DNA of 64,000 nt from an uncultured delta proteobacterium (GTDB lineage Bacteria > Desulfobacterota > Desulfobaccia > Desulfobaccales > 0-14-0-80-60-11), in NCBI GenBank assembly GCA_963709285.1, contig CAVPVR010000002.1:65491-129490 (forward strand), given 5' to 3'. Below are positions 1-64,000 of this stretch, piece after piece. Within the stretch, counting starts at the first letter, position 1; each line of letters begins with the position of its first letter. Under the pieces are notes generated by a model. It made no database searches. It was not told where the DNA came from and saw only the letters and a program-made list of their open reading frames with translations. The position numbers were made by a program, and so were the translations under genes.

Positions 1-228
1 GTCGGCGCGGGCCGCCAGGGAGGCCAGGATGCCTTTTAGTTGGTCAGCGTCTTTACCCGCGGCAAAGACCACCTCCGGGAAGCCCTGGCGCAAGGCCCGG
101 TGATGGTCCACCCGGGCGAAGCCCAAGTCTTCGAAGGGCAAGTGGCGGAGGCGCTCCAGGGCCTCGGCCACGCCGAGGCGGCCGGCTTGCACTTCTTTCA
201 GCAATTGCTCTAAGATTTTGGCGTCCAT
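1..228 (-). CDS. larB: LarB-like (AIR carboxylase-related) protein, N-terminal 76 codons; the gene runs off the left edge
   Basis: Own translation from the ATG at 228-226 gives MDAKILEQLLKEVQAGRLGVAEALERLRHLPFEDLGFARVDHHRALRQGFPEVVFAAGKD... This resembles the conserved LarB N-terminal region. The frame stays open to the window edge, so it is absent from the ORF track. Confidence 0.55.
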   Translation of the reverse strand, partial: MDAKILEQLLKEVQAGRLGVAEALERLRHLPFEDLGFARVDHHRALRQGFPEVVFAAGKDADQLKGILASLAARAD

Positions 229-360
229 GGGTTTTTTCCTGGATTTTCATTATATACGTTGTCCCACCCCCGAGGGAATGGTCCTGGCGGGAGATTTCCC
301 TGCCAGAGAAAGATTTATTACTGGGAGCGTGAACTAGATTAACTTTCACCCTCACCCTGA

Positions 361-382
361 CCCTCTCCCTCAAGGGAGAGGG
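361..382. repeat. C/G-tract palindrome (CCCTCTCCCT-CA-AGGGAGAGGG), member of the window-wide hairpin repeat family
   Basis: Perfect 10-nt inverted repeat read directly. It lies between the glycosyltransferase stop and the larB start. Confidence 0.6.
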
Positions 383-522
383 GATGAAAGGAAGGCTACA
401 ATAGTTAATCAATTTTTTGCACTGCAAAAAATGTTCTGGAAGGTGGAGACAGGCGGGGGCGGGTTTCAACCCCATCCTCGCGGGTTCTGGGCCTTCCAGA
501 AAAGAAAATCCATTTTTGCTTA

Positions 523-1659
523 TCATTCCTCCAGCGGTACCAGGATACCCTCCTGGGTGAGACGGTAGCGCCGGCCCTTCCAGACCACCTCATGCCCCAG
601 AAAGCTGGCGAGCCACAGACCGAAGGAAAGAAGGTCCTTCAGGGGCAAGAGGACTAGCGCTGTGGGGGGAAGGTTTCCCCTGAGGCACACGTTTTCGGAG
701 AACCAGGCCAGGACGACGCGCCCGGCCAGGGTGGCGGCCACCAGACCCAGGGCCCAGGGAGCCAGACCGCTGAACAGCCAGACGGCCAGGCTGAAGACCA
801 GGGCGTGGGTGATGCCATAGGCGAAGTAGCCCTTGGGGCGGCAGACCCGGTAGGTGCGGCTCCAGCGCAGTTGATGGGCCAGATAATCCCGGAAACTCAG
901 GCGGGGGTTCACCGTTTCCACCACATAGGGCAATAGGCGCACCGTGAAGCCCGCCTGGCTGATCTGCCAACCCAACTGGTAGTCGTCCGCCAGATAATCC
1001 GCCAGCGCGGCAAAGCCGCCAATACCCACCAGGGCCGTTCGGGTAAAGGCCATGGCCGCACCCAGGGCGAAACGGATGCCCTCCACGTAATGCGCCACCG
1101 CTACTGAGGGGATGAAATCAGCGCTGATGGTCAGGGCCTCAAACTGAGCCCCCAGGGACTCACTGGGGCCAGCCCGGTAGGGACAGGAGACCAGGCCCAC
1201 CCCGGGCTCTGACAAGGCCGCCGCCGCCCGGCCCAGGAAGTCGGGTCCCACCTTGACGTCCCCATCGGCCACCACCAGGAGGTCATAGCGGGCCTGGGGC
1301 TCGAGTTGGCAAAGGGTACTGACCTTGGGGTTTTCCCCCAGTTTCTCGGGGCAAAGAATCACCTCCACCCGTCCTGGGGGTGCAGCTTGGCGCAATTCTT
1401 CGAGGAGTGGCAGCACCGGGTCGGCGGGATCAGCCACCCCAAAGAGCACCTGGTAAGACTGATAATCCTGGGTGAGGAAGCTCTCCAGGCACTCCCGGGT
1501 CTCCGGGTCCAGGCCTGTGACCGGTTTAAACACGGTGATGCCGGGTGACTCCGAAGAAGACGGGCAGGGAAGCGGCTTCTGAAAGAAGCGCCACAGGGAA
1601 ACCAGGGCCAGCACCTGATAGGCCAGGGCGGCACACAGCAGGAGGAGCAGAGACATCAT
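523..1659 (-). CDS. Membrane glycosyltransferase, GT2/GT21 (ceramide glucosyltransferase / HpnI-like)
   Basis: 378-aa ORF with an N-terminal TM helix, a DGD (DxD-type) motif in VVADGDVKV, a QxxRW-type motif (HQLRWSRT), and C-terminal TM helices. Confidence 0.75.
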   Translation of the reverse strand: MMSLLLLLCAALAYQVLALVSLWRFFQKPLPCPSSSESPGITVFKPVTGLDPETRECLESFLTQDYQSYQVLFGVADPADPVLPLLEELRQAAPPGRVEVILCPEKLGENPKVSTLCQLEPQARYDLLVVADGDVKVGPDFLGRAAAALSEPGVGLVSCPYRAGPSESLGAQFEALTISADFIPSVAVAHYVEGIRFALGAAMAFTRTALVGIGGFAALADYLADDYQLGWQISQAGFTVRLLPYVVETVNPRLSFRDYLAHQLRWSRTYRVCRPKGYFAYGITHALVFSLAVWLFSGLAPWALGLVAATLAGRVVLAWFSENVCLRGNLPPTALVLLPLKDLLSFGLWLASFLGHEVVWKGRRYRLTQEGILVPLEE

Positions 1660-1839
1660 GGCCAGAAAAACAGTTCTTTATAATATCTTAGGAGTTCCCG
1701 ATAAAAAAGAAGGAAGATTTACTTAGGTGAAACAGATTGACGGCATATTGCAGCCACCATGACCATGTATGTTTATCATGAAAACCTGAAAATCTGGACT
1801 ATTGTCCGGTATCCAGGCGAGTCCCATTGAGGTTCAGCC

Positions 1840-2559
1840 ATGGCCATCGAAGCGGTCATTTTTGATCTATACGGCACCCTGGTAGATATCTGGACGGACG
1901 AAAGCGACCTGTCCGTCTATGCTACCCTGTGTAAGTTTCTCAATTATTACGGTATCTCTTTTGAGCCGGAGGAACTGGCGGCTCGTTACCAAGAGTCCGC
2001 CATGGCCCAACTTTTTGAGCACCCGGGCCCCTATGGTGAAATCGACGTTTTCCTGGTTTTTGAGGAGATTTTTGCAGAAGGTTTAGGAAAATCTCCGGAG
2101 CGGGCCCTGGTGGTCTGGCTGGCCCGTTTGTTCCGTTCTCTCACCTGCCGCCGTCTGGGCCTCTTTTCTGATACCCTGACAGCTCTAGAGAAGCTGGAGA
2201 AAAGTTATAACCTGGGTCTGGTCAGCGACGCCCAGTGGGTCTTCAGCGAACCGGAAATCCGCTTCCTGGGGCTGGAAAGGTTCTTTGAGACTGTGGTCCT
2301 CTCCTCTCGCTATTACGTGTCCAAACCCGCTCCCCAAATATACTCCCACGCCTTAAAGGCCCTACACCTCGCTCCTTCCCAGGCACTGTATGTGGGAAAT
2401 GACCCCTTAAGGGATGTGCCCGGCCCCCAGGCCATCGGCATGCCGGTGGTCCTCATCCACCGGGAAGGCCCCCGCCCCGAGGTCAAGGTGCCGGTCATCA
2501 ACAATCTTGAGGAGATACCGCAAGTTATCCGGAAACATTTCAGCGACCAGGGGACCTAG
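1840..2559 (+). CDS. HAD-superfamily hydrolase
   Basis: N-terminal motif I IFDLYGTLVD, and a late YVGNDPLRD motif typical of HAD subfamily IA. Confidence 0.8.
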   Translation: MAIEAVIFDLYGTLVDIWTDESDLSVYATLCKFLNYYGISFEPEELAARYQESAMAQLFEHPGPYGEIDVFLVFEEIFAEGLGKSPERALVVWLARLFRSLTCRRLGLFSDTLTALEKLEKSYNLGLVSDAQWVFSEPEIRFLGLERFFETVVLSSRYYVSKPAPQIYSHALKALHLAPSQALYVGNDPLRDVPGPQAIGMPVVLIHREGPRPEVKVPVINNLEEIPQVIRKHFSDQGT

Positions 2560-2843
2560 TTTTTGGTGGTGAAAATCAACCAAAGTAATGGCGATTATCC
2601 AAGAAAAACTGGAATTCATGAAGTACCCATTTGAAAACGGCTTTCAGAAAATCCGCCAGTTTTTACAATTAAGTACCAACCCCCACTCCTAAAACTGCCT
2701 GAAAGCTTACGGGGCCTGATTCCCATTTGCGAAACCCACAAATTTTTCATATAGTAGGTGGAAAACCTGGGGGAAACGGGGGGAGAACTGTGGGGAGAAT
2801 TACGCGTTTCAGCAGCCTGGGAAAACAAACAAATTTTTGGTGG

Positions 2844-3842
2844 ATGGCGCTCCTGGCCAGCCTTTGGGCTCTGACATTTGTCTGGCCGGTGGCCGCGCAA
2901 GAGGAGTGGGACGTCACGGCCCGCTCCTTTGTTATTATGGACGCCCAAACTGGGAAAATTCTTCTGGAATACAATTCCCGCCTGATGATACCACCAGCCA
3001 GCACCATCAAGGTGATGACCGCCAAGTATGTGCTGGACCACCTGAAGATGGACGACAAGGTGCGGGTAAGCGCGTACGCCGCGGCCGCCCCGCCCTCCAA
3101 GATTAACATCAAGCAGGGGGAGGTTTACACGGTGAAGGAACTCCTGTACGCCTTGCTCCTGTCCTCGGCCAACGACGGGGCCCGGGCCCTGGCGGAGGAG
3201 GCCTGCGGCAGTGAGGCCAAGTTCGCCCGAAAGGTCACCCAGCAGGTGCGGCAATGGGGCGCCTATCGCACCAACGTGGCCACCGCCAACGGGCTGCCGA
3301 AAGATAACCAGTACTCCACCGCCGAGGATCTGGCCGTTATCTTCCGCCGGGCCATGCAGGACCCGGAGTTCGCCAAGATCATGAGTACCAAATACTACCA
3401 CATCCGGGGAGAGCGGGAACTCCGCAATCACGACCGCTTTCTCTTCACTACCCCCCTGGCCAAGGGCGGCAAGACCGGCTACACCAGGGCCTCCAAGCAC
3501 ACCTACGTGGGCATGTTTCAGAATCAGGACAAGGTCATTATCATTTCCCTCATGGGGAGCAAGAAAAAGTGGGCGGACCTCAGGACCCTCATCGAAAAGG
3601 GCTTCGCCCTGAGCGGCAGGCCCATCGCCAAGCTCGAGCCCCGGGAGGAGAAGCTCCGCTTCGCCAGGAGACACACGGGCAACAGCATCAAAAAGGGGAA
3701 AAAGAGAAGGAGTAGTAAGAAGAGAGCCACAGGGAAGAAAAGATCATATAAAAAAAAGGCCAAGCGGAGCAGCAGCCAATCCCAGGTTTCGGTAAGCTCT
3801 CTGGCCGGGGTGCCGAGCAAGAAAAAAAGCCGGAGGAAATAG
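2844..3842 (+). CDS. D-alanyl-D-alanine carboxypeptidase (peptidase S11, PBP5/6 type) with a polybasic C-terminal tail
   Basis: SxxK (ASTIKVM), SxN (SSANDGA) and KTG (GGKTGYT) motifs. The signal-peptide-like MALLASLWALTFVWPVAAQ begins at the ATG at 2844. The track start at 2727 is TTG and adds non-homologous sequence. Confidence 0.85.
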   Translation: MALLASLWALTFVWPVAAQEEWDVTARSFVIMDAQTGKILLEYNSRLMIPPASTIKVMTAKYVLDHLKMDDKVRVSAYAAAAPPSKINIKQGEVYTVKELLYALLLSSANDGARALAEEACGSEAKFARKVTQQVRQWGAYRTNVATANGLPKDNQYSTAEDLAVIFRRAMQDPEFAKIMSTKYYHIRGERELRNHDRFLFTTPLAKGGKTGYTRASKHTYVGMFQNQDKVIIISLMGSKKKWADLRTLIEKGFALSGRPIAKLEPREEKLRFARRHTGNSIKKGKKRRSSKKRATGKKRSYKKKAKRSSSQSQVSVSSLAGVPSKKKSRRK

Positions 3843-3965
3843 GGGACCCCGAGAGCCTTTCTGCTCTCCTACAAAAGGCAGGCCAAGGGCCACCGGGTAG
3901 GCTCTCAGACAGGTTACCAAGCGAGATGCGGTCCTCTCTCCCGGGCTGATAAACCGCATCGTTTT

Positions 3966-4235
3966 TTGAAATCCATGAAGGGCCTGTTTAATAAAGTAAA
4001 AAACCGCCATACCCGCCAGCGCTTTGTGGTCTCCACCATCCGTAAGGGGGAAGACTTGTTTGAGACCGCGGTGTTCACCGCTACGTTGTTGTACATTCCC
4101 AAGACCCTGGCCAAGCCGGACCTGACAGTGGCGACCCTCAGCCAAGAGGAGGCCTGGGACATGCACTACCAGATCACGGCCCGCCTGACTATGGAGTATC
4201 CTGCCCGACTCTTCCAGGAATTCACCCCAAGTTGA
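3966..4235 (+). CDS. Hypothetical small protein
   Basis: 89-aa ORF (an ATG at 3975 is possible) followed directly by a hairpin plus T-tract terminator. No recognisable family. Confidence 0.35.
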   Translation: MKSMKGLFNKVKNRHTRQRFVVSTIRKGEDLFETAVFTATLLYIPKTLAKPDLTVATLSQEEAWDMHYQITARLTMEYPARLFQEFTPS

Positions 4236-4248
4236 CCGCCGTGGGTTA

Positions 4249-4274
4249 CTGTCCAAATTTCTGGACAGTTTGTT
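4249..4274 (+). terminator. Rho-independent terminator candidate
   Basis: CTGTCCA-aatttc-TGGACAG stem-loop followed by TTTGTT. Confidence 0.5.
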
Positions 4275-4543
4275 CACCCGCCTGAGCATAAGTACGCCTG
4301 CCGAAATTAAAGTTCCCTGCCGAATTGCCGATTAAATAAACGAAGAATTATCAGGTCACCGACAAGGGCATACTACGCCGAAAGGGTAGGACGCAAAGTC
4401 ACCGGCCTACAGCCTGCGGGCCAGGGTAGCGGGGCTGCCGAAGTGAGCGGCATTCCCACCACCTGTCTGGTCCCTTCCCTTTCCCCGTCGCCCTGTGGTG
4501 CCCCGTCAATTCTTTTTCGGAAGGATGGGCCCTGAGCCGGGGA

Positions 4544-4559
4544 TGGCACGTTCGTTGCT
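4544..4559 (+). promoter_or_regulatory. Sigma-54 (-24/-12) promoter candidate
   Basis: TGGCACgttcgTTGCT matches the TGGCAC-N5-TTGCW consensus exactly. It sits about 165 nt upstream of the tadE-like start. Confidence 0.55.
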
Positions 4560-4725
4560 CATTACCCCTGAGCCGAGTTGGAAGTTTCCCGGAGAACCGG
4601 CTGAAACTGCCTTCGTTTTGGTCCCGGTCCCGGGAGGCCTGCTTTAGCCTGGCCCAGGCCCGCCAACCGAGGCCTCCAGCCGGAGCGAGAGAATCCGGCA
4701 CAATTTTCGGTTATGGGGGGAAGCA

Positions 4726-5238
4726 ATGCGACTTCGATGGTTTACTGGCCCCCGGAGCCACCGGGGAAAGGGCAACGTCATCATAGAATTGGCGTTGGTC
4801 ATGCCCCTGTTTCTTTTCATTATGGCCGGGATTATAGACCTGGGACTGCTTTTCTGGGAAAAGCATGTCATAACCAACGCCACTCGGGAAGGGGCCCGAG
4901 CTGCGGCACAAGCCGTGGACACCGGCACTGCCGTGGTGGCGCGAATGACCCAGAGCCAGGTAAAGCAAGTGGTCCAGGACTACGTGGATAACTTCGGCCT
5001 TAAGAACCTGGACGGCTCTCCCATGGTATTGAACAGTACTAACTTTGCCTACAGCTGGGCGAACACCAGCTCGGGATCTGTTCTCAATGTGTCCCTGAAT
5101 CAAGTCCCTTACAAAATGATGCTTTTGCCCAATTTCAGCACCTTTTTTGGTGGGACCAGAACAAGCGGGGATGAGGCGTTTTACCTGACCGCTCAAACGA
5201 GCATGGCTGCGGAATGGAGTACTCCGCCCGGTCCTTGA
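4726..5238 (+). CDS. TadE-like pilus assembly/pseudopilin protein
   Basis: N-terminus RGKGNVIIELALVMPLFLFIMAGIIDLG matches the TadE/TadG N-terminal hydrophobic signature. A G-rich RBS precedes the ATG. Confidence 0.75.
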   Translation: MRLRWFTGPRSHRGKGNVIIELALVMPLFLFIMAGIIDLGLLFWEKHVITNATREGARAAAQAVDTGTAVVARMTQSQVKQVVQDYVDNFGLKNLDGSPMVLNSTNFAYSWANTSSGSVLNVSLNQVPYKMMLLPNFSTFFGGTRTSGDEAFYLTAQTSMAAEWSTPPGP

Positions 5239-5418
5239 ATGCGAAAAATTTGTGGCAAGCCCCTCGTCCGGGTGCGGCTTCTGTTTCAGGGAAGCCTCCA
5301 GGGCGGGTGAGTAAAGGAAACTGAGGGAGCATCTCCAAGGTGAGCGGTCTGGCGTTCATGCGGAGAATGCCCTCAACATTACTGAAACAAGAATTTGAGG
5401 TTATCTGGAGGTAAGAGC

Positions 5419-6414
5419 ATGTTGCGGAAATTCTGTCGACAGGAGCGAGGGGCGGTGGCACCCATCAGTGCGGTTTATATCATCGTAGCTATGGGTATTC
5501 TAGCCCTGGCCATCGACCTAGGACACATTTTCCTGGTGAAAAGTGAACTCCAGCGGGTGGCAGACTCCGCCGCCCTGGCGGGTGCCTTGCGGTTTATGAC
5601 CCCCAACACCGGTGTGACCCCCGGGGTGATGCCGGCCTCCCCGGATTGTGCCAGGGCCATTACGGCGGCCCAAGCTGTGGGCATGCAAAACGATACCGAC
5701 GGCCAGCAAACCACCCTGGCTAACATTGCCGTCAACCTGGGCACCTGGAACGGGTCCACCTTCGTGAACACAGGCTGCGCCAATCCCAATCTGGTGAACG
5801 CGGTGCAGGCAGTGGCCAGCAAAACCGCCGACATCTATTTCGGGGGCATCATCACGGGCAGCAACACCATCAATCTCTCTGCCTTAGCCACGGTGCTGGT
5901 TGGCTCAGTGGGCGGCTTGCCCCCCGGATATCCAACCCTGCCCATAGCGGTGGACTCCGACAAGCTACCTTCCAATGGCCAGAAGTTAGTGTTGCGACTC
6001 AACCCCACCCCGGGGGACGACGGTTGCTGGCACACCTTTTTCTGGCAAAACCCGGCTGCTTCGCTCGTTCGGGATATCATCAACGGAGATGTGGAGACGC
6101 CCCTCATTAAGGAGGGAGATTATATTAAGGTAAAAGAGGGAGTGGCCGCCTCTGACCTTCAGGCGCTGGGGCAAAAACTGCAGCAGAACGGGGGGACCTG
6201 GGATGTGGTCTTGCCAGTAATCCCACCAGACTCTCATACCGGGTACGCCAGGGTGGATGGTTTTGCAGCGGTGCGTATGACCTTAGTGGAATCCACAGGC
6301 GGCGACAAGCGCGTCGAGTTCGAAACCCTGGATAACAAGCTGGCCCCCACCACTCTCCCGGGCGGCAGCACTAATTTTGGCCTGTCCACTGGCTCTCCCC
6401 GGCTGGTAAACTAA
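5419..6414 (+). CDS. TadG-like (Flp pilus-assembly TadE/G-like domain) protein
   Basis: N-terminus ERGAVAPISAVYIIVAMGILALAIDLGHIFLVKSELQRVADSAALAGA. A GGAGG RBS lies 7 nt before the ATG at 5419. Confidence 0.65.
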   Translation: MLRKFCRQERGAVAPISAVYIIVAMGILALAIDLGHIFLVKSELQRVADSAALAGALRFMTPNTGVTPGVMPASPDCARAITAAQAVGMQNDTDGQQTTLANIAVNLGTWNGSTFVNTGCANPNLVNAVQAVASKTADIYFGGIITGSNTINLSALATVLVGSVGGLPPGYPTLPIAVDSDKLPSNGQKLVLRLNPTPGDDGCWHTFFWQNPAASLVRDIINGDVETPLIKEGDYIKVKEGVAASDLQALGQKLQQNGGTWDVVLPVIPPDSHTGYARVDGFAAVRMTLVESTGGDKRVEFETLDNKLAPTTLPGGSTNFGLSTGSPRLVN

Positions 6415-6665
6415 CGGAAGCCCGTGGGGGTTAGCCTACGGAGAAGACGAAAGAGAAGAAAGTTTTGTAAGGCGCTGCTTGTTGCACTGAAAGAGATATC
6501 TATGGGGGTGCAAGAGGTGCGAGGAACCTTGCGGACTTGCGCCCTTTTCTCCAATGCTAATCAGTTATGTTATTGAATGATCTGATATTCTGAGGGGGTG
6601 AAGTGCTTCTGTGATATTGACCAAGGGGTTGGTGTTCCTGAAATGCCTCTGCCATTCAGATAAAG

Positions 6666-7502
6666 TTATTGAAAATCTTCGTGTTCCGAGTTCTCCCCCG
6701 CCACGCCCCAGACCGCAATACCCGCCTTGTCCGCCAGGGCCAGCATCTCGTCCCGGTCGAAGATTAGAGTCTTGCCGGCCTCGACGCCCAGGACGCTGGC
6801 CTCCACCTCTTGCATGGCCTCGATGGTGCCTTCCCCCACCGCCGGCAGGTCAAAGCGCAGGTCCTGGCCGGGTTTGCACACCTTGACCACCACCGCCCCC
6901 GGACCGGCCAGGCGGCCCCCCCGACGGATGGTGTCGTCGGTGCCTTCGATGGCCTCGAGGGCGGTCACCACCTGGCGGCGCACCACCACGCACTGGCCCA
7001 GGTCCAGGCGGCCCAATTCCTTGGCGATGGTAAAACCGTAATCAATATCCTGGAGTTCCTGAGAGGTGGGCTGGCGGCGGGACAGGCGGCCCGGCTGGGC
7101 TAGCACGTCTTCGAGGAAGAGGAGAGGGGAGACGATGGTAATGCCTTCCTTTTCCAGTTCAGCAGCCAGGCCCCGGAGAAGGCGGTCGTCGTGGCCGGCG
7201 CCCACCCGGCGAACGAGATTCAGGGCTCGGAAATCCGGTCGGAAATCCCGAAAGAGACGGCCCCGACTGACCCCTCCGGCCATGACTGCCTGGGTCACCC
7301 CGGCCTGCTTAAAGGCGCGGATGAGTTTTCCCAGTTGCCCCACAGAAATCCATTGGCACTGGTGGGAGAGGGGTTCCAGGGCGGGGTCGGTCTCTCCCCG
7401 ATGGGCTACCGCCACCACCTCAAGGCCTCGGCGCCGGGCCGCTTGGGCAAAGAGCAGGGGAAACTTCCCCTTACCCGCGATGAGACCGATTTTCTTTGGC
7501 AT
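6666..7502 (-). CDS. lpxI: UDP-2,3-diacylglucosamine diphosphatase LpxI (DUF1009)
   Basis: MPKKIGLIAGKGKFPLLFA start, the LDLGQCVVV...ALEAIEGTDDTIRRGG core, and synteny directly after lpxA. Confidence 0.8.
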   Translation of the reverse strand: MPKKIGLIAGKGKFPLLFAQAARRRGLEVVAVAHRGETDPALEPLSHQCQWISVGQLGKLIRAFKQAGVTQAVMAGGVSRGRLFRDFRPDFRALNLVRRVGAGHDDRLLRGLAAELEKEGITIVSPLLFLEDVLAQPGRLSRRQPTSQELQDIDYGFTIAKELGRLDLGQCVVVRRQVVTALEAIEGTDDTIRRGGRLAGPGAVVVKVCKPGQDLRFDLPAVGEGTIEAMQEVEASVLGVEAGKTLIFDRDEMLALADKAGIAVWGVAGENSEHEDFQ

Positions 7503-8280
7503 CCACGGGCACCAGGCCCCGCTCGGAGCTCTCCAGAAACCAGAGGAGGTGCTGGACTTCGGGACAGGGGGGGATTTCCTCCCGGACCCGGGCCACGGCC
7601 TCCTTGGTGTTCAATCCGGAGGCAAAGAGAAGTTCGTAAGCCTGGCGGAGAGCTTGCAGGGTGGCGTCGGGAAAGCCGCTGCGCTTCAGGCCTATCAGGT
7701 TGAGGCCCACGAGTTTGGCCCGGTTGCCCACCGCCATGGTGAAGGGGGGCACGTCCCGGGGCACCGCGGAGGCCCCACCGATGAAAGCATGACGGCCGAT
7801 GCGGGAAAACTGGTGGACCGCGACGAAGCCTCCGAGAATGGCTTTGTCCTCCACGATGATGTGCCCGCCCAGAGTGGCGGCGTTGGACATAATGACGCTG
7901 TTCCCGATGGTGCAGTCGTGGGCCACGTGAGTATAAGCCATGAACAGGTTGCCATCCCCCACCCGGGTGGTCCCGCCCCCCCCGTCGGTGCCCCGGTGCA
8001 AGGTGGCAAACTCCCGGACGGTGTTGTCGTCGCCGATGATCAGGTAGCTGACCTCCCCGGCGAACTTGAGGTCCTGGGGAATTTCTCCCAAGACGGCGAA
8101 CTGGAAGATGCGGCAGCGGGCCCCGATGGTGGTGTGTTCCTTGATAACCACGTGGGAGCCAATTTCGGTGTCAGGCCCCACCACCACCTGGCTGTGGATA
8201 ATGCTGTAGGGTCCGACGGTGACTCCCTCAGCCAGTTCGGCGGTGGGAGCCACAATGGCGGTGGGGTGAATTCTGGCCAT
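7471..8280 (-). CDS. lpxA: Acyl-ACP--UDP-N-acetylglucosamine O-acyltransferase
   Basis: Left-handed beta-helix hexapeptide repeats, the MARIHPTAIV start, and fabZ-lpxA synteny. Confidence 0.9.
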   Translation of the reverse strand: MARIHPTAIVAPTAELAEGVTVGPYSIIHSQVVVGPDTEIGSHVVIKEHTTIGARCRIFQFAVLGEIPQDLKFAGEVSYLIIGDDNTVREFATLHRGTDGGGGTTRVGDGNLFMAYTHVAHDCTIGNSVIMSNAATLGGHIIVEDKAILGGFVAVHQFSRIGRHAFIGGASAVPRDVPPFTMAVGNRAKLVGLNLIGLKRSGFPDATLQALRQAYELLFASGLNTKEAVARVREEIPPCPEVQHLLWFLESSERGLVPVDAKENRSHRG

Positions 8281-8281
8281 G

Positions 8282-8731
8282 CTAGTCCTCTTTTTTGCCG
8301 ACCATGGCCATGAGCTCCGCTTCGGCCACGAGGTTGTTGTCTACTGTGGCTTTCCCCTCCATTTTGAAAACCGTTTTCCTGCCCTGCAAAACCAGGAGGT
8401 CCAGGATGAGCTGGTCCCCCGGCACTACGGGCCGGCGGAAACGCACCTTGTCCAAGGACATGAGGTAGAGGGCCGGGTTCCCCAGATTCTCCGGGGTGGA
8501 CAGCAGGGCCAGGATGCCGGCCACCTGGGCCATGGCCTCGACGATGAGGACCCCGGGCATAATGGGGTTGCCGGGGAAATGGCCGACGAAAAAAGGCTCG
8601 TTAACGGTGACGTTCTTAAGGCCCACGATATGCTTGCCCAGCTCGATAGTCAAGATGCGGTCTACCAGGAGAAAGGGGTAGCGATGCGGCAGGATGCGGA
8701 AAATTTCATCCAGGGTGGGCGGCTGGGTCAT
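8282..8731 (-). CDS. fabZ: 3-hydroxyacyl-ACP dehydratase FabZ
   Basis: [11 protein letters not shown]...[19 protein letters not shown] motifs. The start was set at the ATG at 8731 ([10 protein letters not shown]), overlapping the lpxD stop (ATGA). The longer track ORF adds a Gly/Pro-rich artefact. Confidence 0.9.
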
Positions 8732-9771
8732 GCTTCCGGCTTCCTTTCCAAGGGGGCGGTCAAGCGGGCCAACTGTTGTTCCAGGCGCCTCACTTTGCGG
8801 TAAAGGTCGGGGAGGGTGCGCCAGCAGGCCCAAACCCGGCGGGTCTCCTTGATGGGCCAGGCCGGGGTTCCCAGGAGCACCTGGTCCGGCGGCACTGAAG
8901 TGGTCACCCCGGCCTGGGCCCCGATCTGGGCCCGGTCTCCCACCTCGATATGTCCTATCAGCCCCGCTTGTCCCCCCAGGGCCACCCATTGCCCGATCCT
9001 GGTGGAACCGGCGATCCCCGCCTGGGCCGCCATCACGGTGTGGTCTCCCAGGGTGACATTGTGGGCCACCTGCACCAGATTGTCGATCTTCACCCCTTGT
9101 CCCACCCTGGTTTCCCCGAGGGCGGCCCGGTCGATAGTGACATTGGCGCCGATTTCCACATCGTCCTCGATGACCACGGTGCCTAATTGGGGGATTTTCG
9201 CCTGGCCCTCGGGGGTGGGGATGAAGCCGAAGCCGTCAGCGCCGATGACCGCCCCACTGTGAATGAGAACCCGCGCGCCCACCTGGCAGCGCTCCAGGAT
9301 GGTGACGTTGGGGCACAGGTAGGTGTCGTCCCCGATGACGGTTTCCGGGCCGACGTAGCACCCTGGCATCAGGGTGACCCGGTCCCCCAGATGAACGCCA
9401 TCCCCCACAAAAACCAGGGGACCGACGGCCACATCCCGACCCAGGTGCACTTCCGCGCCCAGGTAAGCCTGGTCGCTGATACCGGACCACCGAGGCCGGG
9501 CCTGGGCAAAGAGGGCCGCCACCTGGGCGTAGGCCAGGTACGGGTGGTCCACCACAATGAGGGGTTTGTCCAGGGCAGCCCACCGGGGGGAGACGATAAC
9601 GGCCCCGGCCTGACTGGCCTCGCCCAGGGGGGCGAAGCGGGGGTGGGCGATGAAGGTGATGTCCTCCGGCGAGGCCTGGTCCACAGGGGCCAGGCCTCGG
9701 ATCACCAGGTCGGCAGGACCCCGGAGTTCACCCCCTACCAGGGCCGCCAGTTCGCCCAGGGTCTTTTTCAT
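8728..9771 (-). CDS. lpxD: UDP-3-O-acylglucosamine N-acyltransferase
   Basis: 347 aa, an N-terminal LpxD domain (ITFIAHPRF), and a long hexapeptide-repeat beta-helix. Confidence 0.9.
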   Translation of the reverse strand: MKKTLGELAALVGGELRGPADLVIRGLAPVDQASPEDITFIAHPRFAPLGEASQAGAVIVSPRWAALDKPLIVVDHPYLAYAQVAALFAQARPRWSGISDQAYLGAEVHLGRDVAVGPLVFVGDGVHLGDRVTLMPGCYVGPETVIGDDTYLCPNVTILERCQVGARVLIHSGAVIGADGFGFIPTPEGQAKIPQLGTVVIEDDVEIGANVTIDRAALGETRVGQGVKIDNLVQVAHNVTLGDHTVMAAQAGIAGSTRIGQWVALGGQAGLIGHIEVGDRAQIGAQAGVTTSVPPDQVLLGTPAWPIKETRRVWACWRTLPDLYRKVRRLEQQLARLTAPLERKPEA

Positions 9772-9780
9772 GACAACGGT

Positions 9781-10284
9781 TTACCTGAAACGACTGCGCA
9801 CCTTCTCGGTGACGTCCATGGACTTGTTCCGCAAATAAATACCGCCTTTCGGAAAAACAATGTCCAGGTTTTCTTCGTTGGCCACCTGCTCCACCGCCCG
9901 GTTCATCTTATCCATCAGGGGCTTCATTTCTCGTTGGTAGTGATCCTGGAAAGTGCGGGCGGCTTTGTCTTTGGATTGCTGGATGTCGCTGATCTTTTTC
10001 TGGAATTCCGTTTCTTTCCGCTTCAGGGCATCGTCCTTGATGATGCCTGCCTGAGCTTGCTTCTGGAATTCTGCGAGCTGCTGGCCCAGTTCCTGTTCCT
10101 GCCGCTGTAAGGGACGGCCCAGTTCCTCGGACTTTTGCTTCATGCTACTTTCAATGCGTTTGTAATCCGGAGATTTGTTGATGATTTCCTCGATATCCAC
10201 CACTCCGATGCGCACGTCTTTAGCCAGGGCAGGGGTGATCAGTAAACAGGTGATGAAAAGGAAGATTACAGCCAACTTTTTCAT
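9781..10284 (-). CDS. skp: Periplasmic chaperone Skp/OmpH family
   Basis: Signal peptide, a Lys/Glu/Gln-rich coiled-coil body, and a position between bamA and lpxD. Confidence 0.8.
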   Translation of the reverse strand: MKKLAVIFLFITCLLITPALAKDVRIGVVDIEEIINKSPDYKRIESSMKQKSEELGRPLQRQEQELGQQLAEFQKQAQAGIIKDDALKRKETEFQKKISDIQQSKDKAARTFQDHYQREMKPLMDKMNRAVEQVANEENLDIVFPKGGIYLRNKSMDVTEKVRSRFR

Positions 10285-10374
10285 AGATTTTCTCCTTAGG
10301 TATGGGAAGTCTTTGTCAAGGTTTTGTTTTCAGCTTTTCAAGATGGGCCGGTGGCTGTCCGGGATCGTCCCTCT

Positions 10375-13041
10375 TCAGAAAGCGCCGCCGATGGAAAATT
10401 CCCAGGCGCTCTGGCGCTCAAAATCCTTTTTGTTTAGGTTATAGCCCCACTCGACCCGCAGGGGCCCCATGGGTGAAAACCACCGGAAGCCCGCACCGGC
10501 GCTGGTGCGAACATTAGGGTTCAGGGAATCGGTTGTTCCATAGACATTGCCGCAATCGAAGAAAACCAGGCCGACGATCCCATATTTTTTCAGGAAGGGA
10601 AAGGGAAAGCGACACTCCGTGTTGATTTGGAAGAATCGATCGCCGCCGATACGGTCTTTGGTTACGGGGTCCCGGGGACTGATTTCGGCATATTTAAATC
10701 CCCGGATAGAGTCAATGCCCCCCAGGTAGAACAACTCGTAGGACGGTTGCGCCCCGTAATCCAACCCCTGAATGTAGCCCGCCCTGCCATGGAGCACACC
10801 TACCATGCCCCACTTCAAGGGGAAATAGTAAGCCATGTCGGCAATATATCGGATAAAGGCGACGTCGCCTCCCAGACCGGCCCACTCGATGGACAGGCTA
10901 TGGTCCGAGCCACTGGTGGGCAAGAAAAGGGAGTCCCGGGAATCCCGGCGAAGGCCGATGGTCATGGCGCTGGTGGTGCGGATGTCAAGGGCTTCCACAA
11001 TGGCAGGCGTTAACAAAGCGGAATAGCTGAGATCAGTGAGTTTGACGTTCTCAAAACGATAGCTCAGGAAACCCCTGAAGTACTTCCAACGCAGAGGGTG
11101 GGACAGACGGACAGATCCGCCAAAGCTGGTGCGGGTGTATTCGTCGAAAACCCGCGACCAGTTGTAGGCGTCGACGCCAAGGCTTAAAGGACGGTCGAAG
11201 AGATAGGGTTCTATGAAGCTGATCCGATAGCGGGAGGCGATGAACCCGAGAATGGCCTGCACCTGCAGTCGTTGCCCTCGTCCGAACAGATTGTTCTGGC
11301 TGACTTCCACCATGCCCACCAGTTGGTCCTGGGTGCTGTAGCCGACACCCACCCCGAATTGACCAGTGGGCCTTTCTTTGATAGTGACTTTCAGGTTAAT
11401 GCGATCCGGGGCGCTCCCGGGGCTGGTGCTGAGATTCACATCTTCGAAATATTCTAGGCGCCTCAGGTTCCTCATGCTCTCTTTGAGGTTAGTGGCGTTA
11501 AAGAGTTCCTGCTCATAGACCCGCAAATTCCGACGAACCACTTTGTCCCGGGTTTTGATGTTGCCAGCAATCTCGATACGTTCGAAATAAACCTTGTTCC
11601 CCTTACTGATGTCGAAGTTGATATCCACGGTGTGGGCTTGCTCGTCTTCTCTGAGCAGGGGGGTGACGTCGGCGTTGGCGTATCCCTGGTCGGCGTATGC
11701 GTCTGAGAGGGTGGTGATGTCTTTTTGCACCACTTCCCGGCTGTAGATTTTTTCCTTGATGATGCCTAACTTCTTTTTCAGGGTTTCCTTGTCTTCCAGC
11801 AGGTCTCCCTGTAAGTCGACCTTGCCCACCTTGTACTGGGGGCCCTCAGTGATGGGGATGGTAATATAAACCCTTCCCGCCTGGATGTCGACTTTGGGCT
11901 CTCCCACCCTGGCCTTGATATAGCCGTTGTTGAAGTAAAAGGCGCCAATCTTTTCTGCGTCCGCCTCCAAGTTTTCCTGTACCAGCTTGCCCGAGCCGGT
12001 AATTTTGGAGATCAGGGGCAGACCCTTCTCTTTGGTCTCCATGAGCTTTTTGAGCTTACTCGGTTTAAATGCTTGGACGCCTTCGAATTTGATCTCTTTG
12101 ATGGACACCGGGCCCCCCTCGTCGACGTAGAACACCAGGTTGACTTCCTCGGGGGTGACGGGCTCCAGTTTGTGAGTAATGCGGGCCTCGTAATAGCCTT
12201 TCGCCCGATATGGCTTCAAGCCCTTCTCGATGGCTTCCATGATGACGGTTTCAGAGGCCACCGACAGGGTTTTGATTCCCATGGCCTCGAGAAGCGCTTT
12301 CTCCTTAATCTTGCGATTGCCCTGAAAGGTGATGCTGCGGATGGCGGGTTTCTCCGAGACGATCACCATGAGGACCCGGCCCTCGGGGGTGTCGCTCACA
12401 TCGAATTTCACGTCGGTGAAATACCCCATCTTGTAGATGGCTTTCAGGTCTTCCCGCAGGCGTAATGGTGAAATGAGATCCCCCTCCCGGGTTTGCATAA
12501 CCCCTAGGACGGCGTCTGCTTCTATGCGGCGGTTACCTTTCACGGCGAGGCGGTGGAGGCGCTCTTTTCCCAAAATTCGGAGCCCCGCTTCCCCGGCCAT
12601 TTGGCGGCTCATGCCGGTCAGGGAAGAAACCCCCGTTCCCTGGAGTTTCAAGATAACGGGGGCCTGGCGGGCAGTAAGGTCAAAGATGCGGGCTTCTAAA
12701 GAGACCGCTTCCCCGACGAAGATCACCTGTCCGATGATGACCGTATCAGCCCCCAGCTTCCGACCGATCTCCTTGGCCAGGTTTTCATTGAGCGGTTCCT
12801 GCAAGGCTGCGAGCTCTTTGGTCAGTTCTTCTGGGGAGACCATGACAAAACCCTCTGCCTTGAGGCGTTCCACGAATTCCTGGCGTACCTTCTCCCCTAA
12901 ATAGTCCCGAGGAGTTTTGCTCAATACGGTAAAGGGAAAGATGGCCAACTTTTTAAAAGTCAACTCGGGTTCCTGGGCCAGGGTCGGCCCGGTCACCACC
13001 CCAAGCAACAAAAACACTACCACAAGTAGACGTCGCCGCAA
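10375..13041 (-). CDS. bamA: Outer membrane protein assembly factor BamA
   Basis: 888 aa with POTRA repeats followed by a C-terminal beta-barrel ending ...WEFSIGGAF. TTG start. Confidence 0.9.
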   Translation of the reverse strand: MRRRLLVVVFLLLGVVTGPTLAQEPELTFKKLAIFPFTVLSKTPRDYLGEKVRQEFVERLKAEGFVMVSPEELTKELAALQEPLNENLAKEIGRKLGADTVIIGQVIFVGEAVSLEARIFDLTARQAPVILKLQGTGVSSLTGMSRQMAGEAGLRILGKERLHRLAVKGNRRIEADAVLGVMQTREGDLISPLRLREDLKAIYKMGYFTDVKFDVSDTPEGRVLMVIVSEKPAIRSITFQGNRKIKEKALLEAMGIKTLSVASETVIMEAIEKGLKPYRAKGYYEARITHKLEPVTPEEVNLVFYVDEGGPVSIKEIKFEGVQAFKPSKLKKLMETKEKGLPLISKITGSGKLVQENLEADAEKIGAFYFNNGYIKARVGEPKVDIQAGRVYITIPITEGPQYKVGKVDLQGDLLEDKETLKKKLGIIKEKIYSREVVQKDITTLSDAYADQGYANADVTPLLREDEQAHTVDINFDISKGNKVYFERIEIAGNIKTRDKVVRRNLRVYEQELFNATNLKESMRNLRRLEYFEDVNLSTSPGSAPDRINLKVTIKERPTGQFGVGVGYSTQDQLVGMVEVSQNNLFGRGQRLQVQAILGFIASRYRISFIEPYLFDRPLSLGVDAYNWSRVFDEYTRTSFGGSVRLSHPLRWKYFRGFLSYRFENVKLTDLSYSALLTPAIVEALDIRTTSAMTIGLRRDSRDSLFLPTSGSDHSLSIEWAGLGGDVAFIRYIADMAYYFPLKWGMVGVLHGRAGYIQGLDYGAQPSYELFYLGGIDSIRGFKYAEISPRDPVTKDRIGGDRFFQINTECRFPFPFLKKYGIVGLVFFDCGNVYGTTDSLNPNVRTSAGAGFRWFSPMGPLRVEWGYNLNKKDFERQSAWEFSIGGAF

Positions 13042-13042
13042 C

Positions 13043-13780
13043 TCAGTCTCCCCGTAAGGTCATCGTCTTGCCGTCCACCAAGGTGATCTGACGGTTGAGG
13101 GCCCTGGCCAGCTCCAGATTGTGGGTCACAATTACCGAGGTCAGACCTTGCTCGCGATTCAAGTCCATGAGCAACTCGTGCACCTGGCTGCCGCTCTTGG
13201 GGTCCAGGTTGCCCGTGGGTTCGTCTGCCAGGAGGACTTCCGGCTTGAGCATCAGGGACCGGGCCACCGCCACCCGTTGCTGTTCGCCCCCAGAGAGAGT
13301 GGAGACCCGGTGTCGCAGGCGGTCCTGTAGACCCACCCGCACCAGGATAGCTTCGGCCCCTTCCCGGGCTTGGAGTTTGGGAACGCGGGCGATGAGAGCC
13401 GGCATCATGACATTTTCCAGGGCGTCGAATTCGGGCAAGAGATAGTGGAACTGAAAGACAAACCCCACCTTCCGGTTCCGGAAGGATGCCAGACGCCGGT
13501 CGTCGAGGGCGAAGACCTCCTCCCCCTCCCAGAAGACCTGCCCCGCAGTAGGGCGTTCCAGGGTTCCCAGGATGTGGAGCAGGGTAGACTTGCCCACCCC
13601 GGAAGCCCCCACGATCGCCAGGGTCTCCCCGGAATAAATGTCCAGGTCCAGGCCCTTGAGCACCTCCACCACGTTGCCATTGGTGGTAAAGGTCTTCACC
13701 AATCCCTGGACGGCAATCTTTACCGCAGGGGATGTGACTACCGATGCACCTGCCATGGGCTCTAAACCAGAATGGTCCAC
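13043..13780 (-). CDS. lolD: Lipoprotein-releasing ABC transporter ATP-binding protein
   Basis: Walker A GASGVGKST, signature LSGGEQQR, Walker B LLADEPTGNLD. Adjacent to the lolC/E permease. Confidence 0.85.
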   Translation of the reverse strand: MDHSGLEPMAGASVVTSPAVKIAVQGLVKTFTTNGNVVEVLKGLDLDIYSGETLAIVGASGVGKSTLLHILGTLERPTAGQVFWEGEEVFALDDRRLASFRNRKVGFVFQFHYLLPEFDALENVMMPALIARVPKLQAREGAEAILVRVGLQDRLRHRVSTLSGGEQQRVAVARSLMLKPEVLLADEPTGNLDPKSGSQVHELLMDLNREQGLTSVIVTHNLELARALNRQITLVDGKTMTLRGD

Positions 13781-13826
13781 TTTACCACTTTCTTAGCGGA
13801 GCGTCAATTGTGCTCGTATCCACAAG

Positions 13827-15062
13827 CTACTCATATCTGATGGCTTCCACCGGGTCCAGGCGAGAGGCCTGCCAGGAGGGATACAACGTGGCCAGAAAAC
13901 TTATGAGCATAGCCGCCCCCACAATCAGAGCCACGTCCAGGGTCTGTATTTTCACGGGCAAGGTGGAGATGAGATAAACATCCCGGGGAAGCTTGATAAA
14001 CTCATACTGTTTCAAAAGGGAGCACAGGGTCAAGCCCAGGACCAGCCCCAGGGTGGTGCCGAGAAAGCCGATGAGCAGCCCGTCCATGACAAAAATCTTC
14101 ATGATGCTCTGACGCGTGGCGCCCATGGATTTCAAGATGGCGATCTCCTTGGTTTTTTTCATTACCATCATAAAGAGGGTGGAGGCAATGCCGAAGGCCG
14201 CCACCAGGACGATGAGGGTGAGAATGACGAACATGGCGATCTTCTCCAGCTTCAGGGCGGAGAAGAGGCTGTAATTCATGCGTATCCAGTCCAGGAAATA
14301 AAAATCCTGTCCCAGTTTCGTGGTAATGTCTTGACCCATTTCCTGGGCGGCATAAATGTCCCGGATGGTCACTTCCAGACCCGTTACCCGATCCCCAAAC
14401 TGTAAAAGGTCCTGGATGGCGGGAAGGCTGACGTAAACCAGGGAAGTATCAAACTCGTACATGCCGGAATGGAAGATGGCAGCCACCCGAAAAAGCCGCA
14501 GACGGGGAAGCTGGCCCATGGGAGTGAGCGCTCCCCGGGGGATAAAGAGGTTGAAAAAGTCTCCCACCTCCAGGTTGAGACGGCGGGCCAGTTCGTTGCC
14601 GATGGCCACCGGGGGAGGCTCTCCGGGCTCATATGCGGCCAAGTCGGTGAAGTTCCCCTTTTGCACCTTTAAACTTTCCGGCCCTCCGGCTTTGAGGACG
14701 CTTAGATCCAGTCCTCTGAGCATCCCCCCGGAGATGGTTCCGGGGGTGGAAAACATCACCGGGGTATAGAGGTAGGGCTGCACCGTCTCCACCCCGGGTA
14801 CGGTCTTGATTTTGGCTGCCACCTGATCGTAGTGGCCGATGCGGCCCCCCTTGGACAGGATAATGATCTGGGGGTTGACGCTCAGGATTTTTTTCTTCAA
14901 ATCCTCATCGAACCCGGTCATCACGCCGATGACCACAATAAGGGCCATGACCCCCACCGCCACCCCGGCGATGGAGAACAGGGAAGAGAGGGAAATGAAG
15001 CCTTTTTGCCGCCGGACACCCCGAAGGAAGCGCAGGGCCACGAAGGTCTCAAAAAAACCCAT
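13827..15062 (-). CDS. lolC: Lipoprotein-releasing system permease (LolC/LolE, MacB-FtsX family)
   Basis: 411 aa with an N-terminal TM helix, a periplasmic domain, and a C-terminal FtsX-type 3-TM bundle. Confidence 0.85.
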   Translation of the reverse strand: MGFFETFVALRFLRGVRRQKGFISLSSLFSIAGVAVGVMALIVVIGVMTGFDEDLKKKILSVNPQIIILSKGGRIGHYDQVAAKIKTVPGVETVQPYLYTPVMFSTPGTISGGMLRGLDLSVLKAGGPESLKVQKGNFTDLAAYEPGEPPPVAIGNELARRLNLEVGDFFNLFIPRGALTPMGQLPRLRLFRVAAIFHSGMYEFDTSLVYVSLPAIQDLLQFGDRVTGLEVTIRDIYAAQEMGQDITTKLGQDFYFLDWIRMNYSLFSALKLEKIAMFVILTLIVLVAAFGIASTLFMMVMKKTKEIAILKSMGATRQSIMKIFVMDGLLIGFLGTTLGLVLGLTLCSLLKQYEFIKLPRDVYLISTLPVKIQTLDVALIVGAAMLISFLATLYPSWQASRLDPVEAIRYE

Positions 15063-15064
15063 GG

Positions 15065-16549
15065 CTACCTCTCCGGCCTGAGCAGGGGGAAAAGAATGAC
15101 ATCCCGGATGGAGGGAGAGTCGGTGAGGAGCATCACCAACCGGTCGATGCCAATACCCTCGCCGGCGGCGGGGGGCATGCCATGTTCCAGGGCCAGGAGG
15201 AAATCCTCGTCCACGGCGTCAGGCATCTCGTCGTCCCCGGCGGCATGGGCCGCCAGTTGCTGTTCGAAGCGCTGCCGCTGGTCGTCCGGGTCGTTGAGCT
15301 CACTGAAGGCATTGGCCATTTCCCGCCCGGCGATGAAAAGTTCGAAGCGGTCCACCACCTCGGGATTGTCATCGTTTTTCCGGGACAAGGGGGAGGTTTC
15401 GGTGGGATAACCCAGAACGAAGGTAGGCTGAATGAGCCTGGCCTCCACGTGCAGGTCAAAGAGCTTGGTTAAAGCCCGGCCGTAGCCCTCTCCGGAGCGG
15501 AGTTGCACCCCTTCACGGAGGGCCAGCTTCACCAGGGCCTGGCGGTCGGCCACCACTTCCCGGGGTATGCCGCCAATCTCCGTCAGGGACTCTCTGAGAT
15601 CCAGGCGCCGCCAGGGTTGGGTGAAGTCAATTTCCTGTTCCTGGTAAGAGAATTTCAAGGTTCCCAGAGTCTCCTGGGCCAGAAAACAGAAGAGCTCTTC
15701 CGTGAGGACCATCAAGTCCTCGTAGGTGGCGTAGGCCTGGTAAAACTCCAGCATGGTGAATTCCGGATTGTGGAGACTCGACAGGCCCTCGTTGCGGAAG
15801 TTACGGTTGATTTCATAGACCCGGTCGAAGCCTCCCACCACCAAACGCTTCAAATAAAGTTCCGGGGCGATGCGGAGATATAGCTGCATGTCCAGGGCGT
15901 GATGATGGGTGACAAAGGGCTTGGCCGTGGCCCCGCCGGGAATGGGCTGCATCATGGGAGTCTCCACCTCGAGGAACTCTCGTTCATCCAGGAACTGGCG
16001 GATGAGCCGGGTAACGGCTGCCCGGGTCTGGAAGACCTGCCAGACCTGGGGATTCATCAGGAGGTCGAGATAGCGCTGGCGGTAGCGGACCTCAACATCG
16101 GTAAGCCCGTGGTACTTTTCGGGCAGGGGCCGCAAAGATTTGGTGAGAATGGTAAAGCGGCTGACCGCCAGGGTGAGTTCCTCGGTCTTGGTGCGAAACA
16201 GGGTTCCCTCGAAGCCTACGAAGTCACCGATATCCAGCTTCTTAAACCAAGTATAGGCCTCGTTCCCCATCACTTCCCGCTGCACATAGGCCTGGAGGCG
16301 CCCGGTGCCGTCTTGGAAATGGCAAAAAATGGCCTTGCCAAACTTGCGGACCAGCATAAGGCGGCCGGCCAGGCGGAAGGTCAGGTTCAGCTTCTCGAGC
16401 TCCGGCCCCGTCACGGCGCCATGCTCTCCGATCACCTGGGCGATGGAGTGGCTGGGGACGAAGCGATTGAAGAAGGGATCGAGGCCCGCCCGCCGGAACT
16501 CAGTGATTTTTTCCCGGCGCTGGGCCAGGATGTGGTCAGCCAGGGACAT
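15065..16549 (-). CDS. lysS: Lysine--tRNA ligase (class II)
   Basis: 494 aa with an OB anticodon-binding domain and class II motifs (FRNEG..., [11 protein letters not shown]). Confidence 0.95.
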
Positions 16550-16828
16550 GATGGGTTTGCGTTTTTGAAGAGTATTTCACAATGTGTAAAACTGATAGTA
16601 TGTAAATCTATCTTCCCGGTTAGTCAAGCCCAAAGTAGGAAGTGTTAAGCCGGGAAGCGCAGGGGAGCTTGAGTTCTGGGAAAAAGTTGCCAGGCGCGCT
16701 GCCCAGGCCTCCGGCCAGCCCGACCAGCCCCTTGGTCAGATGAATTCCCTGGATTAGCTTTGCTATACCCAGCTTCAAAAATAATTGCGCATCATGAGGT
16801 GCTTCTTCTCATTGTATCATTGCATGTT

Positions 16829-16911
16829 GTCACCCTGAGCCGAAGGCGAAGGGTCTCTCTCCCTTCCGGTAAAAAGGAGATTCTTCGCCGCCTGCGGCGG
16901 CTCAGAATGAC
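16829..16911. repeat. Imperfect inverted repeat (GTCAyyCTGAGCCG...CGGCTCAGrrTGAC type)
   Basis: The left arm at 16829-16857 and the right arm at 16877-16911 are reverse complements with a few mismatches. The repeat is intergenic. Confidence 0.5.
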
Positions 16912-17096
16912 AAATTAGGGGAAAGCAGGACATAGGCGCATTAATTATTTTACTCTGTATAAAAACCCCTGTGAGAGCCTTGCGGGAACCGCACACGAAC
17001 TCCCGGCAAGCCAACACCCACAAAAAGAAAAGCATCCCGCGTGATTTGTTTTTTTGTTTAACCCATAAATTTTTGGTAAACTTACTTTTGCTGCTC

Positions 17097-17525
17097 ATGC
17101 TTACCTTGGAAAATTTCTTCCTGGAAATGAGCACCACGGCCGGGACCGACATTCTGGACCTCACCCACAGGGTCCAGGAGTTGGTTGGGAGTTCGGGCAT
17201 TGCCCAGGGTCTGGTGCATCTTTTCATTTCCGGGTCCACTGCTGCCCTTACCACCATCGAGTATGAATCCGGGGTGGTGAACGATCTGAGGGCTGCCATC
17301 GAGCGCCTCTTTCCCCAAAACATCCCGTATGAACACGACCGCCGCTGGGGGGACGGCAACGGCTATGCCCATGTCCGGGCCGCGTTTTTTAAGCCCTCTC
17401 TCACCATCCCCCTGGAGGACGGGCGCCTCGAGCTTGGCACCTGGCAGCAGATCGTGCTCCTGGATTTCGACAATCGCCCACGCCGACGCCGCATTCGGGG
17501 GCAGGTAATGGGTCTCAAACCATAA
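17097..17525 (+). CDS. yjbQ: YjbQ/UPF0047 family (secondary thiamine-phosphate synthase) protein
   Basis: DILDLTHRV...[22 protein letters not shown]...GNGYAHVRA...[15 protein letters not shown] is a typical YjbQ pattern. The start was set at the ATG at 17097. Confidence 0.8.
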
Positions 17526-17530
17526 TAATC

Positions 17531-18547
17531 GTGAAACCTGCCCACACCCCCATACCACGTAGCACCGAACAGCTCACCCTGGCGGATAATGCCCTGGCCC
17601 AGTCCCTTTTTGGGGAGCAGGGGCACAATCTCCGTCTCATCAGCCGCCTGTTGGGGGTGAAGCTCGCCAGCCGGGGGAACCAGGTCACCATAGAAGGACC
17701 TGAACCCCAGGTGAAGTTGGCCTACCGGGTCATAGAGGAACTCTACCAGCTGCTCGAGACCGGGTATACTCTGGCCCCTCAGGATGTCCAACACGCCGTC
17801 AAAATCCTCCAGGGCCAGGAGGAAACTGCCATCAAGGAAATTTTCCTGGACACCGTCTATATTTCCGCCATGAAGCGGCGGATCACTCCCAAAAGCCTCA
17901 CCCAGAAGCACTACATTGAGGCCATCCGCACCCACGACATTGTTTTCGGGGTGGGGCCGGCGGGGACCGGCAAGACCTATCTGGCCATGGCCATGGCGGT
18001 GGCGGCCCTGATGAAACATGAATTCATCCGCATCGTCCTGGCTCGGCCGGCGGTGGAGGCTGGAGAGAAACTGGGCTTCCTGCCGGGGGACCTCTATGAG
18101 AAGGTGAATCCCTATTTACGGCCTCTGTATGACGCGCTGCACGATATGATGGATTTTGATAAGGCCACCCGGATGGTGCAGCGGGGAATTATCGAAGTGG
18201 CGCCCCTGGCCTTTATGCGGGGCCGCACGTTGAATGACTCCTTTGTCATTCTGGATGAAGCCCAGAACACCACCCCCGAGCAGATGCTCATGTTTCTGAC
18301 CCGTCTCGGTTTCGGCGCCAAGGCGGTGATTACCGGGGACGTGACCCAGATCGATCTCCCGAACGGAGTCACCTCGGGGCTGGTGGAGGCCCGCCAGTTG
18401 TTGTCGGGGATAGAGGGCATTGCCTTTACCCATTTCACCGAGCGGGACGTAGTGCGCCACCCTCTGGTGCAGGACATTATCCGGGCCTATGAGGGCCATC
18501 GCCAGAGGTCCACCATCCCCAAGGGAGACGTGCGCCATGCCGGATAA
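17531..18547 (+). CDS. phoH: PhoH-family ATPase
   Basis: Walker [14 protein letters not shown], the DEAQN box, and phoH-7TMHD-ybeY synteny. Confidence 0.9.
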
Positions 18548-20983
18548 AGAGCTCCCTAAAAATATCTCCCGCTTGCGGGACTGGGGGAACGGTCTGTTAG
18601 CCAGGCGTGGCTGGACTCGCAACCGCAAGTCGGGCCTGTCCCCAAAATACGACCAGTCTGCCAAGATTCTCTTGCTCCTGGGCCTGAGCCTGGCCATTGC
18701 GGTTCTTCTCGCCCCCCACCCCCCAAAACCCCTGGGCGAATATAAGGTCAACGCTATCGCTCAGGAAAACATCAGGGCTGTAGGGGACTTTCTGGTGGAA
18801 GACGAGGAGTCCACCCAGAAGCGCCAGCGTGCGCTTCTGGCTACCCTCCCACCGGTTTTTGATCTGGACGAACAAGTGGCCAGCAATATGCAGGCACGTC
18901 TCCAACAGGCCCTGGAGTTCATGCGCCAGACCTCCCGAACCATAACCCAGGAGCTCACTCCAGTTCAGGGAGAGCAGGCTTCCCTGCAAAAGCCGAACTT
19001 TTCTGATCTTTACCCGAAACTTCGCCAGCACAAACCAAAATTTGACGGTATCCTGGGGATAAACCTCCCCAATGCCACCTTTGAACTCCTGGCCAAGGCT
19101 GAGTTCTCCCCGGCCATGGAGGCCCTCATCGGCCAGGTGCTTACACAGGTTTACCGGCAAGGGGTTATCGCCAGCCGAACTCTGCCCCAATTCAAATCCA
19201 AAAAGATTCTGCTGCGCCGCCTGGCCTCCCAGGAGGAGCGAATTTTGCAGGCTCCCTTTCCCTTTCTGGTGGTGGAAAACCTGCACAAACCCATGGCCAA
19301 CTATTGCCGGCAGATTGCCGCCGACTTCTCTCCCCCGACCGACTCCTGGTTTGCGACATGGTGCAGCACCTGGCGGTTCCCAACATCTCCCTCAATCTGG
19401 CGGAAACCCAGGAGCGCCAGAGGAGAAGTCTCCAGAAATTGAGCCCCACCTACTTCCAGGTAAAACGCGGCGAGCTCATCCTCCGGGAAGGGGAGCGGGT
19501 CACCCCCCTGAATCTGGCCAAATTGAAAGCCCAGGACTCCTCTTATACCCCGCAACGCAGCTTTCTCATCTTCCTGGGGAGTTTTTTAAGCCTGGTACTT
19601 ATCCTGTGGCTGGTCTATAATCTGGCCCGCATATCCCTGAAAACCTTTTCCACCCGCCTGAGGGATCTGGTCTTCCTGGCGGTGTTGATTTTTGTCAGCC
19701 TCCTGGCCAACTATGGTCTGGAAAGTCTGGCGGTCATTCTTTCTCCTCTGAAGCCCATGTTGGGCAAGAATTTGATCTATGCCATCCCCATCGCCCTGGG
19801 CCCCATCTGTGCTGCCCTTTTCCTGGGGCTGGAGACCGGGCTGGCCATGGCCTTCCTGATGGCTACCCTCTCTGCGCTGATCTTGGAGAAGCCTTTTCCC
19901 ATGTTTCTCTACCTGGTGAGCGCCAGTCTCATGGGAGTCTGGGGGGTGCGATCCTACCGGTTGCGCCGTTCCCTGATCAACACCGGTCTGGCCATCTGCG
20001 GGGTCAACCTCTTTATGGTCACCGCCTTTAAGTTTTTGGAGTACCCTTTTGCCGCCCGGGATTTGCTCCTGGGACAGGCCTTTGCCGTGAGCGGCGGCTT
20101 ACTCACGGGGATTTTGGCCTTGGGCCTCACCCCCATTATCGAGACCGTGTTCCGGTACACTTCCAACACCCGCTTTCTGGAGCTTCTCAACCTGGACCAG
20201 CCCCTCTTGAAAGAGCTGATGTTGGTGGCCCCGGGCACCTATCACCACTCCCTGGTGGTGGGCCAGATGGTGGAGGCTGCGGCCGTAGCCATCGGGGCCA
20301 ATCCGCTGCTCGCCAAAGCGGCGGCCTACTATCACGATATCGGCAAGGTCAAAAAACCGGCCTATTTCGTGGAAAATCAGTTCGGCGGGGAAAACAAACA
20401 TGAAAAGCTGGCCCCCTCCATGAGCAGCCTCATCCTTACCGCCCACGTCAAGGACGGGGTGGATCTGGCCCGGAAGCAACAACTGGGGGAGCCCATCTGC
20501 GACATCATCCAGCAGCATCACGGCACCTGCCTCATCAGCTACTTCTACAACAAGGCCAAGAACCAGGCCGCCGACTCCAACAAGGTCAACATCGACAACT
20601 ACCGCTATGCCGGGCCTCGGCCCCAAACCAAGGAGGCGGGGCTGGTGCTGGTGGCGGACCAGGTGGAGGCGGCCTCGAAAACCCTGACAGAACCCACCCC
20701 GGCCCGCATCCAGGGCATGGTGCAGAAGATTATCAATAATATCTTTGCCGACGGGCAGTTGGACGAATGCGAGCTCACCTTAAAAGAGCTTCATCTCATT
20801 GCCAAACACTGCAACAAGATCCTGAGCGGCATTTTTCATCATCGTGTCCAATATCCTTCCCCCGCCGAGAAGACCCGGTCTCATGAAGATCTGGATAAGC
20901 AACCGGCAAAGAAAAACGGCCCTAAGTCCGAAAACGGTCAGAGAAAAAGCCAGGAAGATCTTAAACGCCTTGGGATGGGCTAA
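18537..20983 (+). CDS. 7TM receptor with intracellular HD hydrolase (YqfF/HDIG family), interrupted by a 1-nt frameshift at a C5 tract near 19334
   Basis: The two track ORFs (18489-19442 and 19304-20983) read as one protein if one C is added: ...IAADFSPP|[24 protein letters not shown]... A 7-TM block follows, then the HD domain (HHSLVVGQ...YYHDIGK). Confidence 0.75.
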
Positions 20984-21371
20984 GGCCGAGCTTTCCCTCA
21001 CCCTGATGGGCGACCGGGCTATGGCTCGCTTGAACCGGGAGACCTTCGGGAGGCGAGGGCCCACCAATGTCATCGCTTTTCCCGTGGATGCGATGGAAGA
21101 GTTGGGTGGAGGGGACATAGGGCTTAGGCATTCCTCCGGCCCGCCTCAGAAAAACTCTTCCCAGCCTCCGCCGGTCTTGGGAGAGGTGGTCATCTCCCTG
21201 GAAACCACCCGGCGCCAGGCGGCAGAAACCGGCTGGCCCTGGGAAGAACTCTTCGATTTTTACCTGATTCACGGTATATTACACCTCGTGGGTTACGACC
21301 ACGACACCCCTGAAAACGAGGCGGCCATGACCGCCAGGACCTGGGAGTTGATGGAGAGGTTGAAAGAGTGA
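20883..21371 (+). CDS. ybeY: Endoribonuclease YbeY
   Basis: The HGILHLVGYDH zinc motif and a start at MKIWISNRQ (ATG at 20883). It overlaps the upstream gene by 101 nt. Confidence 0.85.
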   Translation: MKIWISNRQRKTALSPKTVREKARKILNALGWAKAELSLTLMGDRAMARLNRETFGRRGPTNVIAFPVDAMEELGGGDIGLRHSSGPPQKNSSQPPPVLGEVVISLETTRRQAAETGWPWEELFDFYLIHGILHLVGYDHDTPENEAAMTARTWELMERLKE

Positions 21372-21415
21372 GTGGGGAAGGGGGCGAAGAGCCGCAGGAC
21401 CCTCCCCCCATAATA
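21368..21415. repeat. G/C-tract hairpin repeat copy
   Basis: GGGGAAGGGGGCG...CCCTCCCCCC arms lie directly after the ybeY stop. Confidence 0.45.
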
Positions 21416-21437
21416 TCCCTTACCAGGAGGCGCCGGG

Positions 21438-22154
21438 ATGGCGAAGTTGGAAGTGAATGTGGATCATGTGGCGACGTTGCGTCAAGCCCGGAGGATTGAT
21501 GAGCCCGACCCGGTGCATGCTGCGGTGCTGGCGGAGCTGGCCGGCTGTGACGGTATTATTGTGCATTTGCGGGAAGACCGACGTCACATCCAGGACCGGG
21601 ACCTGCGACTCCTGCGGCAGACGGTGAAGACCCGGCTCAACCTGGAAATGGCGGCCACCGAGGAGATGCTGAGAATTGCCTCGGAAGTCAAGCCGGACTT
21701 GGTCACCCTGGTGCCGGAAAAAAGGCAGGAACTCACCACTGAGGGTGGCCTGAATGTCTTGGGTCAGCAGGAACCGCTGCGGGAGTTCATCAGCAAACTC
21801 AAGGAAGTAAATCTTGAAGTCAGCCTTTTTGTGAACCCGGATCCCGCCCAGATCACTGCGTCAAGGGAGGTGGGGGCCGCCTGGGTGGAACTCCACACCG
21901 GCATCTACGCTGAAGCCGCAGGAGAAGCCGAGACCCTGAAGCTCTTTGATGAACTTCTGGATGCAGCCCGCCACGCCAGAAGCCTGGGCCTGAGAGTCAA
22001 GTGCGGCCACGGCCTCAATTATCGGAACCTGAAGCTTTTCCGGGGCCGTCCGGAGTTCGAGGAATTCAGTATCGGTCACAGTATTATCAGCCGGGCGGTG
22101 TTAGTGGGTATGGAGCGGGCCGTGCGGGAGATGCTGGAACTTATTAAACCGTGA
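21438..22154 (+). CDS. pdxJ: Pyridoxine 5'-phosphate synthase
   Basis: The [18 protein letters not shown] start and a full-length 238-aa PdxJ pattern. Confidence 0.95.
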
Positions 22155-22169
22155 AGTAAAGGAGAGGTT

Positions 22170-22727
22170 ATGGAAACAACCGGGGAACGCCCTCAGGCGC
22201 CAGAGACCAACGAACCCGAAATCATGAAATCCCTGACCTTGGGAATTGTGGGAGACCTGGGGAGGCTCTTCAAAGAACATGGCTTGGGCCAAAAACCCAT
22301 TAGAATTTTGGAAGCCATAGTTTTCGCCATGTTCGTGGTCACCGAGGCCTTTGTCTCCGTTAAAAAAGGGCTGGACCAGGCCCAGGAGTCTCTGGACCTT
22401 TTTCACGAAGACATGACGGAATATATCTTTAAAGAATACTTGTTCAAGCAACAGAAAGCCAAGGACATGGAGGAGATCAACGCCCACTTGAGCCAGTTCC
22501 GGGAGTTAATTAATCAGCGCTACCAGGAGTATCGCCAGAATTTCCTGGAAGATTACCAGGACCAGCAGTTGGGTTTTCGCCGCACCCTCACCGCTCTCTC
22601 GGGCCACCTCCTGCAAGAGCCTCTGCCGGAGGGCGAAGAGCAAGACCGCCTCATTTCTGTATTTTCTGTGAAGCTGGCCCATTTCTGGTCAGGCTGCATG
22701 AGTTCCTTTCAACCCGAGTCAGGCTGA
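22170..22727 (+). CDS. Hypothetical protein
   Basis: 185-aa ORF with coding-like composition, 15 nt after pdxJ. No family recognised. Confidence 0.5.
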   Translation: METTGERPQAPETNEPEIMKSLTLGIVGDLGRLFKEHGLGQKPIRILEAIVFAMFVVTEAFVSVKKGLDQAQESLDLFHEDMTEYIFKEYLFKQQKAKDMEEINAHLSQFRELINQRYQEYRQNFLEDYQDQQLGFRRTLTALSGHLLQEPLPEGEEQDRLISVFSVKLAHFWSGCMSSFQPESG

Positions 22728-22734
22728 CAGCAAA

Positions 22735-22800
22735 CCTGGCTCGGGCTCAGGGGTGGGTGGCACAGGCTTCCAGCCTGTGCTATCTTTTTTGTGTGATAAT
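22735..22800. repeat. Copy of the GGCTTCCAGCCTGTG repeat family
   Basis: CACAGGCTTCCAGCCTGTGC is shared with 46812-46830 and, inverted, with 55088-55106. Confidence 0.55.
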
Positions 22801-22859
22801 TGCCCTCCCCCGGAGCATAAGGCACTTAAGCTTGATGCTCTGACCGTGAGCGAAAAAAT

Positions 22860-23726
22860 ATGGCTTTCATAGACCTTCACACCCATTCCAACGCCTCCGA
22901 CGGGTCTTGCCCGCCTCGGGAGGTGGTGCGCCTGGCCAAAGAACGGGGACTGCAGGCCCTGGCCCTCACGGACCACGACACCATTGACGGGCTGGCTGAA
23001 GCGGTGGCCGCCGGGCGGGAGTTTGGTCTGGAGATCATCCCCGGGGTGGAGATCAGCGCCAAACACCCCATCGGCTCCATGCACATTTTGGGGTATTTCC
23101 TGGACTACGAGAGTGAGCTGCTGGCCCAGCGCCTGGCGGTCCTGAAACAGGCCCGTAAGGACCGCAACCCCCAGATCATCGCCAAACTCAACAAGCTGGG
23201 CATCCCTCTCACCATGGAGCAGGTGGAGCGTATTTCCGGCGGCGGCCAAATGGGCCGGCCCCACATTGCCCGGGCTCTTTATGAGAGCGGCTTGGTGCGC
23301 TCCATCCAGGAGGCCTTTGACATTTATCTGGGGAACCACGGCCTGGCTTATGTGAGCAAGTTCCGCTTTCCTCCTGAAGAAGCTATGGCCATGATTCGGG
23401 AGGCGCGAGGCATTCCCGTCCTGGCCCACCCCTTCACCCTGGGCCTTCACACCTCCGAAACCCTGAGACCCCTCCTTAAGGAACTCAAGGCCCTGGGCCT
23501 GGCCGGAGTGGAGTGCTACTACCCCGAACACTCCTTTGGCCAGGAAGCCCTTTACCTTTACCTGGCCCGGGAGCTGGGCTTGCTCATCACCGGGGGCTCC
23601 GACTTCCACGGCGACAATAAGCCGGAGGTGACCCTGGGCCGCATCACCTGCCAGCCCCTCCTCGTCTACGACCTGGTGGTGGCCATGAAGCAGTGGCGGG
23701 AAAAAGAATTTGGGGGAGGGGGCTAA
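22860..23726 (+). CDS. PHP-domain phosphoesterase (TrpH/YciV-like)
   Basis: The IDLHTHSNASDGS N-terminal metal motif and later HP...GGSDFHG. Confidence 0.8.
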   Translation: MAFIDLHTHSNASDGSCPPREVVRLAKERGLQALALTDHDTIDGLAEAVAAGREFGLEIIPGVEISAKHPIGSMHILGYFLDYESELLAQRLAVLKQARKDRNPQIIAKLNKLGIPLTMEQVERISGGGQMGRPHIARALYESGLVRSIQEAFDIYLGNHGLAYVSKFRFPPEEAMAMIREARGIPVLAHPFTLGLHTSETLRPLLKELKALGLAGVECYYPEHSFGQEALYLYLARELGLLITGGSDFHGDNKPEVTLGRITCQPLLVYDLVVAMKQWREKEFGGGG

Positions 23727-23849
23727 GGGTCGCACAAGGTAAATACCCCCCTTCCCAAGCCTACACAACCAATACCGTTCATAATTACCAGTAAGCAGTG
23801 ACCAGTGACCAGAAAAAGATAATCACTGAGCACTGACTGCTGGCTCCTG

Positions 23850-23915
23850 GACTTATGGGGGTGTGGGGGGGAGGGCGAGGGCTGCGCTCCCTGGCCCTCC
23901 CCCCATATCTTTCCC
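23850..23915. repeat. G/C-tract hairpin repeat copy
   Basis: GGGGGGGAGGGCGAGGGCTGCGCTCCCTGGCCCTCCCCCC is palindromic and lies just downstream of the queA stop. Confidence 0.5.
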
Positions 23916-23917
23916 CC

Positions 23918-24979
23918 TCACACAATCAACATGCAGTCGCCGTAGCTATAGAAGCGGTAGCAATGCCGGATGGCGTCTTGATAGGCCTCAAGGATCAGGT
24001 CCCGGCCGGCGAAGGCGGCCACCAGCAGCAGCAAGGTGGACCGGGGCAGGTGGAAGTTGGTGAGGAGCTGGTCCACGGCCTGAAACCGGTAGGCAGGGAA
24101 GATGTAGAGGCCGCACCAGCCTTCTTGAGGGATGAAGCCCTGGGGCCCGGCGCAGTGCTCCAGGACCCGTACGCTGGTGGTGCCCACGGCCACCAGCCGT
24201 TTGCCTGTCGCCCGGGCCTGGTTGAGGCGCTGGGCGGTCGTGGCCGGCAGAATAAAATATTCCGGCTGCAACTGATGTTGGGTGTAGTCGGGGGTACGTA
24301 CCGGGAGGAAGGTCCCGGGCCCCACGTGAAGAGTAAGAGCAGCCGTTTCGATGCCGCGGTTTTTTAGTTTCGCCAGGACCTCTGGAGTGAAGTGCAGCCC
24401 CGCCGTAGGCGCGGCGATGGCGCCTGGTTGGGCGGCATACACGGTCTGGTAGCGGTCCTGATCCGCCGTCTCCGGAGCCCGGCGGATATAGGGCGGCAGG
24501 GGCACTTCCCCCCGGGCCAGGATTGCCTGGCAGACATCCCCGGCCGTGGTTCGGAAGCGCACCTCGGCCACCCCCGACCCCACCAGCGCGGTGATTTCCC
24601 CCTCCAACTCGGTGTCAAAGTGCAGCACCAGGCCCACCCTGAGACGATGGCCCCGGTAGCTGGCTTGGACCTGGACCATATTGGGGTTATGGCCCGACTT
24701 TACTGATTCGGGCAGATGGTGCAGAAGCAGCTCTACCTTGCCACCGCTGGCCTTGCGGCCATAAAGACGAGCCGGAAAGACCCGGGTGTCGTTGAGAATG
24801 AGAAAATCCCCTTCAGCCAAAATCTCAGGGAGTTCCGCAAAAGCGCGGTGCTGCCAGGACTGACGGGCCCGGTCCACCACCATCAGGCGGGAGTCCTCCC
24901 GGCGGGTGGCAGGGTGCTGGGCGATGAGCCCGGGGGGAAGGTGGTAGTCAAAATCGGTGAGGGTGAATGGCATTTTCAT
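23918..24979 (-). CDS. queA: S-adenosylmethionine:tRNA ribosyltransferase-isomerase
   Basis: The FDYHLPPGLIAQHP start and a full-length 353-aa QueA pattern ending ...RFYSYGDCMLI. Confidence 0.95.
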   Translation of the reverse strand: MKMPFTLTDFDYHLPPGLIAQHPATRREDSRLMVVDRARQSWQHRAFAELPEILAEGDFLILNDTRVFPARLYGRKASGGKVELLLHHLPESVKSGHNPNMVQVQASYRGHRLRVGLVLHFDTELEGEITALVGSGVAEVRFRTTAGDVCQAILARGEVPLPPYIRRAPETADQDRYQTVYAAQPGAIAAPTAGLHFTPEVLAKLKNRGIETAALTLHVGPGTFLPVRTPDYTQHQLQPEYFILPATTAQRLNQARATGKRLVAVGTTSVRVLEHCAGPQGFIPQEGWCGLYIFPAYRFQAVDQLLTNFHLPRSTLLLLVAAFAGRDLILEAYQDAIRHCYRFYSYGDCMLIV

Positions 24980-25275
24980 CTACCAGGGAAAATCCCCTGA
25001 CTAAATTAACCAGGAAACAAGCGGTTGCGGCCCCTTGCATTTTCTCGGGTAAAATAATCACACCCCGCGCCCACGATGGCCAGCGCCTGCAAATGATCGC
25101 CTCCTGGTCAGGGTTGGATAAGATTGGCTGTGAATGGCATTCGGGCTCCGACCAGAGGATTTTTGTCAACCTGCAACTCATTTTAATATAATAAATTGCA
25201 GAGCCACCAATTGAAAATTTTTCGGGACATAAAGGATATCAACAAACCCCATGATGAGGTTCCGGATGCAAAGGG

Positions 25276-25512
25276 ATGGCAATCATGTTTAACCTGGAGG
25301 ATTTTCGGGCCGGAAGTTACGGGGTGCCTTATTCCTGCGCCGGGGAACTGCCGGCCTGCTGTTTTCAGTGCTGGTACTTGATTCACCAAGAGTCCCAGGT
25401 GTGTTACTGTGACGCTCCGTTTTACTATTATTGCGGTTATTCCTGGCCGGACAAGCTCACCCAGACCATCCCGCCCTGCCTAGAAAAGGCGAAGGGGCTG
25501 GCGACCATCTGA
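25276..25512 (+). CDS. Hypothetical small Cys/aromatic-rich protein
   Basis: The 75-78 aa ORF contains CAGELPACCFQCWYL...CYCDAPFYYYCGYSWPD. An AAGGGA RBS lies about 8 nt before the internal ATG at 25285. No family recognised. Confidence 0.3.
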   Translation: MAIMFNLEDFRAGSYGVPYSCAGELPACCFQCWYLIHQESQVCYCDAPFYYYCGYSWPDKLTQTIPPCLEKAKGLATI

Positions 25513-25670
25513 AGGGGTCTGGGGGGGACGCAGGGAGAAAGGAAACCTTTCCCCTGAGGCTGCAGGAGATAGAGAAAAGCGCTTTATTGAGGAAATGGCA
25601 GGTAATAACCGGAACTTTAATCCTGTGGGGGCGCCTTCTTCGCAGGAGCAAAGTTTGGACCGCGGGCTTT

Positions 25671-25793
25671 TCAGAAAACCGTGGCAAACATGTGGTTATG
25701 ATAGGCGTAAGTGAGGGATAAACACCAGAAGGCCAGGATCAGGTCGAGGCTCCAGAAGATCACGATAAGTCGGTCGATGAGTCTGGGTTTCAT
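25671..25793 (-). CDS. Possible 40-aa hydrophobic peptide (below the ORF-track cutoff)
   Basis: Own translation gives MKPRLIDRLIVIFWSLDLILAFWCLSLTYAYHNHMFATVF, with a GAAAGGGA-like RBS upstream. It could be chance. Confidence 0.2.
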   Translation of the reverse strand: MKPRLIDRLIVIFWSLDLILAFWCLSLTYAYHNHMFATVF

Positions 25794-25906
25794 GGCAGGT
25801 CCCTTTCGGGATTGAGGTAATATCAAGAAATGTACCAAATGCCATGTAATTGAAATATTTATATTTATTGGATTACTAGGGGTTGCGGCGTGTTCAAAAA
25901 GTAAAT

Positions 25907-25922
25907 ACTTTGTTTACAAAGT
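25907..25922. promoter_or_regulatory. Perfect palindrome ACTTTGT-TT-ACAAAGT in an AT-rich region
   Basis: 16-bp dyad read directly, about 250 nt upstream of the fwdB-like gene. Its half-site ACTTTG recurs upstream of the Ubl gene. Confidence 0.25.
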
Positions 25923-26171
25923 GAAACAAAGCTTGGGCTTTCTTTGATCTCTTTTTAATAATTTGTCTCACTTAATAGAGACTTTTTCCCGAAAATTCCC
26001 CCCATCATGGTTGCCTCCCCTGCAAGCCTGGCTGGTCGGTCTGCCAGATTCCACGTGACCACCTGGTTCATCTGGCCCGGCTAGGATAGCCGATCCTCCC
26101 TGAAATAATGCTGGGCATCACCAGCCAATGTTGATAATATGTAAATTGTTTAAACCAGATCAGGTGCAAGT

Positions 26172-27440
26172 ATGACCAGGGAGTCCCTTGTCTGCCCCGG
26201 ATGCAGTTGCCTCTGCGACGACCTGGACGTGACCTTGGAAAATGGCCGGATTGTGGCGGTGGCCAACGTTTGCCTCTGGGGTGCAGGCAAGTTCCTATCT
26301 ACTAAAAAATTCCACACCAAGAGTCCCCGCAGTCGGTTGACGGCCTTCCAGGTTCGGCGCCGAGGGCGCTGGCAGGAGGTGCCGTACGAGGGGGCCCTGG
26401 AAGAAGCGGCGGCCCTTCTCACCAAGGCCCGGCGCCCACTCATTTTCGGTCTTACCAACTCAGGGGTTTGGGCCCAGGAGGCAGCCCTGAAGCTGACCCG
26501 GGGGCTCAAGGCCCGCCTGGAGCCGGGTGACCTGAGCTTCATGGCTCCCTTCTACCAAGCCGTCAAGGCTCATGGCCTCTTCTGGGCGCCCCTGGAGGTC
26601 ATCCGGGACGAAGCGGACACCGTGCTTTTCTGGGGGGCCAATCCCATCCACTCTACCCCCCGGCACCTGGTGCGCTACGCCGTCTTTGCCCGGGGCCGCT
26701 TCACTGAGCGAGGGGTAGAGGATCGGCGGGTGGCGGCGGTGGATATTTATCCCACCGAACTGGGCCACTTCTGCCGCCCCTTTATCCAGGTGCAGCCCGG
26801 CCAGGAGTTGGCTTTGGCGGAAGCGCTCATTGCCCGGCTCACCGGAAGGACGGCGGAAACTGCGGCCGTCTCCGGAGTCTCGGATCTGGCCGACTTCCTG
26901 GCCCAGACCGCCTACGGCGTGATGTTCCTGGGCCGGGGGGTGAGCTACGGGCCGCATCATGAGCTGGTTGAGCGTCTGGCGACGCTGGTGGCTTGGCTCA
27001 ACCGTGAGCGCCCTTTTGCTCTCTTACCCCTTCCCGGGGATTTCAACAGTGCCGGTCTCTACCACCTGCTCCTCCAGGAACTGGGAAGTCCGGGGGCCCC
27101 GGATTTCAGTACGGGAGGGGAGGTGGTTAGTCATCTTACCCCGGTGGATTTCCAGGAGGTTGATGCCATTCTGGTTGTCGGCGCCGACCTTGTGTGGTTT
27201 TTGCGAGATGAGCAAGTTCAGGATTTGAAACGCCGCCAGGTGCCATTAGTGGTGTTGAGCCCCTTTGCCAACCGTACCACGGCCCAGGCGGCGGCGCTTT
27301 TCCCGGTGGCCCTCGAGGGGGTGGAGGTGGATGAGGTAGCCTATCGGCTGGATGGGCTGCCGGTGCCGCTTAAAGCCCCTCTATCTTCACCCTGGCCCGC
27401 AGCCCACCGGATTTTAGCCGACCTGGCCCTGTTTTGTTAA
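26172..27440 (+). CDS. Formylmethanofuran dehydrogenase subunit B-like protein (FwdB/FhcB family)
   Basis: N-terminal CPGCSCLCDDLDV cluster motif, and VLFWGANPIHSTPRHLVRYAVFARGRFTERG as conserved in Fwd/FmdB. Confidence 0.7.
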   Translation: MTRESLVCPGCSCLCDDLDVTLENGRIVAVANVCLWGAGKFLSTKKFHTKSPRSRLTAFQVRRRGRWQEVPYEGALEEAAALLTKARRPLIFGLTNSGVWAQEAALKLTRGLKARLEPGDLSFMAPFYQAVKAHGLFWAPLEVIRDEADTVLFWGANPIHSTPRHLVRYAVFARGRFTERGVEDRRVAAVDIYPTELGHFCRPFIQVQPGQELALAEALIARLTGRTAETAAVSGVSDLADFLAQTAYGVMFLGRGVSYGPHHELVERLATLVAWLNRERPFALLPLPGDFNSAGLYHLLLQELGSPGAPDFSTGGEVVSHLTPVDFQEVDAILVVGADLVWFLRDEQVQDLKRRQVPLVVLSPFANRTTAQAAALFPVALEGVEVDEVAYRLDGLPVPLKAPLSSPWPAAHRILADLALFC

Positions 27441-27470
27441 CGACTCAAGATCATGAAATAACTTTTCATA

Positions 27471-28010
27471 ATGGAGAAAAACATGACCCAAGCCGCGGCG
27501 AAAAACCCCGTGGTAATTTTGGAAACCAGCCTGGGGTCCATCAAGCTTGAACTTTTTCCCGAAAAGGCTCCGGTGACGGTGGCCAATTTCCTCGCCTACG
27601 TGCGGGAAAGCTTTTATGATGGGCTTATCTTCCACCGGATTATCTCCAACGCTATGGTCCAGGCAGGAGGCTTTAGGCCGGGTCTGGCTTACCAGGAGCC
27701 CACTCACCCTACCATTGTCAACGAAGCTCAAAACGGCCTTGCCAACGAGCGGGGTACCATTGCCATGGCCCGGGCCTTTCCCATCGATAGCGCCGCGGCC
27801 CAGTTTTTCATCAACGTGGTGGACAACTCCGACCTCGACCACCGGGGTTCGGAGCCCCAGGATTTTGGCTACGCGGTCTTTGGCCGGGTCATTGAGGGCA
27901 TGGAGGTGGTGGACAAAATGACCTGGATACCCACCGGGCCGGTGGGAGAGCATCGGAATGTGCCCCAGGAGAACATCATCATCAACAAGACCAGCGTAGT
28001 GGAGGATTGA
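27471..28010 (+). CDS. Peptidyl-prolyl cis-trans isomerase, cyclophilin type
   Basis: LFPEKAPVTVANFL...FHRII...QAGGF...GTIAMAR...SAAAQFFIN motifs. Confidence 0.9.
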   Translation: MEKNMTQAAAKNPVVILETSLGSIKLELFPEKAPVTVANFLAYVRESFYDGLIFHRIISNAMVQAGGFRPGLAYQEPTHPTIVNEAQNGLANERGTIAMARAFPIDSAAAQFFINVVDNSDLDHRGSEPQDFGYAVFGRVIEGMEVVDKMTWIPTGPVGEHRNVPQENIIINKTSVVED

Positions 28011-28027
28011 AGCCCCCGGAGCCGTTC

Positions 28028-29404
28028 ATGCGTCTGAAGATCACCGGAGGCCGGGTGTTCGACCCAGCCCAGGGCTGGCAGGGAGAGGTCCGGGACCTGT
28101 ACCTCGACGGGGACCGGATGGTCTCCCGCCTCCCCAAGGTGGATGAAGTTATCGATGCCCGGGATCAGGCGGTGGTGCCGGGAGGCATTGACCTGAGAGG
28201 ACAGGTGGCCACCTATGGCCTGAATTTCCTGCGCCTCTGGGGGATGTGCCCCAGTCCCGGAAAGCTGGGGGAGACCTACGCCACTCTGGGCTACACTCAT
28301 GTCCACGAACCCTATGTGACCCTGGCCACGGCCGCTTATGTGCATCGTGAGCTCGCGGCCCTGCCGGTGGTGGATGTGTCCGCCTCTTTGGTGGTCAACC
28401 TTCGGGACCTGGACCTCTGGCTCAGGGACACCGACAAACTGCCCGAGTTGGCGGAAACCCTTCAGTTTTTCCAGGAAAAGACTCGTACCTTGAACTTCAG
28501 GGTGGTGGAGCCCTGGGTGCGGCATCGCCAGGAGTTTTATGCGCACCGCACCCTTCCCTTGGAGGAGACCCTGGAAGTTTTGGCCCGGCTGGCTGGGGAA
28601 CTGCAAACGACCCTGGTGGTGGAGGCCTCTCCCGAGGTGCTCCGGGCTGCGCTGCCGGAGCCCCGGGCCTTCCACTTGGCCGCTCTGGGGGCGGCCCTGA
28701 GTGCAGACGACCTGGTCGAGGCCGCCCTGGCCCACCTGGAGCAAGGGACCAGCGCCGATCTAGGCCTCATGTGGCCCCAGAAAATTGCGGGAGGAAATGG
28801 CGTTCCCGTCCAGGTAGACCTGGGCTTGTGCGAGCCCTTGTCCCTGGCGCCAACCGCAGAGAAGGGTCAAGCCCGGCGGGCTCTCTCCCTGGCACTGGCC
28901 GTAGAGGGAACCACAGCGGCCTTTTCCGGGGCCGGCGCGGTGTGGGCGCCGATCAAGCACTATCCTGATTTTTTTGCCTGGTTAGGGGACCGAGAAGCCC
29001 GACAGGAGTTCTGGGGTGACGAGATAAGCCCGCGCCGGTATTCTTGGTTCGATTGGGTCCGGGCCACCCGCACCCTCCCGGCCCGGCTTCTGGGCCTGGC
29101 CGACCGGGGCCACTTGGGTCCCGGGGCCCGGGCTGATGTGGCCTTTTTTGACCTGCCTCCGGAGGGTGCTGAAGACCGCTGGCCGGAACAGGTCAGGCGT
29201 TGCCGGACACTCATCAAGGCCGGAACGGTGGTGGTGGACAATTTCAGTCTGGTCCGCCCCGAAGTCCCCAAGGCCGCCTGTTTCCGGCGCACCGGGGCGG
29301 AGTCCACGGCCCTGGTGGACGAGCTTTGCCAGTACCGGAGTTTTCGACCGGAAAACCTGTGGATGTCCGGGGACCTGGAAGGCGCCACCTGGGTGGAGGT
29401 TTAA
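28028..29404 (+). CDS. Formylmethanofuran dehydrogenase subunit A-like amidohydrolase-fold protein (FwdA/FhcA family)
   Basis: The MRLKITGGRVFDP start, VVPGGID strand, and C-terminal GLADRGHLGPGARADVAFFDL are as in Fwd/FmdA. The start was set at the ATG at 28028. Confidence 0.6.
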   Translation: MRLKITGGRVFDPAQGWQGEVRDLYLDGDRMVSRLPKVDEVIDARDQAVVPGGIDLRGQVATYGLNFLRLWGMCPSPGKLGETYATLGYTHVHEPYVTLATAAYVHRELAALPVVDVSASLVVNLRDLDLWLRDTDKLPELAETLQFFQEKTRTLNFRVVEPWVRHRQEFYAHRTLPLEETLEVLARLAGELQTTLVVEASPEVLRAALPEPRAFHLAALGAALSADDLVEAALAHLEQGTSADLGLMWPQKIAGGNGVPVQVDLGLCEPLSLAPTAEKGQARRALSLALAVEGTTAAFSGAGAVWAPIKHYPDFFAWLGDREARQEFWGDEISPRRYSWFDWVRATRTLPARLLGLADRGHLGPGARADVAFFDLPPEGAEDRWPEQVRRCRTLIKAGTVVVDNFSLVRPEVPKAACFRRTGAESTALVDELCQYRSFRPENLWMSGDLEGATWVEV

Positions 29405-29465
29405 GGTGGAGTTCTGCATTGATTCAAATTTCCCATGCATTTTCGATCGGTTTACCAAGACAATA

Positions 29466-29549
29466 CCCCCTTTTTTAAAGGGGGGCCAGGGGGGATTATA
29501 AACAATGTCATAGTAATCCCCCTAAATCCCCCTTTAGAAAAGGGGGACT
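29466..29549. repeat. About 85-bp nested-palindrome element, family A, copy 1
   Basis: CCCCCTTTTTTAAAGGGGGG...GGGGGGATTAT...ATAATCCCCCTAAATCCCCCTTTAGAAAAGGGGGAC. Near-identical copies lie at 45058-45140 and, inverted, at 44735-44820. Confidence 0.8.
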
Positions 29550-29608
29550 TAAAACAGCTTTATGGAATCCCGGTTGTATTTTAACAACGAATAATAAACC
29601 CTAATGTA

Positions 29609-30061
29609 ATGACTACCGACAAGGAACTGCTGGAATTTTTGCCCGGCACGGATTGCGGGGAGTGCGGCCTGACCTGTGCCGAATTTGCGGCTCGGTTGCT
29701 GGTCCGGGAGTCGGCTCCGGAGGACTGCCCGGTCCTGCACACTCCGGATTACGCCGGCTACATCGAGGCCCTGCATGAGCTCTTGGGAGCGGTGGCGGAA
29801 GCAGCCCCGGCGATGCACATCGATCCGGAAAAGTGCAACGGCTGCGGCATTTGCGTGGCCATGTGCGAGCATCACCTGGGAAACTGCACTGAGGCCCGTC
29901 TGGGCCGGGGTCCTCGTCCCCATGAGCAGGTGGTCTTCCACGTGGTGAACGGCACTGTGGTGGTGGTGCGCCAGGAACTCTGCGTCCGGATGCTGCAGGC
30001 TGCGGAGAAGTGCAGCAAGTGCGCCGAGCACTGCCCGACGGAGGCCATAACCTTTGGGTAG
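29609..30061 (+). CDS. Fe-S protein: RnfB-type N-terminal 4Fe-4S domain plus a ferredoxin-like domain
   Basis: LPGTDCGECGLTCAEFA (a C-x2-C-x4-C pattern as in the RnfB/CdhD Fe-S domain), then CNGCGICVAMCE and CSKCAEHCP cluster motifs. Confidence 0.7.
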   Translation: MTTDKELLEFLPGTDCGECGLTCAEFAARLLVRESAPEDCPVLHTPDYAGYIEALHELLGAVAEAAPAMHIDPEKCNGCGICVAMCEHHLGNCTEARLGRGPRPHEQVVFHVVNGTVVVVRQELCVRMLQAAEKCSKCAEHCPTEAITFG

Positions 30062-30150
30062 AGGGGATGAAGTAAACAAATTTCGCACCTCTTAAGTAGG
30101 CTTAGTGAGAAGGAATTACTGGGTAAGAAGCAGATTTTTGGAAGAAATGT

Positions 30151-30231
30151 TGTAGGGCACGTCTTACGCGCCATAAATTGGAACTAGCTGAGAATATAAC
30201 AGGAATATTGGTGCGTAAGACGCACCCTACA
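30151..30231. repeat. Inverted repeat TGTAGGGyrCGTCTTACGCrCC (arms about 22 nt, 37-nt spacer)
   Basis: The left arm at 30151-30172 and the right arm at 30210-30231 match at 19 of 22 positions as reverse complements. It lies upstream of the hdrC-like gene. Confidence 0.55.
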
Positions 30232-30328
30232 TTTACTGGTCCCTCGTTAGGAAAGGGGGAAAATGTTCTATCCTGTTGTGGTTCTTTACAAAAGAGGCTC
30301 AAACGAGGACTTTTATTATAGTTAATTA

Positions 30329-30826
30329 ATGCCCATGGACGAAACCCTGCATATCCACGAACTCGACCCCCTGTTCAAGGAAGAGGTGGCCCGGGAGCCG
30401 GGTTGCCAGCACCTGCTGCGCTGCTTCGCCTGCGGGGTGTGCACCGCCACCTGCCCGGTGGCCGAGATCGAGCCGGAGTTCAGCCCCAGCCACATCATCC
30501 GCCAGATTCTTTACGGTATGAAAGACCAACTGCTCGCGTCGCCGGCCCTCTGGTATTGTGCCCGTTGTGCGCAATGCTCCTTTTCCTGCCCCCAGGACGT
30601 GCGCTTTCTGGACATCATCCAGGGGCTGAGAAACCTGGCGGTGCGGGAAGGGGCCATCACCGCGGCACGGGCCGCCCGTCTGGCCCAGGGGGAGAAACTC
30701 ATTCAGGAACTCCGGCGCTCCCTTTTGGCGGCCCTCCTGGCGGCCCCGGAGGATGGTCTTAACCTCAAGGCGGAACTTACCCGGGCCCTGGCCGACGTTG
30801 ATATGCCGCCTCCGGAGGAGGATTAG
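30329..30826 (+). CDS. HdrC-like 2x[4Fe-4S] protein
   Basis: CFACGVCTATCP and CARCAQCSFSCP motifs with HdrC-type spacing. Confidence 0.7.
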   Translation: MPMDETLHIHELDPLFKEEVAREPGCQHLLRCFACGVCTATCPVAEIEPEFSPSHIIRQILYGMKDQLLASPALWYCARCAQCSFSCPQDVRFLDIIQGLRNLAVREGAITAARAARLAQGEKLIQELRRSLLAALLAAPEDGLNLKAELTRALADVDMPPPEED

Positions 30827-30832
30827 CCCTAA

Positions 30833-33800
30833 ATGGCGTTGGTCCGGCCCCTGTCGCAGGTTGTCAGTTCCCGGGTGATGGTGGTGGGCGGGGGCATCGC
30901 GGGTCTTACCGCGGCCCTGGACCTGGCCGCAGTGGGTCTTCCCGTCACCCTGGTGGAGGAAGGTCCTTCCCTGGGGGGCCTGATGGCCCAGTTGGACAAG
31001 ACCTTTCCCACCAACGACTGCGCCATGTGCATCCTGGCGCCCCGGCTGCTGGAAGCGGCCCGGCATCCCCTGATTGAGATCCATACTCTGACCCGGGTAA
31101 TGGGGATGGAGGGACAGCCCGGGGATTTTAGGATACACTTGGCCCGCCGGCCGCGGTACGTGGACCCGGCCAAATGCACGGGTTGCGGGGAATGCGTCCG
31201 GGTTTGTCCCAAACGCATTCCCGACCCCTACAACCTGGGACTCAAGCCGGACCAAGGCCATCCACGTGCCCTTCCCTCAGGCGGTGCCGCAGGCGGCCTA
31301 TATCGACCCGGAGGCCTGCCGCCACCTGCAGGGGCGCGAGGAAACCTCCTGTGTTCAGGTGTGTTCGGCGGGAGCCATCAACTTTGCAGACCAGCCGGAA
31401 ATCTTTGTGAAGGAGGCCGGGGCCGTTATTCTGGCGCCTGGGGCCCGGCCCGCGCCGGTGCAGGACTTTCCCGGGGCCTGGCACCCGGATGTAGTCACCA
31501 GCCTGGAATTCGAGCGGCTGCTGAGTGCCACCGGTCCTCATGAAGGCAAGCTGCTGCGGCCCTCAGACCAGCAGGAGCCCCAGTCCATAGCCTATATCCA
31601 GTGTGTGGGGTCCAGGGACCAGGAGGCGGGCGCGGCTTATTGTTCCAGTCTTTGTTGCTTGTCCAGCCTGAAAGAGGCCCTGGTGGCCCAGGAGCTTACC
31701 CAGGACCGGGCCGCGACCACCATTTTTTACCTGGACCTGAGGGCCCAGGGCAAAGAGCAGGAGCGCTATCTGGAGACGGCTCAGGCCCGGGGGGTCGAGC
31801 TGGTGAGGTCCCGGGTCACTGCGGTCCACCCGCATCTGAAGGGTGGCCTGGCGGTGCGCTACACCGACCCCCGAGGCAGGCCCCAGGAGAGGATTTTTGA
31901 CTTGGCGGTCCTGGCGGTGGGACTCAGGCCGGCGGCGCACCTGCGGGATTGGGCCGGGCGGCTCGGCATAAGTCTCAACGAACACGGATTTATCAAGGAA
32001 GGGCAGCCTTTTTCTCCGGTTACGGGGCGGGAGGGCGTTTATCTTTGCGGCACGGCCCAGGAGCCCATGGACATTACCCTGTCCGTGGCCAACGCCAGCT
32101 CGGCGGCTCAAGCTGCAGCCCAACTCCTGGCCGTGAGCCCCCGGCCTGCCCTGGCCAGGGTGTCACGGGAAAAGCCGCTGAGCACCGATGGGCGCCCCCC
32201 GAAAATCGGGATTTTTCTCTGTCATTGCGGCACCAACATCGCGCGCACCGTCGATCCGGAGGCCTTGAGCAAGATGGTCCGGGAAATCCCCGGGGTGGCC
32301 CACGTGGAGGATTTCCTCTTCAGTTGTTCGGCGGACGCCACCCAAAAGATGGCGGCCATCATAGAGGAGCAGGGTTTGAACCGGGTGGTGGTGGCCGCGT
32401 GCAGCCCCCGCACCCACGAGGCCGTCTTTCGGGAGGTGCTGGCTGCAGCCGGGCTAAATCCGGGGTATCTCGCCTTCGCCAATATCCGGGAGCAGTGCGC
32501 CTGGGTGCACCAGGATGACCCGGACGCGGCCCTGGCCAAAGCTGCAGACCTGGTGGCCATGGCGGGGCGCGGGGCCCTGGAACTGGCCCCCATCACTCCC
32601 GCCACGTATCCGGTGATGCCCCGGGCCCTCGTTTTAGGAGGCGGGGTGGCCGGTATGAGCGCCGCCCTTTCTCTGGCCGACCAGGGCTTTCACACCTATC
32701 TGGTGGAACGCACTCCCCGACTGGGGGGGCTGGCCCGCAACCTGCGCTTCACCCTGGAAGGGTTAAATCCCCTGGAGTTAATCCAGGCCCTCGAAAATGC
32801 AATCTCCTGGCACCCCAACGTGGAAGTGCTCACCCAAACCGAACTGGTGTCCCTGGAGGGTACTGTGGGGCGCTTCCGGTCCCGGGTCCGCCAGTTGATA
32901 CAGGAAGAATGGGAGGAGAGGCGCCTGGAGCATGGGGTGGTGCTGGTGGCCACGGGTGGCCGGGAAATGCAGCCCGAGGGGAGCTATCTTTACGGTGAGG
33001 ACCCCCGAGTGCTCACCCAACTGGAACTGGAGGAGAAGATCAGCACCGGCGGCAAAGATCTGGACCGGGCACGGCGGGTAATCATGATTCAATGCGTGGG
33101 TTCCCGTTCTCCCGAGCGCCCTTACTGCAGCCGCTTGTGCTGCACCGAAGCCCTGAAAAACGCCCTTCTCCTCAAAAAGCGTTATCCCCTGGTGGAGATC
33201 GTTGTCCTCTATCGCGACATCCGGGCCTTTGGCTTCCGGGAATTGGCCTACCAGGAGGCCAAGGAGCGGGGCGTGGTCTTTATTCCCTACGACCCGGACC
33301 GGCCCCCGGAGGTGAGCGCGTCTCGGCGGCGGCCGTTGACAGTGCGGGTCTGGGACGAACTTTTAGAAGAGACCGTGACCTTGCCGGCGGATTTTCTAGT
33401 CCTGAGCGCCGGCATCGAACCGGCGGCGGGGAGCGGCAAGGCGGCCCACCTGCTCAAGGTGCCGCTGGCCACGGGCGGCTTTTTCCTCGAGGCCCATCAG
33501 AAACTCAAACCGGTGGAAACCATGGTGGATGGGGTCTTTATCTGTGGCCTGGCCCACTACCCCAAGAGCCTGGGAGAGGCGGTGGCCCAGGCTCAGGCGG
33601 CGGCCATCCGGGCCGCGGCCCTCCTCTTTCAGGAGGAAATCCAACAGAGTGAAATCTCTGCTATCATACTGAGCGAGAACTGCCAATTATGTCTTGCTTG
33701 TGTGAAAAGTTGTCCTTTTGCAGCCATTGTTGTGGGTGAGGGGGGAATACCCCAAATTATGGGAGAACTCTGCCGGGGCTGCGGGGTCTGCGCTGCGGAG

Positions 33801-33929
33801 TGCCCCGCCGGCGTCATTCGGATGAGCCGTTTTACCGACGCCGAGTTGACCGCCCAGATCATGGCTGCCCTGGAGCGTCCCCAAGGAGAGGAACATGGTG
33901 AGAGAGAGCTATTGCGGTCTGTGCGATGA
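30833..33929 (+). CDS. hdrA: Double-length HdrA-like flavoprotein (two FAD-binding modules plus ferredoxin domains), interrupted by a 1-nt frameshift near 31247
   Basis: GxGxxG appears twice (VVGGGIAGLTAAL, VLGGGVAGMSAAL), along with CVGSRD motifs and C-terminal CxxCxxCxxxCP clusters. Track ORFs 30833-31543 and 31266-33929 join as NLGLK(R)TKAIHVPFPQAVPQ if one C of CCGG is dropped. Compare the paralog sequence NLGLKSRKCIRIIFAQAVP. Confidence 0.75.
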
Positions 33930-34323
33930 CTGCCAGTTGGGCCATCCTGAATTCCTCAAGGCTGTGGCCCTGTTACAGGAATATCTGGACCGCTTTCGGG
34001 CCAACTGGTGGGTCCACTGTTTTCCGGAGAAGGAGGGCTTTAACTTCCCGGAATTCCGGCGAGGGTTGGACTGGTTTTTAGCGCACACGGAGTGCCCGGG
34101 CTGCAAAGGGGGTAAGGGATTGGAACTCTGCCCCATCCGGACTTGCGCCGTGGCCCGCGGGCTGGCGCACTGCTCCCTCTGTCCGGATTTGGTTCCTTGT
34201 GACAAGTTTGACCACCTGCTTGAGCAGTTCCCTGACGTGAAGATCAGCCTGCGCCGCCGTCAGTTGAAGATCAAGGCCATACATTTTCACCAGCAGTTAG
34301 CCGCCATAAAAAAGGAAGGCTGA
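33895..34323 (+). CDS. DUF3795-like Cys-rich protein
   Basis: N-terminal YCGLCDDCQLG and later CPGCKGG...CPIRTC...CSLCPDLVPC motifs. Confidence 0.5.
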   Translation: MVRESYCGLCDDCQLGHPEFLKAVALLQEYLDRFRANWWVHCFPEKEGFNFPEFRRGLDWFLAHTECPGCKGGKGLELCPIRTCAVARGLAHCSLCPDLVPCDKFDHLLEQFPDVKISLRRRQLKIKAIHFHQQLAAIKKEG

Positions 34324-34356
34324 GGGGCCTGACCCGGTTTTGCCGAGTTATTTCCC

Positions 34357-35211
34357 ATGAAAACGTTGGTCCACAAGCGTGAAACCAGAAGCGCCATTGA
34401 ATTGACCCTCCGGATGTACCAGGAGCTGGTAGAGCTGCGCCTGGACAAAACGGCCTGCCTCAAGTGCGAGGTCTGCTCCCTGGTCTGCCCTCGGGGGGCG
34501 GTGGCCGTCACGCCTGCTGACGAGGGCCTGGATATCACCATTGATCCCCGCGTCTGCGTGCTCTGCGAAATTTGCGCCCACTTTTGCCCTACAGGAGCGG
34601 TGAGCTTGAGGCTCAACGGCGTCCCCAAGACTATTTTATTCGACCATCTGGGTCTGGCGGCCTTTTTGGACAAGATCAGGATGGACAAGGAAAGGTGCAC
34701 CGAGCCCTGCCCCCAGGATGAAAAAGGGCAGGAGCACTGGTGCCGGCAGCAGCTGAAGCTGGTGGGAGGCCTGCTCACGGAGTGCCCCAAACACTGCCAC
34801 AAGTGCCTGACTGTGTGCCCCCGTCAGGCCATTGTCCTGGACCCGGAGGGCCTGCACACCATGCCCGAGCCCGACCTGTGCCTGCGCTGCACCCAATGTC
34901 TCTCGGTGTGTGAACAGGAAGCCCTGGCGGTCAACCCCCAGTTCACTGGCGACCTTGACATTGACGACAGCAAGTGCCCGCCGGACTGTATGCTGTGCAT
35001 CGAAGCCTGTCCCGTTAAGGCCATCGTGCGGGAAGGGGAGCGGGTCTACCGGAAGTTAGAAACTTGCAGCTACTGTGGGGTGTGCTACAACATTTGTGAT
35101 TACGAAGCCGTTAGCCTAACCCGGCGGCAGGTGGTGGCCCTCAAGGGGGAATTTTCCCAAGCCTGGGAAGAGGCGGTGAACCGGCTCCTCTCCCGGGAAA
35201 TGGTTCGATAA
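34357..35211 (+). CDS. Polyferredoxin (six 4Fe-4S-type motifs; MvhB/FwdF-like)
   Basis: CLKCEVCSLVCP, CVLCEICAHFCP, CHKCLTVCP, CLRCTQCLSVC, CMLCIEACP, CSYCGVCYNIC. Confidence 0.8.
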   Translation: MKTLVHKRETRSAIELTLRMYQELVELRLDKTACLKCEVCSLVCPRGAVAVTPADEGLDITIDPRVCVLCEICAHFCPTGAVSLRLNGVPKTILFDHLGLAAFLDKIRMDKERCTEPCPQDEKGQEHWCRQQLKLVGGLLTECPKHCHKCLTVCPRQAIVLDPEGLHTMPEPDLCLRCTQCLSVCEQEALAVNPQFTGDLDIDDSKCPPDCMLCIEACPVKAIVREGERVYRKLETCSYCGVCYNICDYEAVSLTRRQVVALKGEFSQAWEEAVNRLLSREMVR

Positions 35212-35235
35212 GTTGCGTTAAGCAAAAAGGCGTTT

Positions 35236-37599
35236 GTGGAACCTGAACTTCGCATCGGCTTATATATCTGTCACTGCGGCCTCAATATCGCCGGGGTCAT
35301 CAGTCCGGAGGCCCTGTCGGTTCAGGGGCAGGGGCTCCCTGAGGTGGCGGTCAGTCGCCATCATTTGTACACCTGCTCCGAAGCCGGCCAAGCCGAGATT
35401 CTGAAAGACATCAAGCACTTTAAGCTTGATCGGGTGGTTATTGCCGCCTGTTCACCCAAGCTTCATGAAGTCACCTTCCGCCGGCTGCTGTCGGAAGCGG
35501 GGCTGAATCCCTACCTGGTGGAAATGGTGAACATCCGGGAGCACTGCGCCTGGGTGCACGCCGGGGAGCCGGAGGCGGCCCAGGAAAAGGCGTTGGAGCT
35601 CATCCGCATGGGGCTAGCCAAGGCGTGTCTGGCGGTCCCCTTGCAAGACCGCCAGGTGCCCATGACCAGGCATGCCCTGGTTATTGGCGGAGGCCCAGCG
35701 GGACTGCGAGCCGCCCTCGATATTGCCCATGCCGGCTACCCCGTAACCCTGGTGGAACGGGAGCCCATCCTAGGGGGCATGGCCAACCGGCTGCATCGCA
35801 CCTTTCCCCGGGGGGAAAGCGCCCTGGCCCTGATCAATCCCCTCATGGCTGCGGTGGCCCTGCATCCCGGCATCCAGGTGCTCACCCAGAGCGAGGTCAC
35901 CGAGGTGAGCGGGCATTTGGGGGAGTTTGCCGTCACGGTGCGGGAGACCCTGCCCCTGGTGGGGGAGGCCTGCGACCGCTGTGGGCACTGTGCTGAGGTC
36001 TGTCCGGTGGTGGTTCCCGATACCGTGGCCGCAGGTCTTGGCACCCGGACTGCCATCTATCTGCCGGCCCCCCATGCTTTTCCCGGCCGCTATGTGGTGG
36101 ATCTGGAGCACTGCGACCGCTGCGGCGAGTGTATAGCTGCCTGTCCCCAGGAGGCCATCAGCCTGGAGGAAGGGGAACGAGAGCATCACCTCACCGTGGG
36201 GAGCATCGTGGTGGCCACGGGCTTCACTCTCTTTGATACGGCGGGGAGCCGCTATGAGAACTGGGCTGACCATCCGGGAGTTGTCACCACGGTGGCCCTG
36301 GAGCGCCTTCTGGCGGGGGCAGGACCCACCCAGGGAAAGGTAAGCCTTGCCGATATTCCAGAAGAGGTGCGGGATGTGGCTTTTCTGCTGTGCGTGGGCT
36401 CCCGGGAGGAGGAGGGCAACCGTTACTGCTCCCGGGTGTGCTGCCCCACGGCCTTGAAGCAGGCCCTGGAGCTGAAAAAACGCCTCCCGGAGGCCCGCAT
36501 TCGTATCTATTACCGGGACATCCGCACCAACAAAAAAGACTGGGAGGCCCTTTACACCGAGGCCCGGGAAGCGGGGGTGCTGTTTTTGCGGGGGCGGGTG
36601 GAGGAAGTAAAAGCCGCCCAAGATGGGGGCCTGCTCATTCGTGCCTTTAACGAGACCTTTCAGGTTCCCACCGAAGACCGGGTGGACCTGGCGGTCCTGG
36701 CCGTGGGCATGGTCCCCGGGAACGGCGCCGCTCTCCGGGAGGTGTTGAAGCTGCCGGTGGGACCGGACGGCTTTTTCATGGAGGCCCACCCCAAGCTCAA
36801 GCCCCTGGAGACGGTGCTGGACGGCATTTTTCTGGCCGGGGCCTGTCAGGGTCCCAAGGACCTGGCCGAATCCTTCACCCAAGGAAGCGGCGCGGCCGCC
36901 AAGGTTCTGGCCCTCTTTGCCCACGAGACCATCACCCTGGACGGCCTGGTGGCCCAGGTGGACCCGGAGGTCTGTGTGGGCTGCGGGGAATGCGCGGCAG
37001 CCTGTCCGTTTCAGGCCATGGAGATGGTGGGGGAGGAAGAAAAGCAGCAGGCCCAGGTAGTTACTGCAGCCTGCAAGGGCTGTGGGGTCTGCGCCGGCGC
37101 CTGTCCTACGGGGGCGGTCATCCCCGCGGGGTTTACGGACGAGATGATCCTGGCTCAGATCGACGAGGCCTTGGCGGAGGCTCCGGAACAGAAAATTTTG
37201 GCCTTTTGCTGCAACTGGTGCTCTTATGCCGGGGCGGACTTCGCCGGGGTGTCGCGGCTGGCCTATCCCCCCCAAGTGCGCATTATCCGAACCATGTGCT
37301 CTGGCAGGATTCACCCCAAGTTTATCCTCCATGCGTTTGAGCGGGGCGCCGGCCAGGTTTTGATCTCCGGTTGCCACCCTCCGGGGGAATGCCATTATAT
37401 TTCTGGAAATCTTAGGGCTCAGGAGCGGGTGGAAAAGCTCCGGCCCAAACTTGCCAAAAAAGGCATCGACCCTTCCCGCCTGCGGCTGGCGTGGGTTTCA
37501 GCCACGGAAGGGAGGGCATTTCAACGGGTCATTGAAGAAATGGCCGCGGCCCTGGAGCCTGAAGAGACGGTCAAACAAGCGAGCGGTCAGGGGAAATGA
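35236..37599 (+). CDS. hdrA: HdrA-like flavoprotein fused to a C-terminal MvhD-like domain
   Basis: LYICHCGLNIAG N-terminal cluster, VIGGGPAGLRAAL FAD motif, CVGSRE, ferredoxin motifs, and a C-terminal ILAFCCNWCSYAGAD...ISGCHPPGECHY (MvhD signature). GTG start. Confidence 0.85.
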   Translation: MEPELRIGLYICHCGLNIAGVISPEALSVQGQGLPEVAVSRHHLYTCSEAGQAEILKDIKHFKLDRVVIAACSPKLHEVTFRRLLSEAGLNPYLVEMVNIREHCAWVHAGEPEAAQEKALELIRMGLAKACLAVPLQDRQVPMTRHALVIGGGPAGLRAALDIAHAGYPVTLVEREPILGGMANRLHRTFPRGESALALINPLMAAVALHPGIQVLTQSEVTEVSGHLGEFAVTVRETLPLVGEACDRCGHCAEVCPVVVPDTVAAGLGTRTAIYLPAPHAFPGRYVVDLEHCDRCGECIAACPQEAISLEEGEREHHLTVGSIVVATGFTLFDTAGSRYENWADHPGVVTTVALERLLAGAGPTQGKVSLADIPEEVRDVAFLLCVGSREEEGNRYCSRVCCPTALKQALELKKRLPEARIRIYYRDIRTNKKDWEALYTEAREAGVLFLRGRVEEVKAAQDGGLLIRAFNETFQVPTEDRVDLAVLAVGMVPGNGAALREVLKLPVGPDGFFMEAHPKLKPLETVLDGIFLAGACQGPKDLAESFTQGSGAAAKVLALFAHETITLDGLVAQVDPEVCVGCGECAAACPFQAMEMVGEEEKQQAQVVTAACKGCGVCAGACPTGAVIPAGFTDEMILAQIDEALAEAPEQKILAFCCNWCSYAGADFAGVSRLAYPPQVRIIRTMCSGRIHPKFILHAFERGAGQVLISGCHPPGECHYISGNLRAQERVEKLRPKLAKKGIDPSRLRLAWVSATEGRAFQRVIEEMAAALEPEETVKQASGQGK

Positions 37600-39218
37600 T
37601 AACCAAGACCCAAGTTCTCTTGTGCGCCTGCCCGGACCTCAAGGTGGAGGTCCAGAACTTGGCCCAACGCCTCTCCCAGGCCGGGCTGAGGGTCGAAGTA
37701 TCCCCGCCTCTCTGCACCCCCGCGGGTTTGGAGGAATGGGGGCCACGCCTGACGGCCGAACCCCGGGAGTGGCTGGTGGCCGCGTGCGGACCGGCACAGC
37801 ATCACGGCCTTTTTCAACGTCTGGCCGGGGATGAACCTCTGGCCATGGTGGATCTCCTAGCCGCAGACGATCTGGAAAGCGCTGTGGCAGCCGTCCTCCT
37901 GGCCCAAAAGGAGGAAATTCGCCTGGTTTCCGCGGGCGCACCCCACAGCCGGGAGGTGCTGGTGGTGGGGGGCGGGGTGGGGGGCTGTCAGGCCGCCCTG
38001 GACCTGGCCAATGCCGGTTTCAAGGTACATCTGGTGGAATCCTCCCTCTCCATCGGTGGCACCATGGCCCAGTTGGACAAGACCTTTCCCACGCTGGACT
38101 GCTCCATCTGCATCCTGGGACCCAAGCTGGTGGAAGCCGCGGCCCACCCCTTGATTGAGCTCCTCACCTTTGCGGAAATCACCGGCATTTCCGGCCAGGC
38201 CGGGCGATTTACGGTGGATGTGACCCTGAAGCCCCGCTATGTGGACATGAGCCGGTGTGTGGGCTGCGGCAGTTGCGTCCAGGTCTGCCCGGTCATTGTT
38301 CCCAGTCGCTGGAACCTGGGGCTCAAGTCCCGCAAGTGCATCCGCATCATTTTTGCGCAGGCGGTGCCCCTTATGGCCACTATCGAAAAAGAATACTGCA
38401 TCGACTGCCAGATGTGCCTTGAGGCCTGTGAACACGGGGCCATTCACCCTTTGTCCCGCCCGGAGGAACGGCGCCTCGAGGTGGGGGCGGTGGTTCTGGC
38501 TACCGGGGCCCGGCCCTTTGACCCGGCCATTCAGAGTGAATACAGTTATGGCCGTCTCCCCGGGGTCCTCACCAACCTGGAGTTCGAGCGCCTGGTGTGC
38601 GCCACCGGTCCTACTCAAGGACATCTCCTGACCCCCGCCGGGCAACCGGTGAAGCGTCTGGCCTTCATCCAGTGTGTGGGCTCCCGGGACCGGCGCTTCC
38701 TGCCCTACTGCTCGGGCTACTGCTGCACTGCGGCCATCAAGCAGGCCATGCTGACCCTGGAGCATGAACCCGACGCCGAGGTCACCATCTTTTTCAACGA
38801 CATCCGCACGTCGGGGAAGGGCTTCGAGGAACTCTATTTGCGGGCCCAAGCCGCGGGAGTGCGCTTTACTAAAGGTCTGCCGGGGCGTATCGAGGCGGGG
38901 GAGGCTGGCAGCCTCATAATCATTTATGAAGATCAGCAAGGCGGCCAGCGGGGCCGTCTGCCCGTGGACCTGGCGGTCCTGTCCGTAGGCCTGACCGCAC
39001 CCCGGGAGGGACTCCCCTTCACAGAGATCGGGCCGGTGCGGGACAACCTGGGATTTTATGACAGCCGGCACCCGATCCTTCATCCCCTGGAGTCCACGGT
39101 GCCGGGAGTCTTTCTGGCCGGCACCGCCCAGGGGCCCCGGGATATTTCTGAAACGGTGTGCACCGGCAGCGGGGTTGCGGCCCGGATCATCAACCTGCTC
39201 AATTCTCTGCCCCAGTAG
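37596..39218 (+). CDS. hdrA: HdrA-like flavoprotein (third paralog, with a distinct N-terminal extension)
   Basis: VVGGGVGGCQAAL, DKTFPTLDCSICIL, CVGCGSCVQVCP and IQCVGSRD motifs. Its start overlaps the upstream stop (ATGA). Confidence 0.8.
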   Translation: MITKTQVLLCACPDLKVEVQNLAQRLSQAGLRVEVSPPLCTPAGLEEWGPRLTAEPREWLVAACGPAQHHGLFQRLAGDEPLAMVDLLAADDLESAVAAVLLAQKEEIRLVSAGAPHSREVLVVGGGVGGCQAALDLANAGFKVHLVESSLSIGGTMAQLDKTFPTLDCSICILGPKLVEAAAHPLIELLTFAEITGISGQAGRFTVDVTLKPRYVDMSRCVGCGSCVQVCPVIVPSRWNLGLKSRKCIRIIFAQAVPLMATIEKEYCIDCQMCLEACEHGAIHPLSRPEERRLEVGAVVLATGARPFDPAIQSEYSYGRLPGVLTNLEFERLVCATGPTQGHLLTPAGQPVKRLAFIQCVGSRDRRFLPYCSGYCCTAAIKQAMLTLEHEPDAEVTIFFNDIRTSGKGFEELYLRAQAAGVRFTKGLPGRIEAGEAGSLIIIYEDQQGGQRGRLPVDLAVLSVGLTAPREGLPFTEIGPVRDNLGFYDSRHPILHPLESTVPGVFLAGTAQGPRDISETVCTGSGVAARIINLLNSLPQ

Positions 39219-39254
39219 AGGGCCTTGCAGACCTTGTGAAATATAGAGATAATA

Positions 39255-39283
39255 ACTTTGAGGACTTTGACAAAAGACTTTGG
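39255..39283 (+). promoter_or_regulatory. Three direct ACTTTG(A/G) repeats upstream of the Ubl-like gene
   Basis: AACTTTGAGGACTTTGACAAAAGACTTTGG read directly. The half-site is the same as in the 25907 palindrome. Function unknown. Confidence 0.25.
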
Positions 39284-39297
39284 AAAGGCGAACTAGC

Positions 39298-39672
39298 ATG
39301 TCGGATATTCAGATAAAACCGGAAGAACAACCGAAAAAATTACAAAAACCCTTGCCCCTGGTCCTGGAGATCATTCCCGGGCAGGCCGGGGAGGGGCTCG
39401 TGGTGGTAATGGAGCCAGGGAGCTACGAGGGCAGCACCCTGAGGGAGCTCTGTGATCAGGCTTTGAGCCGCCCCGACTTCAGCATCGAGGAGCGCCAGAT
39501 TTTAGAGGACATCCAGCGGCAGCTTCAGGGTGGCAAGCTCCTTTGCCAGGGCCGGGACCTCGACGGACCCGCCCAGGTCTTCGGAACCGTTGAGGAGACG
39601 GAAGCCGGGGAGGCTTATCTTTATGTGCCTGTCCGGGCCATCAAGCCTCAGGAGGGGGGCCTCTTCCCTTAA
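39298..39672 (+). CDS. Ubiquitin-like (beta-grasp) protein candidate with C-terminal GG followed by LFP
   Basis: 124 aa from the ATG at 39298, with a GGAAAGG RBS 8 nt upstream. It shows a beta/alpha alternation compatible with a beta-grasp fold, ends ...YLYVPVRAIKPQEGG-LFP, and sits in an operon with E2-like, JAB and E1 genes. Confidence 0.5.
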   Translation: MSDIQIKPEEQPKKLQKPLPLVLEIIPGQAGEGLVVVMEPGSYEGSTLRELCDQALSRPDFSIEERQILEDIQRQLQGGKLLCQGRDLDGPAQVFGTVEETEAGEAYLYVPVRAIKPQEGGLFP

Positions 39673-39675
39673 GGA

Positions 39676-40878
39676 ATGGGAACGGGAGCGGGGATGTGGA
39701 GGTGTTTTGAAGCCGACCTGGAAATCCTGGTGCACCGGGGCCACCTGTACCTTCCCCTGGTTTTAGATCCAGAGATCAACCAGGAGATTCAGGCCCCGAT
39801 TTCCCCAAGTTATTCGTGGGATCAATCGCCCGGCGGGCTCAGCCGTTCACCGGTGCCTACGGTCCTGGCTGTCCTGGATAGATGGTTCGTCCAGGCGGTG
39901 AGCGCTTCCTCCCTGGTTGACAACTACGCCCAGCTTTTTCCCCAAGACCACGAAGACCGCCGGCGGACTCTCCGTGAACAATACTCTCTGACCGCGGACC
40001 TCTTTGGGGTGGCCCTGGACCCCCACCTGGTCGCCATCGTTTTTCACATTTTACCCCATTTTCTCAGGCGGGATGGATTTCAGAGACGGCGGCGCTTACA
40101 GGAGGGGGAGGTCCTGGATTTCATCCGGGAGCGAGTCCAGGTGCCCCACTACTTCGACCAACAAGCGCGGAGTTTCCTGGATGTCAATCCTCTGAAGGAG
40201 GCCCTCCGGCGCCTGGAAACCGTTCATCTTGAGCCCAAACCACCTCCAGAGGGATTGGTGCCGGCAGCCGATCTGGGGGCCTGGTGGGAGGAGGTCCTAA
40301 CAGCCCAACTTCTGGCCGAGGAGCGCAACCGCCTCTTCCAGGAGATCGAGGAACGGGAGCACTGGGCCACGGCTCAGGAAAGTCGTCTGGCGGTTCTGCT
40401 CTATTTAGCTCAAAAAGGGTCCCTGGAACTGGACGGCTTCGGGTTCTCCCGGATGAGGCGGGGCCAGGATTACCGGGTTTACAAGCGCACCGGGCCCTAT
40501 GCCCTCCAGGACTTTTATGGCCATTTGTACCTCTTCCCGGATTGCCGGGTGGCGGTCACCACTTTGGGGCGCCTGCGGCCCGTGGTGGTGGATCACTATA
40601 AGCACCCGTTCCTGAGAAGGTACGCTTCTGGCCAGGAAATCTGCATAGGTCCCGAAAGCAGTAATCTTTCTTTTTCGGCAAAAAACGCCATCCAGGTCCT
40701 GGAGGAAGGGATCAACGCGCTCTTGTACAGCTACGACGGCCGGCACCGCGCCGGCTACCACAGACTGTTTGTGCTGCCGGGGATGATGCGACTGGTGGAC
40801 TTCGAAGACATTCGCATCCCGAAGGACCACCCCCTCATCGTCTCAGGGAAAGTGGAAGTGAAGAACCGGGCCACCTGA
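39676..40878 (+). CDS. E2/UBC-like protein candidate with a large N-terminal extension
   Basis: The C-terminal region YLFPDCRVAVTTLGRLRPVVVDHYKHPFLRRYASGQEICIGPES...AIQVLEEGINALLY mirrors the UBC layout (FP..., HPN-like HPF, G-x-x-I-C-[LI], following helix). The candidate catalytic Cys323 codon is at 40642-40644. Confidence 0.45.
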   Translation: MGTGAGMWRCFEADLEILVHRGHLYLPLVLDPEINQEIQAPISPSYSWDQSPGGLSRSPVPTVLAVLDRWFVQAVSASSLVDNYAQLFPQDHEDRRRTLREQYSLTADLFGVALDPHLVAIVFHILPHFLRRDGFQRRRRLQEGEVLDFIRERVQVPHYFDQQARSFLDVNPLKEALRRLETVHLEPKPPPEGLVPAADLGAWWEEVLTAQLLAEERNRLFQEIEEREHWATAQESRLAVLLYLAQKGSLELDGFGFSRMRRGQDYRVYKRTGPYALQDFYGHLYLFPDCRVAVTTLGRLRPVVVDHYKHPFLRRYASGQEICIGPESSNLSFSAKNAIQVLEEGINALLYSYDGRHRAGYHRLFVLPGMMRLVDFEDIRIPKDHPLIVSGKVEVKNRAT

Positions 40879-40879
40879 C

Positions 40880-41287
40880 ATGGACCTTAAGGACTCTTTT
40901 CGCCGGGACCGGCTTCGGGGGAAGGAGAAGGAGCCCTGGGCCCCCTCCCTGTTCTCTCAGGTCGGAGGGCTGGTGCGGCGTCATCGACTGGGAGAGGCAT
41001 TTTGTCAGCTTCTCGGGCAGATGACTACGGCAAGTGCGGAAACCTTAGCGCAGACCCACCGATCTGCTCCCAAGGCCCCTTTCGAGCCACCCCTGTTTTT
41101 TTTGGCCACCGCAGAGGATTATCAGGTGATTCAGAAAATTCTCTCGGGCCTAAACAACCCCTACCTGGCTTGGGCCTGCAGTCCGGAGGAAATTCTTCTG
41201 TCGCCAACCCTGTGGAGCCGGCGTCCCGGCCTTGACCCAGAGGTGCTGGCCACCCACCACTTTGCGGCGTTGCTTTTACATGATTAA
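40880..41287 (+). CDS. Hypothetical protein of the Ubl operon
   Basis: 135-aa ORF starting 1 nt after the upstream stop. No family recognised. Confidence 0.5.
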
Positions 41288-41289
41288 AT

Positions 41290-41340
41290 TTGAGAGGAGG
41301 GCTGGGGGAGCGCGGCTCCCCCACTCTCCCCCCAAAAAAC
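41290..41340. repeat. G/C-tract hairpin repeat copy
   Basis: GAGAGGAGGGCTGGGGGAGCGCGGCTCCCCCACTCTCCCCCC is palindromic and lies between the 135-aa gene and the clpX-like gene. Confidence 0.5.
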
Positions 41341-41364
41341 CTGTTCACATCACAAGGAGTACTC

Positions 41365-42468
41365 ATGCCGAATGGCATAACTGATGAGAAGCGGCGGCGC
41401 CTCGAAGAAAAGATGGAGCAGTTTCGGGAACGTCAGATAGACGAGGCGGTGCAGCACATCCTTGAATTCGACAAGACTCCTACGACCCTGAAGGCCGAAG
41501 TGGACCGGTTCGTCATCGGCCAGGAGAAGGGGAAAAAGATTATCGCCACGGCCATCGCGTTCCATTATAAGCGGCTGGGTGCCGCGTTGAAGCGCACCTT
41601 GGGAGAACACAACGGCAGCATCGAGAGCGCCCTCAAGAGCACCCGTACCCCCAAGGCCAACATCCTCATGGTGGGTCCCACCGGGTGCGGCAAGACCTAC
41701 ACCAGCGAGACCGCCTCGGAGCTGGTGGGGGTGCCCTTCGTGGTAGAGGACATGACCAAGTTCAGCGAGGTGGGCTACGTGGGCATGAATGTCAGCGACA
41801 TCCTGGTGGACCTCCTCATCTCCGGAGACGGCAACCCGAATGTGGCCCAGATGGGTATCGTCTACCTGGACGAAGTTGACAAGATTGCCGCCGAGACCTC
41901 CACCGTCCGGGATGTTTCGGGGAAGGGAGTCCAGAAGGGTCTTCTCAAGCTGGTGGAGGGGGTGGACAACACCCTGGAGATCGGCAAGGAGCGTTTCTCT
42001 CTTTCCACCAAGCACGTGCTGTTTATTGCCGGGGGGGCTTACGACAGCCTGGAAGGCATCGTCAGGAAGCGCCTGGCCCGCCTGAATGTGACGGGCGACT
42101 GGCGGGACCACCTGGCCACCGAGGACCTGGTTTCCTTCGGTATGGAGCGCCAGCTTGTGGGCCGCTTCCCGGTCCGGGTGGTGTATGATCGCCTCACCAC
42201 CCAGGAACTCCAGGACATCCTGACCAAGAGCGCCGACAGTCCCCTCCGGGCTTACGTCCAGGACCTGGAAAGCTGGGGCATCGACCTGAAATACACCGAG
42301 GAGGCCCTGGGGGAGATCGCCCGCCGGGCCAAGCGGGAGGGCACCGGGGCCCGGGGACTGGTGGGCATCCTCCACCGGGTGCTGCTCGAGGACATGTTCC
42401 GCCTACCCGGCAACTACACGGGAGAGCTCATGATGGACGGAGCCTACATCCGGGAGAAACTGGGATGA
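41365..42468 (+). CDS. ClpX-like AAA+ unfoldase lacking the Zn-ribbon, RKH and IGF (ClpP-docking) elements
   Basis: VIGQEKGKK, Walker A GPTGCGKT, pore loop GYVG, Walker [30 protein letters not shown], and sensor region GARGL. There is no N-terminal C4 domain and no GIGF motif. A CAAGGAG RBS precedes the ATG at 41365. Confidence 0.85.
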
Positions 42469-43262
42469 GGTTCAAGGCCCTCAAGGACCTGAGCCGGACG
42501 GCGCCCCAGGAGATTGTGCTGGCCTCTCTCCCGGAGCAGGTCCTGATGACGGACTTTGCCAAAGCCAAGGCCTTTGCGGTGAGTGAACTGGTGCGCCGGG
42601 TGCATGGGGAGGCGTTCGAGTGGTACGGCTTCACCCTGGCGGAGCGGGCCCGGCCGGAGGTCATCGTGGATGTGGGGCTTCCCGAAAACGACGAGAACCA
42701 GGAGACTTACACCAGCATCAGCCCGGAACGTATTGCAGCTTACCAGGAAACCCTACCGGCCGGGCAGATAATCAACGGCTGGCTCCACTCCCACGGCGCT
42801 CTGGAGTACCGTCAGTTCTCCCCGGTGGACGACCTCAACCAGGCGACGGTGCTGGACTACGTCACTTCCCTGCTCAAGATGCCCGTGGCCAAAAAGGAGG
42901 TGGTGATCCGGGATTTGACCTTCCTGTTGTTGGATGAGGAGGAGGCCGCAATCCAGGCCGCAGGCAGCGTCACCCTCCTCACCGATGTGCCGGTGGGCCG
43001 GGCCAAACTCCTGGAGACCATTTATGGGGGCTTCTGCTTCGGCATGGTCATCGGTGACAAAGGCTGGACCAAACAGGAGATCCATTACAAAACCCGGGGC
43101 GTCCTCACCGGCGAGACCCTGGTGAGCAAACGGGAAGCCGACCTGACCCTGGTGGCAACCGGGAAAAACCTCACGACCTCGGACCTGGAGGCCCTGGAAC
43201 TGGAGGTCAAGGAACGTATCCGACCCATTACCTATACCCCGGAAAAGCTGGAGCGGGGGTAG
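42465..43262 (+). CDS. JAB/MPN+ (JAMM) metalloprotease-like protein
   Basis: Upstream Glu (GEAFEWYGF) and [18 protein letters not shown] (H-x-H-x8-S-x2-D, one residue longer than the canonical x7), encoded at 42786-42830. Its start overlaps the clpX-like stop (ATGA). Confidence 0.7.
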
Positions 43263-43432
43263 GGGGAAAGGCAAATTAAAGTATCACTGGAATGTTGGGG
43301 TTGATTTGGTAATTGCATTTTTTTCTTTTCCCATATCTAAAAAGAATTTTTATATCTAATTTATTCTTTTAGATTTTGTTTAGATAGTTAAAATATACTA
43401 GAAGTTACTAAAAAGATGATGGTACTAACTTC

Positions 43433-44431
43433 ATGATTGAGTCTTGCGTATGGCGCCGCCTTTGTCGTCCCGAGGTTGGGATTCCGAACTCGATAAGTGA
43501 TCTGATTGCCCGGGAAGAATGGCTGAAAGGGGATTTTTTAACTTCCGTACGTATGGGGCCAACACTATTTATAGCGAGTGATTATGGTGGAGCGCACAAG
43601 GGTGCTGTATATGAGACCCTCTCGTTTCTCATGGCCGACTTGACATATGTTTGGTTATTTGACGAATTGCGTACAAAGCTACGCAATGAAGCGGTTCTAA
43701 AAAGTCGCCGTATGGCATACAAATCTTTAGGCGACCGTCGGAGACAAGAAGCACTTGTGCCGTTTCTTCGATCGGGTAACACGATCCCGGGACTTCTAAT
43801 GAATATTGTATTAGATAAAAACGCCTCCCAATTACTTTCAGAATCCTATCAACCTAAATTTGCCTTTGGCGAACTTAGCCATTGGTGTAAAGGGTCCTTT
43901 GAAAAACTCACGCGCGTTGGACAACTGGGAGCGATGCTTGTTGAGGGAATGTGCGCTCCAGGTCAGAATGTATTATGGATTTCTGACGAAGATGAGATAG
44001 CGCCAAACAGAGAGAAGTTGTTTGAGGCAACTAACGTTTTAGGCCATTACCTGAATCATTTCTGTTCTAATCAGATGGGGCACATGAGATTTGGAACTAC
44101 AAACGTGGACAATGGCAACCTCCGAATTGAAGATCTTGTCGCGCTCGTTGATCTTGCAGCTGGATGCCTCTCGGAGATCTTTACGCAAACGATGAAACTG
44201 TTTGGAAGCCCTGCAAGCAAAATCCTTATACCTGGGACGCACTCGTCATCTAAGAAAGCAAGAATTATTGCAAATTGGATGGCCCAGGGTAATCATCCTC
44301 TGAAGAAGCTAATCGTGTTGGTTGAAGCTCAAAATAATTCTTATATCACGAAAGTCGTAAACTTTTATCCAGAAGGCACAACAAACATTTTCGACTGGGT
44401 AGCCGATTTCGAGGAGTTGCTCAGAAATTGA
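43433..44431 (+). CDS. Hypothetical protein on a low-GC insertion
   Basis: 332-aa ORF, visibly AT-richer than its neighbours and preceded by a 170-bp AT-rich spacer. No family recognised. Confidence 0.6.
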   Translation: MIESCVWRRLCRPEVGIPNSISDLIAREEWLKGDFLTSVRMGPTLFIASDYGGAHKGAVYETLSFLMADLTYVWLFDELRTKLRNEAVLKSRRMAYKSLGDRRRQEALVPFLRSGNTIPGLLMNIVLDKNASQLLSESYQPKFAFGELSHWCKGSFEKLTRVGQLGAMLVEGMCAPGQNVLWISDEDEIAPNREKLFEATNVLGHYLNHFCSNQMGHMRFGTTNVDNGNLRIEDLVALVDLAAGCLSEIFTQTMKLFGSPASKILIPGTHSSSKKARIIANWMAQGNHPLKKLIVLVEAQNNSYITKVVNFYPEGTTNIFDWVADFEELLRN

Positions 44432-44497
44432 CTACTTCTAACTCTTTGAATTGTTTGACGTTTTAATATGTTAGCATCTTAGCGTTAGAATGTGAGT

Positions 44498-44728
44498 ATG
44501 AAGAATTCACCGAAACGAGCCACCATCTACTTCGAATCCGACCTGCACCGGGCCTTACGGGTGAAGGCGGCGGAGGTGGGCCAGTCGATGTCCGAACTGG
44601 TCAATCAGGCGGTGAAGCTTTCCTTGGCCGAGGACGCTAAGGATATAGCGGCCTTCGAGGAGCGCCAGCACGAACCCAGCCTGCCCTTTGAGGACGTCCT
44701 GAAAGACCTCAAGATAGGGAAGGGCTGA
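44498..44728 (+). CDS. Ribbon-helix-helix (CopG/antitoxin-like) protein, orphan
   Basis: KRATIYFESDLHRALRVKAAEVGQSMSELVNQAV is a typical RHH beta-strand plus two helices. No adjacent toxin ORF is seen. Confidence 0.7.
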   Translation: MKNSPKRATIYFESDLHRALRVKAAEVGQSMSELVNQAVKLSLAEDAKDIAAFEERQHEPSLPFEDVLKDLKIGKG

Positions 44729-44734
44729 GAGCAA

Positions 44735-44820
44735 GTCCCCCTTTGACAAAGGGGGATTTAGGGGGATTTTCGAGGGGTCAGGAAAAATCCCCTGACCCCC
44801 CTTTATTAAAGGGGGGGATT
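44735..44820. repeat. Family A nested-palindrome element, copy 2 (inverted)
   Basis: Its reverse complement aligns with 45058-45140 and 29466-29549 (…CCCCCTAAATCCCCCTTTgtcAAAGGGGGAC). Confidence 0.8.
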
Positions 44821-44852
44821 TTAAGCATAGGATATGCTAAGGAGCATTAAGG

Positions 44853-45041
44853 ATGGCAGAGCATTGGTGTAAAACCTGCTTTTTCAGAGGCCAATATGAC
44901 AAAAACCCCCAGTCATTGTTGGGGAGATTGTGGAAATGGCATGCCAACTGGTGCCCGGGCTGGAAATCCTACATGAGATCCATCCCGGATGAGGAACGCC
45001 TGGAATTAGCCGAAAAATATGATTTACCCAAATTCAGGTGA
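44853..45041 (+). CDS. Hypothetical small CxxC protein
   Basis: 62 aa reading MAEHWCKTCFFRG...WCPGW, with an AAGGAG RBS upstream. It is bracketed by inverted family A repeats. Confidence 0.45.
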   Translation: MAEHWCKTCFFRGQYDKNPQSLLGRLWKWHANWCPGWKSYMRSIPDEERLELAEKYDLPKFR

Positions 45042-45057
45042 AGCGACTGCCTATTTA

Positions 45058-45140
45058 CCCCCCTTTCTTAAAGGGGGGGTAGGGGGGATTATGTAAGGCT
45101 TTGATAATCCACCTAAATCCCCCTTTAGAAAAGGGGGACT
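45058..45140. repeat. Family A nested-palindrome element, copy 3
   Basis: Near-identical to 29466-29549 in the same orientation. Confidence 0.8.
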
Positions 45141-45218
45141 TTCAAAGTTCAATCCTGAAGTGACTCAGATAATGAGCCTGGTAATTCATGGAACACTACA
45201 TTAGCTGACTAAACCATT

Positions 45219-46721
45219 GTGACCTTGCCTGAAAACACCTATTTATCCCGGGATGAAGCAACTCCGGACGAGCGCCTGGACCGGCAGGTGCGCATTCCGG
45301 GGTGGAACCAGGAGGCGTTGGCCCAGGCCCGGGTGGGGGTGGTGGGAGACGACCCCTGGCTCACTGGCCTGGTGGTGACTTCGGCTGCGGCCCTGGGAAT
45401 CAACCGGCTGACGGTGGTGGCCCCGGACCTGGACCCCCGCTTGCTCTCGGCGACCCGGGGGCTTAATCCGGAGTTCAACCTTGCCTGGTTCCCAGGCTTT
45501 TTCAGCCATTCCCTCCTGGAGGACCTGCTCCGGGAATGCACCGTCCTGATTGACCTGGGCCACCACGGCCTGGCCACCAAGCTCCTCCTCAATCTGGCCC
45601 AAAGGAAAGGTCTCCCCCTGGTGCGGGCGTCTGACTTTGAGGAGGATGGGGTGGCGGGCCTCAGGCTCTTCACCTATCAGCCAGGCCGGGAATGGCGGGA
45701 ACTCCTGGAAGTGCTTCCTCAAGCCCAACTTCCTTCCCGGTGTCAGGGCGACCCGGTGCTGGCTCTGGTCACGGTGGGGCTGGTTCTCGAGGAAACCAAA
45801 AAGCTCCTCCTGGGGGAGGCGGTAACACCGGAGGTGATCTCATACTCTCGGGCCAGCTTAAAGACATTTAATTTGAGGGAGAGGGCTAGGGGCCGTGAGC
45901 CCCTACCCCCTCCCTCAAACTCCCTCCCCCAACCCCTTAAGGGGGAGAGAAATGCTGTAAAGTCGGGGCAAGCTGCCCCGACTTTACAAGCACATTGCGG
46001 GATGGGAGGGGGGCTTGATGGGAAGAAAGGGACCGGTAGCATGGGCTTCCAGCCCGTGGCACCCTGGCCTTACCCTCATGAGCTCATTTTTCTGGATTCC
46101 CCCATCGCGGTGGTGGGCGCCGGGGCCCTGGGGAACTTTGTGGCGTTGGGGTTGGCCGCTCTGGGCTTCACCCGCCTCACCTTTATCGATCCGGACCCGG
46201 TGGAGGTCACCAATCTGAACCGTCAGGTTCTCTTCTGGGACGCCGTGGGACAGCCCAAGGCCGAGGCGTTAGCAGAAAAAATCAAGGAGTGGTTCGGGGT
46301 GGCGGTCAGGGCTGACACGACATACATCACCCGGGAGACTGACTTGCGCGAGTTTGCCGTGGTGTTCGACTGCACGGACAATTTTGCCAGCCGCATTATC
46401 CTGAGCGAAAAGTGCCGGGAATATGGCCAAATCCTCATCAGCGGCGGCACCGGGGTGGAGGCCGGACAGGTAGTGGTCTTCGACCCCGCGCAAGGCGGCC
46501 CCACCCCCGCAGAGCTTCTGGGGCTTTATGACATCGTGGGACAGCGTGACATCGACGTCAAAGAGCGGGAACGGGCCTCCTGCGTCTATGCCCCTGAAGC
46601 CGCCATAATCATGACCAACCAGATCGTCGGGGGCCTTATGGTGGACACCCTGAGAAGACTGCTTACGGGAGAGCCGGCACCCAACCTCTTCTACGACGCC
46701 CGGAGTGAAAGGATGATTTAG
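45219..46721 (+). CDS. E1-like (ThiF/MoeB/UBA family) activating enzyme with a degenerate N-terminal and an intact C-terminal adenylation domain
   Basis: The C-terminal half, IAVVGAGALGNFVALGLAALGFTRLTFIDPDPVEVTNLNRQVLF...FDCTDNFASR, is a classic ThiF fold. The N-terminal half has a Rossmann-like layout but a degenerate loop (VGVVGDDPWLTG). GTG start. Confidence 0.8.
   Translation: MTLPENTYLSRDEATPDERLDRQVRIPGWNQEALAQARVGVVGDDPWLTGLVVTSAAALGINRLTVVAPDLDPRLLSATRGLNPEFNLAWFPGFFSHSLLEDLLRECTVLIDLGHHGLATKLLLNLAQRKGLPLVRASDFEEDGVAGLRLFTYQPGREWRELLEVLPQAQLPSRCQGDPVLALVTVGLVLEETKKLLLGEAVTPEVISYSRASLKTFNLRERARGREPLPPPSNSLPQPLKGERNAVKSGQAAPTLQAHCGMGGGLDGKKGTGSMGFQPVAPWPYPHELIFLDSPIAVVGAGALGNFVALGLAALGFTRLTFIDPDPVEVTNLNRQVLFWDAVGQPKAEALAEKIKEWFGVAVRADTTYITRETDLREFAVVFDCTDNFASRIILSEKCREYGQILISGGTGVEAGQVVVFDPAQGGPTPAELLGLYDIVGQRDIDVKERERASCVYAPEAAIIMTNQIVGGLMVDTLRRLLTGEPAPNLFYDARSERMI
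45873..46062. repeat. G/C-tract hairpin repeat modules inserted in frame inside the E1 gene
   Basis: TTGAGGGAGAGGGCTAGGGGCCGTGAGCCCCTACCCCCTCCCTCAAACTCCCTCCCCCAACCCCTTAA matches the intergenic element at 57548-57616. It also contains the hairpin AAAGTCGGGGCAagcTGCCCCGACTTT and a GGCTTCCAGCCCGTGGCAC motif. Confidence 0.7.
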
Positions 46722-46935
46722 GGGGGAAATATGCGGGAGAGGGGGGAAAGGGTCACAGACCCTTTCCCCCCCACTCCCAATCCCTCACATTAAGCGGGAG
46801 CAGAGGCTTCCAGCCTGTGTAGGAACAGGTAGGATGCCTGTTCTCCCGGTCAAGGGGAAGTGGGAGGAGGGTGTGGGAAGAGGGCATGTAAGGGCGGGTT
46901 TAAAACCCGCCCCTACGTCCCCGGCCTCCCCTCCA
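46719..46935. repeat. Cluster of repeat modules (G/C-tract hairpins plus the GGCTTCCAGCCTGTG/GAACAGG...CCTGTTC module plus the GGGCGGGTTTAAAACCCGCCC hairpin)
   Basis: Read directly. Positions 46795-46865 are the inverted counterpart of 55050-55125. Confidence 0.7.
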
Positions 46936-46944
46936 ACTCATGCT

Positions 46945-47745
46945 ATGCTGACTAATTTCCGAGAACCGCGCTTGTTGGGGCGCACCGGTCTCAAGGCGGG
47001 GCGGCTGGGGGTGGCTTCGAGTTTTGGGGCCCCGGCCGCGGCCTATGAGGAGGCCTTTGACGCGGGCTGCAATTACTTTTACTGGGGGTCTCTGCGCCGG
47101 GCCGGGATGCGGGAAGCTATTCAGAACCTCTGCGGCCGGGGCCAGCGGGAGGGCTTGATTATCGTGGTCCAGAGTTACTCCCGCCTGCCCTCCCTTCTGG
47201 AGGAGTCCCTGCGCCGGGCCTTGAGGCGGCTGGGGTTGGATGCCGCCGATGTCCTGCTTCTGGGGTATTATTCCCGGAGACCGCACCGGCGGCTGCTGGA
47301 GCGAGCCTTAAAAATGCGGGAGCAAGGAATGTGCCGTTTTCTCGGTCTCTCCGGGCACCACCGGCCTTTATTCCCCGAGCTGGCGCGAGAGGGCCTCTTT
47401 GACCTTTTCCACGTCCGCTATAACGCCGCTCACCAGGGGGCGGAAACCGAAGTTTTTTCACCCCTCTTAGAAATTCCCCACTCTCTGCGCCCCGGCATAG
47501 TCACCTTCACCGCCACCCGTTGGGGGCAGCTCCTGAAGGCCAAAAACATGCCCCCGGGGGAGTCGCCGCCTCCGGCCGCGGATCTGTACCGCTTCGCCCT
47601 GAGCCATCCGGCGGTGGACGTTTGTCTCTCTGGCCCCGCCAGTCAGACGCAGATGAGGGAGGCCCTGAGGGCCTTGGACCTGGGGCCCTTATCAGAGATG
47701 GAATTGGCCCGCCTCCGGCGTCTGGGCGATCATGTTCACGGTTAG
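46945..47745 (+). CDS. Aldo/keto reductase family oxidoreductase
   Basis: LGRTGLKAGRLGVASSFG...NYFYWG... pattern. The start was set at the ATG at 46945 because the longer track ORF runs through the repeat cluster. Confidence 0.75.
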   Translation: MLTNFREPRLLGRTGLKAGRLGVASSFGAPAAAYEEAFDAGCNYFYWGSLRRAGMREAIQNLCGRGQREGLIIVVQSYSRLPSLLEESLRRALRRLGLDAADVLLLGYYSRRPHRRLLERALKMREQGMCRFLGLSGHHRPLFPELAREGLFDLFHVRYNAAHQGAETEVFSPLLEIPHSLRPGIVTFTATRWGQLLKAKNMPPGESPPPAADLYRFALSHPAVDVCLSGPASQTQMREALRALDLGPLSEMELARLRRLGDHVHG

Positions 47746-47932
47746 GTCCGGGTTGCAACCATATCAAAATATGGCCCAGATTCAATGACGCAGAGGCATG
47801 CGCTTCCCTTTTCCACGCCCCTGATTGCCGCCTTTCTACTTGCATCTCCAGGGGAAGTGGGCTAAATTCGGATAACTACTTGAGTTCTGCTGAAATTTCC
47901 TTTCTCATATTCCCCTTACTACGGAGCGCTTG

Positions 47933-49375
47933 ATGAAACGCTATGAAGATCCCAAGTGGACGACCACCCAGGCCGTCAGTTTGGATTATAATTATGCCAT
48001 GGCGGATTTTATCGGAGACCGAGGTCTCCGGGCCGAAGAGATGAACGCCCTGACCCCGAAGCTGGCCCAGGTGCACGAGGAACTGCAAACCGGGCGGGAG
48101 AGCGGTAAATACGCCTTTTTCGATCTCCCCTATGACACCGAGGTCATCAAGGATATTCGCCGTCTGGCCAAGCCTCTCCTGGAGTGGTGCTGGGAGTTTA
48201 TCGTCCTGGGCATTGGCGGCTCGGCCCTGGGGGCCCGGGCTCTGCACCAGGCCCTCTGCCACCCTCAGCACAATATGCTCCCCGTGGGTCGAAGGAAGCA
48301 CCACCCCGGCTTGTGGGTTTTGGACAATATCGATCCGGACTTCATGTATGGCATGCTGGACGCCCTCAATATGAAACGGGTGGCAGTGAATGTCATTAGC
48401 AAGTCCGGCAGCACCGCCGAGACCCTGGCCCAGTTTCTCTTTCTTTACCGGCTGCTGGCGAGCCGGCTGGGGGGTGAGGACAAGGTGCACGAACGCCTGA
48501 TCATCACCACCGACCCCGAGAAAGGCCCACTCCGGGACCTGGTGGAACAAAAAGGCTTCCAATCCCTGGCTGTCCCGCCCCGGGTAGGAGGCCGCTATTC
48601 GGTGCTCACTACCGTGGGTCTGTTTCCGGCCCACCTGGCGGGCATTGACGTGGAGGAATTGTTGGCCGGGGCCCGCTTTATGGACCAGCGTCTGCAAGAT
48701 AGCTCGGTGGAGGACAATCTGGCTTACCGGCTCGCAGCCCTCTATTATCTTTTCTTCAAGGACAAAAGCCGTCCCATGCTGGTGACCATGCCCTATGCCG
48801 CCAATCTAGCCGCCATGGCGGACTGGTTCGCCCAGCTCTGGGCCGAGAGTCTGGGGAAGCGGGTGGACCTGGCCGGTAACCTGGTGGAGACGGGCAGCAC
48901 CCCGGTCCGGGCCGTGGGGGTGACAGACCAGCACTCCCAGTTGCAGCTTTACGGGGAAGGCCCGCATGATAAGCTCATCACCTTTTGGACCGTGGCAAAG
49001 TTTCAGCACTCCCTGGAGATTCCCGCTGCTTTCGGGGAGTTTGAAGGCATAGGCTACCTCGGGGGACACCCGCTGAACGAACTTTTGAAAGCGGAGGAGA
49101 CCGCCACTGCTTTCAACCTCATGAAGGCCGGACGGCCCAACCTCACCCTCGGTCTTCCGGAGGTCAACGCTTTTACCGTGGGCCAACTCATTTATCTCCT
49201 GGAAGTGGCCACCGTGGCGACGGGAGGACTCCTCGGAGTCAACCCCCTGGACCAACCCGGGGTGGAGGGGGGGAAACAAACTGCTTGTGGCCTTTTGGGG
49301 CGACCCGGGTACGAGGCCTACCGGCGGGAGTTTACCGAAGCTGCACCCAAGCTGTCTAAATATATGGTAAAATAA
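47933..49375 (+). CDS. pgi: Glucose-6-phosphate isomerase
   Basis: LGIGGSALGARAL, ISKSGSTAET and VGGRYSVLT motifs. Confidence 0.9.
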   Translation: MKRYEDPKWTTTQAVSLDYNYAMADFIGDRGLRAEEMNALTPKLAQVHEELQTGRESGKYAFFDLPYDTEVIKDIRRLAKPLLEWCWEFIVLGIGGSALGARALHQALCHPQHNMLPVGRRKHHPGLWVLDNIDPDFMYGMLDALNMKRVAVNVISKSGSTAETLAQFLFLYRLLASRLGGEDKVHERLIITTDPEKGPLRDLVEQKGFQSLAVPPRVGGRYSVLTTVGLFPAHLAGIDVEELLAGARFMDQRLQDSSVEDNLAYRLAALYYLFFKDKSRPMLVTMPYAANLAAMADWFAQLWAESLGKRVDLAGNLVETGSTPVRAVGVTDQHSQLQLYGEGPHDKLITFWTVAKFQHSLEIPAAFGEFEGIGYLGGHPLNELLKAEETATAFNLMKAGRPNLTLGLPEVNAFTVGQLIYLLEVATVATGGLLGVNPLDQPGVEGGKQTACGLLGRPGYEAYRREFTEAAPKLSKYMVK

Positions 49376-49429
49376 AACAACTTTGGGGATTGACCTGGAG
49401 CAGGCTCTTCCTGCCGGGTGGCAAAGGCT

Positions 49430-50884
49430 ATGGCGAGGGGGAAACAGAAAACCTCATGGTGGACCTTAGGCCGGGACGTCCAGACCTTCCGGTTGGCGAA
49501 ATTCTTTTCCCTGACCAGTTTTCTAGTCATTATAGTGTTCACGGTCATTCTCACCCTGTTGCTGGCCTTTGGGGTCCGCAGGATAGCCCTGGCTAAAAAT
49601 GAAGAATATCTCAGGCTCCTGGCTGCCAACCTGAACCACCAGGTATTCCAGCAGTTTCTCATCCCTACGGCCATCGAGAAACAGGGGCGTATCCAAATCG
49701 CTGACCCGGAGCAGTCCAGACGCTTGGACGTAGTGGTGAAAGACACCATCCGCGGCTTCCATGTGGAACAGTTGGCTATTTATGACCAGCTGGGGATATT
49801 GTCCTACAGCACCACTAACCAAGGCCTGGGCCAGGATTCCTATGAAATTTACGGAGTGAAAACGGCCCTTTTCGGGGAGCAACACTTCGAGCGCCTGGGA
49901 AGCAGTTTCTTTTTGGATCTCATACCTCTTTGGGGTACCGGCAACCAACGCCTGCGGGCCTATTTCCCCTTCCGTCTGGAGGGCAAGCCCGGCTCCGAAC
50001 TGGGCCCCGTGGTGGGAGTATTTGAAATCACCCAGGACATTTCCGGTGACCTCATTGAGATTAGCAAGTTTCAGGCCATCATCATACTTATCTCCATTTT
50101 GATCATCGGCCTCCTCTTCCTGGTCTTGCTTCTGATTGTCAAGCAGGCGGAAGTGATCCTGGAACGGCGTCAACAGGAGCAGTTGGCTCTGGAGGGTCAA
50201 CTGCACCACGCGGAGCGCCTGGCGGCCCTGGGGGAAATGACTGCAGGAGTGGCCCACGAAGTGCGCAACCCCCTGGGGATCATCAGCTCCACGGCGGAGC
50301 TCTTGAAGGAGCGCTTAAACCGCTACGAACCTGACAACCGGTTGGCCCAGATCATTGTGGAGGAGGCCAACCGCCTGAATACCAAGGTCTCGGAATTTTT
50401 AGACTTTGCCCGACCCCGGGAGCCTAATTTGCAGCCCTGCCGATTGGATAAGGTCCTGGACCGGAGTCTGGAGCTCCTTTACCCTGAGATCGACCGGCTG
50501 GATATCTCCGTGACCCGGGATTACCCGGCAGATGGTAAATTGCAGGCTGCGGACCCCAGCCTGTTGCACCAGGCCTTTTTGAATATCCTGTTAAACGCCA
50601 TTCAGGCCATGCCAGGTGGAGGGACCCTCACCGTGGCAGTGGCTTCCGGTCCCAATGGCCAGGGAAGCGAAATCCAGGTCCAGGACACGGGCGATGGTAT
50701 TAAACCTGATAACTTGAAAAAGGTTTTCAATCCTTTTTATACCAGCAAGGAAAAGGGGAGCGGCCTGGGTCTGCCCATTGTCAAGAGCATCATCGAGAGC
50801 CACCAGGGGACCATCACCGTCGATAGCACCTTGGGTCAGGGAACCTCAATTACTATTCAATTGCCGGAATTGCCGTTGCCGTAG
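49430..50884 (+). CDS. Sensor histidine kinase
   Basis: Two TM segments, H-box GVAHEVRNPL, N-box LLNAIQA, G1 DTGDGI, G2 GSGLGL. An alternative GTG start lies at 49418. Confidence 0.85.
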   Translation: MARGKQKTSWWTLGRDVQTFRLAKFFSLTSFLVIIVFTVILTLLLAFGVRRIALAKNEEYLRLLAANLNHQVFQQFLIPTAIEKQGRIQIADPEQSRRLDVVVKDTIRGFHVEQLAIYDQLGILSYSTTNQGLGQDSYEIYGVKTALFGEQHFERLGSSFFLDLIPLWGTGNQRLRAYFPFRLEGKPGSELGPVVGVFEITQDISGDLIEISKFQAIIILISILIIGLLFLVLLLIVKQAEVILERRQQEQLALEGQLHHAERLAALGEMTAGVAHEVRNPLGIISSTAELLKERLNRYEPDNRLAQIIVEEANRLNTKVSEFLDFARPREPNLQPCRLDKVLDRSLELLYPEIDRLDISVTRDYPADGKLQAADPSLLHQAFLNILLNAIQAMPGGGTLTVAVASGPNGQGSEIQVQDTGDGIKPDNLKKVFNPFYTSKEKGSGLGLPIVKSIIESHQGTITVDSTLGQGTSITIQLPELPLP

Positions 50885-50917
50885 GTAGGATAACCAGGTG
50901 AGGCAAGTTAGGAACAT

Positions 50918-52291
50918 ATGGATACCATTCTGGTAGTAGACGACGAAATTAATTACCTCACGGTCATGGAGACTCTCTTGGGGGAGGAGGGCTACGAGGT
51001 GCTCACCGCCCCTGGGGGCCCGGAGGCCCTGAAGATCGCGGGTGGCAGTGATCTGGACCTGGTGCTCACCGACATGAAAATGCCCAAGATGAACGGTATC
51101 GAGCTGTTGGCAGAGATGAAACGCCTCTATCCAGACCTGCCGGTTATTATGATGACCGCCTACGGCACCGTGGAAAAAGCGGTGGAGGCCATGAAGACGG
51201 GGGCCTTTGACTACGTCTTGAAGCCCTTTAAAAATGAAGAGCTCCTGATGACCATCGCCAAAGGCCTGGAACACTACCGCCTCATCCTGCAAAACCGCAT
51301 GCTCCTCCAGGAGCTGGATAAAAAGTACGGCGCCCCTAACATTGTGGGGGAAAGTATGGCCATGCGGGAGATCTTGGCCCTGGTAAAGCGGGTGGCCACC
51401 TCCCGGGCCACCGTGCTCATCAGTGGAGAAAGTGGCACCGGCAAGGAATTAGTGGCCCGGGCCATCCACCAGCAAAGCCCCCGGGCAGGCAAGACCTTTG
51501 TTTCGGTGAATTGCGCCGCCCTGACGGAGACGCTCCTGGAAAGCGAGCTCTTCGGTCACGAGCGGGGGGCCTTTACCCACGCGGTGGTCATGCGCAAGGG
51601 CCGCTTCGAGCTGGCCGACGGCGGGACGCTCTTTCTAGACGAAGTGGCGGAGATGTCCCCGGCTCTCCAGGTCAAATTGCTGCGCGTCCTGCAGGAAATG
51701 GAATTCGAGCGGGTGGGGGGCAACAAGACCATCAAGGTGGACGTCCGGGTGGTGGCCGCCACCAACCGGGAACTCAAGGAAGAGGTGGAAGACGGCCGGT
51801 TTCGGGAGGATTTGTACTACCGCCTGAACGTGGTGCATCTGCACATTCCGTCCCTGCGTGAGCGTCAGGAGGACATTACCCCCTTAGCCACCCACTTCCT
51901 GAAAAAATACGCTCAGGAAAACGCCCGGGGTGAGGTGCACCTTTCCCCAGAGGCCATGAAGCTTCTCATCCAGTATGCCTGGCCGGGCAACGTCCGGGAG
52001 CTGGAAAACGTTATGGAGCGGGCGGTAATCCTGTGCAACCAAAGCCTCATTACCGTCAACGACCTCCCCGGGGAGCTGGCCGGCGAGCCCCGGGAGTCCT
52101 CCCGGCTCAATATCGACCGCTTTATTCCCTTACAGACACCCCTTCCTGAAGTTCTAGAACAGATCGAGGAGCAGATGATCCGCCGAGCCCTGGAGCAAAG
52201 CGGCCAGGTGCAGGTCCGAGCTGCCGAGCTTTTGGGCATCACCAAGAGTCTGTTGCAGTACAAGCTGAAAAAATATCATCTTACGGTGTGA
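50918..52291 (+). CDS. Sigma-54-dependent NtrC-type response regulator
   Basis: Receiver domain (LVLTDMKMP), AAA+ GESGTGKE, ESELFGHERGAFTHA, and a C-terminal Fis-type HTH. Confidence 0.9.
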   Translation: MDTILVVDDEINYLTVMETLLGEEGYEVLTAPGGPEALKIAGGSDLDLVLTDMKMPKMNGIELLAEMKRLYPDLPVIMMTAYGTVEKAVEAMKTGAFDYVLKPFKNEELLMTIAKGLEHYRLILQNRMLLQELDKKYGAPNIVGESMAMREILALVKRVATSRATVLISGESGTGKELVARAIHQQSPRAGKTFVSVNCAALTETLLESELFGHERGAFTHAVVMRKGRFELADGGTLFLDEVAEMSPALQVKLLRVLQEMEFERVGGNKTIKVDVRVVAATNRELKEEVEDGRFREDLYYRLNVVHLHIPSLRERQEDITPLATHFLKKYAQENARGEVHLSPEAMKLLIQYAWPGNVRELENVMERAVILCNQSLITVNDLPGELAGEPRESSRLNIDRFIPLQTPLPEVLEQIEEQMIRRALEQSGQVQVRAAELLGITKSLLQYKLKKYHLTV

Positions 52292-52330
52292 TCCTGTAAT
52301 GAACTAGAGTTATTGCATGCCGAATAGATA

Positions 52331-52354
52331 TTTTTTCAATTTAGATTGAAAAAA
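52331..52354. promoter_or_regulatory. Perfect AT palindrome TTTTTTCAAT-ttag-ATTGAAAAAA
   Basis: Read directly. It lies between the ntrC-like stop and the DUF433 gene, and could be an operator or a weak bidirectional terminator. Confidence 0.3.
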
Positions 52355-52385
52355 TCCTTAGGGCTTGGGTGATAAGGTAATACAA

Positions 52386-52637
52386 ATGGAAATCCGCCAT
52401 TACAAATTCCCTCGCATTACGTTGAATCCTGAAATGTGTTTCGGCAAGCCCTGTATTCGTGGGCTGAGAATTCCAGTGGCAACTATTCTCAACTACTTGG
52501 GTTCAGGGATGACTATAGAGGAGATCTTGAGGGAATGGCCTGAACTGGAAAAAGAGGACATTCATCAGGCTCTCGGCTATGCAGCCTGGGCTATGGAAGA
52601 GAGAGTGGTGTCTTTGGAAGAAACAAGAGCCCCATGA
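52386..52637 (+). CDS. DUF433 antitoxin-like protein
   Basis: [49 protein letters not shown] is the characteristic DUF433 core. Its stop overlaps the next start. Confidence 0.75.
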
Positions 52638-52999
52638 AATTCCTCCTAAACATGAACCTTCCTCGTTCCTTGGGGAAGAGCCTGGAGGGAGTGGGGCATG
52701 AATGCCGTCATGCAGGGGATATAGGCTTATCCCAGGCGATGGACATTGATATCATGACTGAGGCTGGAAGAAGGAAAGAAATCATCCTTACGCATGACCT
52801 AGATTACGGTCACCTACTAGCGTTTTCCGGAGATACGGCCCCTTCTGTGGTCATTTTTCGTTTGCGGAATAGCCACCCTGACAGGCTCTTTGCCCGCCTA
52901 CTAGCAGTTTGGCAGGAAATTGACAAGCCCTTGCAGGAAGGGTCAATTGTTATTTTAGAAGACACAGCAGTAAGGATTCGGAGATTACCCATTTCCTAA
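52634..52999 (+). CDS. DUF5615 (PIN-like/Mut7-C-like) toxin candidate
   Basis: [10 protein letters not shown]...[12 protein letters not shown] pattern, the usual partner of DUF433. 4-nt overlap (ATGA). Confidence 0.7.
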
Positions 53000-53035
53000 A
53001 AAAATAACCGAGTAACTTTTCCCCAGGGAGCCGCC

Positions 53036-54502
53036 TTGAAAAGTTCTGAATTTCCTCAAGATATTCAGGAACATCTCATCCCTACCCCCACCGGGGACAT
53101 GGTGTACCGCTGCCTGGAGTGCGCGGCTGAGTTTGACATCACTGAACTCCTGTACACCTGCCCGGAGTGCAAGGGGCTCTTTTTATTGATAGACCGCAAC
53201 GAGGGGCGTCTTCAGGAAAGGTCCGGGGCCTTCTGGCGGCGGCTGTTCGACTACCGGCGGATGCTGAATGTCCCGGCCCTTCAGGGGATTTTCCTCTACT
53301 ATGAGCTCATCGCACCGGTGATTCCCCTGGACCAGATCATCTACCTGGGGGAAGGCCATACCCCCCAGGTGGCGGCCAATGACGACCTGGCCGGCGAGGT
53401 GGGGGCGGCCTTTTATTTTAAAAACGACGGCCAGAACCCCAGCGCCTCCTTCAAGGACCGGGGCATGGCCGCGGCCCTGAGCTACCTGAATTTTCTGGTT
53501 AACTCCCGCAATCTCGGGAAAATTCTGTCCATCTGCGCCAGCACCGGGGACACCTCCGCGGCCGCGGCCCTGTATGGGGCCTACCTGGGGGACAAAGTCG
53601 CGTCGGCGGTGATTCTCCCCCACGGCAAGGTGACGCCCCAGCAGTTGGCCCAGCCATTGGGGGCCGGGGCCCGGGTGTTGGAAATTCCCGGGGTTTTCGA
53701 CGACTGTATGCAGGTGGTGGAGGCCCTGGCGGACAACTACCAGGTGGCCCTGCTCAACTCCAAGAACTCCTGGCGCATCCGGGGGCAGGAGTCTTACGCC
53801 TTCGAAATCGCCCAGTGGTTCGACTATGATCTCACCGGCAAGGCCGTGGTGGTGCCCATCGGCAACGCCGGCAACATCACCGCGGTCATGCAGGGATTTT
53901 TAAGACTCCACGATCTCGGGATCGTCGAAAGCCTTCCCCGGGTGGTGGGGGTGCAGTCCCGCCACGCCAACCCGGTATTTCGCTATTACCTTGAACCTGA
54001 CCGGGCCCAGCGCGTCTTTATGCCGGTGACGGTAACGCCCAGCGTGGCCCAGGCCGCCATGATCGGCAACCCGGTCAGCATGCCCCGGGTCATCCGGCTG
54101 GTGGAGGAGTACCGCCGTCGGGCCGGGGAGGGGAGCGTGGCTGTGGTGGAGGTGACCGAACAGGAGATCATGGACAGCATGATCCTGGCCAACCGTCACG
54201 GCCATATCGCCTGCACCCAGGGGGGCGAGTCCCTGGCGGGCCTCCGAGCAGGGGTGGCGGCAGGCCTTTTGGACCAGGGTGAACTGGCGGTCCTGGACGC
54301 CACCGCCCACCACCTCAAGTTTGTGGGGTTTCAGGAGATGTATTTCGAAAACACCTTTCCCCCGGAATTCGAGGTGACCCCGAAGGCGGCCTATCAGAAC
54401 CGGCCCCAGCTCCTCACCCCGAAGAGTGGGGACCCGGCCCAGAAAGTTTCCGAATTAGCCGACCAGATCGCCCAGCTGCTAAGGTTAACTCCTAAAAACT
54501 AA
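53036..54502 (+). CDS. thrC: Threonine synthase (long form with N-terminal Zn-ribbon)
   Basis: CLECAAEF...CPECKG ribbon and the PLP-lysine motif NPSASFKDRG. TTG start with an AGGGAG RBS. Confidence 0.9.
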   Translation: MKSSEFPQDIQEHLIPTPTGDMVYRCLECAAEFDITELLYTCPECKGLFLLIDRNEGRLQERSGAFWRRLFDYRRMLNVPALQGIFLYYELIAPVIPLDQIIYLGEGHTPQVAANDDLAGEVGAAFYFKNDGQNPSASFKDRGMAAALSYLNFLVNSRNLGKILSICASTGDTSAAAALYGAYLGDKVASAVILPHGKVTPQQLAQPLGAGARVLEIPGVFDDCMQVVEALADNYQVALLNSKNSWRIRGQESYAFEIAQWFDYDLTGKAVVVPIGNAGNITAVMQGFLRLHDLGIVESLPRVVGVQSRHANPVFRYYLEPDRAQRVFMPVTVTPSVAQAAMIGNPVSMPRVIRLVEEYRRRAGEGSVAVVEVTEQEIMDSMILANRHGHIACTQGGESLAGLRAGVAAGLLDQGELAVLDATAHHLKFVGFQEMYFENTFPPEFEVTPKAAYQNRPQLLTPKSGDPAQKVSELADQIAQLLRLTPKN

Positions 54503-54571
54503 CCTGCCTCTCATCTTGTGGAGAGAAACTTATCAGGAGATTTCCCATTTTTTATTGGAAAGGAAAATGAC

Positions 54572-54973
54572 ATGCGGAAGGTGTTGTTATTAATATTGGT
54601 ATTCGCCGTCAGTCTGGCGCTGACCGTCCCGTGTCAGGCCGGTAAGGAAGAACTCCGGGTTGACAAAGACACTCTGAAAAGCTGGTTGGCTGAACACCAG
54701 GTTCTCATTGTTGACGTGCGCGTGGGGAGCAGTTGGGAAAAGAGCGGTACCAAGATCAAAGGTGCGGTCCGTCAGGATCCCCACAAGGTGAAAGACTGGG
54801 CCGCCAGCCTACCGAAAGATAAAAAATTAGTCTTGTACTGATCCTGAGCCAATGAGGCTACCAGCGCCCGGGTGGCGCTGCAATTGCGTGACATGGGTTT
54901 TCCCCAGGCCATGGCTCTAAAAGGCGGCTGGAAGGAATGGGAAACGGCGGGTTACCCCACGGAGCCTAAATAG
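54572..54973 (+). CDS. Secreted rhodanese-like protein with two in-frame TGA codons at the CxC active-site positions (candidate selenoprotein, or a pseudogene)
   Basis: Signal peptide MRKVLLLILVFAVSLALTVPCQA. The rhodanese pattern VLIVDVR...KDKKLVLY-[TGA]-S-[TGA]-ANEATSARVALQLRDMGFPQAMALKGGWKEWETAGYP continues in frame to the TAG at 54971-54973. The TGAs are at 54839-54841 and 54845-54847. Confidence 0.6.
54862..54880 (+). promoter_or_regulatory. SECIS-like hairpin downstream of the two TGA codons
   Basis: CAGCGCC-CGGGT-GGCGCTG is a 7-bp perfect stem with a G-rich 5-nt loop. It starts 20 nt after the first TGA and 14 nt after the second. Confidence 0.4.
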
Positions 54974-54990
54974 AGACGGGTAAATGTCAT

Positions 54991-55200
54991 TCGAGTGGAG
55001 GGCCGGGGGACCACGGGTCCTTCGGCCCTCCACTCGAGCTTCCCTCCCAACCCCCCTTGACCGGGAGAACAGGCATCCTGCCTGTTCTTGCACAGGCTGG
55101 AAACTTGTGCTCCCGCTTAATATAGGGGGTTGGGGGAGTGGGCCTGGGCGAGGGGGCAGGGGTCCGCGACCTCTGGCCCCCTCTCCCAAAATCTATTAGC
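54991..55200. repeat. Cluster of repeat modules, including a 15-bp-stem hairpin and an inverted copy of the 46795-46865 module
   Basis: TCGAGTGGAGGGCCG (54991-55005) pairs with CGGCCCTCCACTCGA (55023-55037). Also present are GAGAACAGGCATCCTGCCTGTTCT, CACAGGCTGGAAAC, and TAGGGGGTTGGGGGAG...CTGGCCCCCTC. Confidence 0.75.
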
Positions 55201-55215
55201 ATCAGCCTGCAAAAA

Positions 55216-55650
55216 GTGAAAATCCCCATCAACGATAACTACTGTTTCGTGTGCGGCCGGGACAACCCCCGGGGCCTGAAAATCACGGTAAAACTCTTTC
55301 CGGAGGAGATGGCGGCCGAAACTGAATTGGCCTTGCCCCGGGAATACCAGGGCTGGGCCGACGTCATCCATGGGGGGATTTTGTCCACCCTTCTGGATGA
55401 GATGATGGCCCAGGCGGTGTGGCATTTCGCCGGCCCGGGGTTGACCCTGAACATGGAGGTGCGCTTCCATCATCCCCTCAAGCCCGACGAAGCCATCCGG
55501 GTCCGGGGGATAATCATCGCGGCCAACGGCAGCCGCCGCACTGCGGCAGCCGAAATTACCCGCAGCCGCGACAACCGCAAGATCGCCAGCGCCAAGAGCC
55601 GGTTTTTGTTGCTGGAGGAGAGGGGTGGGGTAGGGGGCTCGGAATCCTGA
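55216..55650 (+). CDS. PaaI-family hotdog-fold thioesterase
   Basis: CFVCGRDNPRGL..., HGGILSTLLDEMMA. A GTG start at 55216 is proposed because the upstream part of the track ORF lies in the repeat cluster. Confidence 0.7.
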   Translation: MKIPINDNYCFVCGRDNPRGLKITVKLFPEEMAAETELALPREYQGWADVIHGGILSTLLDEMMAQAVWHFAGPGLTLNMEVRFHHPLKPDEAIRVRGIIIAANGSRRTAAAEITRSRDNRKIASAKSRFLLLEERGGVGGSES

Positions 55651-55810
55651 AATTTTGTCTTTCCCATCCCTCTATTGAGGGATATGGTAATCTTGCCTTT
55701 GTCCGGTGGGTTATGGGGTGGGTTTTAAACCTACCCCGTTGTTTTCTGATGTATTGGTACTGCCCCTGATTCGGAGTGTCTACAAACCCGCTTATTGATA
55801 AAATCAAATA

Positions 55811-56281
55811 ATGCTCCAGGTCGTTATTCTCATGGTGGGGAAAACCCGGGAAGCTTTCGTTCAGGAGGGCTTGGACTTCTATACCAAACGCCTGCGGCCC
55901 TTTTTCCGGCTGACGGTGAAAAGTGTGCGGGAGGAGAAGGAAGGAAAGAAACTTGCAGCAGAAATAATAAAAATCAAGGAGGGAGAACGCCTGCGGGCCC
56001 AGATACCCCCCCGAGCCTATGCCGTGGCCCTGGACCCTCGGGGGAAAGAATGCACCACCGAAGAATTTGCCTTCTGGTTGGCCCAACGGGAGGAAGACGG
56101 TCGGCCCCTAACCTTTCTTATCGGGGGGCACCTTGGTCTGGACGCAGCCACCCTGGCCGCGGCCCACGATCAGTTAGCCCTCTCTCGCCTGACCCTCACC
56201 CACGAACTGTCCCGCTTGGTGCTCCTGGAACAACTCTACCGGGCCAAAACCATCCTCATCGGCCACCCGTATCACGTGTAA
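55811..56281 (+). CDS. rlmH: 23S rRNA (pseudouridine1915-N3)-methyltransferase
   Basis: 156 aa, LIGGHLGLD...LSLSRLTLTHEL...EQLYRA...HPYH signature. Confidence 0.9.
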   Translation: MLQVVILMVGKTREAFVQEGLDFYTKRLRPFFRLTVKSVREEKEGKKLAAEIIKIKEGERLRAQIPPRAYAVALDPRGKECTTEEFAFWLAQREEDGRPLTFLIGGHLGLDAATLAAAHDQLALSRLTLTHELSRLVLLEQLYRAKTILIGHPYHV

Positions 56282-56285
56282 AGGC

Positions 56286-56391
56286 AGTGGGGGGAGGGCC
56301 AGGGACCTGAGGTCCCTGCCCTCCCCCCACACCCCCCTCCCAACCCGCAGAGGGGGCTGGCAAGACGGGGCCTAAGCCCCGTCTTGCCAGC
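56286..56391. repeat. Two stacked hairpin repeats after rlmH (probable terminator function)
   Basis: GGGGAGGGCCAGGGACC-tga-GGTCCCTGCCCTCCCC, and a perfect 16-bp stem GCTGGCAAGACGGGGC-ctaa-GCCCCGTCTTGCCAGC (56356-56391). Confidence 0.65.
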
Positions 56392-56422
56392 CATTTCTCT
56401 ATCCCTTATACCAAGATGCAAT

Positions 56423-57037
56423 CTAACAAGTAATATTAAGGTAGGGGAAGTTTGTCATCGAACGAAGTTTTTTCGGGTCTTTGGCAAGATTGTTCAGACC
56501 CTGACAGAGGTTGTCCTCTACCTCATCAAGATCCCTTAACGCCTTGTTGGCAAAATTCTTCTCCCGTAACTCCTCCCAAATATGTTCGGAAGGATTCAAC
56601 TCTGGGCTGCGCGGAGGCAACTTGATCAGCCTAATATTTTCGGGTACCTCCAATCTCCGGGAGATATGCCACCCGGCCTGATCTACCAGCATGAGGATAA
56701 AATAATCCGGAAAATCCTCCGCCACCTGCCTCAAGAAGATATTCATCATCTCCGTATTGGCCCAAGGCAAGATGAGGGAGGTCATTCTCCCCAATGCCGG
56801 GCACACCGCTGTGAAGACATAGAGATAAGTTCTAATAACCTGCCGGGGCGCTTGCGGCCTCGTCCCCAGAGGCGACCAGGCGCGCCTGACATCACTGATG
56901 CGGCCAAAGCGTCCCTCGTCTTGAGCAAAGAGTAACACCGGACGATGATCTTCCGGGGCTCTGTCGGCCAGTTTTTCAGCCATTATTTCGGGAAGTTTTT
57001 TTAAAAGCCTCCTGCTCCTCTTTATCGGCATCGACAT
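56423..57037 (-). CDS. IS630 transposase, DDE catalytic part (ORF B, +1 frame relative to ORF A)
   Basis: LLFAQDEGRFG..., MLVDQAGWH..., LPPRSPELNPSEHIWEELRE (DDE_3 signature). Confidence 0.85.
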   Translation of the reverse strand: MSMPIKRSRRLLKKLPEIMAEKLADRAPEDHRPVLLFAQDEGRFGRISDVRRAWSPLGTRPQAPRQVIRTYLYVFTAVCPALGRMTSLILPWANTEMMNIFLRQVAEDFPDYFILMLVDQAGWHISRRLEVPENIRLIKLPPRSPELNPSEHIWEELREKNFANKALRDLDEVEDNLCQGLNNLAKDPKKLRSMTNFPYLNITC

Positions 57038-57482
57038 GGAACGGCCGGGGCACCACTTTCCGCCAACCCTGCCGTTTAAGTAACCGATAGACGGTGGTCT
57101 TGTGGACTGTTCGACCGATCCGTCTTTCCAAAGCCTCCTTGATTTCTGCTACGGTAACAATCTGGCCGGTAAGCGCCATCTGCCTGAATGATTCTATAAA
57201 GGCAGTCTCTTCGTCCCAGCTTAAATAGGAGCGGCGCCGTCCACCCTTCCCGGGTCCCTCCACCGCTTCCGGCCCCCAGCGATTATATCTGGAAATCAGA
57301 TTATGAACCGATTGCTCCGCAAGTCCGGTATGCAAAGCAATTTCCCCGGCAGAGCGAGGATCAACCAGGGCATTCCAAATAACCAGCCATTTTTGCACTC
57401 GCCAAAACCCCACCGTTGCTTTAATTTTTGCCTGAATTTCTTCCTTGGAAAGGTGGGGGATACTCTTGGTAACTTTTCCCAT
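56976..57482 (-). CDS. IS630 transposase, N-terminal HTH part (ORF A)
   Basis: 168 aa with helix-turn-helix/winged-helix regions. It ends inside an A7 tract (T7 on the plus strand, 56996-57002). Confidence 0.8.
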   Translation of the reverse strand: MGKVTKSIPHLSKEEIQAKIKATVGFWRVQKWLVIWNALVDPRSAGEIALHTGLAEQSVHNLISRYNRWGPEAVEGPGKGGRRRSYLSWDEETAFIESFRQMALTGQIVTVAEIKEALERRIGRTVHKTTVYRLLKRQGWRKVVPRPFHVDADKEEQEAFKKTSRNNG

Positions 57483-57567
57483 GACTGCCCCCTTGATAAT
57501 TTTTGGAGCAGTCTATCATATTACTCATTAGAACGCAACTTAGTATTAGGGGGTTGGGGGAGGGAGC

Positions 57568-57614
57568 TTGAGGGAGGGGGCCAGGGGTCTGTGACCCCTG
57601 GCCCCCTCCCTCAA
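57568..57614. repeat. Perfect 21-bp-stem G/C-tract hairpin (reference copy of the family)
   Basis: TTGAGGGAGGGGGCCAGGGGT-ctgtg-ACCCCTGGCCCCCTCCCTCAA, lying between the IS630 end and the Nfu-like gene stop. Confidence 0.8.
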
Positions 57615-57626
57615 ACCAATATTTCA

Positions 57627-57848
57627 CTAAATCGACTGGACTTCCTTGACTCCGGGGACTTCTTTAATGAGAGCTCGTTCCACCCCCTGTTTGAGGGTCA
57701 TCTGAGACATAGGGCAACCCTGGCAGGCGCCGGTGAGTTGGACTTTTACGATGCCGTCGTCAGTGACATCAATCAGTTGAATATCGCCACCGTCCCTCTG
57801 CAGGAAGGGGCGGATTTTCGCCAAAGCCTGTTCCACTTCTTGTTTCAC
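57627..57848 (-). CDS. NifU C-terminal domain (Nfu-type) Fe-S scaffold protein
   Basis: IRPFLQRDGGDIQLIDV...LTGACQGCPMSQMTLK signature. GTG start. Confidence 0.8.
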   Translation of the reverse strand: MKQEVEQALAKIRPFLQRDGGDIQLIDVTDDGIVKVQLTGACQGCPMSQMTLKQGVERALIKEVPGVKEVQSI

Positions 57849-57939
57849 AAAATGCCTCCAGACAAAATATTTTCTAAATAGTAACCACCGTATTTACGCT
57901 TGTAAAGGGAAGGTGGGAAAAGAAATCTCTTCTCTGGGC

Positions 57940-58722
57940 TTAAGGGGCCAGCGCAAAGGTTACGGTGAGGCGGGCCTTGAAGGTAATCTCCCCCACCTCG
58001 ATAAGTGTCTCCATCTCCTTGCCGCCGGGTGGTGCGGCTGCGCTGGCCAGACCGAACATTCGGGGGTGAATGTCATGCGTGGTGTTTATTTGTTTCACCC
58101 GGGTGACTTTCAGCCCCGCGGCCTGGGCCAGGGCGTCGGCTAATTTGCGGGCCCGTTCCAGGGCCTTGACCGCGGCCTGGCGTTGCAGGTCCTCCTGCTG
58201 GGTATGGCTGAAAAAAGGCCCCTGTACCTGATTGGCGCCATTTTTCAGGGCGGTGTCAGAAACCTGGCCGATTTTCTGCAAATCCCTGAGCTCCACCTTA
58301 AAGCGATGGGAAGCCCGATACCCGGCGATTTCGTCCGTCCTGATTTTCTTGTTGCCCTGAACTATTTCCTTTTTACGGAATATCGGCAAGACCCGATAAT
58401 CCAGGGTTTCCACCTTGTCCTCTTTTCCCAAGGCTTTTTTGACAGCCGTGAGAAATTTTTCGGCCTCTTGGGCGTTGGCCTGGGCGGCCTCCGGGGCTTG
58501 GGGCGCCTCGGTCAAGATGGTGAAGTGCAGGGTGGCTTTATCAGGTGTGGCCTGCACTTGGCCTTCCGCCTCAACTTTAACGGTAGTATCCTGGTTTTTT
58601 TCAGCAGCCGCCCCTAAGAGGGGAAAAATTGCCAAAGGGACCGCCAGGGTCAGGATCAGAAAAACCTGCCGCCATCTGACCGAAAAACCGAATTTGGCAA
58701 AGAACTGTTCGTTTATTTTCAT
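57940..58722 (-). CDS. SIMPL/DUF541 periplasmic protein
   Basis: Signal/TM segment and a two-lobed SIMPL pattern ending ...ITFKARLTVTFALAP. Confidence 0.7.
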   Translation of the reverse strand: MKINEQFFAKFGFSVRWRQVFLILTLAVPLAIFPLLGAAAEKNQDTTVKVEAEGQVQATPDKATLHFTILTEAPQAPEAAQANAQEAEKFLTAVKKALGKEDKVETLDYRVLPIFRKKEIVQGNKKIRTDEIAGYRASHRFKVELRDLQKIGQVSDTALKNGANQVQGPFFSHTQQEDLQRQAAVKALERARKLADALAQAAGLKVTRVKQINTTHDIHPRMFGLASAAAPPGGKEMETLIEVGEITFKARLTVTFALAP

Positions 58723-58807
58723 GAAAATTCCCCTTCAGGAAAAATAACTTCAATTCAGGGCCCAAATTGGCGGAGGGAAAAAGAGACCTAGGCCATTTCC
58801 TGGGGTT

Positions 58808-59812
58808 TCACCCTTCCATGGCCAGCACTGCGGCACCGTCGATTTTACCGGCTTTCAGGAGTTTGAGAGCCTGGTTCGCTTCGGCCAGGGGGAAGAGTTG
58901 AACCTGGGGGCGGATGGGTATTTGGGCCGCCAACTCCAGAAGTTCCTGGCCGTCCTGGCGGGTGCTGGCCGTCACTGAGCGCACGGTTTTCTCAAAGTAC
59001 AGGTGCTGGTGATATTCCAAGGAAGGGATGGTGGACATATGAATGCCCGCCAAAGCCAGGGTCCCACCCCGGTCCAGCACCCTCAAGGCTTCGGGGATGA
59101 GGATACCGGCGGGGGCAAAGATGATGGCCGCGTCGAGCTTGGTGGGCGGCGTGTCCTGGGCCTGGCCCACCCACACGGCTCCCAGTTTCCGGGCAAGCTC
59201 CTGGTGACCGGGACTCCGGGTGAAGACCAGGACTTCGCAGCCCCAGTGGCGGGCCACCTGAATGGCGATGTGAGCTGAGGCCCCGAAGCCGTAGAGCCCC
59301 AGTCGTCCTCCGGGCTTGATCTCAGAAAGACGAAGGGCCCGGTAGCCGATGATGCCGGCGCACAGCAGGGGTGCAGCGCTTTCACCTGGCAGATCCGCAG
59401 GCAAAGGATAGACAAAGTCGGCCTCCGCCGCCACCTGCTCAGCGAACCCTCCGTCCCGGTGCAAGCCGGTGAATTCCGCCGACTCGCAGAGATTCTCCTG
59501 GCCGCCCAGGCAAAAGCGGCACTCCCCGCAAGTTTTGAAGAGCCAGGCCAGGCCGACCCGGTCCCCGGGCTGGAAGCGGAGGACCCCCGGCCCTTGATCC
59601 ACCACTCGCCCTACCACCTGGTGGCCGGGGATAACGGGCAGCCGTTCCAGGGGAAGCTCCCCCTCCACGGTGTGCAGGTCGGTGTGACAGACCCCGCAGT
59701 GACTCACCTGGATGATTATCTGCCCGGGGCCGGGCACCGGGGGGGGCAGTTCCACGGGTTTCAAGGGAGAGCTGGCGGCGGGGCCGGGGAACTCCAGGAG
59801 CATGGCTTTCAC
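58808..59812 (-). CDS. Zinc-dependent alcohol dehydrogenase (MDR family)
   Basis: [10 protein letters not shown] catalytic Zn motif, [15 protein letters not shown] structural Zn motif, and [13 protein letters not shown](P) loop. A GTG start at 59812 (VKAMLLEF) is proposed. The track ORF extends to 59857. Confidence 0.85.
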
Positions 59813-60033
59813 GGCACGGACCTCTTCTTGGGGAAATGGTATGGGGAGGAGGGACAAGAAGCGGAGAACCCTGCCTGCACCCCAGGACTAACCCTTGTTA
59901 TGTTACCATAATTCCAGACAAAGAGAAGGCATTCTGTGTCTCTGATCAGGATGAGTCGCAGCTTGCGCATTATTTCCCCCTCTTTTATACTGTAGCCAGT
60001 CCGTCATTGCCCTGGCAACAGTATGAGGTGATC

Positions 60034-61926
60034 ATGGCCCAAAGACCCTTGCGTTTTTCCATCTGGTACTTTCTGTCGTTTTTCCTGATCCTGGTGGCGA
60101 TCCAGACCTTCTTTTCCATCCAACGCTCTTATCCCTTAAGTTACCGGGACTTTCGTAAACTCGTAGAAACCAAGGGCGTGGATGACCTGGAGATCTCAGG
60201 AGAAAACATTACCGGGATCCTCCAGCCCCAGGGGGTGGAGTATCTGGCCAAAGAGACTAAGGACCCGGAACTGCCCCAACGTCTGGAAAAGCAATTCCCC
60301 AAGCAGCCGGTTTTTACCACCGTGAAAATGGAAGACCAAGACCTGCTGGACCGCCTGGACAAGCAGGGCATCAAATACCGGGCCCTCCCCGACCGGACCT
60401 GGCTCACGGCTCTCCTTTCCTGGGTGGTGCCCATGCTGCTGCTGGTGGGCCTGTGGCTGTTCATCTTCCGCCGCTTGAGCGCCGGTGCCGGGGGGATCAT
60501 GTCCATCGGCAAGAGCAAGGCCCGGGTCTACGTGGAGGATGAAACCAAGACCACTTTCGCCGACGTGGCCGGCGTCGAAGAAGCCGAAGAAGAGCTCAAG
60601 GAAATCATCGAGTTCCTCAAGAATCCCAGCAAGTTTCAGGTTCTGGGGGGCAAGATCCCCAAGGGGGTGCTGCTGGTGGGTCCTCCCGGCACCGGCAAGA
60701 CGCTTCTGGCCCGGGCCGTGGCCGGAGAGGCCGGGGTGCCGTTCTTGAGCCTGACCGGCTCGGACTTTGTGGAAATGTTCGTAGGGGTGGGCGCTGCCCG
60801 GGTGCGGGATCTTTTCCAACAGGCCCAGGAAAAGGCCCCTGCCATTATTTTCATCGACGAACTGGACGCCCTGGGGAAGGCCCGGGGGCTTAGCCCCATG
60901 TCCGGCCACGAGGAACGGGAGAACACCCTGAACCAGCTGCTCTCGGAGATGGACGGCTTCGACACCAGGAAGGGGGTCATCATGATGGCCGCCACCAACC
61001 GCCCGGAGATCCTGGACCCGGCCCTCATCCGTCCCGGGCGTTTCGACCGCCAGATCCTGGTGGACCGTCCCAGCCTTATGGGCCGGGAGGACATCCTGAA
61101 AATTCACACCAGAGAGGTCAAACTGGCTGATGATGTCAACCTTCGCACCCTGGCGGCCCGGACCCCGGGCATGGTGGGGTCGGACCTGGCCAACATCGTC
61201 AATGAGGCGGCCCTGCTGGCAGCCAGGAAAGACAGGAGCGCGGTTTCCATGAGCGACTTCGAGGAGGCCATTGACCGGGTGGTGGCGGGCCTCGAGAAGC
61301 GCAACCGCATGATGAATCCCCGGGAAAAAGAGATTGTTGCCTACCACGAGACCGGCCACGCCCTGGTGGCCGAGGCTCTCCCCAACGTGGACCCGGTACA
61401 CCGGGTGTCCATCATCCCCCGGGGCATCGGCGCTCTGGGTTACACCATGCAACTTCCCACCGAGGATCGCTATCTTATGACCAAGAGCGAGCTCGAAGAC
61501 CGCATGGTGGTGATGCTGGGGGGCCGGGTGGCCGAAGAGGTTCACTTCGGGGAAGTATCCACCGGAGCCCAAAACGACCTTTACCGGGCTACGGACATTG
61601 CCCGCTCCATGGTGCGGGAGTATGGCATGAGCGAAACCCTGGGGCCCATGACCTTCGAGCGGGAACGGCGGCCCCTGTTTCTGGAGACCATGATGCCCCC
61701 GACCAGCAAGGACTACAGCGAAGCCACGGCCCAGGAAATCGACCGGGAAGTGAGTGGCCTGGTAGAGCGGGCCCATAACCGGGCCAAGGAAATTCTGGAG
61801 ACCAAACGAGACACCCTGGAGAAGGTGGCTAAAGTTCTCCTGGACAAGGAGGTCTTGGAGGGGAAGGAGCTGCGGCATTTATTGAATGAGAAAAAAGGCA
61901 ATTTAGACGAAGATATAAAGAATTGA
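60034..61926 (+). CDS. ftsH: ATP-dependent zinc metalloprotease FtsH
   Basis: Two TM segments, [17 protein letters not shown], the SRH region, and the HETGHAL Zn motif. The start was set at the ATG at 60034. Confidence 0.95.
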
Positions 61927-61992
61927 CCCCCTGCCCTTGTTACTGAGCGGAACTCGAAAGCGAGGATCCCGGCATTGACCAAAACAACTCAA

Positions 61993-63345
61993 ATGAATGT
62001 CATAAGATTCTTGTGGGTGGTTTTTCTTGCCATCGCCGTATGGCTCGTTATTCAGGGAAGTATTGGGTCGGCATTTGCCAAGGTACTCTATTTATCTCCT
62101 CACGGTAATGACGCCCAGCCGGGAACCGAACGCCAACCCTGGCGGACCTTGCAGCATGCAGTCACCACGGCCCAGCCGGGGGATACCATTTTCTTGAAAG
62201 CAGGCAGCTATCAAGAGGAGGTCCATCTGACCAAGTCGGGTGGCCTGAAAAATCCCCTGACCATCGCCGCGGTTCCGGGGGAAGCGGTAACGGTGCTGAG
62301 TTTGTTAGTGGAACCGGGTGTATCCCATCTCAAGCTGAAGGACTTCACCGTCAAAGGGTATCAGAATTGGGGCATCGAGCTGAGCGGCGACAATCACCAT
62401 ATTCATCTCAGCGGGCTGAAGATTCAGGGCGGGGAAGTGGGGGTGCGCCTGACAGTGGGGGATTCCGGCCAGGCCCCCCAGTATGGTCCGGTGTCGCATG
62501 TCACCCTGGAAGACTGTGTCATTCAAAATACCGTGTATGCCGGAGTTGACGGCACCCCCGGGCCCTGCAACTATCTCAACTTCCGGAAAGTGGAAGTTTC
62601 CGGCGCCGGTCTTGTAGGTCAGGAATCCTACGCGGCCGACGGCATATCCATTGAGAGAGGCCACCATATCACGGTGGAGGATTGCTTCGTCCATGACAAC
62701 GGCGGTGACGGTATCGACCTGAATTCCCGGGATCGGGAGGGCCGGGTGCCGGGTATCGTGGTGCGGGGCAATAGAGTAGTGCGCAACCGCCTGAACGGGA
62801 TAAAAGTCTGGGCGGGTGGCAGCGTTGAGCACAATGCCATCTGGGGGCAGGGGGACAATCCGTTAGTGGTGGGGATTTTTCCCTGCGAGGCGGAAGTCGT
62901 CCACAATACGGTGGCGTATAACATGTGGGCCAAGGGCTATGGCGCTCGCAATTACGCGGCCACCTTTGGTTACCCGGAGCCTGAAAGCGGCGGGCCTTCT
63001 CGTCCTCAGGTTGACCTGATCATGCATCATAATATCTTTGCCTTTAATACCGGCCCGGTTCACGGGGAACCCACCGGTATCTATGTGGGCCCCGGGGTGC
63101 GCCTGAAAGAGGAACAGGACAATCTGTTTTTCAGCCGGGCCGACAATGAAATATTCCTGGCCCAAAAAGGCCAAGAGGATGGGCGGGAAATTAGCCGGCA
63201 GGACATTGCCCAGGGCTTGTGGGCTCGACTGACCGGTCAGGGCAAGGGGGACCTGACGGCGGATCCCAGGTTTGTCTCGGGTTGGCCCAGGGTGAACCTG
63301 CAGCTTAAACCGGGAAGTCCGGCCACAGGCCGGGGGGCTTATTAA
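61993..63345 (+). CDS. Secreted right-handed parallel beta-helix repeat protein (DUF1565/pectate-lyase-fold like)
   Basis: Signal peptide, YLSPHGNDAQPGTERQPWRTLQHAV...GDTIFLKAGSY, and repeated G-x-x-I/V beta-helix turns. Confidence 0.7.
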   Translation: MNVIRFLWVVFLAIAVWLVIQGSIGSAFAKVLYLSPHGNDAQPGTERQPWRTLQHAVTTAQPGDTIFLKAGSYQEEVHLTKSGGLKNPLTIAAVPGEAVTVLSLLVEPGVSHLKLKDFTVKGYQNWGIELSGDNHHIHLSGLKIQGGEVGVRLTVGDSGQAPQYGPVSHVTLEDCVIQNTVYAGVDGTPGPCNYLNFRKVEVSGAGLVGQESYAADGISIERGHHITVEDCFVHDNGGDGIDLNSRDREGRVPGIVVRGNRVVRNRLNGIKVWAGGSVEHNAIWGQGDNPLVVGIFPCEAEVVHNTVAYNMWAKGYGARNYAATFGYPEPESGGPSRPQVDLIMHHNIFAFNTGPVHGEPTGIYVGPGVRLKEEQDNLFFSRADNEIFLAQKGQEDGREISRQDIAQGLWARLTGQGKGDLTADPRFVSGWPRVNLQLKPGSPATGRGAY

Positions 63346-63485
63346 TCACGATTGATAAAAAATCCGAGAGCATATTTTTATATTTTCTCCATAAAAGCTG
63401 TGGGTTGGCAGGAGTCTTGCCTCCCACCGGACACATAAGCCTGGGAGAACCGGGCTGATCTGGATTTCTCAGCGAAAATTTCCCT

Positions 63486-64000
63486 ATGACCCACCTGGAG
63501 AATTTCTCATCCAGTGCAGCTTTGCAACAGTATCTTCTGGATGAGACGGAACCAGGTTCCCTGGTAATCGTCCCCCACCGGCGGCTGGCCCGGCAGGTTT
63601 GGCATAAGCAGCGTTTGGCTAACCGAGAGCAAGGGCGCTCCGCCTGGGAGCCCTTGCCCCTCACTACCCTGCCGGACTGGTGGACCGAGCTCTACCAAAA
63701 TCTCTGGCCTCCTTACGCTCGTGCCCCGTCCTTAGTACGCTTGGCTCTCTGGCACCAGGCCATGGAAGCTGGTCCCTCCCTGGAAGGAGTTTCCCCCGCC
63801 CTGGAGTGGGCCCAAGCCCTGGACGAGGCTCACGAACTGCTCCTGCGCCACGCCCTGCCTCTGGACACTTCAGGTTCGGCCGAAGCGCCCCTGATACGCT
63901 GGCGCCGGGAGGTCACCCGGATCTATGGGGAGCTTCTCCGGGAAGAGGGGTGGCTGGCTCCTGGAGAGGTGCCGGGATACCTCCATGCAGCCCTGGAAAA
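63486..64000 (+). CDS. 5' fragment of a large protein, possibly an AddB-like/PD-(D/E)XK helicase-nuclease subunit; runs off the right edge
   Basis: Own translation gives MTHLENFSSSAALQQYLLDETEPGSLVIVPHRRLARQVWHKQRL..., open to the window end. The family assignment is tentative. Confidence 0.35.
   Translation, partial: MTHLENFSSSAALQQYLLDETEPGSLVIVPHRRLARQVWHKQRLANREQGRSAWEPLPLTTLPDWWTELYQNLWPPYARAPSLVRLALWHQAMEAGPSLEGVSPALEWAQALDEAHELLLRHALPLDTSGSAEAPLIRWRREVTRIYGELLREEGWLAPGEVPGYLHAALE

Follow-up and report, generated by a model that had tools for sequence, protein, structure and literature searches.

The question raised by this locus is whether a bacterium encodes an E1 of the single-chain, pseudo-dimeric kind and, if so, what such an enzyme would serve. 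Single-chain E1s, in which an inactive adenylation domain (IAD) and an active one (AAD) share one polypeptide, were thought to be a eukaryotic hallmark until BilD was reported as a bacterial exception (PMC10557695). The gene considered here lies in a stretch of 64,000 nucleotides from an uncultured delta proteobacterium (GCA_963709285.1, CAVPVR010000002.1:65491-129490), hereafter the window, to whose first letter all coordinates refer. The answer developed below is that the enzyme is a pseudo-dimeric E1, and that it probably, by a modest margin, acts as the activating enzyme of a conserved six-gene system for the conjugation of a ubiquitin-like protein (Ubl), coupled to an unfoldase. Source databases label the family molybdopterin/thiamine adenylyltransferase.

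The gene at 45219..46721 (+) is a single unbroken frame of 500 amino acids with a GTG start, and is assigned as an E1-like Ubl-activating enzyme of IAD-linker-AAD layout on the basis of this single ORF, a Pfam ThiF match, an AlphaFold2 (AF2) model, Foldseek comparisons and orthologs. The model has a pLDDT of 80 (>90 in the N domain) and a pTM of 0.82. When it is compared with the PDB by Foldseek, all of the 50 best matches (50/50) are single-chain pseudo-dimeric E1s (Uba1, UBA6, UBA7), with E-values down to 1e-16 and TMq of 0.49-0.58; such TMq values exceed what one domain of ~210 residues in a 500-residue query could give, and the match thus spans both halves. The 62 E1 orthologs taken from the gene cluster loci described below, on which all ortholog conservation counts rest, have both halves without exception, and one half is degenerate. 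Sequence, predicted structure and conservation thus all support a single chain in which the first adenylation domain is degenerate and the second active. A two-gene reading of the ORF was ruled out by the continuous frame and by orthologs whose halves are joined by a connector of only ~11 residues.

The AAD (aa 290-500; 46086..46721, + strand) is the easier half to recognise, with matches to ThiF/MoeB models in both Pfam and NCBIfam. Pfam ThiF (PF00899) covers aa 293-488 with E 8.6e-39 and 133.5 bits against a cut-off of 28.1; the NCBIfam equivalog models are both missed, with scores of 102 for ThiF (cut-off 275) and 95 for MoeB (cut-off 266). The glycine loop (GxGxxG) reads VVGAGALGN (nt 46110-46136) and is followed by NLNRQ (nt 46212-46226) and DCTDN (nt 46368-46382). 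Residues G300, G302, G305, D324, N332-Q336, K347 and D387 are present in 62/62 orthologs and D384 in 61/62. All ATP- and Mg-binding residues are thus in place, and the arginine-finger helix is absent from this half.

The IAD (aa 1-216; 45219..45866, + strand) is supported by a MoeB profile match, by conservation and by pLDDT values >90. It retains the RxxRQ finger helix, here RLDRQ (nt 45273-45287), with R19, R22 and Q23 conserved across 61/62 orthologs, and it has lost the glycine loop (GxGxxG), NLxRQ and the Mg-binding Asp; the degenerate loop lies within RVGVVGDDPWL (nt 45330-45362). The two halves are therefore degenerate in complementary fashion, with the finger in the IAD and the ATP/Mg residues in the AAD. 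A profile of aa 1-216 built from 20 sequences and run against 177,635 PDB sequences gives E. coli MoeB as the sole significant match (E 4.6e-5). This alignment is colinear (profile positions 9-166 on MoeB residues 9-188) and places R22 on MoeB R14; of the MoeB DCTDN motif, only the first Asp is matched. A direct hhalign comparison of the N half with the C half also yields a colinear alignment, of 159 columns, though a weak one (E 0.02, probability 2.3%). Taken together, the MoeB profile, hhalign, the AF2 model and Foldseek show that the likeness of the N half to the ThiF fold exceeds chance. That Arg22 of the IAD helix completes the ATP site of the AAD is inferred from the alignment only, its position in three dimensions being unmeasured.

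Most of what the original prediction had proposed from sequence alone is upheld by these results. A single chain with a degenerate and an active adenylation domain is confirmed by Pfam, profile, AF2, Foldseek and the 62 orthologs; the intact ThiF nucleotide loop and NLNRQ motif of the C half are found at 46110-46136 and 46212-46226; and the similar layout of the N half with its degenerate glycine loop is borne out by the MoeB profile (E 4.6e-5), with RLDRQ and RVGVVGDDPWL as quoted. Two findings would have refuted the proposal, and neither is met: the ORF is not two genes (single frame, fused orthologs), and the N half is not unrelated to ThiF (MoeB match, Foldseek E1s). The absence of a rhodanese domain, which had been held against a MoeZ-type enzyme, also stands, none being detected with Pfam or NCBIfam. 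The suggestion of a catalytic cysteine in the crossover loop or in a CYS-like insertion holds in part: the flagged cysteine, Cys455, lies in the crossover loop and is found in 60/62 orthologs, and there is no CYS-like insertion.

This loop, through which the AAD chain crosses over (nt 46488-46607; Cys455 codon 46581-46583), amounts to just ~40 residues (aa 424-463) between an AAD strand and the next helix, and no CYS/SCCH domain is present in it. AF2 models these residues as two short helices and a low-confidence loop holding C455 (...RASCVYAPE...); from the low model confidence, aa 441-463 are predicted to be flexible. On conservation alone, Cys455 is the candidate catalytic cysteine, and catalysis itself is inferred. 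Its position on a short loop is that seen in MoeB, ThiF and UBA5. No zinc site is recognisable, since CxxC motifs are lacking and the only conserved cysteines of the C half are C399 and C455. A UFD is also absent, as the chain stops 7 residues past the last AAD strand (aa 490-493 of 500), and no sequence remains beyond the AAD where a rhodanese of the MoeZ/Uba4 type could match. Pfam and NCBIfam detect no other extra domain.

The one part of the chain that could be mistaken for an additional domain is a Pro-rich disordered linker between the halves (aa 217-289; 45867..46085, + strand), with pLDDT <50 at aa 220-282. The connector interval (reference aa 212-296) counts 84 residues in the window E1 and 19-78 in its close relatives, and is ~11 residues long in 55/62 orthologs; the basic form of the enzyme has 413 amino acids. 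The linker DNA is a hairpin-forming palindromic repeat that contains a 16-bp inverted repeat (45955-45989), and relatives of the repeat occur at 57550-57616 of the window and in intergenic DNA of related loci. The linker is a clade-specific insertion resembling a repeat element and lies outside the core E1 architecture. A CYS-like or other domain at this place was ruled out, the segment being disordered, clade-specific and repeat-derived.

What the enzyme activates is addressed mainly by its gene neighbourhood. Among representative genomes, a six-gene cluster with the E1 was recovered at 84 loci belonging to 80 species, most of them Thermodesulfobacteriota; gene linkage is thereby shown. Five genes follow one another on the same strand, in the order Ubl candidate, E2-like candidate, a conserved 135-residue protein (p135), ClpX-like ATPase and JAMM peptidase, with the E1 gene directly before or after them. 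Among the 84 loci, the Ubl is present in 74, where it adjoins the E2-like gene, the E2-like protein in 81, p135 in 77, the ClpX-like ATPase in 69, the JAMM protein in 64 and the E1 in 67; missing genes mostly reflect contig ends or masked sequence. Apparent losses in loci L043 and L045 were ruled out as real, these stretches being masked with N. Unbiased clustering of the ORFs at the loci singles out the same six families as those with the widest distribution; around the cluster no other family is widespread. Start and stop codons overlap at cluster junctions both in the window and in locus L069. The loci nearest to that of the window belong to Syntrophobacterales and Desulfobaccales MAGs. No description of the six-gene operon was found in the open-access literature searched, and Iyer et al. 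2006 do not mention it; within that literature the set with its E1 is apparently undescribed.

In the window, three inserted genes (43433..45041, + strand) separate the cluster from the E1: a 332-aa protein of unknown function, with a counterpart in 0/84 loci, a 78-aa RHH-like protein with weak RHH Pfam matches and a 62-aa Cys/Trp-rich protein, the last two confined to five close relatives. The GC content of this stretch is lower (0.53-0.55), and the three genes are not core parts of the system. The window E1 is consequently ~2 kb from the rest of the cluster, and in the Desulfobacca loci (L002-L004) the E1 stands alone, apart from the cluster, so that co-expression in the window is not assured.

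This context bears first on sulfur-carrier activation, a rival in which the E1-like enzyme would adenylate a GG-ended protein for thiocarboxylate formation, serving the synthesis of a cofactor or metabolite that contains sulfur, as in the MoeB-MoaD, ThiF-ThiS or CysO + Mec+ JAMM pathways. In its favour are the best sequence matches of both halves (MoeB, ThiF, Uba4), the placement of the cysteine, which MoeB and ThiF also have on a short crossover loop, and the database annotation of the family. CysO- and QbsE-type pathways have GG-ended carriers with JAMM-trimmed tails, which also speaks for it. Against it, no sulfurtransferase, rhodanese, MoaE, ThiG or CysM-type consumer, and no linkage of the E1 to MoaD/MoaE or ThiS/ThiG, is found among the families common to 80 loci; the E1 lacks the Zn-binding CxxC pairs of MoeB/ThiF; and known sulfur relays have no place for a single-site obligate pseudo-dimer, an AAA+ unfoldase or an E2-like Cys protein. 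The surrounding genes speak strongly for an E1 of the conjugation type and against a sulfur enzyme of the MoeZ/MoeB kind, and the sulfur-carrier explanation is regarded as very unlikely.

A second rival keeps the same chemistry and assigns it to antiphage or mobile-element defence, as in Bil, Bub and type II CBASS, with invader proteins tagged and the unfoldase as effector. All characterised bacterial E1/E2/JAB/Ubl operons are indeed defence or suspected defence systems (PMC10557695, PMC11601596), a protein of MBL fold accompanies the cluster in 27/84 loci, and RHH-type and other small genes are inserted within the window cluster. On the other side, PADLOC returns only generic E1-domain matches to Cap2 models for the E1 and nothing for the other five proteins; searches of 72,556 plasmids and 50,697 phage genomes find nothing that matches the 400-aa E2-like protein; and the cluster, recovered in representative genomes of 80 species that are for the most part Thermodesulfobacteriota and adjoining genes of core metabolism (Hdr-like, PGI), gives the impression of vertical descent rather than of an island. 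A defence role is considered unlikely.

Within the conjugation reading, the tag would be the product of the first gene (39280..39672, + strand), a 130-aa candidate Ubl precursor ending in ...VRAIKPQEGG followed by LFP. In every intact homolog from the loci the KPQEGG near the C-terminus is effectively invariant; it is followed by anything from 0 to >20 unconserved residues, and in five species the protein ends exactly at GG. No signal for the family is obtained with Pfam, with a HMMER profile against the PDB or with hhalign against ubiquitin and MoaD. The protein is accordingly a candidate tag only, its beta-grasp fold being inferred and unproven.

The next gene (39676..40878, + strand) encodes the 400-aa E2-like candidate, whose relevant part is a C-terminal domain at ~aa 235-351. 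An alignment of 30 sequences reveals an invariant YKHPF (HPF 310-312) followed by GQxIC (C323); C290 and H362 are likewise invariant. The spacing HPF-x(10)-GQxIC puts the Cys ~10 residues past an HPN-type motif, which is a resemblance to the UBC pattern and no more. AF2 predicts a helix, 4-6 strands, the HPF/Cys loop and a long helix, and Foldseek returns UBC E2s as 8 of the 50 matches to the model, all weak and none significant (best E2: E ~1.1, probability 0.33, TMt <=0.38). Profile methods do not support the assignment: the family has no HMMER match in the PDB or Pfam, and hhalign against UBE2D2, UBC9 and UBC13 yields E 0.44 on an unrelated segment, without similarity. In an exhaustive search of representative genomes, the HPF...C motif is kept in distant relatives sharing this domain only, one of which again has an AAA_2 ATPase following it; none of these relatives carries a Pfam domain, and there is therefore no transitive link to known E2 families. 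The identification as an E2 is unproven and its role inferred, resting on the motif, the order of secondary structures and non-significant Foldseek matches.

For this reason a third explanation remains possible, though unlikely: the tag activated by the E1 could be conjugated with no dedicated E2 involved, which has been described for SAMP/UbaA in archaea and for TtuB/TtuC in Thermus. The 400-aa protein would then serve in another capacity, whether as an adaptor for substrates, as a scaffold of the E3 kind, or as a Cys/His enzyme (for example a peptidase or a transglutaminase-like ligase) in which C290, H310 and H362 are used. It is supported by the absence of any significant sequence or fold match to an E2, by three further invariant Cys/His residues besides C323 and by ~230 N-terminal residues without recognisable fold. 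It is countered by the UBC-like motif spacing and order of helix, strands, loop and long helix, by the fact that UBC E2s are the only recurring fold among the weak Foldseek matches, and by the persistence of the motif in relatives that have just this domain in common. The E2-like assignment is retained below.

Of the remaining partners, p135 (40880..41287, + strand) is a core member whose gene always lies between those of the E2-like and ClpX-like proteins, and it has no family match in Pfam, PADLOC or NCBIfam. The ClpX-like ATPase is indeed the only one of the five partner proteins for which Pfam, NCBIfam and PADLOC give anything. It is a ClpX-paralogous AAA+ unfoldase (41290..42468, + strand) in which Walker A/B, the GYVG pore loop and the sensor motifs are intact. 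The NCBIfam ClpX model gives it 267 bits, under the cut-off of 359, and the match to Helicobacter pylori ClpX reaches 204 bits. Set against ClpX structures, it lacks 14 residues precisely where the GIGF loop (the ClpP-docking IGF loop) would lie and 5 residues at the RKH loop; the alignments start past the zinc-binding domain, and with zero cysteines in the first 60 residues this N-domain is absent. A housekeeping ClpX was ruled out by the score and the loop deletions.

The last partner is a divergent JAMM/MPN+ metallopeptidase of 265 aa (42465..43262, + strand), recognised by its JAMM motif and by Prok-JAB matches in its family, and its start codon overlaps the stop codon of the ClpX-like gene (ATGA). 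An alignment of 17 sequences shows no variation at E52, H108-S-H110, S119 and D122, and in 64 sequences E52, H108, H110, S119 and D122 are conserved at >=95%. Pfam Prok-JAB recognises 10 of 17 sequences in the family (best E 1.7e-4); the protein of the window falls short (E 0.23, 11.8 bits, cut-off 25), and a HMMER profile of the family finds no significant match in the PDB.

The analysis demonstrates the domain identities, the asymmetry between the E1 halves, the conserved motifs and the linkage of the genes. From these components a pathway can be proposed in which every chemical step, like the targets, is inferred. The JAMM peptidase would trim the variable tail of the 130-aa precursor to expose ...KPQEGG. 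The AAD would bind ATP and Mg, with Arg22 of the IAD completing the site in the manner of the trans-arginine of MoeB and BilD, and would adenylate the terminal Gly of the tag. The Ubl would then be taken over as a thioester by Cys455 on the flexible crossover loop, passed to Cys323 of the E2-like protein and from there to target lysines. The ClpX-like hexamer, predicted to be unable to dock ClpP, may engage and unfold the conjugates, and the JAMM enzyme may recycle the Ubl during unfolding, an idea modelled on Rpn11 and the Rpt ring. Among the families around the cluster loci there is no protease that could partner the unfoldase; the purpose of the unfolding is therefore not evident, and this counts against the pathway.

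A bolder version would see here a chromosomal housekeeping Ubl pathway of free-living anaerobes (Thermodesulfobacteriota, Binatia, Methylomirabilota and some others), where a minimal E1 and a non-canonical E2 would mark cellular proteins with the GG-ended tag and the ClpX-like unfoldase and JAMM isopeptidase would process the conjugates. It is offered tentatively, the balance tilting against it. If true, it would represent a bacterial counterpart of the eukaryotic Rpn11/Rpt or Cdc48 branch, and the E1 would document an evolutionary stage at which protomer asymmetry preceded the CYS domain. More generally, the fixed association of the E1 with a tag ending in GG, a ClpX paralog independent of ClpP and a JAMM peptidase asks whether bacteria combine Ubl tagging and AAA+ unfolding outside the actinobacterial Pup system. 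One cluster host, Desulfoferrobacter suflitae DRH4, is a cultured isolate, which makes biochemistry and proteomics feasible.

Comparison with known systems places these features in perspective. On the side of the unfoldase, ClpX is the nearest family and has the GYVG pore loop, Walker and sensor motifs in common with the cluster ATPase, which differs in lying under the equivalog cut-off and in lacking the zinc-binding N-domain, the RKH loop and the IGF loop. The Rpn11/Rpt ring and the archaeal SAMP/JAMM/AAA systems likewise bring a JAMM enzyme and an AAA+ unfoldase into an Ubl pathway, a functional analogy only, and here the two genes overlap; in contrast to them, the ATPase is of the ClpX/HslU lineage rather than Rpt, PAN or Cdc48, no peptidase chamber is encoded nearby, and coupling is inferred.

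Eukaryotic-type E1s and BilD, which the original prediction had named as relatives in architecture, prove to be valid comparators; the Bub E1s named with them do not, as these are homodimers using a tyrosine oxyester (PMC11601596, PMC10557695). Bub systems (BubCD/BubBD E1s; PMC11601596) resemble the system proposed here in uniting a bacterial Ubl, E1, E2 and a JAMM enzyme that processes the Ubl precursor. Their homodimeric E1s have no catalytic cysteine and a Tyr in the crossover loop, the pathway proceeding through Tyr/Ser oxyesters to an E2 with a catalytic Ser, and their operons carry the DUF6527 protease BubE (PMC11601596); the present E1 is instead a pseudo-dimer with a conserved Cys, and no window cluster protein has a Pfam match to DUF6527. 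UBA5, the E1 for UFM1, has been termed a minimal homodimeric E1 (PMC11601596). Its catalytic cysteine lies on the adenylation domain itself. It is similarly small and devoid of a CYS domain, but is a true homodimer acting in trans, as opposed to an asymmetric fusion.

With BilD (PMC10557695), the enzyme shares the absence of FCCH and UFD, an operon encoding an Ubl, an E2 (both candidates only in the present cluster) and a JAB/JAMM peptidase and, as far as alignment allows the inference, an IAD-supplied arginine (Arg9 in BilD). BilD differs in that its crossover loop carries a CYS domain of ~80 aa, helical and mobile, and in having a four-Cys zinc site, where the present E1 has a ~40-residue loop with Cys455 and no zinc cysteines. 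Unlike the Bil operon, the cluster adds a ClpX-like unfoldase and the 135-aa protein in a context that is not defence-island-like. The BilABCD set is thus unmet (no CYS domain, an E2 candidate without detectable UBC homology, two extra core genes), although functional analogues of all four Bil components may be present. Uba1, UBA6 and UBA7 are the best structural matches over both halves, with the same IAD-AAD pseudo-dimer and single ATP site, but reach ~1000 aa through FCCH, SCCH (CYS) and UFD domains that are missing here. MoeB and ThiF are the closest sequence relatives of each half; their crossover loop is likewise short and bears a cysteine immediately ahead of the next helix, and their ATP site is completed by an arginine of the partner protomer, as is inferred for the present E1. 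They are single-domain homodimers that serve sulfur carriers and have a CxxC zinc site as well as two active sites, whereas here the protomers are fused and one is inactivated. The family thus stands as a second, simpler bacterial pseudo-dimer, and its 11-residue connector and Cys still held on a short crossover loop make it a plausible intermediate between MoeB/ThiF-type homodimers and the canonical E1s.

The E1 gene (window 45219..46721, plus strand) is a single, 500-codon open frame that begins with GTG. The original prediction had taken its product for a single-chain pseudo-dimeric E1, with an inactive N-terminal and an active C-terminal adenylation domain (IAD and AAD), and this interpretation essentially held; the finding is real. 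All the peptides it had quoted are found in E1 where it had placed them. Pfam annotation recognizes a ThiF domain in the C half only (aa 293-488, E 8.6e-39), with no Pfam match for aa 1-216. NCBIfam matches of the same C-terminal segment to ThiF, MoeB and UbaA are all sub-threshold, and the best PDB sequence matches of E1 are MoeB, Uba4 and ThiF. No rhodanese was detected in E1, as had been claimed, and nothing is fused C-terminal to the ThiF domain.

The predicted degeneracy of the N half was also upheld, and four independent approaches, one of them a predicted structure, identify aa 1-216 as a degenerate ThiF domain. First, a profile built from the N half alone (20 sequences) and searched against 177,635 distinct PDB sequences gave a single significant match, E. 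coli MoeB (E 4.6e-5), in a colinear alignment running from the N-terminal RYNRQ helix through the DCTDN region (profile positions 9-166 to MoeB residues 9-188). Second, the two halves of E1 are colinear in hhalign alignments over 159 columns, with a weak score (E 0.02, reported probability 2.3%). Third, the AlphaFold2 model of E1 (31 homologs) has a pLDDT of 80, exceeding 90 in the N domain, and a pTM of 0.82; predicted disorder is limited to aa 1-15, 220-282 and 453-457. Fourth, the superposition on Uba1-type E1s proposed as a check was supported by Foldseek, since the 50 best PDB matches of the model are all canonical single-chain E1s (UBA7, Uba1, UBA6), with E down to 1e-16, TMq 0.49-0.58 and, in nearly all, ∼600-650 aligned columns. 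With a query of 500 residues, a lone ∼210-residue domain could not raise TMq above ∼0.42; the superposition must therefore take in both halves.

The two halves have degenerated in a complementary way. The N half retains R19, R22 (aligned with MoeB R14) and Q23; GDDxxL replaces GxGxxG, the NLxRQ motif is missing, and in the MoeB alignment DCTDN is matched at its first Asp only, without a counterpart of the Mg-binding Asp130. The AAD has the full set of ATP and Mg residues and begins straight at strand 1, without the RxxRQ helix. The ATP site of MoeB is completed by Arg14 of the partner protomer, and in BilD Arg9 from the IAD plays this part (PMC10557695). By this logic, complementary motif loss fits an enzyme whose only active site lies in the AAD and is completed by the IAD, an arrangement inferred from the alignment and by analogy alone.

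A catalytic cysteine in a crossover or CYS-like insertion had also been anticipated, which was partly confirmed. C455 is kept in 60 of the 62 E1 orthologs and lies, in the AlphaFold2 model, within a low-confidence loop (aa 441-463) that follows the last pair of AAD strands and precedes helix 464-482. By position this is the crossover loop, the element that carries C187 in MoeB and C184 in ThiF; the assignment rests on a model, and catalysis is inferred. The strand-to-helix segment counts only ∼40 residues, ∼14 more than in MoeB, against a CYS domain of ∼80 residues in BilD. UFD and FCCH domains, the CxxC zinc site and any CYS-like domain are absent from E1, which can therefore be described as an IAD-AAD protein with a loop cysteine, having by position the same predicted catalytic geometry as the small homodimeric E1-like enzymes.

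That the frame might be two genes, named beforehand as a possible refutation, is rejected, both by the single open frame and by the presence of both halves in all 62 orthologs, drawn from cluster-bearing genomes. The connector between them (reference aa 212-296) spans ∼11 residues in 55 of these orthologs versus 84 in the window E1, and is expanded only in the window's own clade (78, 59, 26 and 19 residues in relatives). The linker DNA (window 45865-46085) is a series of GC-rich hairpins of the form TTGAGGGAG..GGGGC-loop-GCCCC..CTCCCTCAAA, with a 16-bp perfect inverted repeat at 45955-45989 and a minimum free energy of -92 kcal/mol over 166 nt. A second palindromic copy, probably intergenic, is found at 57540-57620 of the window (narrower bounds 57550-57616), and related copies occur in the intergenic DNA of related genomes (locus L005, 11676-11749, 16343-16424 and 17141-17304; locus L008, 9393-9550 and 11610-11685), for example, in both loci, between the p135 and ClpX-like genes. 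Given the hairpin DNA, the clade-restricted expansion and the dispersed copies, the linker is best read as a palindromic element inserted in frame into a tolerant connector, and its reading as a domain was rejected. The element appears REP/MITE-like, and its in-frame coding insertion recalls the Rickettsia palindromic elements.

The E1 family has >800 matches, in Thermodesulfobacteriota, Binatia and similar MAGs, annotated merely as ThiF or MoeB. A survey with the 400-aa E2-like protein as bait, restricted to one genome per GTDB species, yielded 80 loci. When the window proteins were compared with 84 loci by tblastn, the E2-like protein was found in 81, p135 in 77, the 130-aa Ubl-like tag in 74, the ClpX-like ATPase in 69, E1 in 67 and the JAMM-like peptidase in 64, absences falling mostly at contig ends or in masked sequence. 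Unbiased clustering of all ORFs returned exactly these six families as the most widely common, and no protease among the remaining shared ones. On a single strand the order is Ubl, E2-like, p135, ClpX-like and JAMM, with E1 adjoining just before Ubl or after JAMM; junctions often overlap (ATGA at ClpX-like/JAMM in the window, three overlaps in Desulfoferrobacter suflitae). In L001, a locus with a distant ortholog, E1 is directly followed by homologs of the genes upstream of the window E1. In this locus (9974-11093 and 11207-11578) the 400-aa gene is broken into 105-aa and 240-aa ORFs and a 23S_rRNA_IVP-family gene has come to lie between it and p135, possibly signs of a decaying copy.

In the window, three genes in a lower-GC stretch (43433-45041) separate the JAMM gene from E1. 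The 332-aa gene occurs only in this genome, its product matching neither any of the 84 loci nor any family; the 78-aa RHH antitoxin-like and 62-aa Cys/Trp-rich proteins are otherwise confined to five close relatives. In Desulfobacca loci, E1 precedes the PGI, HisK and sigma-54 genes that also follow it in the window, and the cluster is not nearby. Two overlapping small ORFs of 90 and 121 aa (window 52365-52999) resemble, by sequence alone, a putative toxin-antitoxin pair in which a DUF433 antitoxin accompanies a PIN-like (DUF5615) toxin. Immediately before the Ubl gene come two genes for HdrA-like FAD/FeS oxidoreductases (window 35236-39218), and since an HdrA-like gene keeps this place in seven related loci, the cluster occupies a conserved energy-metabolism neighbourhood in this clade.

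Other genes accompany the cluster elsewhere. A ∼90-aa predicted coiled-coil protein with the motif ..EREYLELR..NE.L.AKVKYL.KR..LEK..PW...LWG.PHG is encoded in 32 of the 84 loci (e.g. L017 4809-5078, L027 5831-6100 and L016 5365-5697), in every mapped case on the same strand and either inside the cluster or bordering it (before E1, after E1, or between E2-like and p135); it is an optional seventh component, missing from the window's clade. An MBL-fold and TPR protein of ∼420 aa lies within 10 kb in 27 of the 84 loci and not in the window (e.g. L011 430-1692, L016 2195-3430, L023 1813-3009 and L069 1162-2427). In at least seven of these loci its gene directly precedes the Ubl gene on that gene's strand (once the E2-like gene instead), and its product generally comes with a conserved ∼140-aa protein (21 loci). 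This may represent an accessory module, and it recalls MBL genes known from other bacterial E1/E2/JAB operons. Additionally, Syntrophobacteraceae-type loci (L069 3608-6133; L068, L075, L078, L079 and L082) carry Amidoligase_2 and two GATase_4 genes, another predicted peptide-ligation or tagging group, a few kb from the cluster.

The tag (window 39280-39672) has a conserved core (aa 25-127) and an effectively invariant end, ...VRAIKPQEGG, followed by nothing (five species), one residue, or up to >20 unconserved residues. Such a GG end with a variable tail is typical of Ubl or sulfur-carrier precursors that undergo processing, the likely nature of this protein judging from its C-terminal pattern; its fold is unproven, profile searches of PDB and Pfam and hhalign against ubiquitin and MoaD giving no match. 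Sulfur-carrier activation remains a rival reading, weakened by the lack of a sulfurtransferase or consumer enzyme in the surveyed loci and by the presence of an unfoldase and an E2-like protein in the cluster. The JAMM protein (window 42465-43262) has invariant E52, H108-x-H110, S119 and D122; 10 of 17 family members match Pfam Prok-JAB (best E 1.7e-4), the window protein being sub-threshold. The ATPase (window 41290-42468) is a ClpX paralog (267 bits, under the 359 cut-off) with intact Walker A and B, GYVG pore loop and sensor motifs, lacking the zinc-binding domain and with deletions precisely at the RKH and GIGF loops. Since the GIGF loop is deleted, it should, from established ClpX biology, be unable to dock ClpP.

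The 400-aa protein (window 39676-40878) contains an invariant YKHPF...GQxIC motif (H310, P311, C323) in a predicted order of helix, strands, loop with HPF and Cys, and long helix, an order that recalls the UBC fold. Among its 50 best Foldseek matches, none of them significant, are eight E2s, and neither HMMER nor hhalign found E2 homology; an E2 role is probable and unproven, and tagging without an E2 remains possible. Distant relatives share only the HPF...C domain, with the motif kept. One of 483 aa, with this domain C-terminal, has a 398-aa AAA_2 ATPase encoded immediately downstream (locus L085, 4-2665), and the pairing of E2-like domain and ClpX-like ATPase may reach beyond this operon family.

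Under the favoured, E2-dependent tagging scheme, the JAMM peptidase would mature the tag precursor, the AAD would adenylate it with an IAD arginine completing the site, and C455 would take it as a thioester. The tag would pass to C323 of the E2-like protein and be conjugated to targets; a ClpP-independent unfoldase would engage the conjugates, with the JAMM enzyme recycling the tag. What is shown is limited to the parts list, motif states and gene linkage, each chemical step being inferred by analogy with Bil, eukaryotic systems and the Rpn11/Rpt pairing. A defence role with identical chemistry also remains possible. It is weakened in three ways: no system-level PADLOC match was obtained, searches of plasmids and phages with the 400-aa protein returned nothing, and the chromosomal neighbourhoods appear metabolic.

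No description of an operon of E1, Ubl, JAMM and ClpX-like ATPase was found in the open-access full text searched or in Iyer et al. 2006, subscription literature being outside reach. The predicted kinship with Bub E1s failed, since these, unlike the window E1, are homodimers using oxyesters. The comparison with Bil and eukaryotic-type E1s held for the pseudo-dimeric layout, shared with BilD and Uba1. Among known bacterial E1s BilD comes closest, with the same IAD-AAD organization; unlike the window E1, it has a CYS domain as well as a zinc site. The window E1 is a new and minimal form of the pseudo-dimeric E1 architecture, and it marks a widespread, apparently uncharacterized system combining Ubl, E1, E2-like protein, JAMM peptidase and unfoldase.

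Follow-up and report, generated by a model that had tools for sequence, protein, structure and literature searches.

The closest described parallels to the locus reported here are the Rickettsia palindromic elements (RPEs), non-autonomous repeats of ~100–250 bp that lie between genes and also in frame within unrelated housekeeping genes, where they add translated peptide segments to the protein at sites whose structure tolerates them (PMC10969869). MITEs, as with intragenic ERIC, have occasionally formed in-frame fusions with host ORFs, and ~90% of prokaryotic MITEs are intergenic in the cMITE survey of 2024 (NAR, PMC11602168). REPINs are described as two inverted hairpin-bearing arms that make up a larger palindrome (PMC3116915, PMC3333891), and ISs are reported to insert into REPs (PMC1525189). 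In-frame palindromic repeats are already known from Rickettsia, and the inter-domain linker of the E1-like gene described below is a fresh example.

The gene lies in the 64-kb stretch of DNA analysed here (the window), which belongs to a Desulfobaccales-like bacterium, and its linker is a composite, hairpin-rich repeat that is REPIN/BIME/MITE-like in build and RPE-like in behaviour. We consider the linker to be most likely a tolerated and translated mobile repeat, a passenger rather than a new functional module. The locus places REP/REPIN-like repeats in frame in an essential-looking enzyme fold outside obligate intracellular bacteria, and it indicates that a single permissive linker can accumulate, nest, and lose elements over long time.

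The E1-like host gene

The host gene and its two domains are as follows.

45219–46721, + strand: E1-like ORF of 500 aa (from the ORF list), with a degenerate N-terminal ThiF-like domain, a repeat-derived linker, and an active C-terminal ThiF domain
45219–45857, + strand: N-terminal domain (aa 1–213), like an inactive adenylation domain and conserved in orthologues
46101–46721, + strand: C-terminal active ThiF/adenylation domain (aa 295–500), with GAGALG and NLNRQ motifs and with Pfam and PDB matches

An earlier note on this DNA had read an open frame through the linker, and the ORF is continuous over all 500 aa and encodes the peptide quoted there. The Pfam ThiF match spans aa 293–488 (E = 8.6e-39), the PDB sequence matches of the C-terminal domain are MoeB, ThiF, Uba4, and E1s, and GAGALG and NLNRQ are invariant among the E1 orthologues. 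Judged by its ThiF-type Rossmann domain and glycine-rich loop, the host gene fits the ThiF-MoeB adenylating enzymes. The N-terminal domain carries GDDPWLTG in place of the glycine loop and has no GxGxxG. Both domains are confident in the AF2 model of the 500-aa protein (pTM 0.80), with pLDDT of ~90 over aa 30–212 in the N-terminal domain, and the best Foldseek matches of the model are UBA7, UBA1, and UBA6 (TM-score on the query 0.49–0.57, and 0.51–0.57 for UBA7 and UBA1; E down to 1e-16). The model has the canonical E1 layout, a single-chain pseudo-dimer of one inactive and one active adenylation domain. Upstream of the gene is a conserved cluster of a 130-aa ORF ending ...QEGGLFP, a JAB-like gene, and an AAA+ gene. 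This cluster is a lead toward a putative ubiquitin-like substrate system.

A composite repeat fills the linker

About 190 bp at 45873–46062 had been marked as not E1-like. That foreign segment is real, but its true extent is 45858–46100, or 243 nt. Each of the repeat modules listed in the earlier note is also present, although they belong to one collinear composite copy and not to a loose mosaic.

45858–46100, + strand: full-length composite palindromic repeat, in frame; 243 nt = 81 codons (aa 214–294), the entire inter-domain linker
45873–45918, + strand: hairpin A, stem of ~21 bp, from the fold
45919–45940, + strand: module B (ACTCCCTCCCCCAACCCCTTAA), which pairs with B' in the fold
45956–45988, + strand: hairpin D, perfect 15-bp stem with loop AGC, from the fold
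45996–46022, + strand: module B' (TGCGGGATGGGAGGGGGGCTTGATGGG), inverted partner of B, from the fold and the alignment
46020–46078, + strand: hairpin E, with arms 46020–46034 and 46059–46078 and its loop occupied by C, from the alignment to genomic copies
46035–46058, + strand: nested REP-type hairpin C (GGTAGCATGGGCTTCCAGCCCGTG), which encodes SMGFQPV

The order is thus 5' tail, hairpin A, B, hairpin D, B', hairpin E, and 3' tail, with the REP-type hairpin C nested in the loop of E. Searched with an nhmmer profile made solely from intergenic copies of other genomes, the linker matched over 45862–46093 (model positions 6–219, 134 bits, E = 1.6e-39) and was the best copy in the window. It was collinear in alignment with >20 genomic copies of the element. 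Local alignment and the profile search were needed because the sharing of 11-mers failed to discriminate: the insert had 41 in common with the rest of the window vs 24 on average and at most 60 in the background. With blastn, 45872–45940 matched 57546–57615 at 83% in inverted orientation (E = 9e-12), which confirmed the resemblance to 57548–57616 reported in the earlier note, and also matched 55126–55190 at 75% (E = 1e-3).

The hairpin AAAGTCGGGGCA-agc-TGCCCCGACTTT, previously described as perfect, is so over its full length of 15 bp (45956–45988), and a homologous hairpin D (GGCTGGAAAGTCGGGGCC...) occurs at the equivalent position of genomic copies. Hairpin A retained 94% pairing over 30 distinct copies, with compensatory changes at 2 pairs, and in the E1 linker it has a C-G to U-A variant common to L026 and L038. 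In the predicted fold, the B/B' stem encloses hairpin D, and the A+B arm is the inverted partner of the B'+E arm. Module B' of the linker matches 56332–56349, and its hairpin E has arms that are degenerate versions of the consensus GGGAGGGCAGGGACC...GGTCCCTGGCCCTCCCCCC. The hairpin with the GTG motif, likewise picked out beforehand, is GGCTTCCAGCC of the C type, which has 4 real copies in the window vs 0.15 expected by chance. Module C of the E1 copy reads GGTAGCATGGGC, i.e. the GTAG head is present; hairpins A and E begin TTGAGGGAGG and GGGAGGGCAGG and are without GTAG. The RNA of the linker folds at -114.9 kcal/mol (z = -6.15 vs shuffles). Rfam had no family at gathering score for the element, and the sub-threshold matches were generic hairpins.

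Distribution of the element in related genomes

The sampled DNA (947 kb) contained 128 loci of the element. The composite repeat is a family of Desulfobaccales-type genomes that had not been characterised before, and its nested REP module has a candidate RAYT partner. The composite element is ~185–250 bp long in the order A - B - D - B' - E, has no long conserved ORF, and has inverted tails and arms (CTCTGAAAAAGT... / ...TTTCGCAGAG). The A+B unit was found many times in a genome scan of Desulfobaccales-type and 'delta proteobacterium' MAGs, and the 17-mer CTCCCTCCCCCAACCCC from module B seeds ~50 copies in Desulfobaccales-type MAGs. In L081 and L051, a hairpin of the C kind sits within the loop of hairpin A.

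RPE-like in-frame copies are located in the E1 linkers of the window, L002, L003, L122, and L123, in an N-domain loop of the L125 E1 orthologue (a second in-frame copy, E = 1e-31), and in the carA linker of L032, between the CPSase_sm_chain and GATase domains. The earlier statement that the modules otherwise occur only between genes therefore holds within the window but not for carA and the L125 loop. Stop-free sequence in at least one frame was common (104/128 element loci), and the E1 reading frame was open in 6/16 scored intergenic copies. Pro/Gly-rich 'linkers' and N-terminal extensions of neighbouring genes may be translated repeat DNA, which is a warning for annotation. Long ORFs spanning copies in L013, L015, L018, L024, L040, L084, and L111 had Arg/Pro/Gly-rich translations, were judged spurious, and were not counted as genes.

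Protein-level searches are unable to count insertions. A word-indexed protein search with the consensus peptide returned just 3 short hypothetical ORFs, and an exhaustive phmmer search of the 81-aa insert against 1.84 billion representatives returned 3 weak matches, one of them a false positive. Because these searches found almost nothing, the insert peptide is no recurring protein module. Viral contigs contained one weak partial match only and gave no evidence for phage carriage of the element.

RAYT genes (NCBIfam NF047646, 97–103 bits vs a cut-off of 80 bits) were present in two related genomes, L026 and L060; an E. coli sequence gave the first lead, and its matches were then confirmed with NCBIfam. 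These genes are flanked by inverted GGTGGCACAGGTG...CACCTGTGC hairpins that resemble module C alone and not A/E. No RAYT gene was found within the 64-kb window, and no parent IS with ends matching the composite was found. The flanks of several copies, inspected by eye, had no target-site duplication consistent in length or sequence, and short direct repeats at copy flanks were single cases in L003 (GCCGGCCCA/GCCGGGCCA) and L125 (ATATCTT).

Comparison with RPEs, REPs, and MITEs

Like RPEs, the element is palindromic, non-autonomous, and both intergenic and in frame, and as far as the sequences indicate, the palindrome is carried in frame in functional genes with predicted read-through. Its sequence family and its free-living Desulfobaccales-type host are unrelated to those of RPEs, and no sequence relation was seen. 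Whereas nearly half of RPEs are in genes, only ~1 of the ~118 scan-derived loci sampled here was inside a bona fide gene when the E1 gene was excluded. The element further differs from RPEs as a nested mosaic of several hairpin families, with the same linker hit or remodelled repeatedly.

The element shares with REPs, BIMEs, and REPINs hairpins that are GC-rich, extragenic, multi-copy, and directly after gene ends. Its A+B and B'+E inverted arms form a larger palindrome, the doublet arrangement of a REPIN. Other REP-like features are the persistence of copies at orthologous sites and the IS630-type insertion in a composite copy of the window, and the RAYT genes with C-like flanking hairpins in two related genomes may be a further one. 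However, the large A and E hairpins have neither the GTAG head nor a linked RAYT, and REPs and REPINs are extragenic by definition; for them it is unusual that an enzyme gene should contain an entire copy that is translated. Similarities to MITEs include the small size (185–250 bp, in a class of 50–800 bp), inverted termini, absence of a transposase ORF, and mostly intergenic location, but a target-site duplication was not definable from the flanks compared, and no parent IS sharing its ends was found. We infer that a Y1/RAYT-type enzyme mobilises the element by way of single-stranded hairpins.

Linkers of the E1 orthologues

Outgroup E1 orthologues, with polarity taken from an NJ tree without support values, are single-chain proteins with a 9-aa linker and no repeat, while Desulfobaccales orthologues have linkers of 11–105 aa built from the composite element, from forms of it with deletions, or from dispersed repeats of other kinds. 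The orthologue alignment proposed as a check in the earlier note thus agreed with its reading. The pattern named there as contrary, protein-level conservation of the segment with no nucleotide similarity to the intergenic repeats, was not what these orthologues displayed. The shortest linker in the Desulfobaccales clade is 11 aa, and 14 aa in the crown group, so that all exceed the 9 aa of the outgroup. Together they form a natural linker-length series of 9–105 aa for a single-chain bacterial E1-like enzyme. A longer linker in every orthologue of the clade might reflect selection for some additional length.

The flanks are identical in the nearest orthologue, L001, whose linker is repeat-built but unrelated. 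Partial or derived copies of the element are at the same E1 junction in L002, L003, L122, and L123, and the L123 linker contains a compensated frame shift. Between the window and L002 the A+B part differs by ~13% (by eye) while flanking dS is ~0.7. This low divergence would be expected from constraint or conversion at the DNA level, but equally from separate insertions at a later time, so that a single ancient insertion is one possible scenario.

The orthologues also bear on two other origins for the junction. Heterodimeric E1s encoded by two separate genes are known and the element normally abuts gene ends, both of which suit a former intergenic region being captured, along with its resident repeat, at the fusion of two subunit genes. 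We view such a capture as very improbable: the outgroup proteins are single chains already, with a linker of 9 aa that contains no repeat, so the fusion predates the insertion, and the L125 copy in a loop of the N-terminal domain is unexplained by any fusion. The window is probably MAG-derived, and repeats are classic misassembly points, which raises the prospect of a repeat-mediated chimera in a metagenome-assembled genome. An artefact of this kind is scarcely conceivable, since the same gene is on both flanks and in frame, independent JGI, ENA, and Logan assemblies share the element at the junction (L002, L003, L122, L123), and the identical 500-aa protein is on two contigs.

Selection and integrity of the gene

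Comparing the window with L001, L002, and L003, dN/dS was 0.21–0.24 for the N-terminal domain, 0.13–0.18 for the C-terminal domain, and 0.55–0.70 for the linker. By these ratios both flanking domains are under purifying selection, and the window E1 keeps all columns invariant over 38 aligned orthologues, including GAGALG and NLNRQ. In the AF2 model, aa 220–283 have pLDDT <50 and no secondary structure and are modelled as disordered. The insert is most likely a floppy, Pro/Gly-rich 81-residue loop in the predicted product.

Inactivation or splitting of the gene by the insertion had been raised in the earlier note, with the halves decaying or separately expressed, e.g. from a restart at Met275 (MGFQP). 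An ATG does occur at 46041 in the nested hairpin, and 239-aa C-terminal fragments from short contigs are in the same protein cluster, though these probably represent assembly breaks at the repeat. Such a split is nevertheless highly improbable. The ORF is single and uninterrupted, both halves have dN/dS of 0.13–0.24 vs three orthologues, the invariant columns are all retained, AF2 packs the domains together at a pTM of 0.80, and the insert has no terminator-like site on the + strand. Met275 derives from hairpin C, and because the other orthologue linkers examined lack this nested hairpin, there is no support for MGFQP as a conserved start.

Retention of the linker for a benefit of its extra length, disorder, or strong mRNA structure is unlikely. 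The insert might contribute to the spacing or mobility of the adenylation domains, or to ribosome pausing that lets the N-terminal domain fold first. All Desulfobaccales-clade linkers exceed the 9-aa outgroup state, and an unusually stable fold is kept within coding sequence (z = -6.15). The top structural matches, canonical eukaryotic E1s, likewise bear extra domains inserted in their adenylation domains. On the other hand, sequence, length (11–105 aa), and even repeat family vary among close orthologues, dN/dS in the linker is 0.55–0.70 compared to 0.13–0.24 in the domains, L123 tolerates its compensated frame shift, and the insert is predicted to be disordered. Intergenic copies have the same hairpins, so the biology of the element itself accounts for them. 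Exaptation for a specific function is unsupported, and a generic role of length or flexibility is possible. The main reading of the earlier note, a mobile intergenic repeat tolerated in the linker, gained support from the nhmmer match (E = 1.6e-39), the orthologue linkers, and the predicted disorder. Because both domains are intact and under purifying selection, we interpret the insert as a tolerated passenger.

A proposed history of the linker

One complete copy of a non-autonomous, hairpin-rich composite occupies the DNA that joins the two Rossmann-like domains. Its 243 nt are a multiple of three and stop-free in the frame of the gene, so read-through translation is expected and would yield the 81-residue loop at a surface-exposed junction where outgroup proteins need just 9 residues. 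The linker site may have been a long-lived dumping ground for repeats. An early insertion in the Desulfobaccales lineage would have come first, followed by nesting of further dispersed repeats (the PHP/GEGE hairpin, the CAGAAAAC tandem, and REP hairpins), and deletions between inverted or direct repeat arms would then have trimmed the site to linkers of 11–105 aa. This order of insertion, nesting, and deletion events is the one we infer.

It is quite unlikely that the E1 junction is instead a preferred landing pad for hairpins and that the cell makes use of the translated repeats or of their mRNA structure (-115 kcal/mol). If this were true, adaptation and not neutral change would lie behind the many alterations of the linker in orthologues, and the repeats could be a tunable spacer or pause site for the assembly of a pseudo-dimeric E1, or raw material for new insert domains like those in the adenylation domains of canonical eukaryotic E1s.

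Other copies in the window

Besides the E1 copy, the window has four element loci, or five when counted as four copies plus a solo fragment, all outside called genes and one split by an IS.

46729–46940, + strand: diverged second composite copy with nested hairpins in the spacer directly 3' of the E1 stop codon (nhmmer E = 8e-9)
54981–55197, - strand: intergenic copy of the full-length composite, lying upstream of a thioesterase gene (nhmmer E = 4.8e-24)
57543–57626, - strand: 5' half (A+B) of the IS-split composite copy (nhmmer model positions 5–88, E = 8e-21)
56279–56408, - strand: 3' half (D, B', E) of the same IS-split copy (nhmmer model positions 83–213, E = 1e-30)
23856–23911, + strand: solo hairpin-E fragment between long ORFs 22860–23726 (+) and 23918–24979 (-) (nhmmer E = 5e-6)
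22760–22780, no strand assigned: solo C-type REP hairpin (GCACAGGCTTCCAGCCTGTGC) between long ORFs 22170–22727 and 22860–23726

The only IS in the window, an IS630-type element (DDE_3 + HTH_33), interrupts the split composite copy at TA. Its ends, TACTAAGTTGCGTTCTA and TACCAAGATGCAATCTA, are unrelated to the composite repeat, and we rejected it as the composite's parent because of these ends and because it is itself inserted into a copy. The 56279–56408 half-copy begins where a SPOUT methyltransferase gene ends, at its stop codon. The copy at 46729–46940 has its orthologous position in L002, L122, L123, and L124.

The composite repeat in the E1 linker

The inter-domain linker of the E1-like ORF carries a hairpin-rich composite repeat in frame, collinear with the element over 243 nt at 45858-46100 (81 codons, aa 214-294). 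A profile HMM trained solely on intergenic copies from other genomes matched 45862-46093 (model positions 6-219, 134 bits, E = 1.6e-39), the top score among the copies in the window. The earlier note had placed about 190 bp of intergenic-type repeat at 45873-46062; its repeat nature and all of the listed modules were recovered, while the span proved longer. By blast, 45872-45940 matched 57546-57615 (83%, E = 9e-12) and 55126-55190 (75%, E = 1e-3), both in inverted orientation. The AAAGTCGGGGCA hairpin has a perfect 15-bp stem, and the GGCTTCCAGCC hairpin had four real copies within the window vs 0.15 expected by chance. As RNA, the insert had a folding energy of -114.9 kcal/mol (z = -6.15; 0/200 shuffles equally stable), with a predicted order of hairpin A, a B/B' stem around hairpin D, and hairpin C. 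No Rfam family matched the insert. Hairpin C (46035-46058, encoding SMGFQPV) is the only additional piece in the linker copy and occupies the loop of hairpin E; at two sampled loci (L081 and L051), it is hairpin A whose loop contains a small hairpin of this kind.

Definition and distribution of the repeat family

The 17-mer CTCCCTCCCCCAACCCC was scanned across one genome per species. Among the matches listed, true ones came mostly from Desulfobaccales, Desulfobaccia, Syntrophobacterales, and 'delta proteobacterium' MAGs, several with at least 4-7 matches each. Flank alignment placed the 17-mer within a composite element of ~185-250 bp with a fixed module order.

Modules of the composite element from flank alignment, 5' to 3'
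5' tail: CTCTGAAAAAGTCATC
hairpin A: TTGAGGGAGGGGGCCAGGGGTC...GACCCCTGCCCCCTCCCTCAA
module B: between hairpins A and D
hairpin D: GGCTGGAAAGTCGGGGCC...
module B': GCGGGTTGGGAGGGGGGTGTGGG
hairpin E: GGGAGGGCAGGGACC...GGTCCCTGGCCCTCCCCCC
3' tail: after hairpin E

Hairpin A was 94% paired over 30 distinct copies with compensatory changes at two pairs, and a C-G to U-A variant was shared by the E1 copy and two sampled loci (L026 and L038). In 947 kb of sampled sequence, nhmmer detected 128 distinct loci of the element, of which 104 are stop-free in at least one frame; the frame used in E1 was open in 6/16 scored intergenic copies. Viral contigs contained essentially none of the composite. Searches at the protein level with the insert peptide gave almost no matches, so it is not a recurring protein module.

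Every other copy in the window sits outside genes:

46729-46940, composite copy directly 3' of the E1 stop codon
54981-55197, composite copy upstream of a thioesterase gene
57543-57626 and 56279-56408, one composite copy in two parts
56409-57542, minus strand, IS630-type element interrupting that copy at a TA in the B-D spacer
23856-23911, solo hairpin E

The IS630-type element has HTH (HTH_33, 56976-57482) and DDE_3 (56423-57037) ORFs, and its ends, TACTAAGTTGCGTTCTA and TACCAAGATGCAATCTA, are its own terminal repeats, unrelated to the composite. Its position inside a composite indicates that the repeats serve as IS landing sites. The aldo/keto-reductase ORF as listed (46834-47745) takes its first 37 codons (46834-46944) from the copy behind E1. 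The true start is probably the ATG at ~46945, since the orthologue at L001, the locus of the nearest E1 orthologue, is 266 aa; the extension is a typical false N-terminus derived from a repeat.

The claim that the repeat otherwise lies only between genes applies to the window but is not universal. At L032, from an unrelated MAG, the composite (3400-3556) is in frame in carA between the CPSase_sm_chain and GATase domains, and one E1 orthologue (P0033 of locus L125, 588 aa) contains a second, complete composite in frame (L125 2619-2830, E = 1e-31) in a surface loop of its N-terminal domain, with nested C-type hairpins. L032 was the only bona fide gene location in ~118 loci, a count that leaves out the E1 orthologues fetched on purpose. 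Given this frequency, with the E1 linker and the L125 loop added, in-gene copies are rare, and all three gene sites found are a linker or loop.

Integrity of the host gene

The ORF (45219-46721, +) is a single uninterrupted frame of 500 aa in which Pfam assigns aa 293-488 to ThiF (E = 8.6e-39), and its sequence matches in PDB were MoeB, ThiF, Uba4, and E1s. The N-terminal 210 residues are conserved among orthologues without a glycine-rich loop, having GDDPWLTG at the place of the C-domain GAGALG in the orthologue alignment. An AlphaFold2 model from 38 orthologues (pTM 0.80; pLDDT ~90 in both domains) had full-length UBA7, UBA1, and UBA6 as its best Foldseek matches (E down to 1e-16, TM-score on query 0.49-0.57). 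On these grounds, a fair description of the protein is E1-like, with predicted inactive and active adenylation domains in one chain and putative activity on a ubiquitin-like protein.

The earlier note had also considered a split or inactivated gene with a restart at MGFQP. Against syntenic orthologues (L001, L002, and L003), dN/dS was 0.21-0.24 in the N domain, 0.13-0.18 in the C domain, and 0.55-0.70 in the alignable part of the linker. All invariant columns of the 38-sequence alignment are kept, and we rejected a pseudogene on the domain dN/dS values (0.13-0.24) and these columns. Model residues 220-283 had pLDDT <50 and no secondary structure, no terminator-like site was found on the coding strand of the insert, and the MGFQP methionine is contributed by hairpin C, absent from the other orthologue linkers examined. 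These findings give no support to a split or inactivated gene. The profile match, collinearity, predicted disorder, and orthologue linkers instead bear out a mobile intergenic repeat tolerated in frame.

History of the linker

The E1 orthologues share a neighborhood of Hdr-like genes, a small ORF, genes of 394-400 aa and 135 aa, AAA+ and JAB-like genes, and a variable stretch, as well as the E1-like gene itself and genes for aldo/keto reductase, PGI, a histidine kinase, and a sigma-54 regulator. Alignment of these orthologues, proposed in the earlier note, revealed a variable insert: the linker is 9 aa in outgroup proteins (413-445 aa) vs 11-105 aa in the Desulfobaccales clade. L001, whose domains are 88-91% identical in amino acids, matches the window up to ...TCTCGGGCCAGC and again from CCCATCGCGGTGGTGGG. 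Its linker is unrelated, consisting of a CCCCTCACCCC...GGGGGAGAGGG hairpin and a CAGAAAAC tandem that both also occur elsewhere in the sampled genomes, and nhmmer found no trace of the composite there. Four other orthologues have the composite at the same junction:

L003, composite near full length
L002, composite with hairpin D deleted
L123, B' and E only, with other repeats before them and a frame shift compensated internally
L122, 5' arm of hairpin A only

Comparison by eye of the window and L002 copies gave a difference of only ~13% in A and B. An orthologous second copy lies in the spacer just 3' of the E1 gene in the window, L002, L122, L123, and L124, so copies can persist over divergences with dS up to ~1. 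Independent insertions, repeated at the same linker spot, could conceivably also have given this series; the simplest history from these comparisons would be an early insertion, with nested insertions and differential deletions coming later.

Mobility and related systems

RAYT (REP-associated tyrosine transposase) genes occur in syntenic position in two different genomes (NCBIfam NF047646, 97 and 103 bits; cut-off 80 bits):

L026 1873-2439, minus strand, RAYT gene
L060 694-1233, minus strand, RAYT gene

Inverted GGTGGCACAGGTG...CACCTGTGC REP hairpins lie on both sides of each, the upstream one read into an N-terminal extension of the RAYT ORF. Since these hairpins share a GGTRGCA head and build with module C (GGTAGCATGGGC...), our best guess is that C was moved by a RAYT-type single-strand hairpin mechanism, which would account for its landing in hairpin loops. 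No RAYT gene was found in the window, and the composite copies compared showed no consistent target-site duplication.

The composite behaves like Rickettsia palindromic elements and intragenic MITEs, whose insertion at permissive sites yields in-frame fusions (PMC10969869). Its build resembles REP/BIME/REPIN elements (PMC3116915, PMC3333891), which are likewise IS targets (PMC1525189). It differs from all of these in sequence family, host, low in-gene frequency, nested mosaic architecture, and the remodelling of one linker over a long time. The phenomenon is already known in kind and adds no new principle, but the case is clean and well documented, offers a useful series of natural linkers, and defines a new repeat family.

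Observations around the E1 locus

The E1-like gene ends a conserved cluster (39280-43262, +, upstream). It contains a 130-aa ORF ending ...QEGGLFP (a possible ubiquitin-like precursor), 400-aa and 135-aa ORFs that match no Pfam family, a ClpB-D2/AAA_2-type ATPase at 41290-42468, and, at 42465-43262, a JAB-like protein that has an HSH...S..D motif and a weak match to Pfam Prok-JAB (E = 0.23). This cluster by the Hdr-like genes may encode a bacterial ubiquitin-like conjugation system as yet uncharacterised. Between the JAB-like and E1-like genes, which adjoin in L125, is ~1.95 kb of variable cargo (43263-45218): a 332-aa ORF of no family (43433-44431), an RHH antitoxin-like ORF (44492-44728) without the ParE toxin that adjoins it in L001, L002, and L003, and a 62-aa ORF (44853-45041) flanked by 84-nt inverted repeats (44733-44816 and 45058-45141). 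A second dispersed family, based on the palindrome CCCCCTTTnnnAAAGGGGG, occurs in pairs and lies just upstream of the E1-like gene in several orthologous loci:

Window: 29466-29550, 44737-44819, 45059-45141
L001: 7842-7920
L002: 7810-7890, 10600-10680

Three paralogous HdrA-like FAD/Fe-S oxidoreductase genes (30800-39300) have internal DNA repeats in common (families D1, D4, D8, and D12) and fit a sulfate-reducer or syntroph type metabolism. A c-di-GMP-I riboswitch aptamer is at 4357-4442 (+; Rfam RF01051, 68 bits vs a gathering score of 35).

Follow-up and report, generated by a model that had tools for sequence, protein, structure and literature searches.

The locus and its reading frame

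The 64-kb stretch of DNA that we analysed (the window) carries, between genes for a ThrC-like PLP enzyme and a 4HBT thioesterase, a rhodanese-like gene with two in-frame TGA codons separated by a single serine codon (Table 1). In the frame of the ATG at 54572 the codons around the site are AAA AAA TTA GTC TTG TAC TGA TCC TGA GCC AAT GAG; the read-through product is MRKV...LVLY-*-S-*-ANEATSARVALQLRDMGFPQAMALKGGWKEWETAGYPTEPK, with U90-S91-U92 as the predicted motif. The original prediction had proposed here a candidate protein with two selenocysteines (Sec). What it said of the sequence itself (the frame of the ATG, TGA at both codons, the TAG end) held on re-reading, and the frame indeed halts at the first TGA and then runs through S-TGA and an open stretch to the TAG. 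The ORF list gives the N-terminal piece only, as 89 codons from the ATG or as 107 aa when the same ORF is counted from an upstream GTG (54518); the public gene call (P0001) is likewise the 89-aa ORF.

Table 1. Features at the rhodanese locus (positions in the window)
Feature	Position	Strand	Remarks
ThrC-like PLP enzyme	53036-54502		Neighbour before the rhodanese gene
Shine-Dalgarno-like AAGGA	54560-54564	+	7 nt 5′ of the ATG; seen in the sequence, putative function
Complete predicted selenoprotein gene	54572-54973	+	133 codons including two predicted Sec codons, then TAG
Predicted Sec-type signal peptide, residues 1-23	54572-54640	+	Predicted from sequence features
Rhodanese domain, residues 33-125	54668-54946	+	Pfam PF00581; spans both TGA codons
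TGA#1, residue 90, putative auxiliary position	54839-54841	+	TGA kept in L001-L010; predicted Sec
TCC (Ser91) between the TGAs	54842-54844	+	Read from the sequence
TGA#2, residue 92, putative canonical catalytic position	54845-54847	+	TGA in almost every family member
SECIS-like hairpin, stem 54862-68 with 54874-80	54862-54880	+	Core of 5 bp, 54864-68 with 54874-78
Apical loop CGGGU	54869-54873	+	Invariant G at 54870; starts 27 nt after TGA#1 and 21 nt after TGA#2
TAG stop	54971-54973	+	Frame open up to here
4HBT thioesterase	55138-55650		Neighbour after the rhodanese gene
RlmH	55811-56281		Neighbour after 4HBT

With Cys put at both TGAs, the Pfam Rhodanese profile matched residues 33-125 over its positions 3-101 of 102 (E = 6e-14). 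As this match covers almost the whole profile, the domain is complete only with both TGAs translated, in agreement with the earlier reading of the downstream part as the rest of a typical rhodanese domain.

The N-terminus (MRK / VLLLILVFAVSLALTV / PCQA, then GK) shows the three regions (n, h and c) typical of a Sec-type signal peptide. Equivalent hydrophobic segments begin the proteins across the family, and in the AF2 model of one natural homologue (P0027, described below) the corresponding residues are unstructured and of low confidence. A signal peptide had been considered unusual for a U-x-U protein; in this family it turned out to be normal. The Cys of the signal segment is not conserved (P0031 has ...IPALAGAD), thus a lipoprotein is unlikely. 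Features of this kind suggest that the product would be exported to the periplasm.

Family membership and variation of the active-site motif

The same translation, with Cys at both TGAs, scored 156.4 bits against a cut-off of 115 over positions 3-126 of 126 of NF041203, an NCBIfam equivalog model (rhodanese_LYCAU, 'rhodanese-related (seleno)protein') with the usual motif L-Y-C-x-U. Scores with other rhodanese models (ChrE, MoeB/MoeZ, TsoB, GlpE, PspE) were all far under their cut-offs. By its score the gene is assigned to NF041203, a computationally defined selenoprotein family whose members are normally Cys-x-Sec. The last position of the family motif is present here as Sec (TGA): about 40 relatives have their TGA at the column of TGA#2. 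In place of the Cys that stands third in the motif the gene has TGA#1, a predicted Sec variant.

A protein-level search of 5.8 billion proteins gave 409 matches, and 134 sequences were analysed. A stop at position 2 of the motif explains the ends of 84 of the 134, which finish with ...Y-C-x; another 18 finish with ...L-Y, i.e. they stop at position 1, as the gene of the window does. Four are natural full-length Cys-x-Cys forms (P0027, with YCSCANE, P0037, P0044 and P0117); with Cys at both places in these homologues, the claim that both stops fall on Cys positions was borne out. Several of the 134 display a 'W' at position 2. It does not represent a real Trp: the DNA of P0092 reads TAC TGT ACC TGA CAC, and this locus does not translate to the stored protein; the DNA of L060 and L061 reads CTT TAC TGT ACC TGA. 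Judged from these loci, the 'W' is an artefact of gene callers translating TGA as Trp on short contigs. We also considered whether P0016 (...IVLSRNNEG...), a member of a related cluster with the database name 'rhodanese-related (seleno)protein', might hide two dropped U letters. This was rejected, as DNA of the same cluster (P0122) reads L-S-TGA-N-N-E, a shorter form with a single Sec.

Scans of genomes and metagenome contigs added about 50 loci, nearly all with Y-C-[A/S/D/T]-TGA, and the 47 distinct relatives that were read at the DNA level are almost all Y-C-x-TGA. The arrangement found in the window, TAC-TGA-TCC-TGA, is kept in three other lineages (L001-4, L005-8/L010 and L009) with protein identities of 64-85%; the three, truncated at position 1 in the databases and with the double TGA in their DNA, are P0031 (64%), P0076 (from a Syntrophobacterales MAG, 69%) and P0004 (85%). 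All three then continue without a further stop to a common C-terminus, ...GYPT[ES]PK. A more distant locus, L048 (50% identical), reads TAC TGA ACC TGA, i.e. U-T-U. Among the remaining variants, L055 and L057 have Cys-Ser-Cys at the motif and L047 has Ser at position 2. Shorter forms were seen as well: L011 has Y-TGA-QKEGT, with a loop two residues shorter, L062-64 have the single-Sec L-S-TGA-NNEGT, and P0006 and similar proteins have Y-C-QKEGT. Position 1 is an invariant Cys in the long C-x-U forms and is missing from the short ones. An alignment of orthologues had been expected to show Cys or TGA at both codons, and this is what the CxU, UxU and CxC relatives display; with Cys or TGA at each position, both positions form Sec/Cys pairs. 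The relatives are MAGs labelled Syntrophobacterales, Desulfobaccales and Thermodesulfobacteriota, groups rich in selenoproteins.

The assignment of TGA as a sense codon throughout the genome (Trp or Gly, as in codes 4 and 25) could draw on the Trp shown at the second position of some database homologues; as seen at L060 and L061, these Trp come from the translation of TGA codons by gene callers. In the window TGA works as a normal stop: it ends 13 of the 30 Pfam-confirmed genes, e.g. pdxJ (profile positions 1-234 of 234), which refutes reassignment. The window has 58.5% G+C, and the relatives belong to Thermodesulfobacteriota, not to lineages with altered codes. We assign this explanation a negligible probability.

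For the four lineages with U-S-U (six pairs), pN/pS by the Nei-Gojobori method was 0.18-0.42 over the 41 codons after TGA#2 and 0.21-0.36 over the 60 codons before TGA#1; the two parts were indistinguishable. Synonymous differences reached 0.5-0.6 per site, with TGA-TCC-TGA unchanged. The sequence after the TGAs is, by these ratios, under purifying selection. This bears on the possibility of a pseudogene or a sequencing or assembly error, in which two nonsense mutations would leave an 89-residue fragment or no product at all, as might be thought from the public call of an 89-aa ORF and from a window in which no Sec machinery was seen. Low downstream pN/pS, together with TGAs that stay fixed in spite of synonymous divergence, excludes such an origin; besides, TGA-TCC-TGA is identical in several independent assemblies and lineages (64-85% identity), each with an intact downstream frame and the same end, and an unrelated lineage (L048) has TGA-ACC-TGA. 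Disrupted frames in orthologues, which would have spoken against the original prediction, were not seen: the frames are intact in the U-S-U lineages. Thus, the orthologues and the pN/pS values already effectively refute a pseudogene or error, which we regard as very improbable.

One more explanation treats the locus as the source of two products, an exported 89-aa N-terminal peptide and a C-terminal peptide with an internal start; the latter could begin at the GTG of 54872, which starts an in-frame ORF of 33 aa. This codon is part of the conserved hairpin and specifies the conserved Val of T-S-A-R-V-A; moreover, both halves are needed for the rhodanese fold, and full-length homologues exist as single chains. 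Two separate products appear extremely improbable.

The order ThrC-like / rhodanese / 4HBT / RlmH is common to the U-S-U loci, to C-A-U loci (L015, L025 and L026) and to the short S-U loci (L062-64). These are therefore orthologous loci with a varying active-site motif (S-U, C-x-U, U-x-U). In the Syntrophobacterales MAG, a C-D-U paralogue adjoins the U-S-U gene on its downstream side. In a neighbour-joining tree the four U-S-U lineages formed one clade nested among C-x-U sequences (62% bootstrap), and L048 joined them in just 0.2% of the bootstrap replicates. The closest relatives of L048 (about 60% identity) are all C-x-U, and none of the ThrC-like, 4HBT and RlmH neighbours was found around it within 3.7 kb of sequence. 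Since L048 stands apart from the U-S-U clade, the second Sec is likely to have arisen at least twice. Each origin would have needed only one TGY-to-TGA change beside an existing SECIS.

As for the catalytic residue, the original prediction had put the first TGA exactly at the rhodanese catalytic Cys, which is probably off by two. In a phmmer alignment with the Francisella rhodanese 6mxv, ...YUSUANEATSARVA... runs without gaps along ...YFYCGGGFRSALVA...; TGA#2 falls on the catalytic Cys of 6mxv, and the helix that follows matches residue for residue. Orthologues shorter by two residues (L011, L062-64 and P0006-like) keep only the Sec or Cys of position 2. The 6mxv alignment, the short forms and the family-wide Sec at position 2 point to residue 92 as the canonical nucleophile; by the same comparison it heads the six-residue active-site loop U-A-N-E-A-T, with residue 90 in a putative auxiliary role. 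The AF2 model of the natural Cys-Ser-Cys homologue P0027 (mean pLDDT 88) has a rhodanese fold in which the motif immediately follows the central β-strand (residues 90-94) and precedes a helix starting at residue 101; its top Foldseek matches are the rhodanese domains 3tp9, 2hhg and 6mxv.

The conserved hairpin and decoding of the two UGA codons

A 7-bp GC hairpin with a G-rich loop, noticed in the original prediction, exists exactly as described (CAGCGCC-CGGGU-GGCGCUG, 5-nt loop, -11.8 kcal/mol). The published model of bacterial SECIS elements asks for a stem of 4-16 bp that closes a loop of 3-9 nt and for an MFE of -7.5 kcal/mol or lower; a G should occur within the first two loop positions, in most cases ahead of a G or U, and the UGA-to-loop distance should be 16-37 nt (PMC13188914). 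The hairpin lies within all these published limits for both UGAs, whose spacings of 27 and 21 nt agree with the SECIS-compatible distance claimed earlier.

Viewed in this one sequence, the hairpin does not stand out statistically. A simple SECIS test that it passes is also passed by 7.8% of all TGA triplets in the window, and the MFE of the 70-nt region 54836-54905 was no better than that of shuffles (z = -0.62), with an alternative pairing chosen. No match to a SECIS family of Rfam was obtained at gathering and E-value thresholds, an observation that counts against the reading of the TGAs as Sec; weak matches to miRNA models of Rfam at 54988-55040 reflect merely a long hairpin 3′ of the stop codon. 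As the single-sequence tests are weak, the case for the element rests on conservation and covariation.

For this purpose 40 distinct TGA-containing family members were aligned without gaps over 66 nt from the Tyr codon. RNAalifold predicted one helix, columns 29-33 with 39-43, which is the core stem of Table 1. All 40 sequences have standard pairs at four of its five positions, and 39 of them at the fifth. At columns 30 and 42 (54865/54877), 24 sequences pair C-G, 15 U-A and one U-G; as these columns are third positions of Ser (AGC/AGU) and Ala (GCG/GCA) codons, the compensation is synonymous and reflects the RNA, not the protein. The covariation score was 0.252, against 0.150 ± 0.015 in shuffles, none of 500 of which reached the observed value, and on sliding the 3′ partner the pairing fell from 88% to 19-56%. 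The loop consensus is N-G-K-N-U, with the G of column 35 invariant in the 40 sequences. The hairpin keeps a fixed position in all 40 aligned relatives, U-x-U and C-x-U alike, and no second conserved helix was predicted in this 66-nt alignment. With a single conserved helix at the same place in UxU and CxU members, one element must serve both UGAs if both are decoded as Sec.

Membership in NF041203, the conserved TGAs, the Cys/TGA pattern at both positions, the pN/pS values and the covarying hairpin all support the candidate double-Sec rhodanese of the original prediction. It is highly probable that the gene encodes a functional exported NF041203 rhodanese in which both UGAs (residues 90 and 92) are decoded as Sec, giving Y-U-S-U, with the help of one shared SECIS. 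The hairpin, situated within the coding sequence, would recruit SelB·GTP·Sec-tRNA(Sec). UGA#2, the Sec codon common to the family, is placed 21 nt before the loop; in the U-S-U clade a one-base change TGY to TGA would have turned the neighbouring conserved Cys codon into UGA#1, 27 nt before the same loop. As 27 nt is still within the 16-37 nt range, no second element would be needed. With one hairpin, SelB would then have to bring two Sec-tRNAs to the ribosome over a span of three codons. Residue 92 would act as the rhodanese nucleophile and residue 90 as its partner, with a selenenylsulfide formed in the C-x-U proteins and a diselenide in the U-x-U pair; the diselenide could give the periplasm a redox or chalcogen-transfer centre of very low potential and fast exchange.

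The window itself offered little on the machinery. None of selA, selB and selD was present among the ORFs examined in the 64 kb, which counts against Sec insertion, and no tRNA-Sec gene was found in the window, which has no tRNA gene at all. A scan of ORF pairs, with plausible pairs tested with Pfam, found no other TGA-split selenoprotein gene in the window. Three pairs were rejected as ordinary adjacent genes or non-genes: pdxJ with its downstream ORF, FtsH with a beta-helix protein, and 3744-4289/2616-3674 on the minus strand. The three HdrA paralogues of the window, one of which carries a fused MvhD domain, are all uninterrupted. In the literature searched, we found no experimental or protein-level evidence of selenium for any member of the NF041203 family.

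Read-through could also take place without selenium, or with one Sec only, if a near-cognate tRNA (Cys or Trp) were used or the efficiency were low, so that a mixed or mostly truncated product would be made. UGA#1, at 27 nt from the loop, might be poorly served, as the E. coli SECIS depends on spacing: the fdhF stem-loop functions at a defined 11-nt distance from the UGA. Given this fixed distance, one hairpin for UGAs 6 nt apart is plausible only under the looser cross-species consensus. The position of the hairpin is fixed relative to UGA#2 and not optimised for UGA#1; in addition, the orthologous L-S-U loci do without position 1, thus residue 90 is not essential for function. On the other hand, a TGA#1 that mostly terminates translation would be strongly deleterious, yet it persists throughout a clade whose synonymous divergence reaches 0.6, a TGA arose at this position a second time (L048), and the 27-nt spacing is within the published 16-37 nt (PMC13188914). 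We consider partial or selenium-free read-through improbable.

Going a step beyond the decoding of both codons as Sec, we favour, with some reservation, the proposal that one SECIS directs two Sec insertions two codons apart (27 and 21 nt), that the product carries a vicinal U-x-U diselenide, and that such pairs have at least two independent origins from C-x-U (the U-S-U clade and L048). The two TGY-to-TGA origins would have been possible because the pre-existing SECIS was already within range. If the proposal is true, the SelB/SECIS system tolerates a 6-nt shift and reloads within about two elongation cycles, and these loci are a natural experiment on the tolerance of SECIS spacing and on Cys-to-Sec conversion of a resolving residue.

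Comparison with known systems

A UxU form of a rhodanese-related sulfurtransferase was described in deltaproteobacterial symbionts of Olavius algarvensis by Zhang and Gladyshev in 2007 (Figure 3A; PMC1976440). In this family the U-x-U site is the rarer form, one already known since that work (PMC1976440). The 2007 paper gives one sentence to the UxU form and does not discuss the decoding of two UGAs or the sharing of a SECIS (PMC1976440). Two Sec one residue apart in a rhodanese-related sulfurtransferase, as in that description, are found here in the predicted U90-S91-U92. Among the papers retrieved by a full-text search for 'UxU' and 'selenocysteine', no other one, judged by title and abstract, dealt with a bacterial selenoprotein, and reviews of 2022 and 2026 give only the CxU form with one Sec. 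Other bacterial proteins with two Sec are TsoB (UxxxxU), MbdU (CU) and Prx-like proteins (UxxU).

As proteins of this kind have been in the literature since 2005-2007 and are represented in NCBIfam, the finding is confirmatory rather than surprising: the gene is most likely a genuine, mis-annotated member of a known selenoprotein family, in its rarer double-Sec (U-x-U) form. What the present analysis adds is one covarying putative SECIS at 21 and 27 nt for both UGAs, the probable catalytic role of the second Sec, an apparent origin of U-x-U on at least two occasions, and a series of loci from S-U to U-x-U. Database records of the gene and of about 18 related clusters show fragments of 89-91 residues, and in those of other relatives the Sec codon wrongly appears as Trp. 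All of them should be re-annotated as selenoproteins of full length, with two Sec where the truncation is at position 1. In the natural U-x-U forms one bacterial SECIS apparently suffices for two UGAs with a 6-nt spacing, and Sec is predicted to replace the auxiliary (resolving) Cys of the C-x-U redox pair. These forms are relevant to the strictness of SECIS spacing in organisms other than E. coli and to the benefit of a diselenide relative to a selenenylsulfide.

Members of NF041203 resemble the gene in length, in a signal-peptide-like N-terminus, in Sec at the second position and in a SECIS hairpin 21 nt downstream; the nearest members have the same gene order as well. The difference lies in the family-defining Cys of L-Y-C, replaced here by a second TGA, so that two Sec are predicted where the family has one. 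The 2007 UxU form, likened by its description, embodies the same idea, a second Sec evolved in a rhodanese selenoprotein (PMC1976440). It came from symbionts of a marine worm, whereas the relatives found here include MAGs labelled Syntrophobacterales and Desulfobaccales.

TsoB (NF045694, rhodanese/DsbD fusion-like, UxxxxU, two Sec) also has a rhodanese domain with two nearby Sec. The gene scored 25.9 bits against a cut-off of 805 for this model, and TsoB is a fusion of 572 positions with another Sec spacing; by these measures the gene is not a TsoB member. With the thiosulfate sulfurtransferases PspE and GlpE it has in common a single rhodanese domain and the six-residue loop after the nucleophile. 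PspE and GlpE make a periplasmic and cytoplasmic pair, and PspE is exported, as predicted for the product of the gene. Scores of 21.9 bits (GlpE) and 19.4 bits (PspE) stayed below the cut-offs of 102, and both proteins have one Cys, with no partner two positions upstream and no selenium. Thus, the gene would have its fold in common with GlpE and PspE and yet, by these scores, is not their orthologue.

The SECIS of E. coli fdhF, like the hairpin described here, is located just 3′ of the UGA within the ORF and carries in its small apical loop a G with G or U after it. In fdhF one hairpin serves one UGA at the defined 11 nt to the minimal stem-loop. Here one hairpin, with no bulged U, would serve two UGAs, its stem beginning 14 nt after UGA#2 (16 nt to the core) and 20 nt after UGA#1 (22 nt to the core).

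Codon context and tandem paralogues

The codons at the two predicted selenocysteines (Sec) of the rhodanese gene, TAC TGA TCC TGA (window 54836-54847), are the same at 12 of 12 nucleotides across the four lineages with Sec predicted at both positions (U-S-U; the window gene and the relatives' loci L001-L010), with synonymous divergence of up to 0.5-0.6 between the same lineages elsewhere in the gene. One possible explanation for such fixation, seen in a small sample of four lineages, is that tandem recoding constrains the codon context.

The window carries only one copy of the rhodanese family. Immediately 3' of its U-S-U gene, the Syntrophobacterales MAG has a further family member that carries one Sec; this arrangement is a tandem pair of a predicted U-x-U gene and a C-x-U (Cys, then Sec) paralogue.

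Variation and misannotation at the Sec codons

The active site is two residues shorter, with a single Sec and without the partner Cys, in loci L062-L064 and L011, which are orthologous or close; the Sec-to-loop spacing in L062-L064 is unchanged at 21 nt. The existence of short single-Sec forms without the partner Cys indicates that the auxiliary position is dispensable.

In two relatives, protein P0002 (locus L059) and locus L047, the Sec codon is gone with no Cys in its place. The P0002 locus sits on a 750-nt contig, so its TTA codon could stem from an error or from loss of Sec in the very recent past.

Trp appears at the Sec position in public protein predictions because the gene caller read TGA as Trp on short contigs; at both loci of one such prediction, P0092, the DNA has TGA at the Sec position and, 3' of it, the conserved SECIS hairpin. 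This artefact is probably also present in P0022, P0023, P0026, P0030, P0096 and P0105, and other selenoprotein families in these databases are likely to suffer from it as well.

Locations of features in the window and in loci of relatives
Feature	Location	Strand	Details
C-x-U paralogue	L005-L008, 3527-3808 (also L010)		Y-C-D-TGA-YNEAGSARVA; beside U-S-U gene
Short form	L062-L064 (3001-3288 in L062)		L-S-TGA-NNEGT
Short form	L011, 10001-10399		Y-TGA-QKEGT
P0002	L059, 136-543		TTA (Leu) at position 2; SECIS hairpin intact
Relative without Sec	L047, 686-1012		TCT (Ser) at position 2
P0092 (Trp at Sec)	L060, 358-783; L061, 210-635		
GC-rich hairpin	window 54991-55037		perfect 22 bp, 3-nt loop; begins 18 nt past rhodanese stop codon
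c-di-GMP-I riboswitch aptamer RF01051	window 4357-4442	+	68 bits; gathering score 35
HdrA cluster	window 31266-39218	+	three HdrA-like flavoproteins (887, 787, 540 aa) and polyferredoxin
Polyferredoxin of HdrA cluster	window 34357-35211	+	
ThiF/MoeB-family adenylyltransferase	window 45219-46721	+	500 aa
IS630-type transposase	window 56423-57482	-	two overlapping ORFs
HTH_33/HTH_29 ORF of transposase	window 56976-57482	-	
DDE_3 ORF of transposase	window 56423-57037	-	

Other features of the window

The hairpin 3' of the rhodanese stop codon is the only one of its kind within the window; the 87-nt region around it has an MFE of -51.4 kcal/mol (z = -5.7 against shuffles). Having no U-tract, it was overlooked by the terminator scan, and it is the source of weak, spurious matches to miRNA models in Rfam. 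Possible roles are termination of transcription and stabilisation of the mRNA; a REP-like element is a third possibility.

The IS630-type transposase lies shortly downstream of rlmH, at a point from which synteny with relatives was not observed any more; its split into two ORFs points either to programmed frameshifting or to decay of this copy. The ThiF/MoeB-family gene is situated 8 kb upstream of the rhodanese gene; the first ~290 residues of its product had no match among Pfam or NCBIfam models. The riboswitch aptamer is located upstream of the plus-strand ORFs 4726-5238 and 5395-6414, the latter a Tad/Flp-pilus-like gene.

HdrA is fused to MvhD (FlpD) in the 787-aa protein of the HdrA cluster. 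Among Deltaproteobacteria, both HdrA and MvhD/FrhD count as classic selenoprotein families; all HdrA and MvhD copies in the window are uninterrupted and are, therefore, Cys forms.
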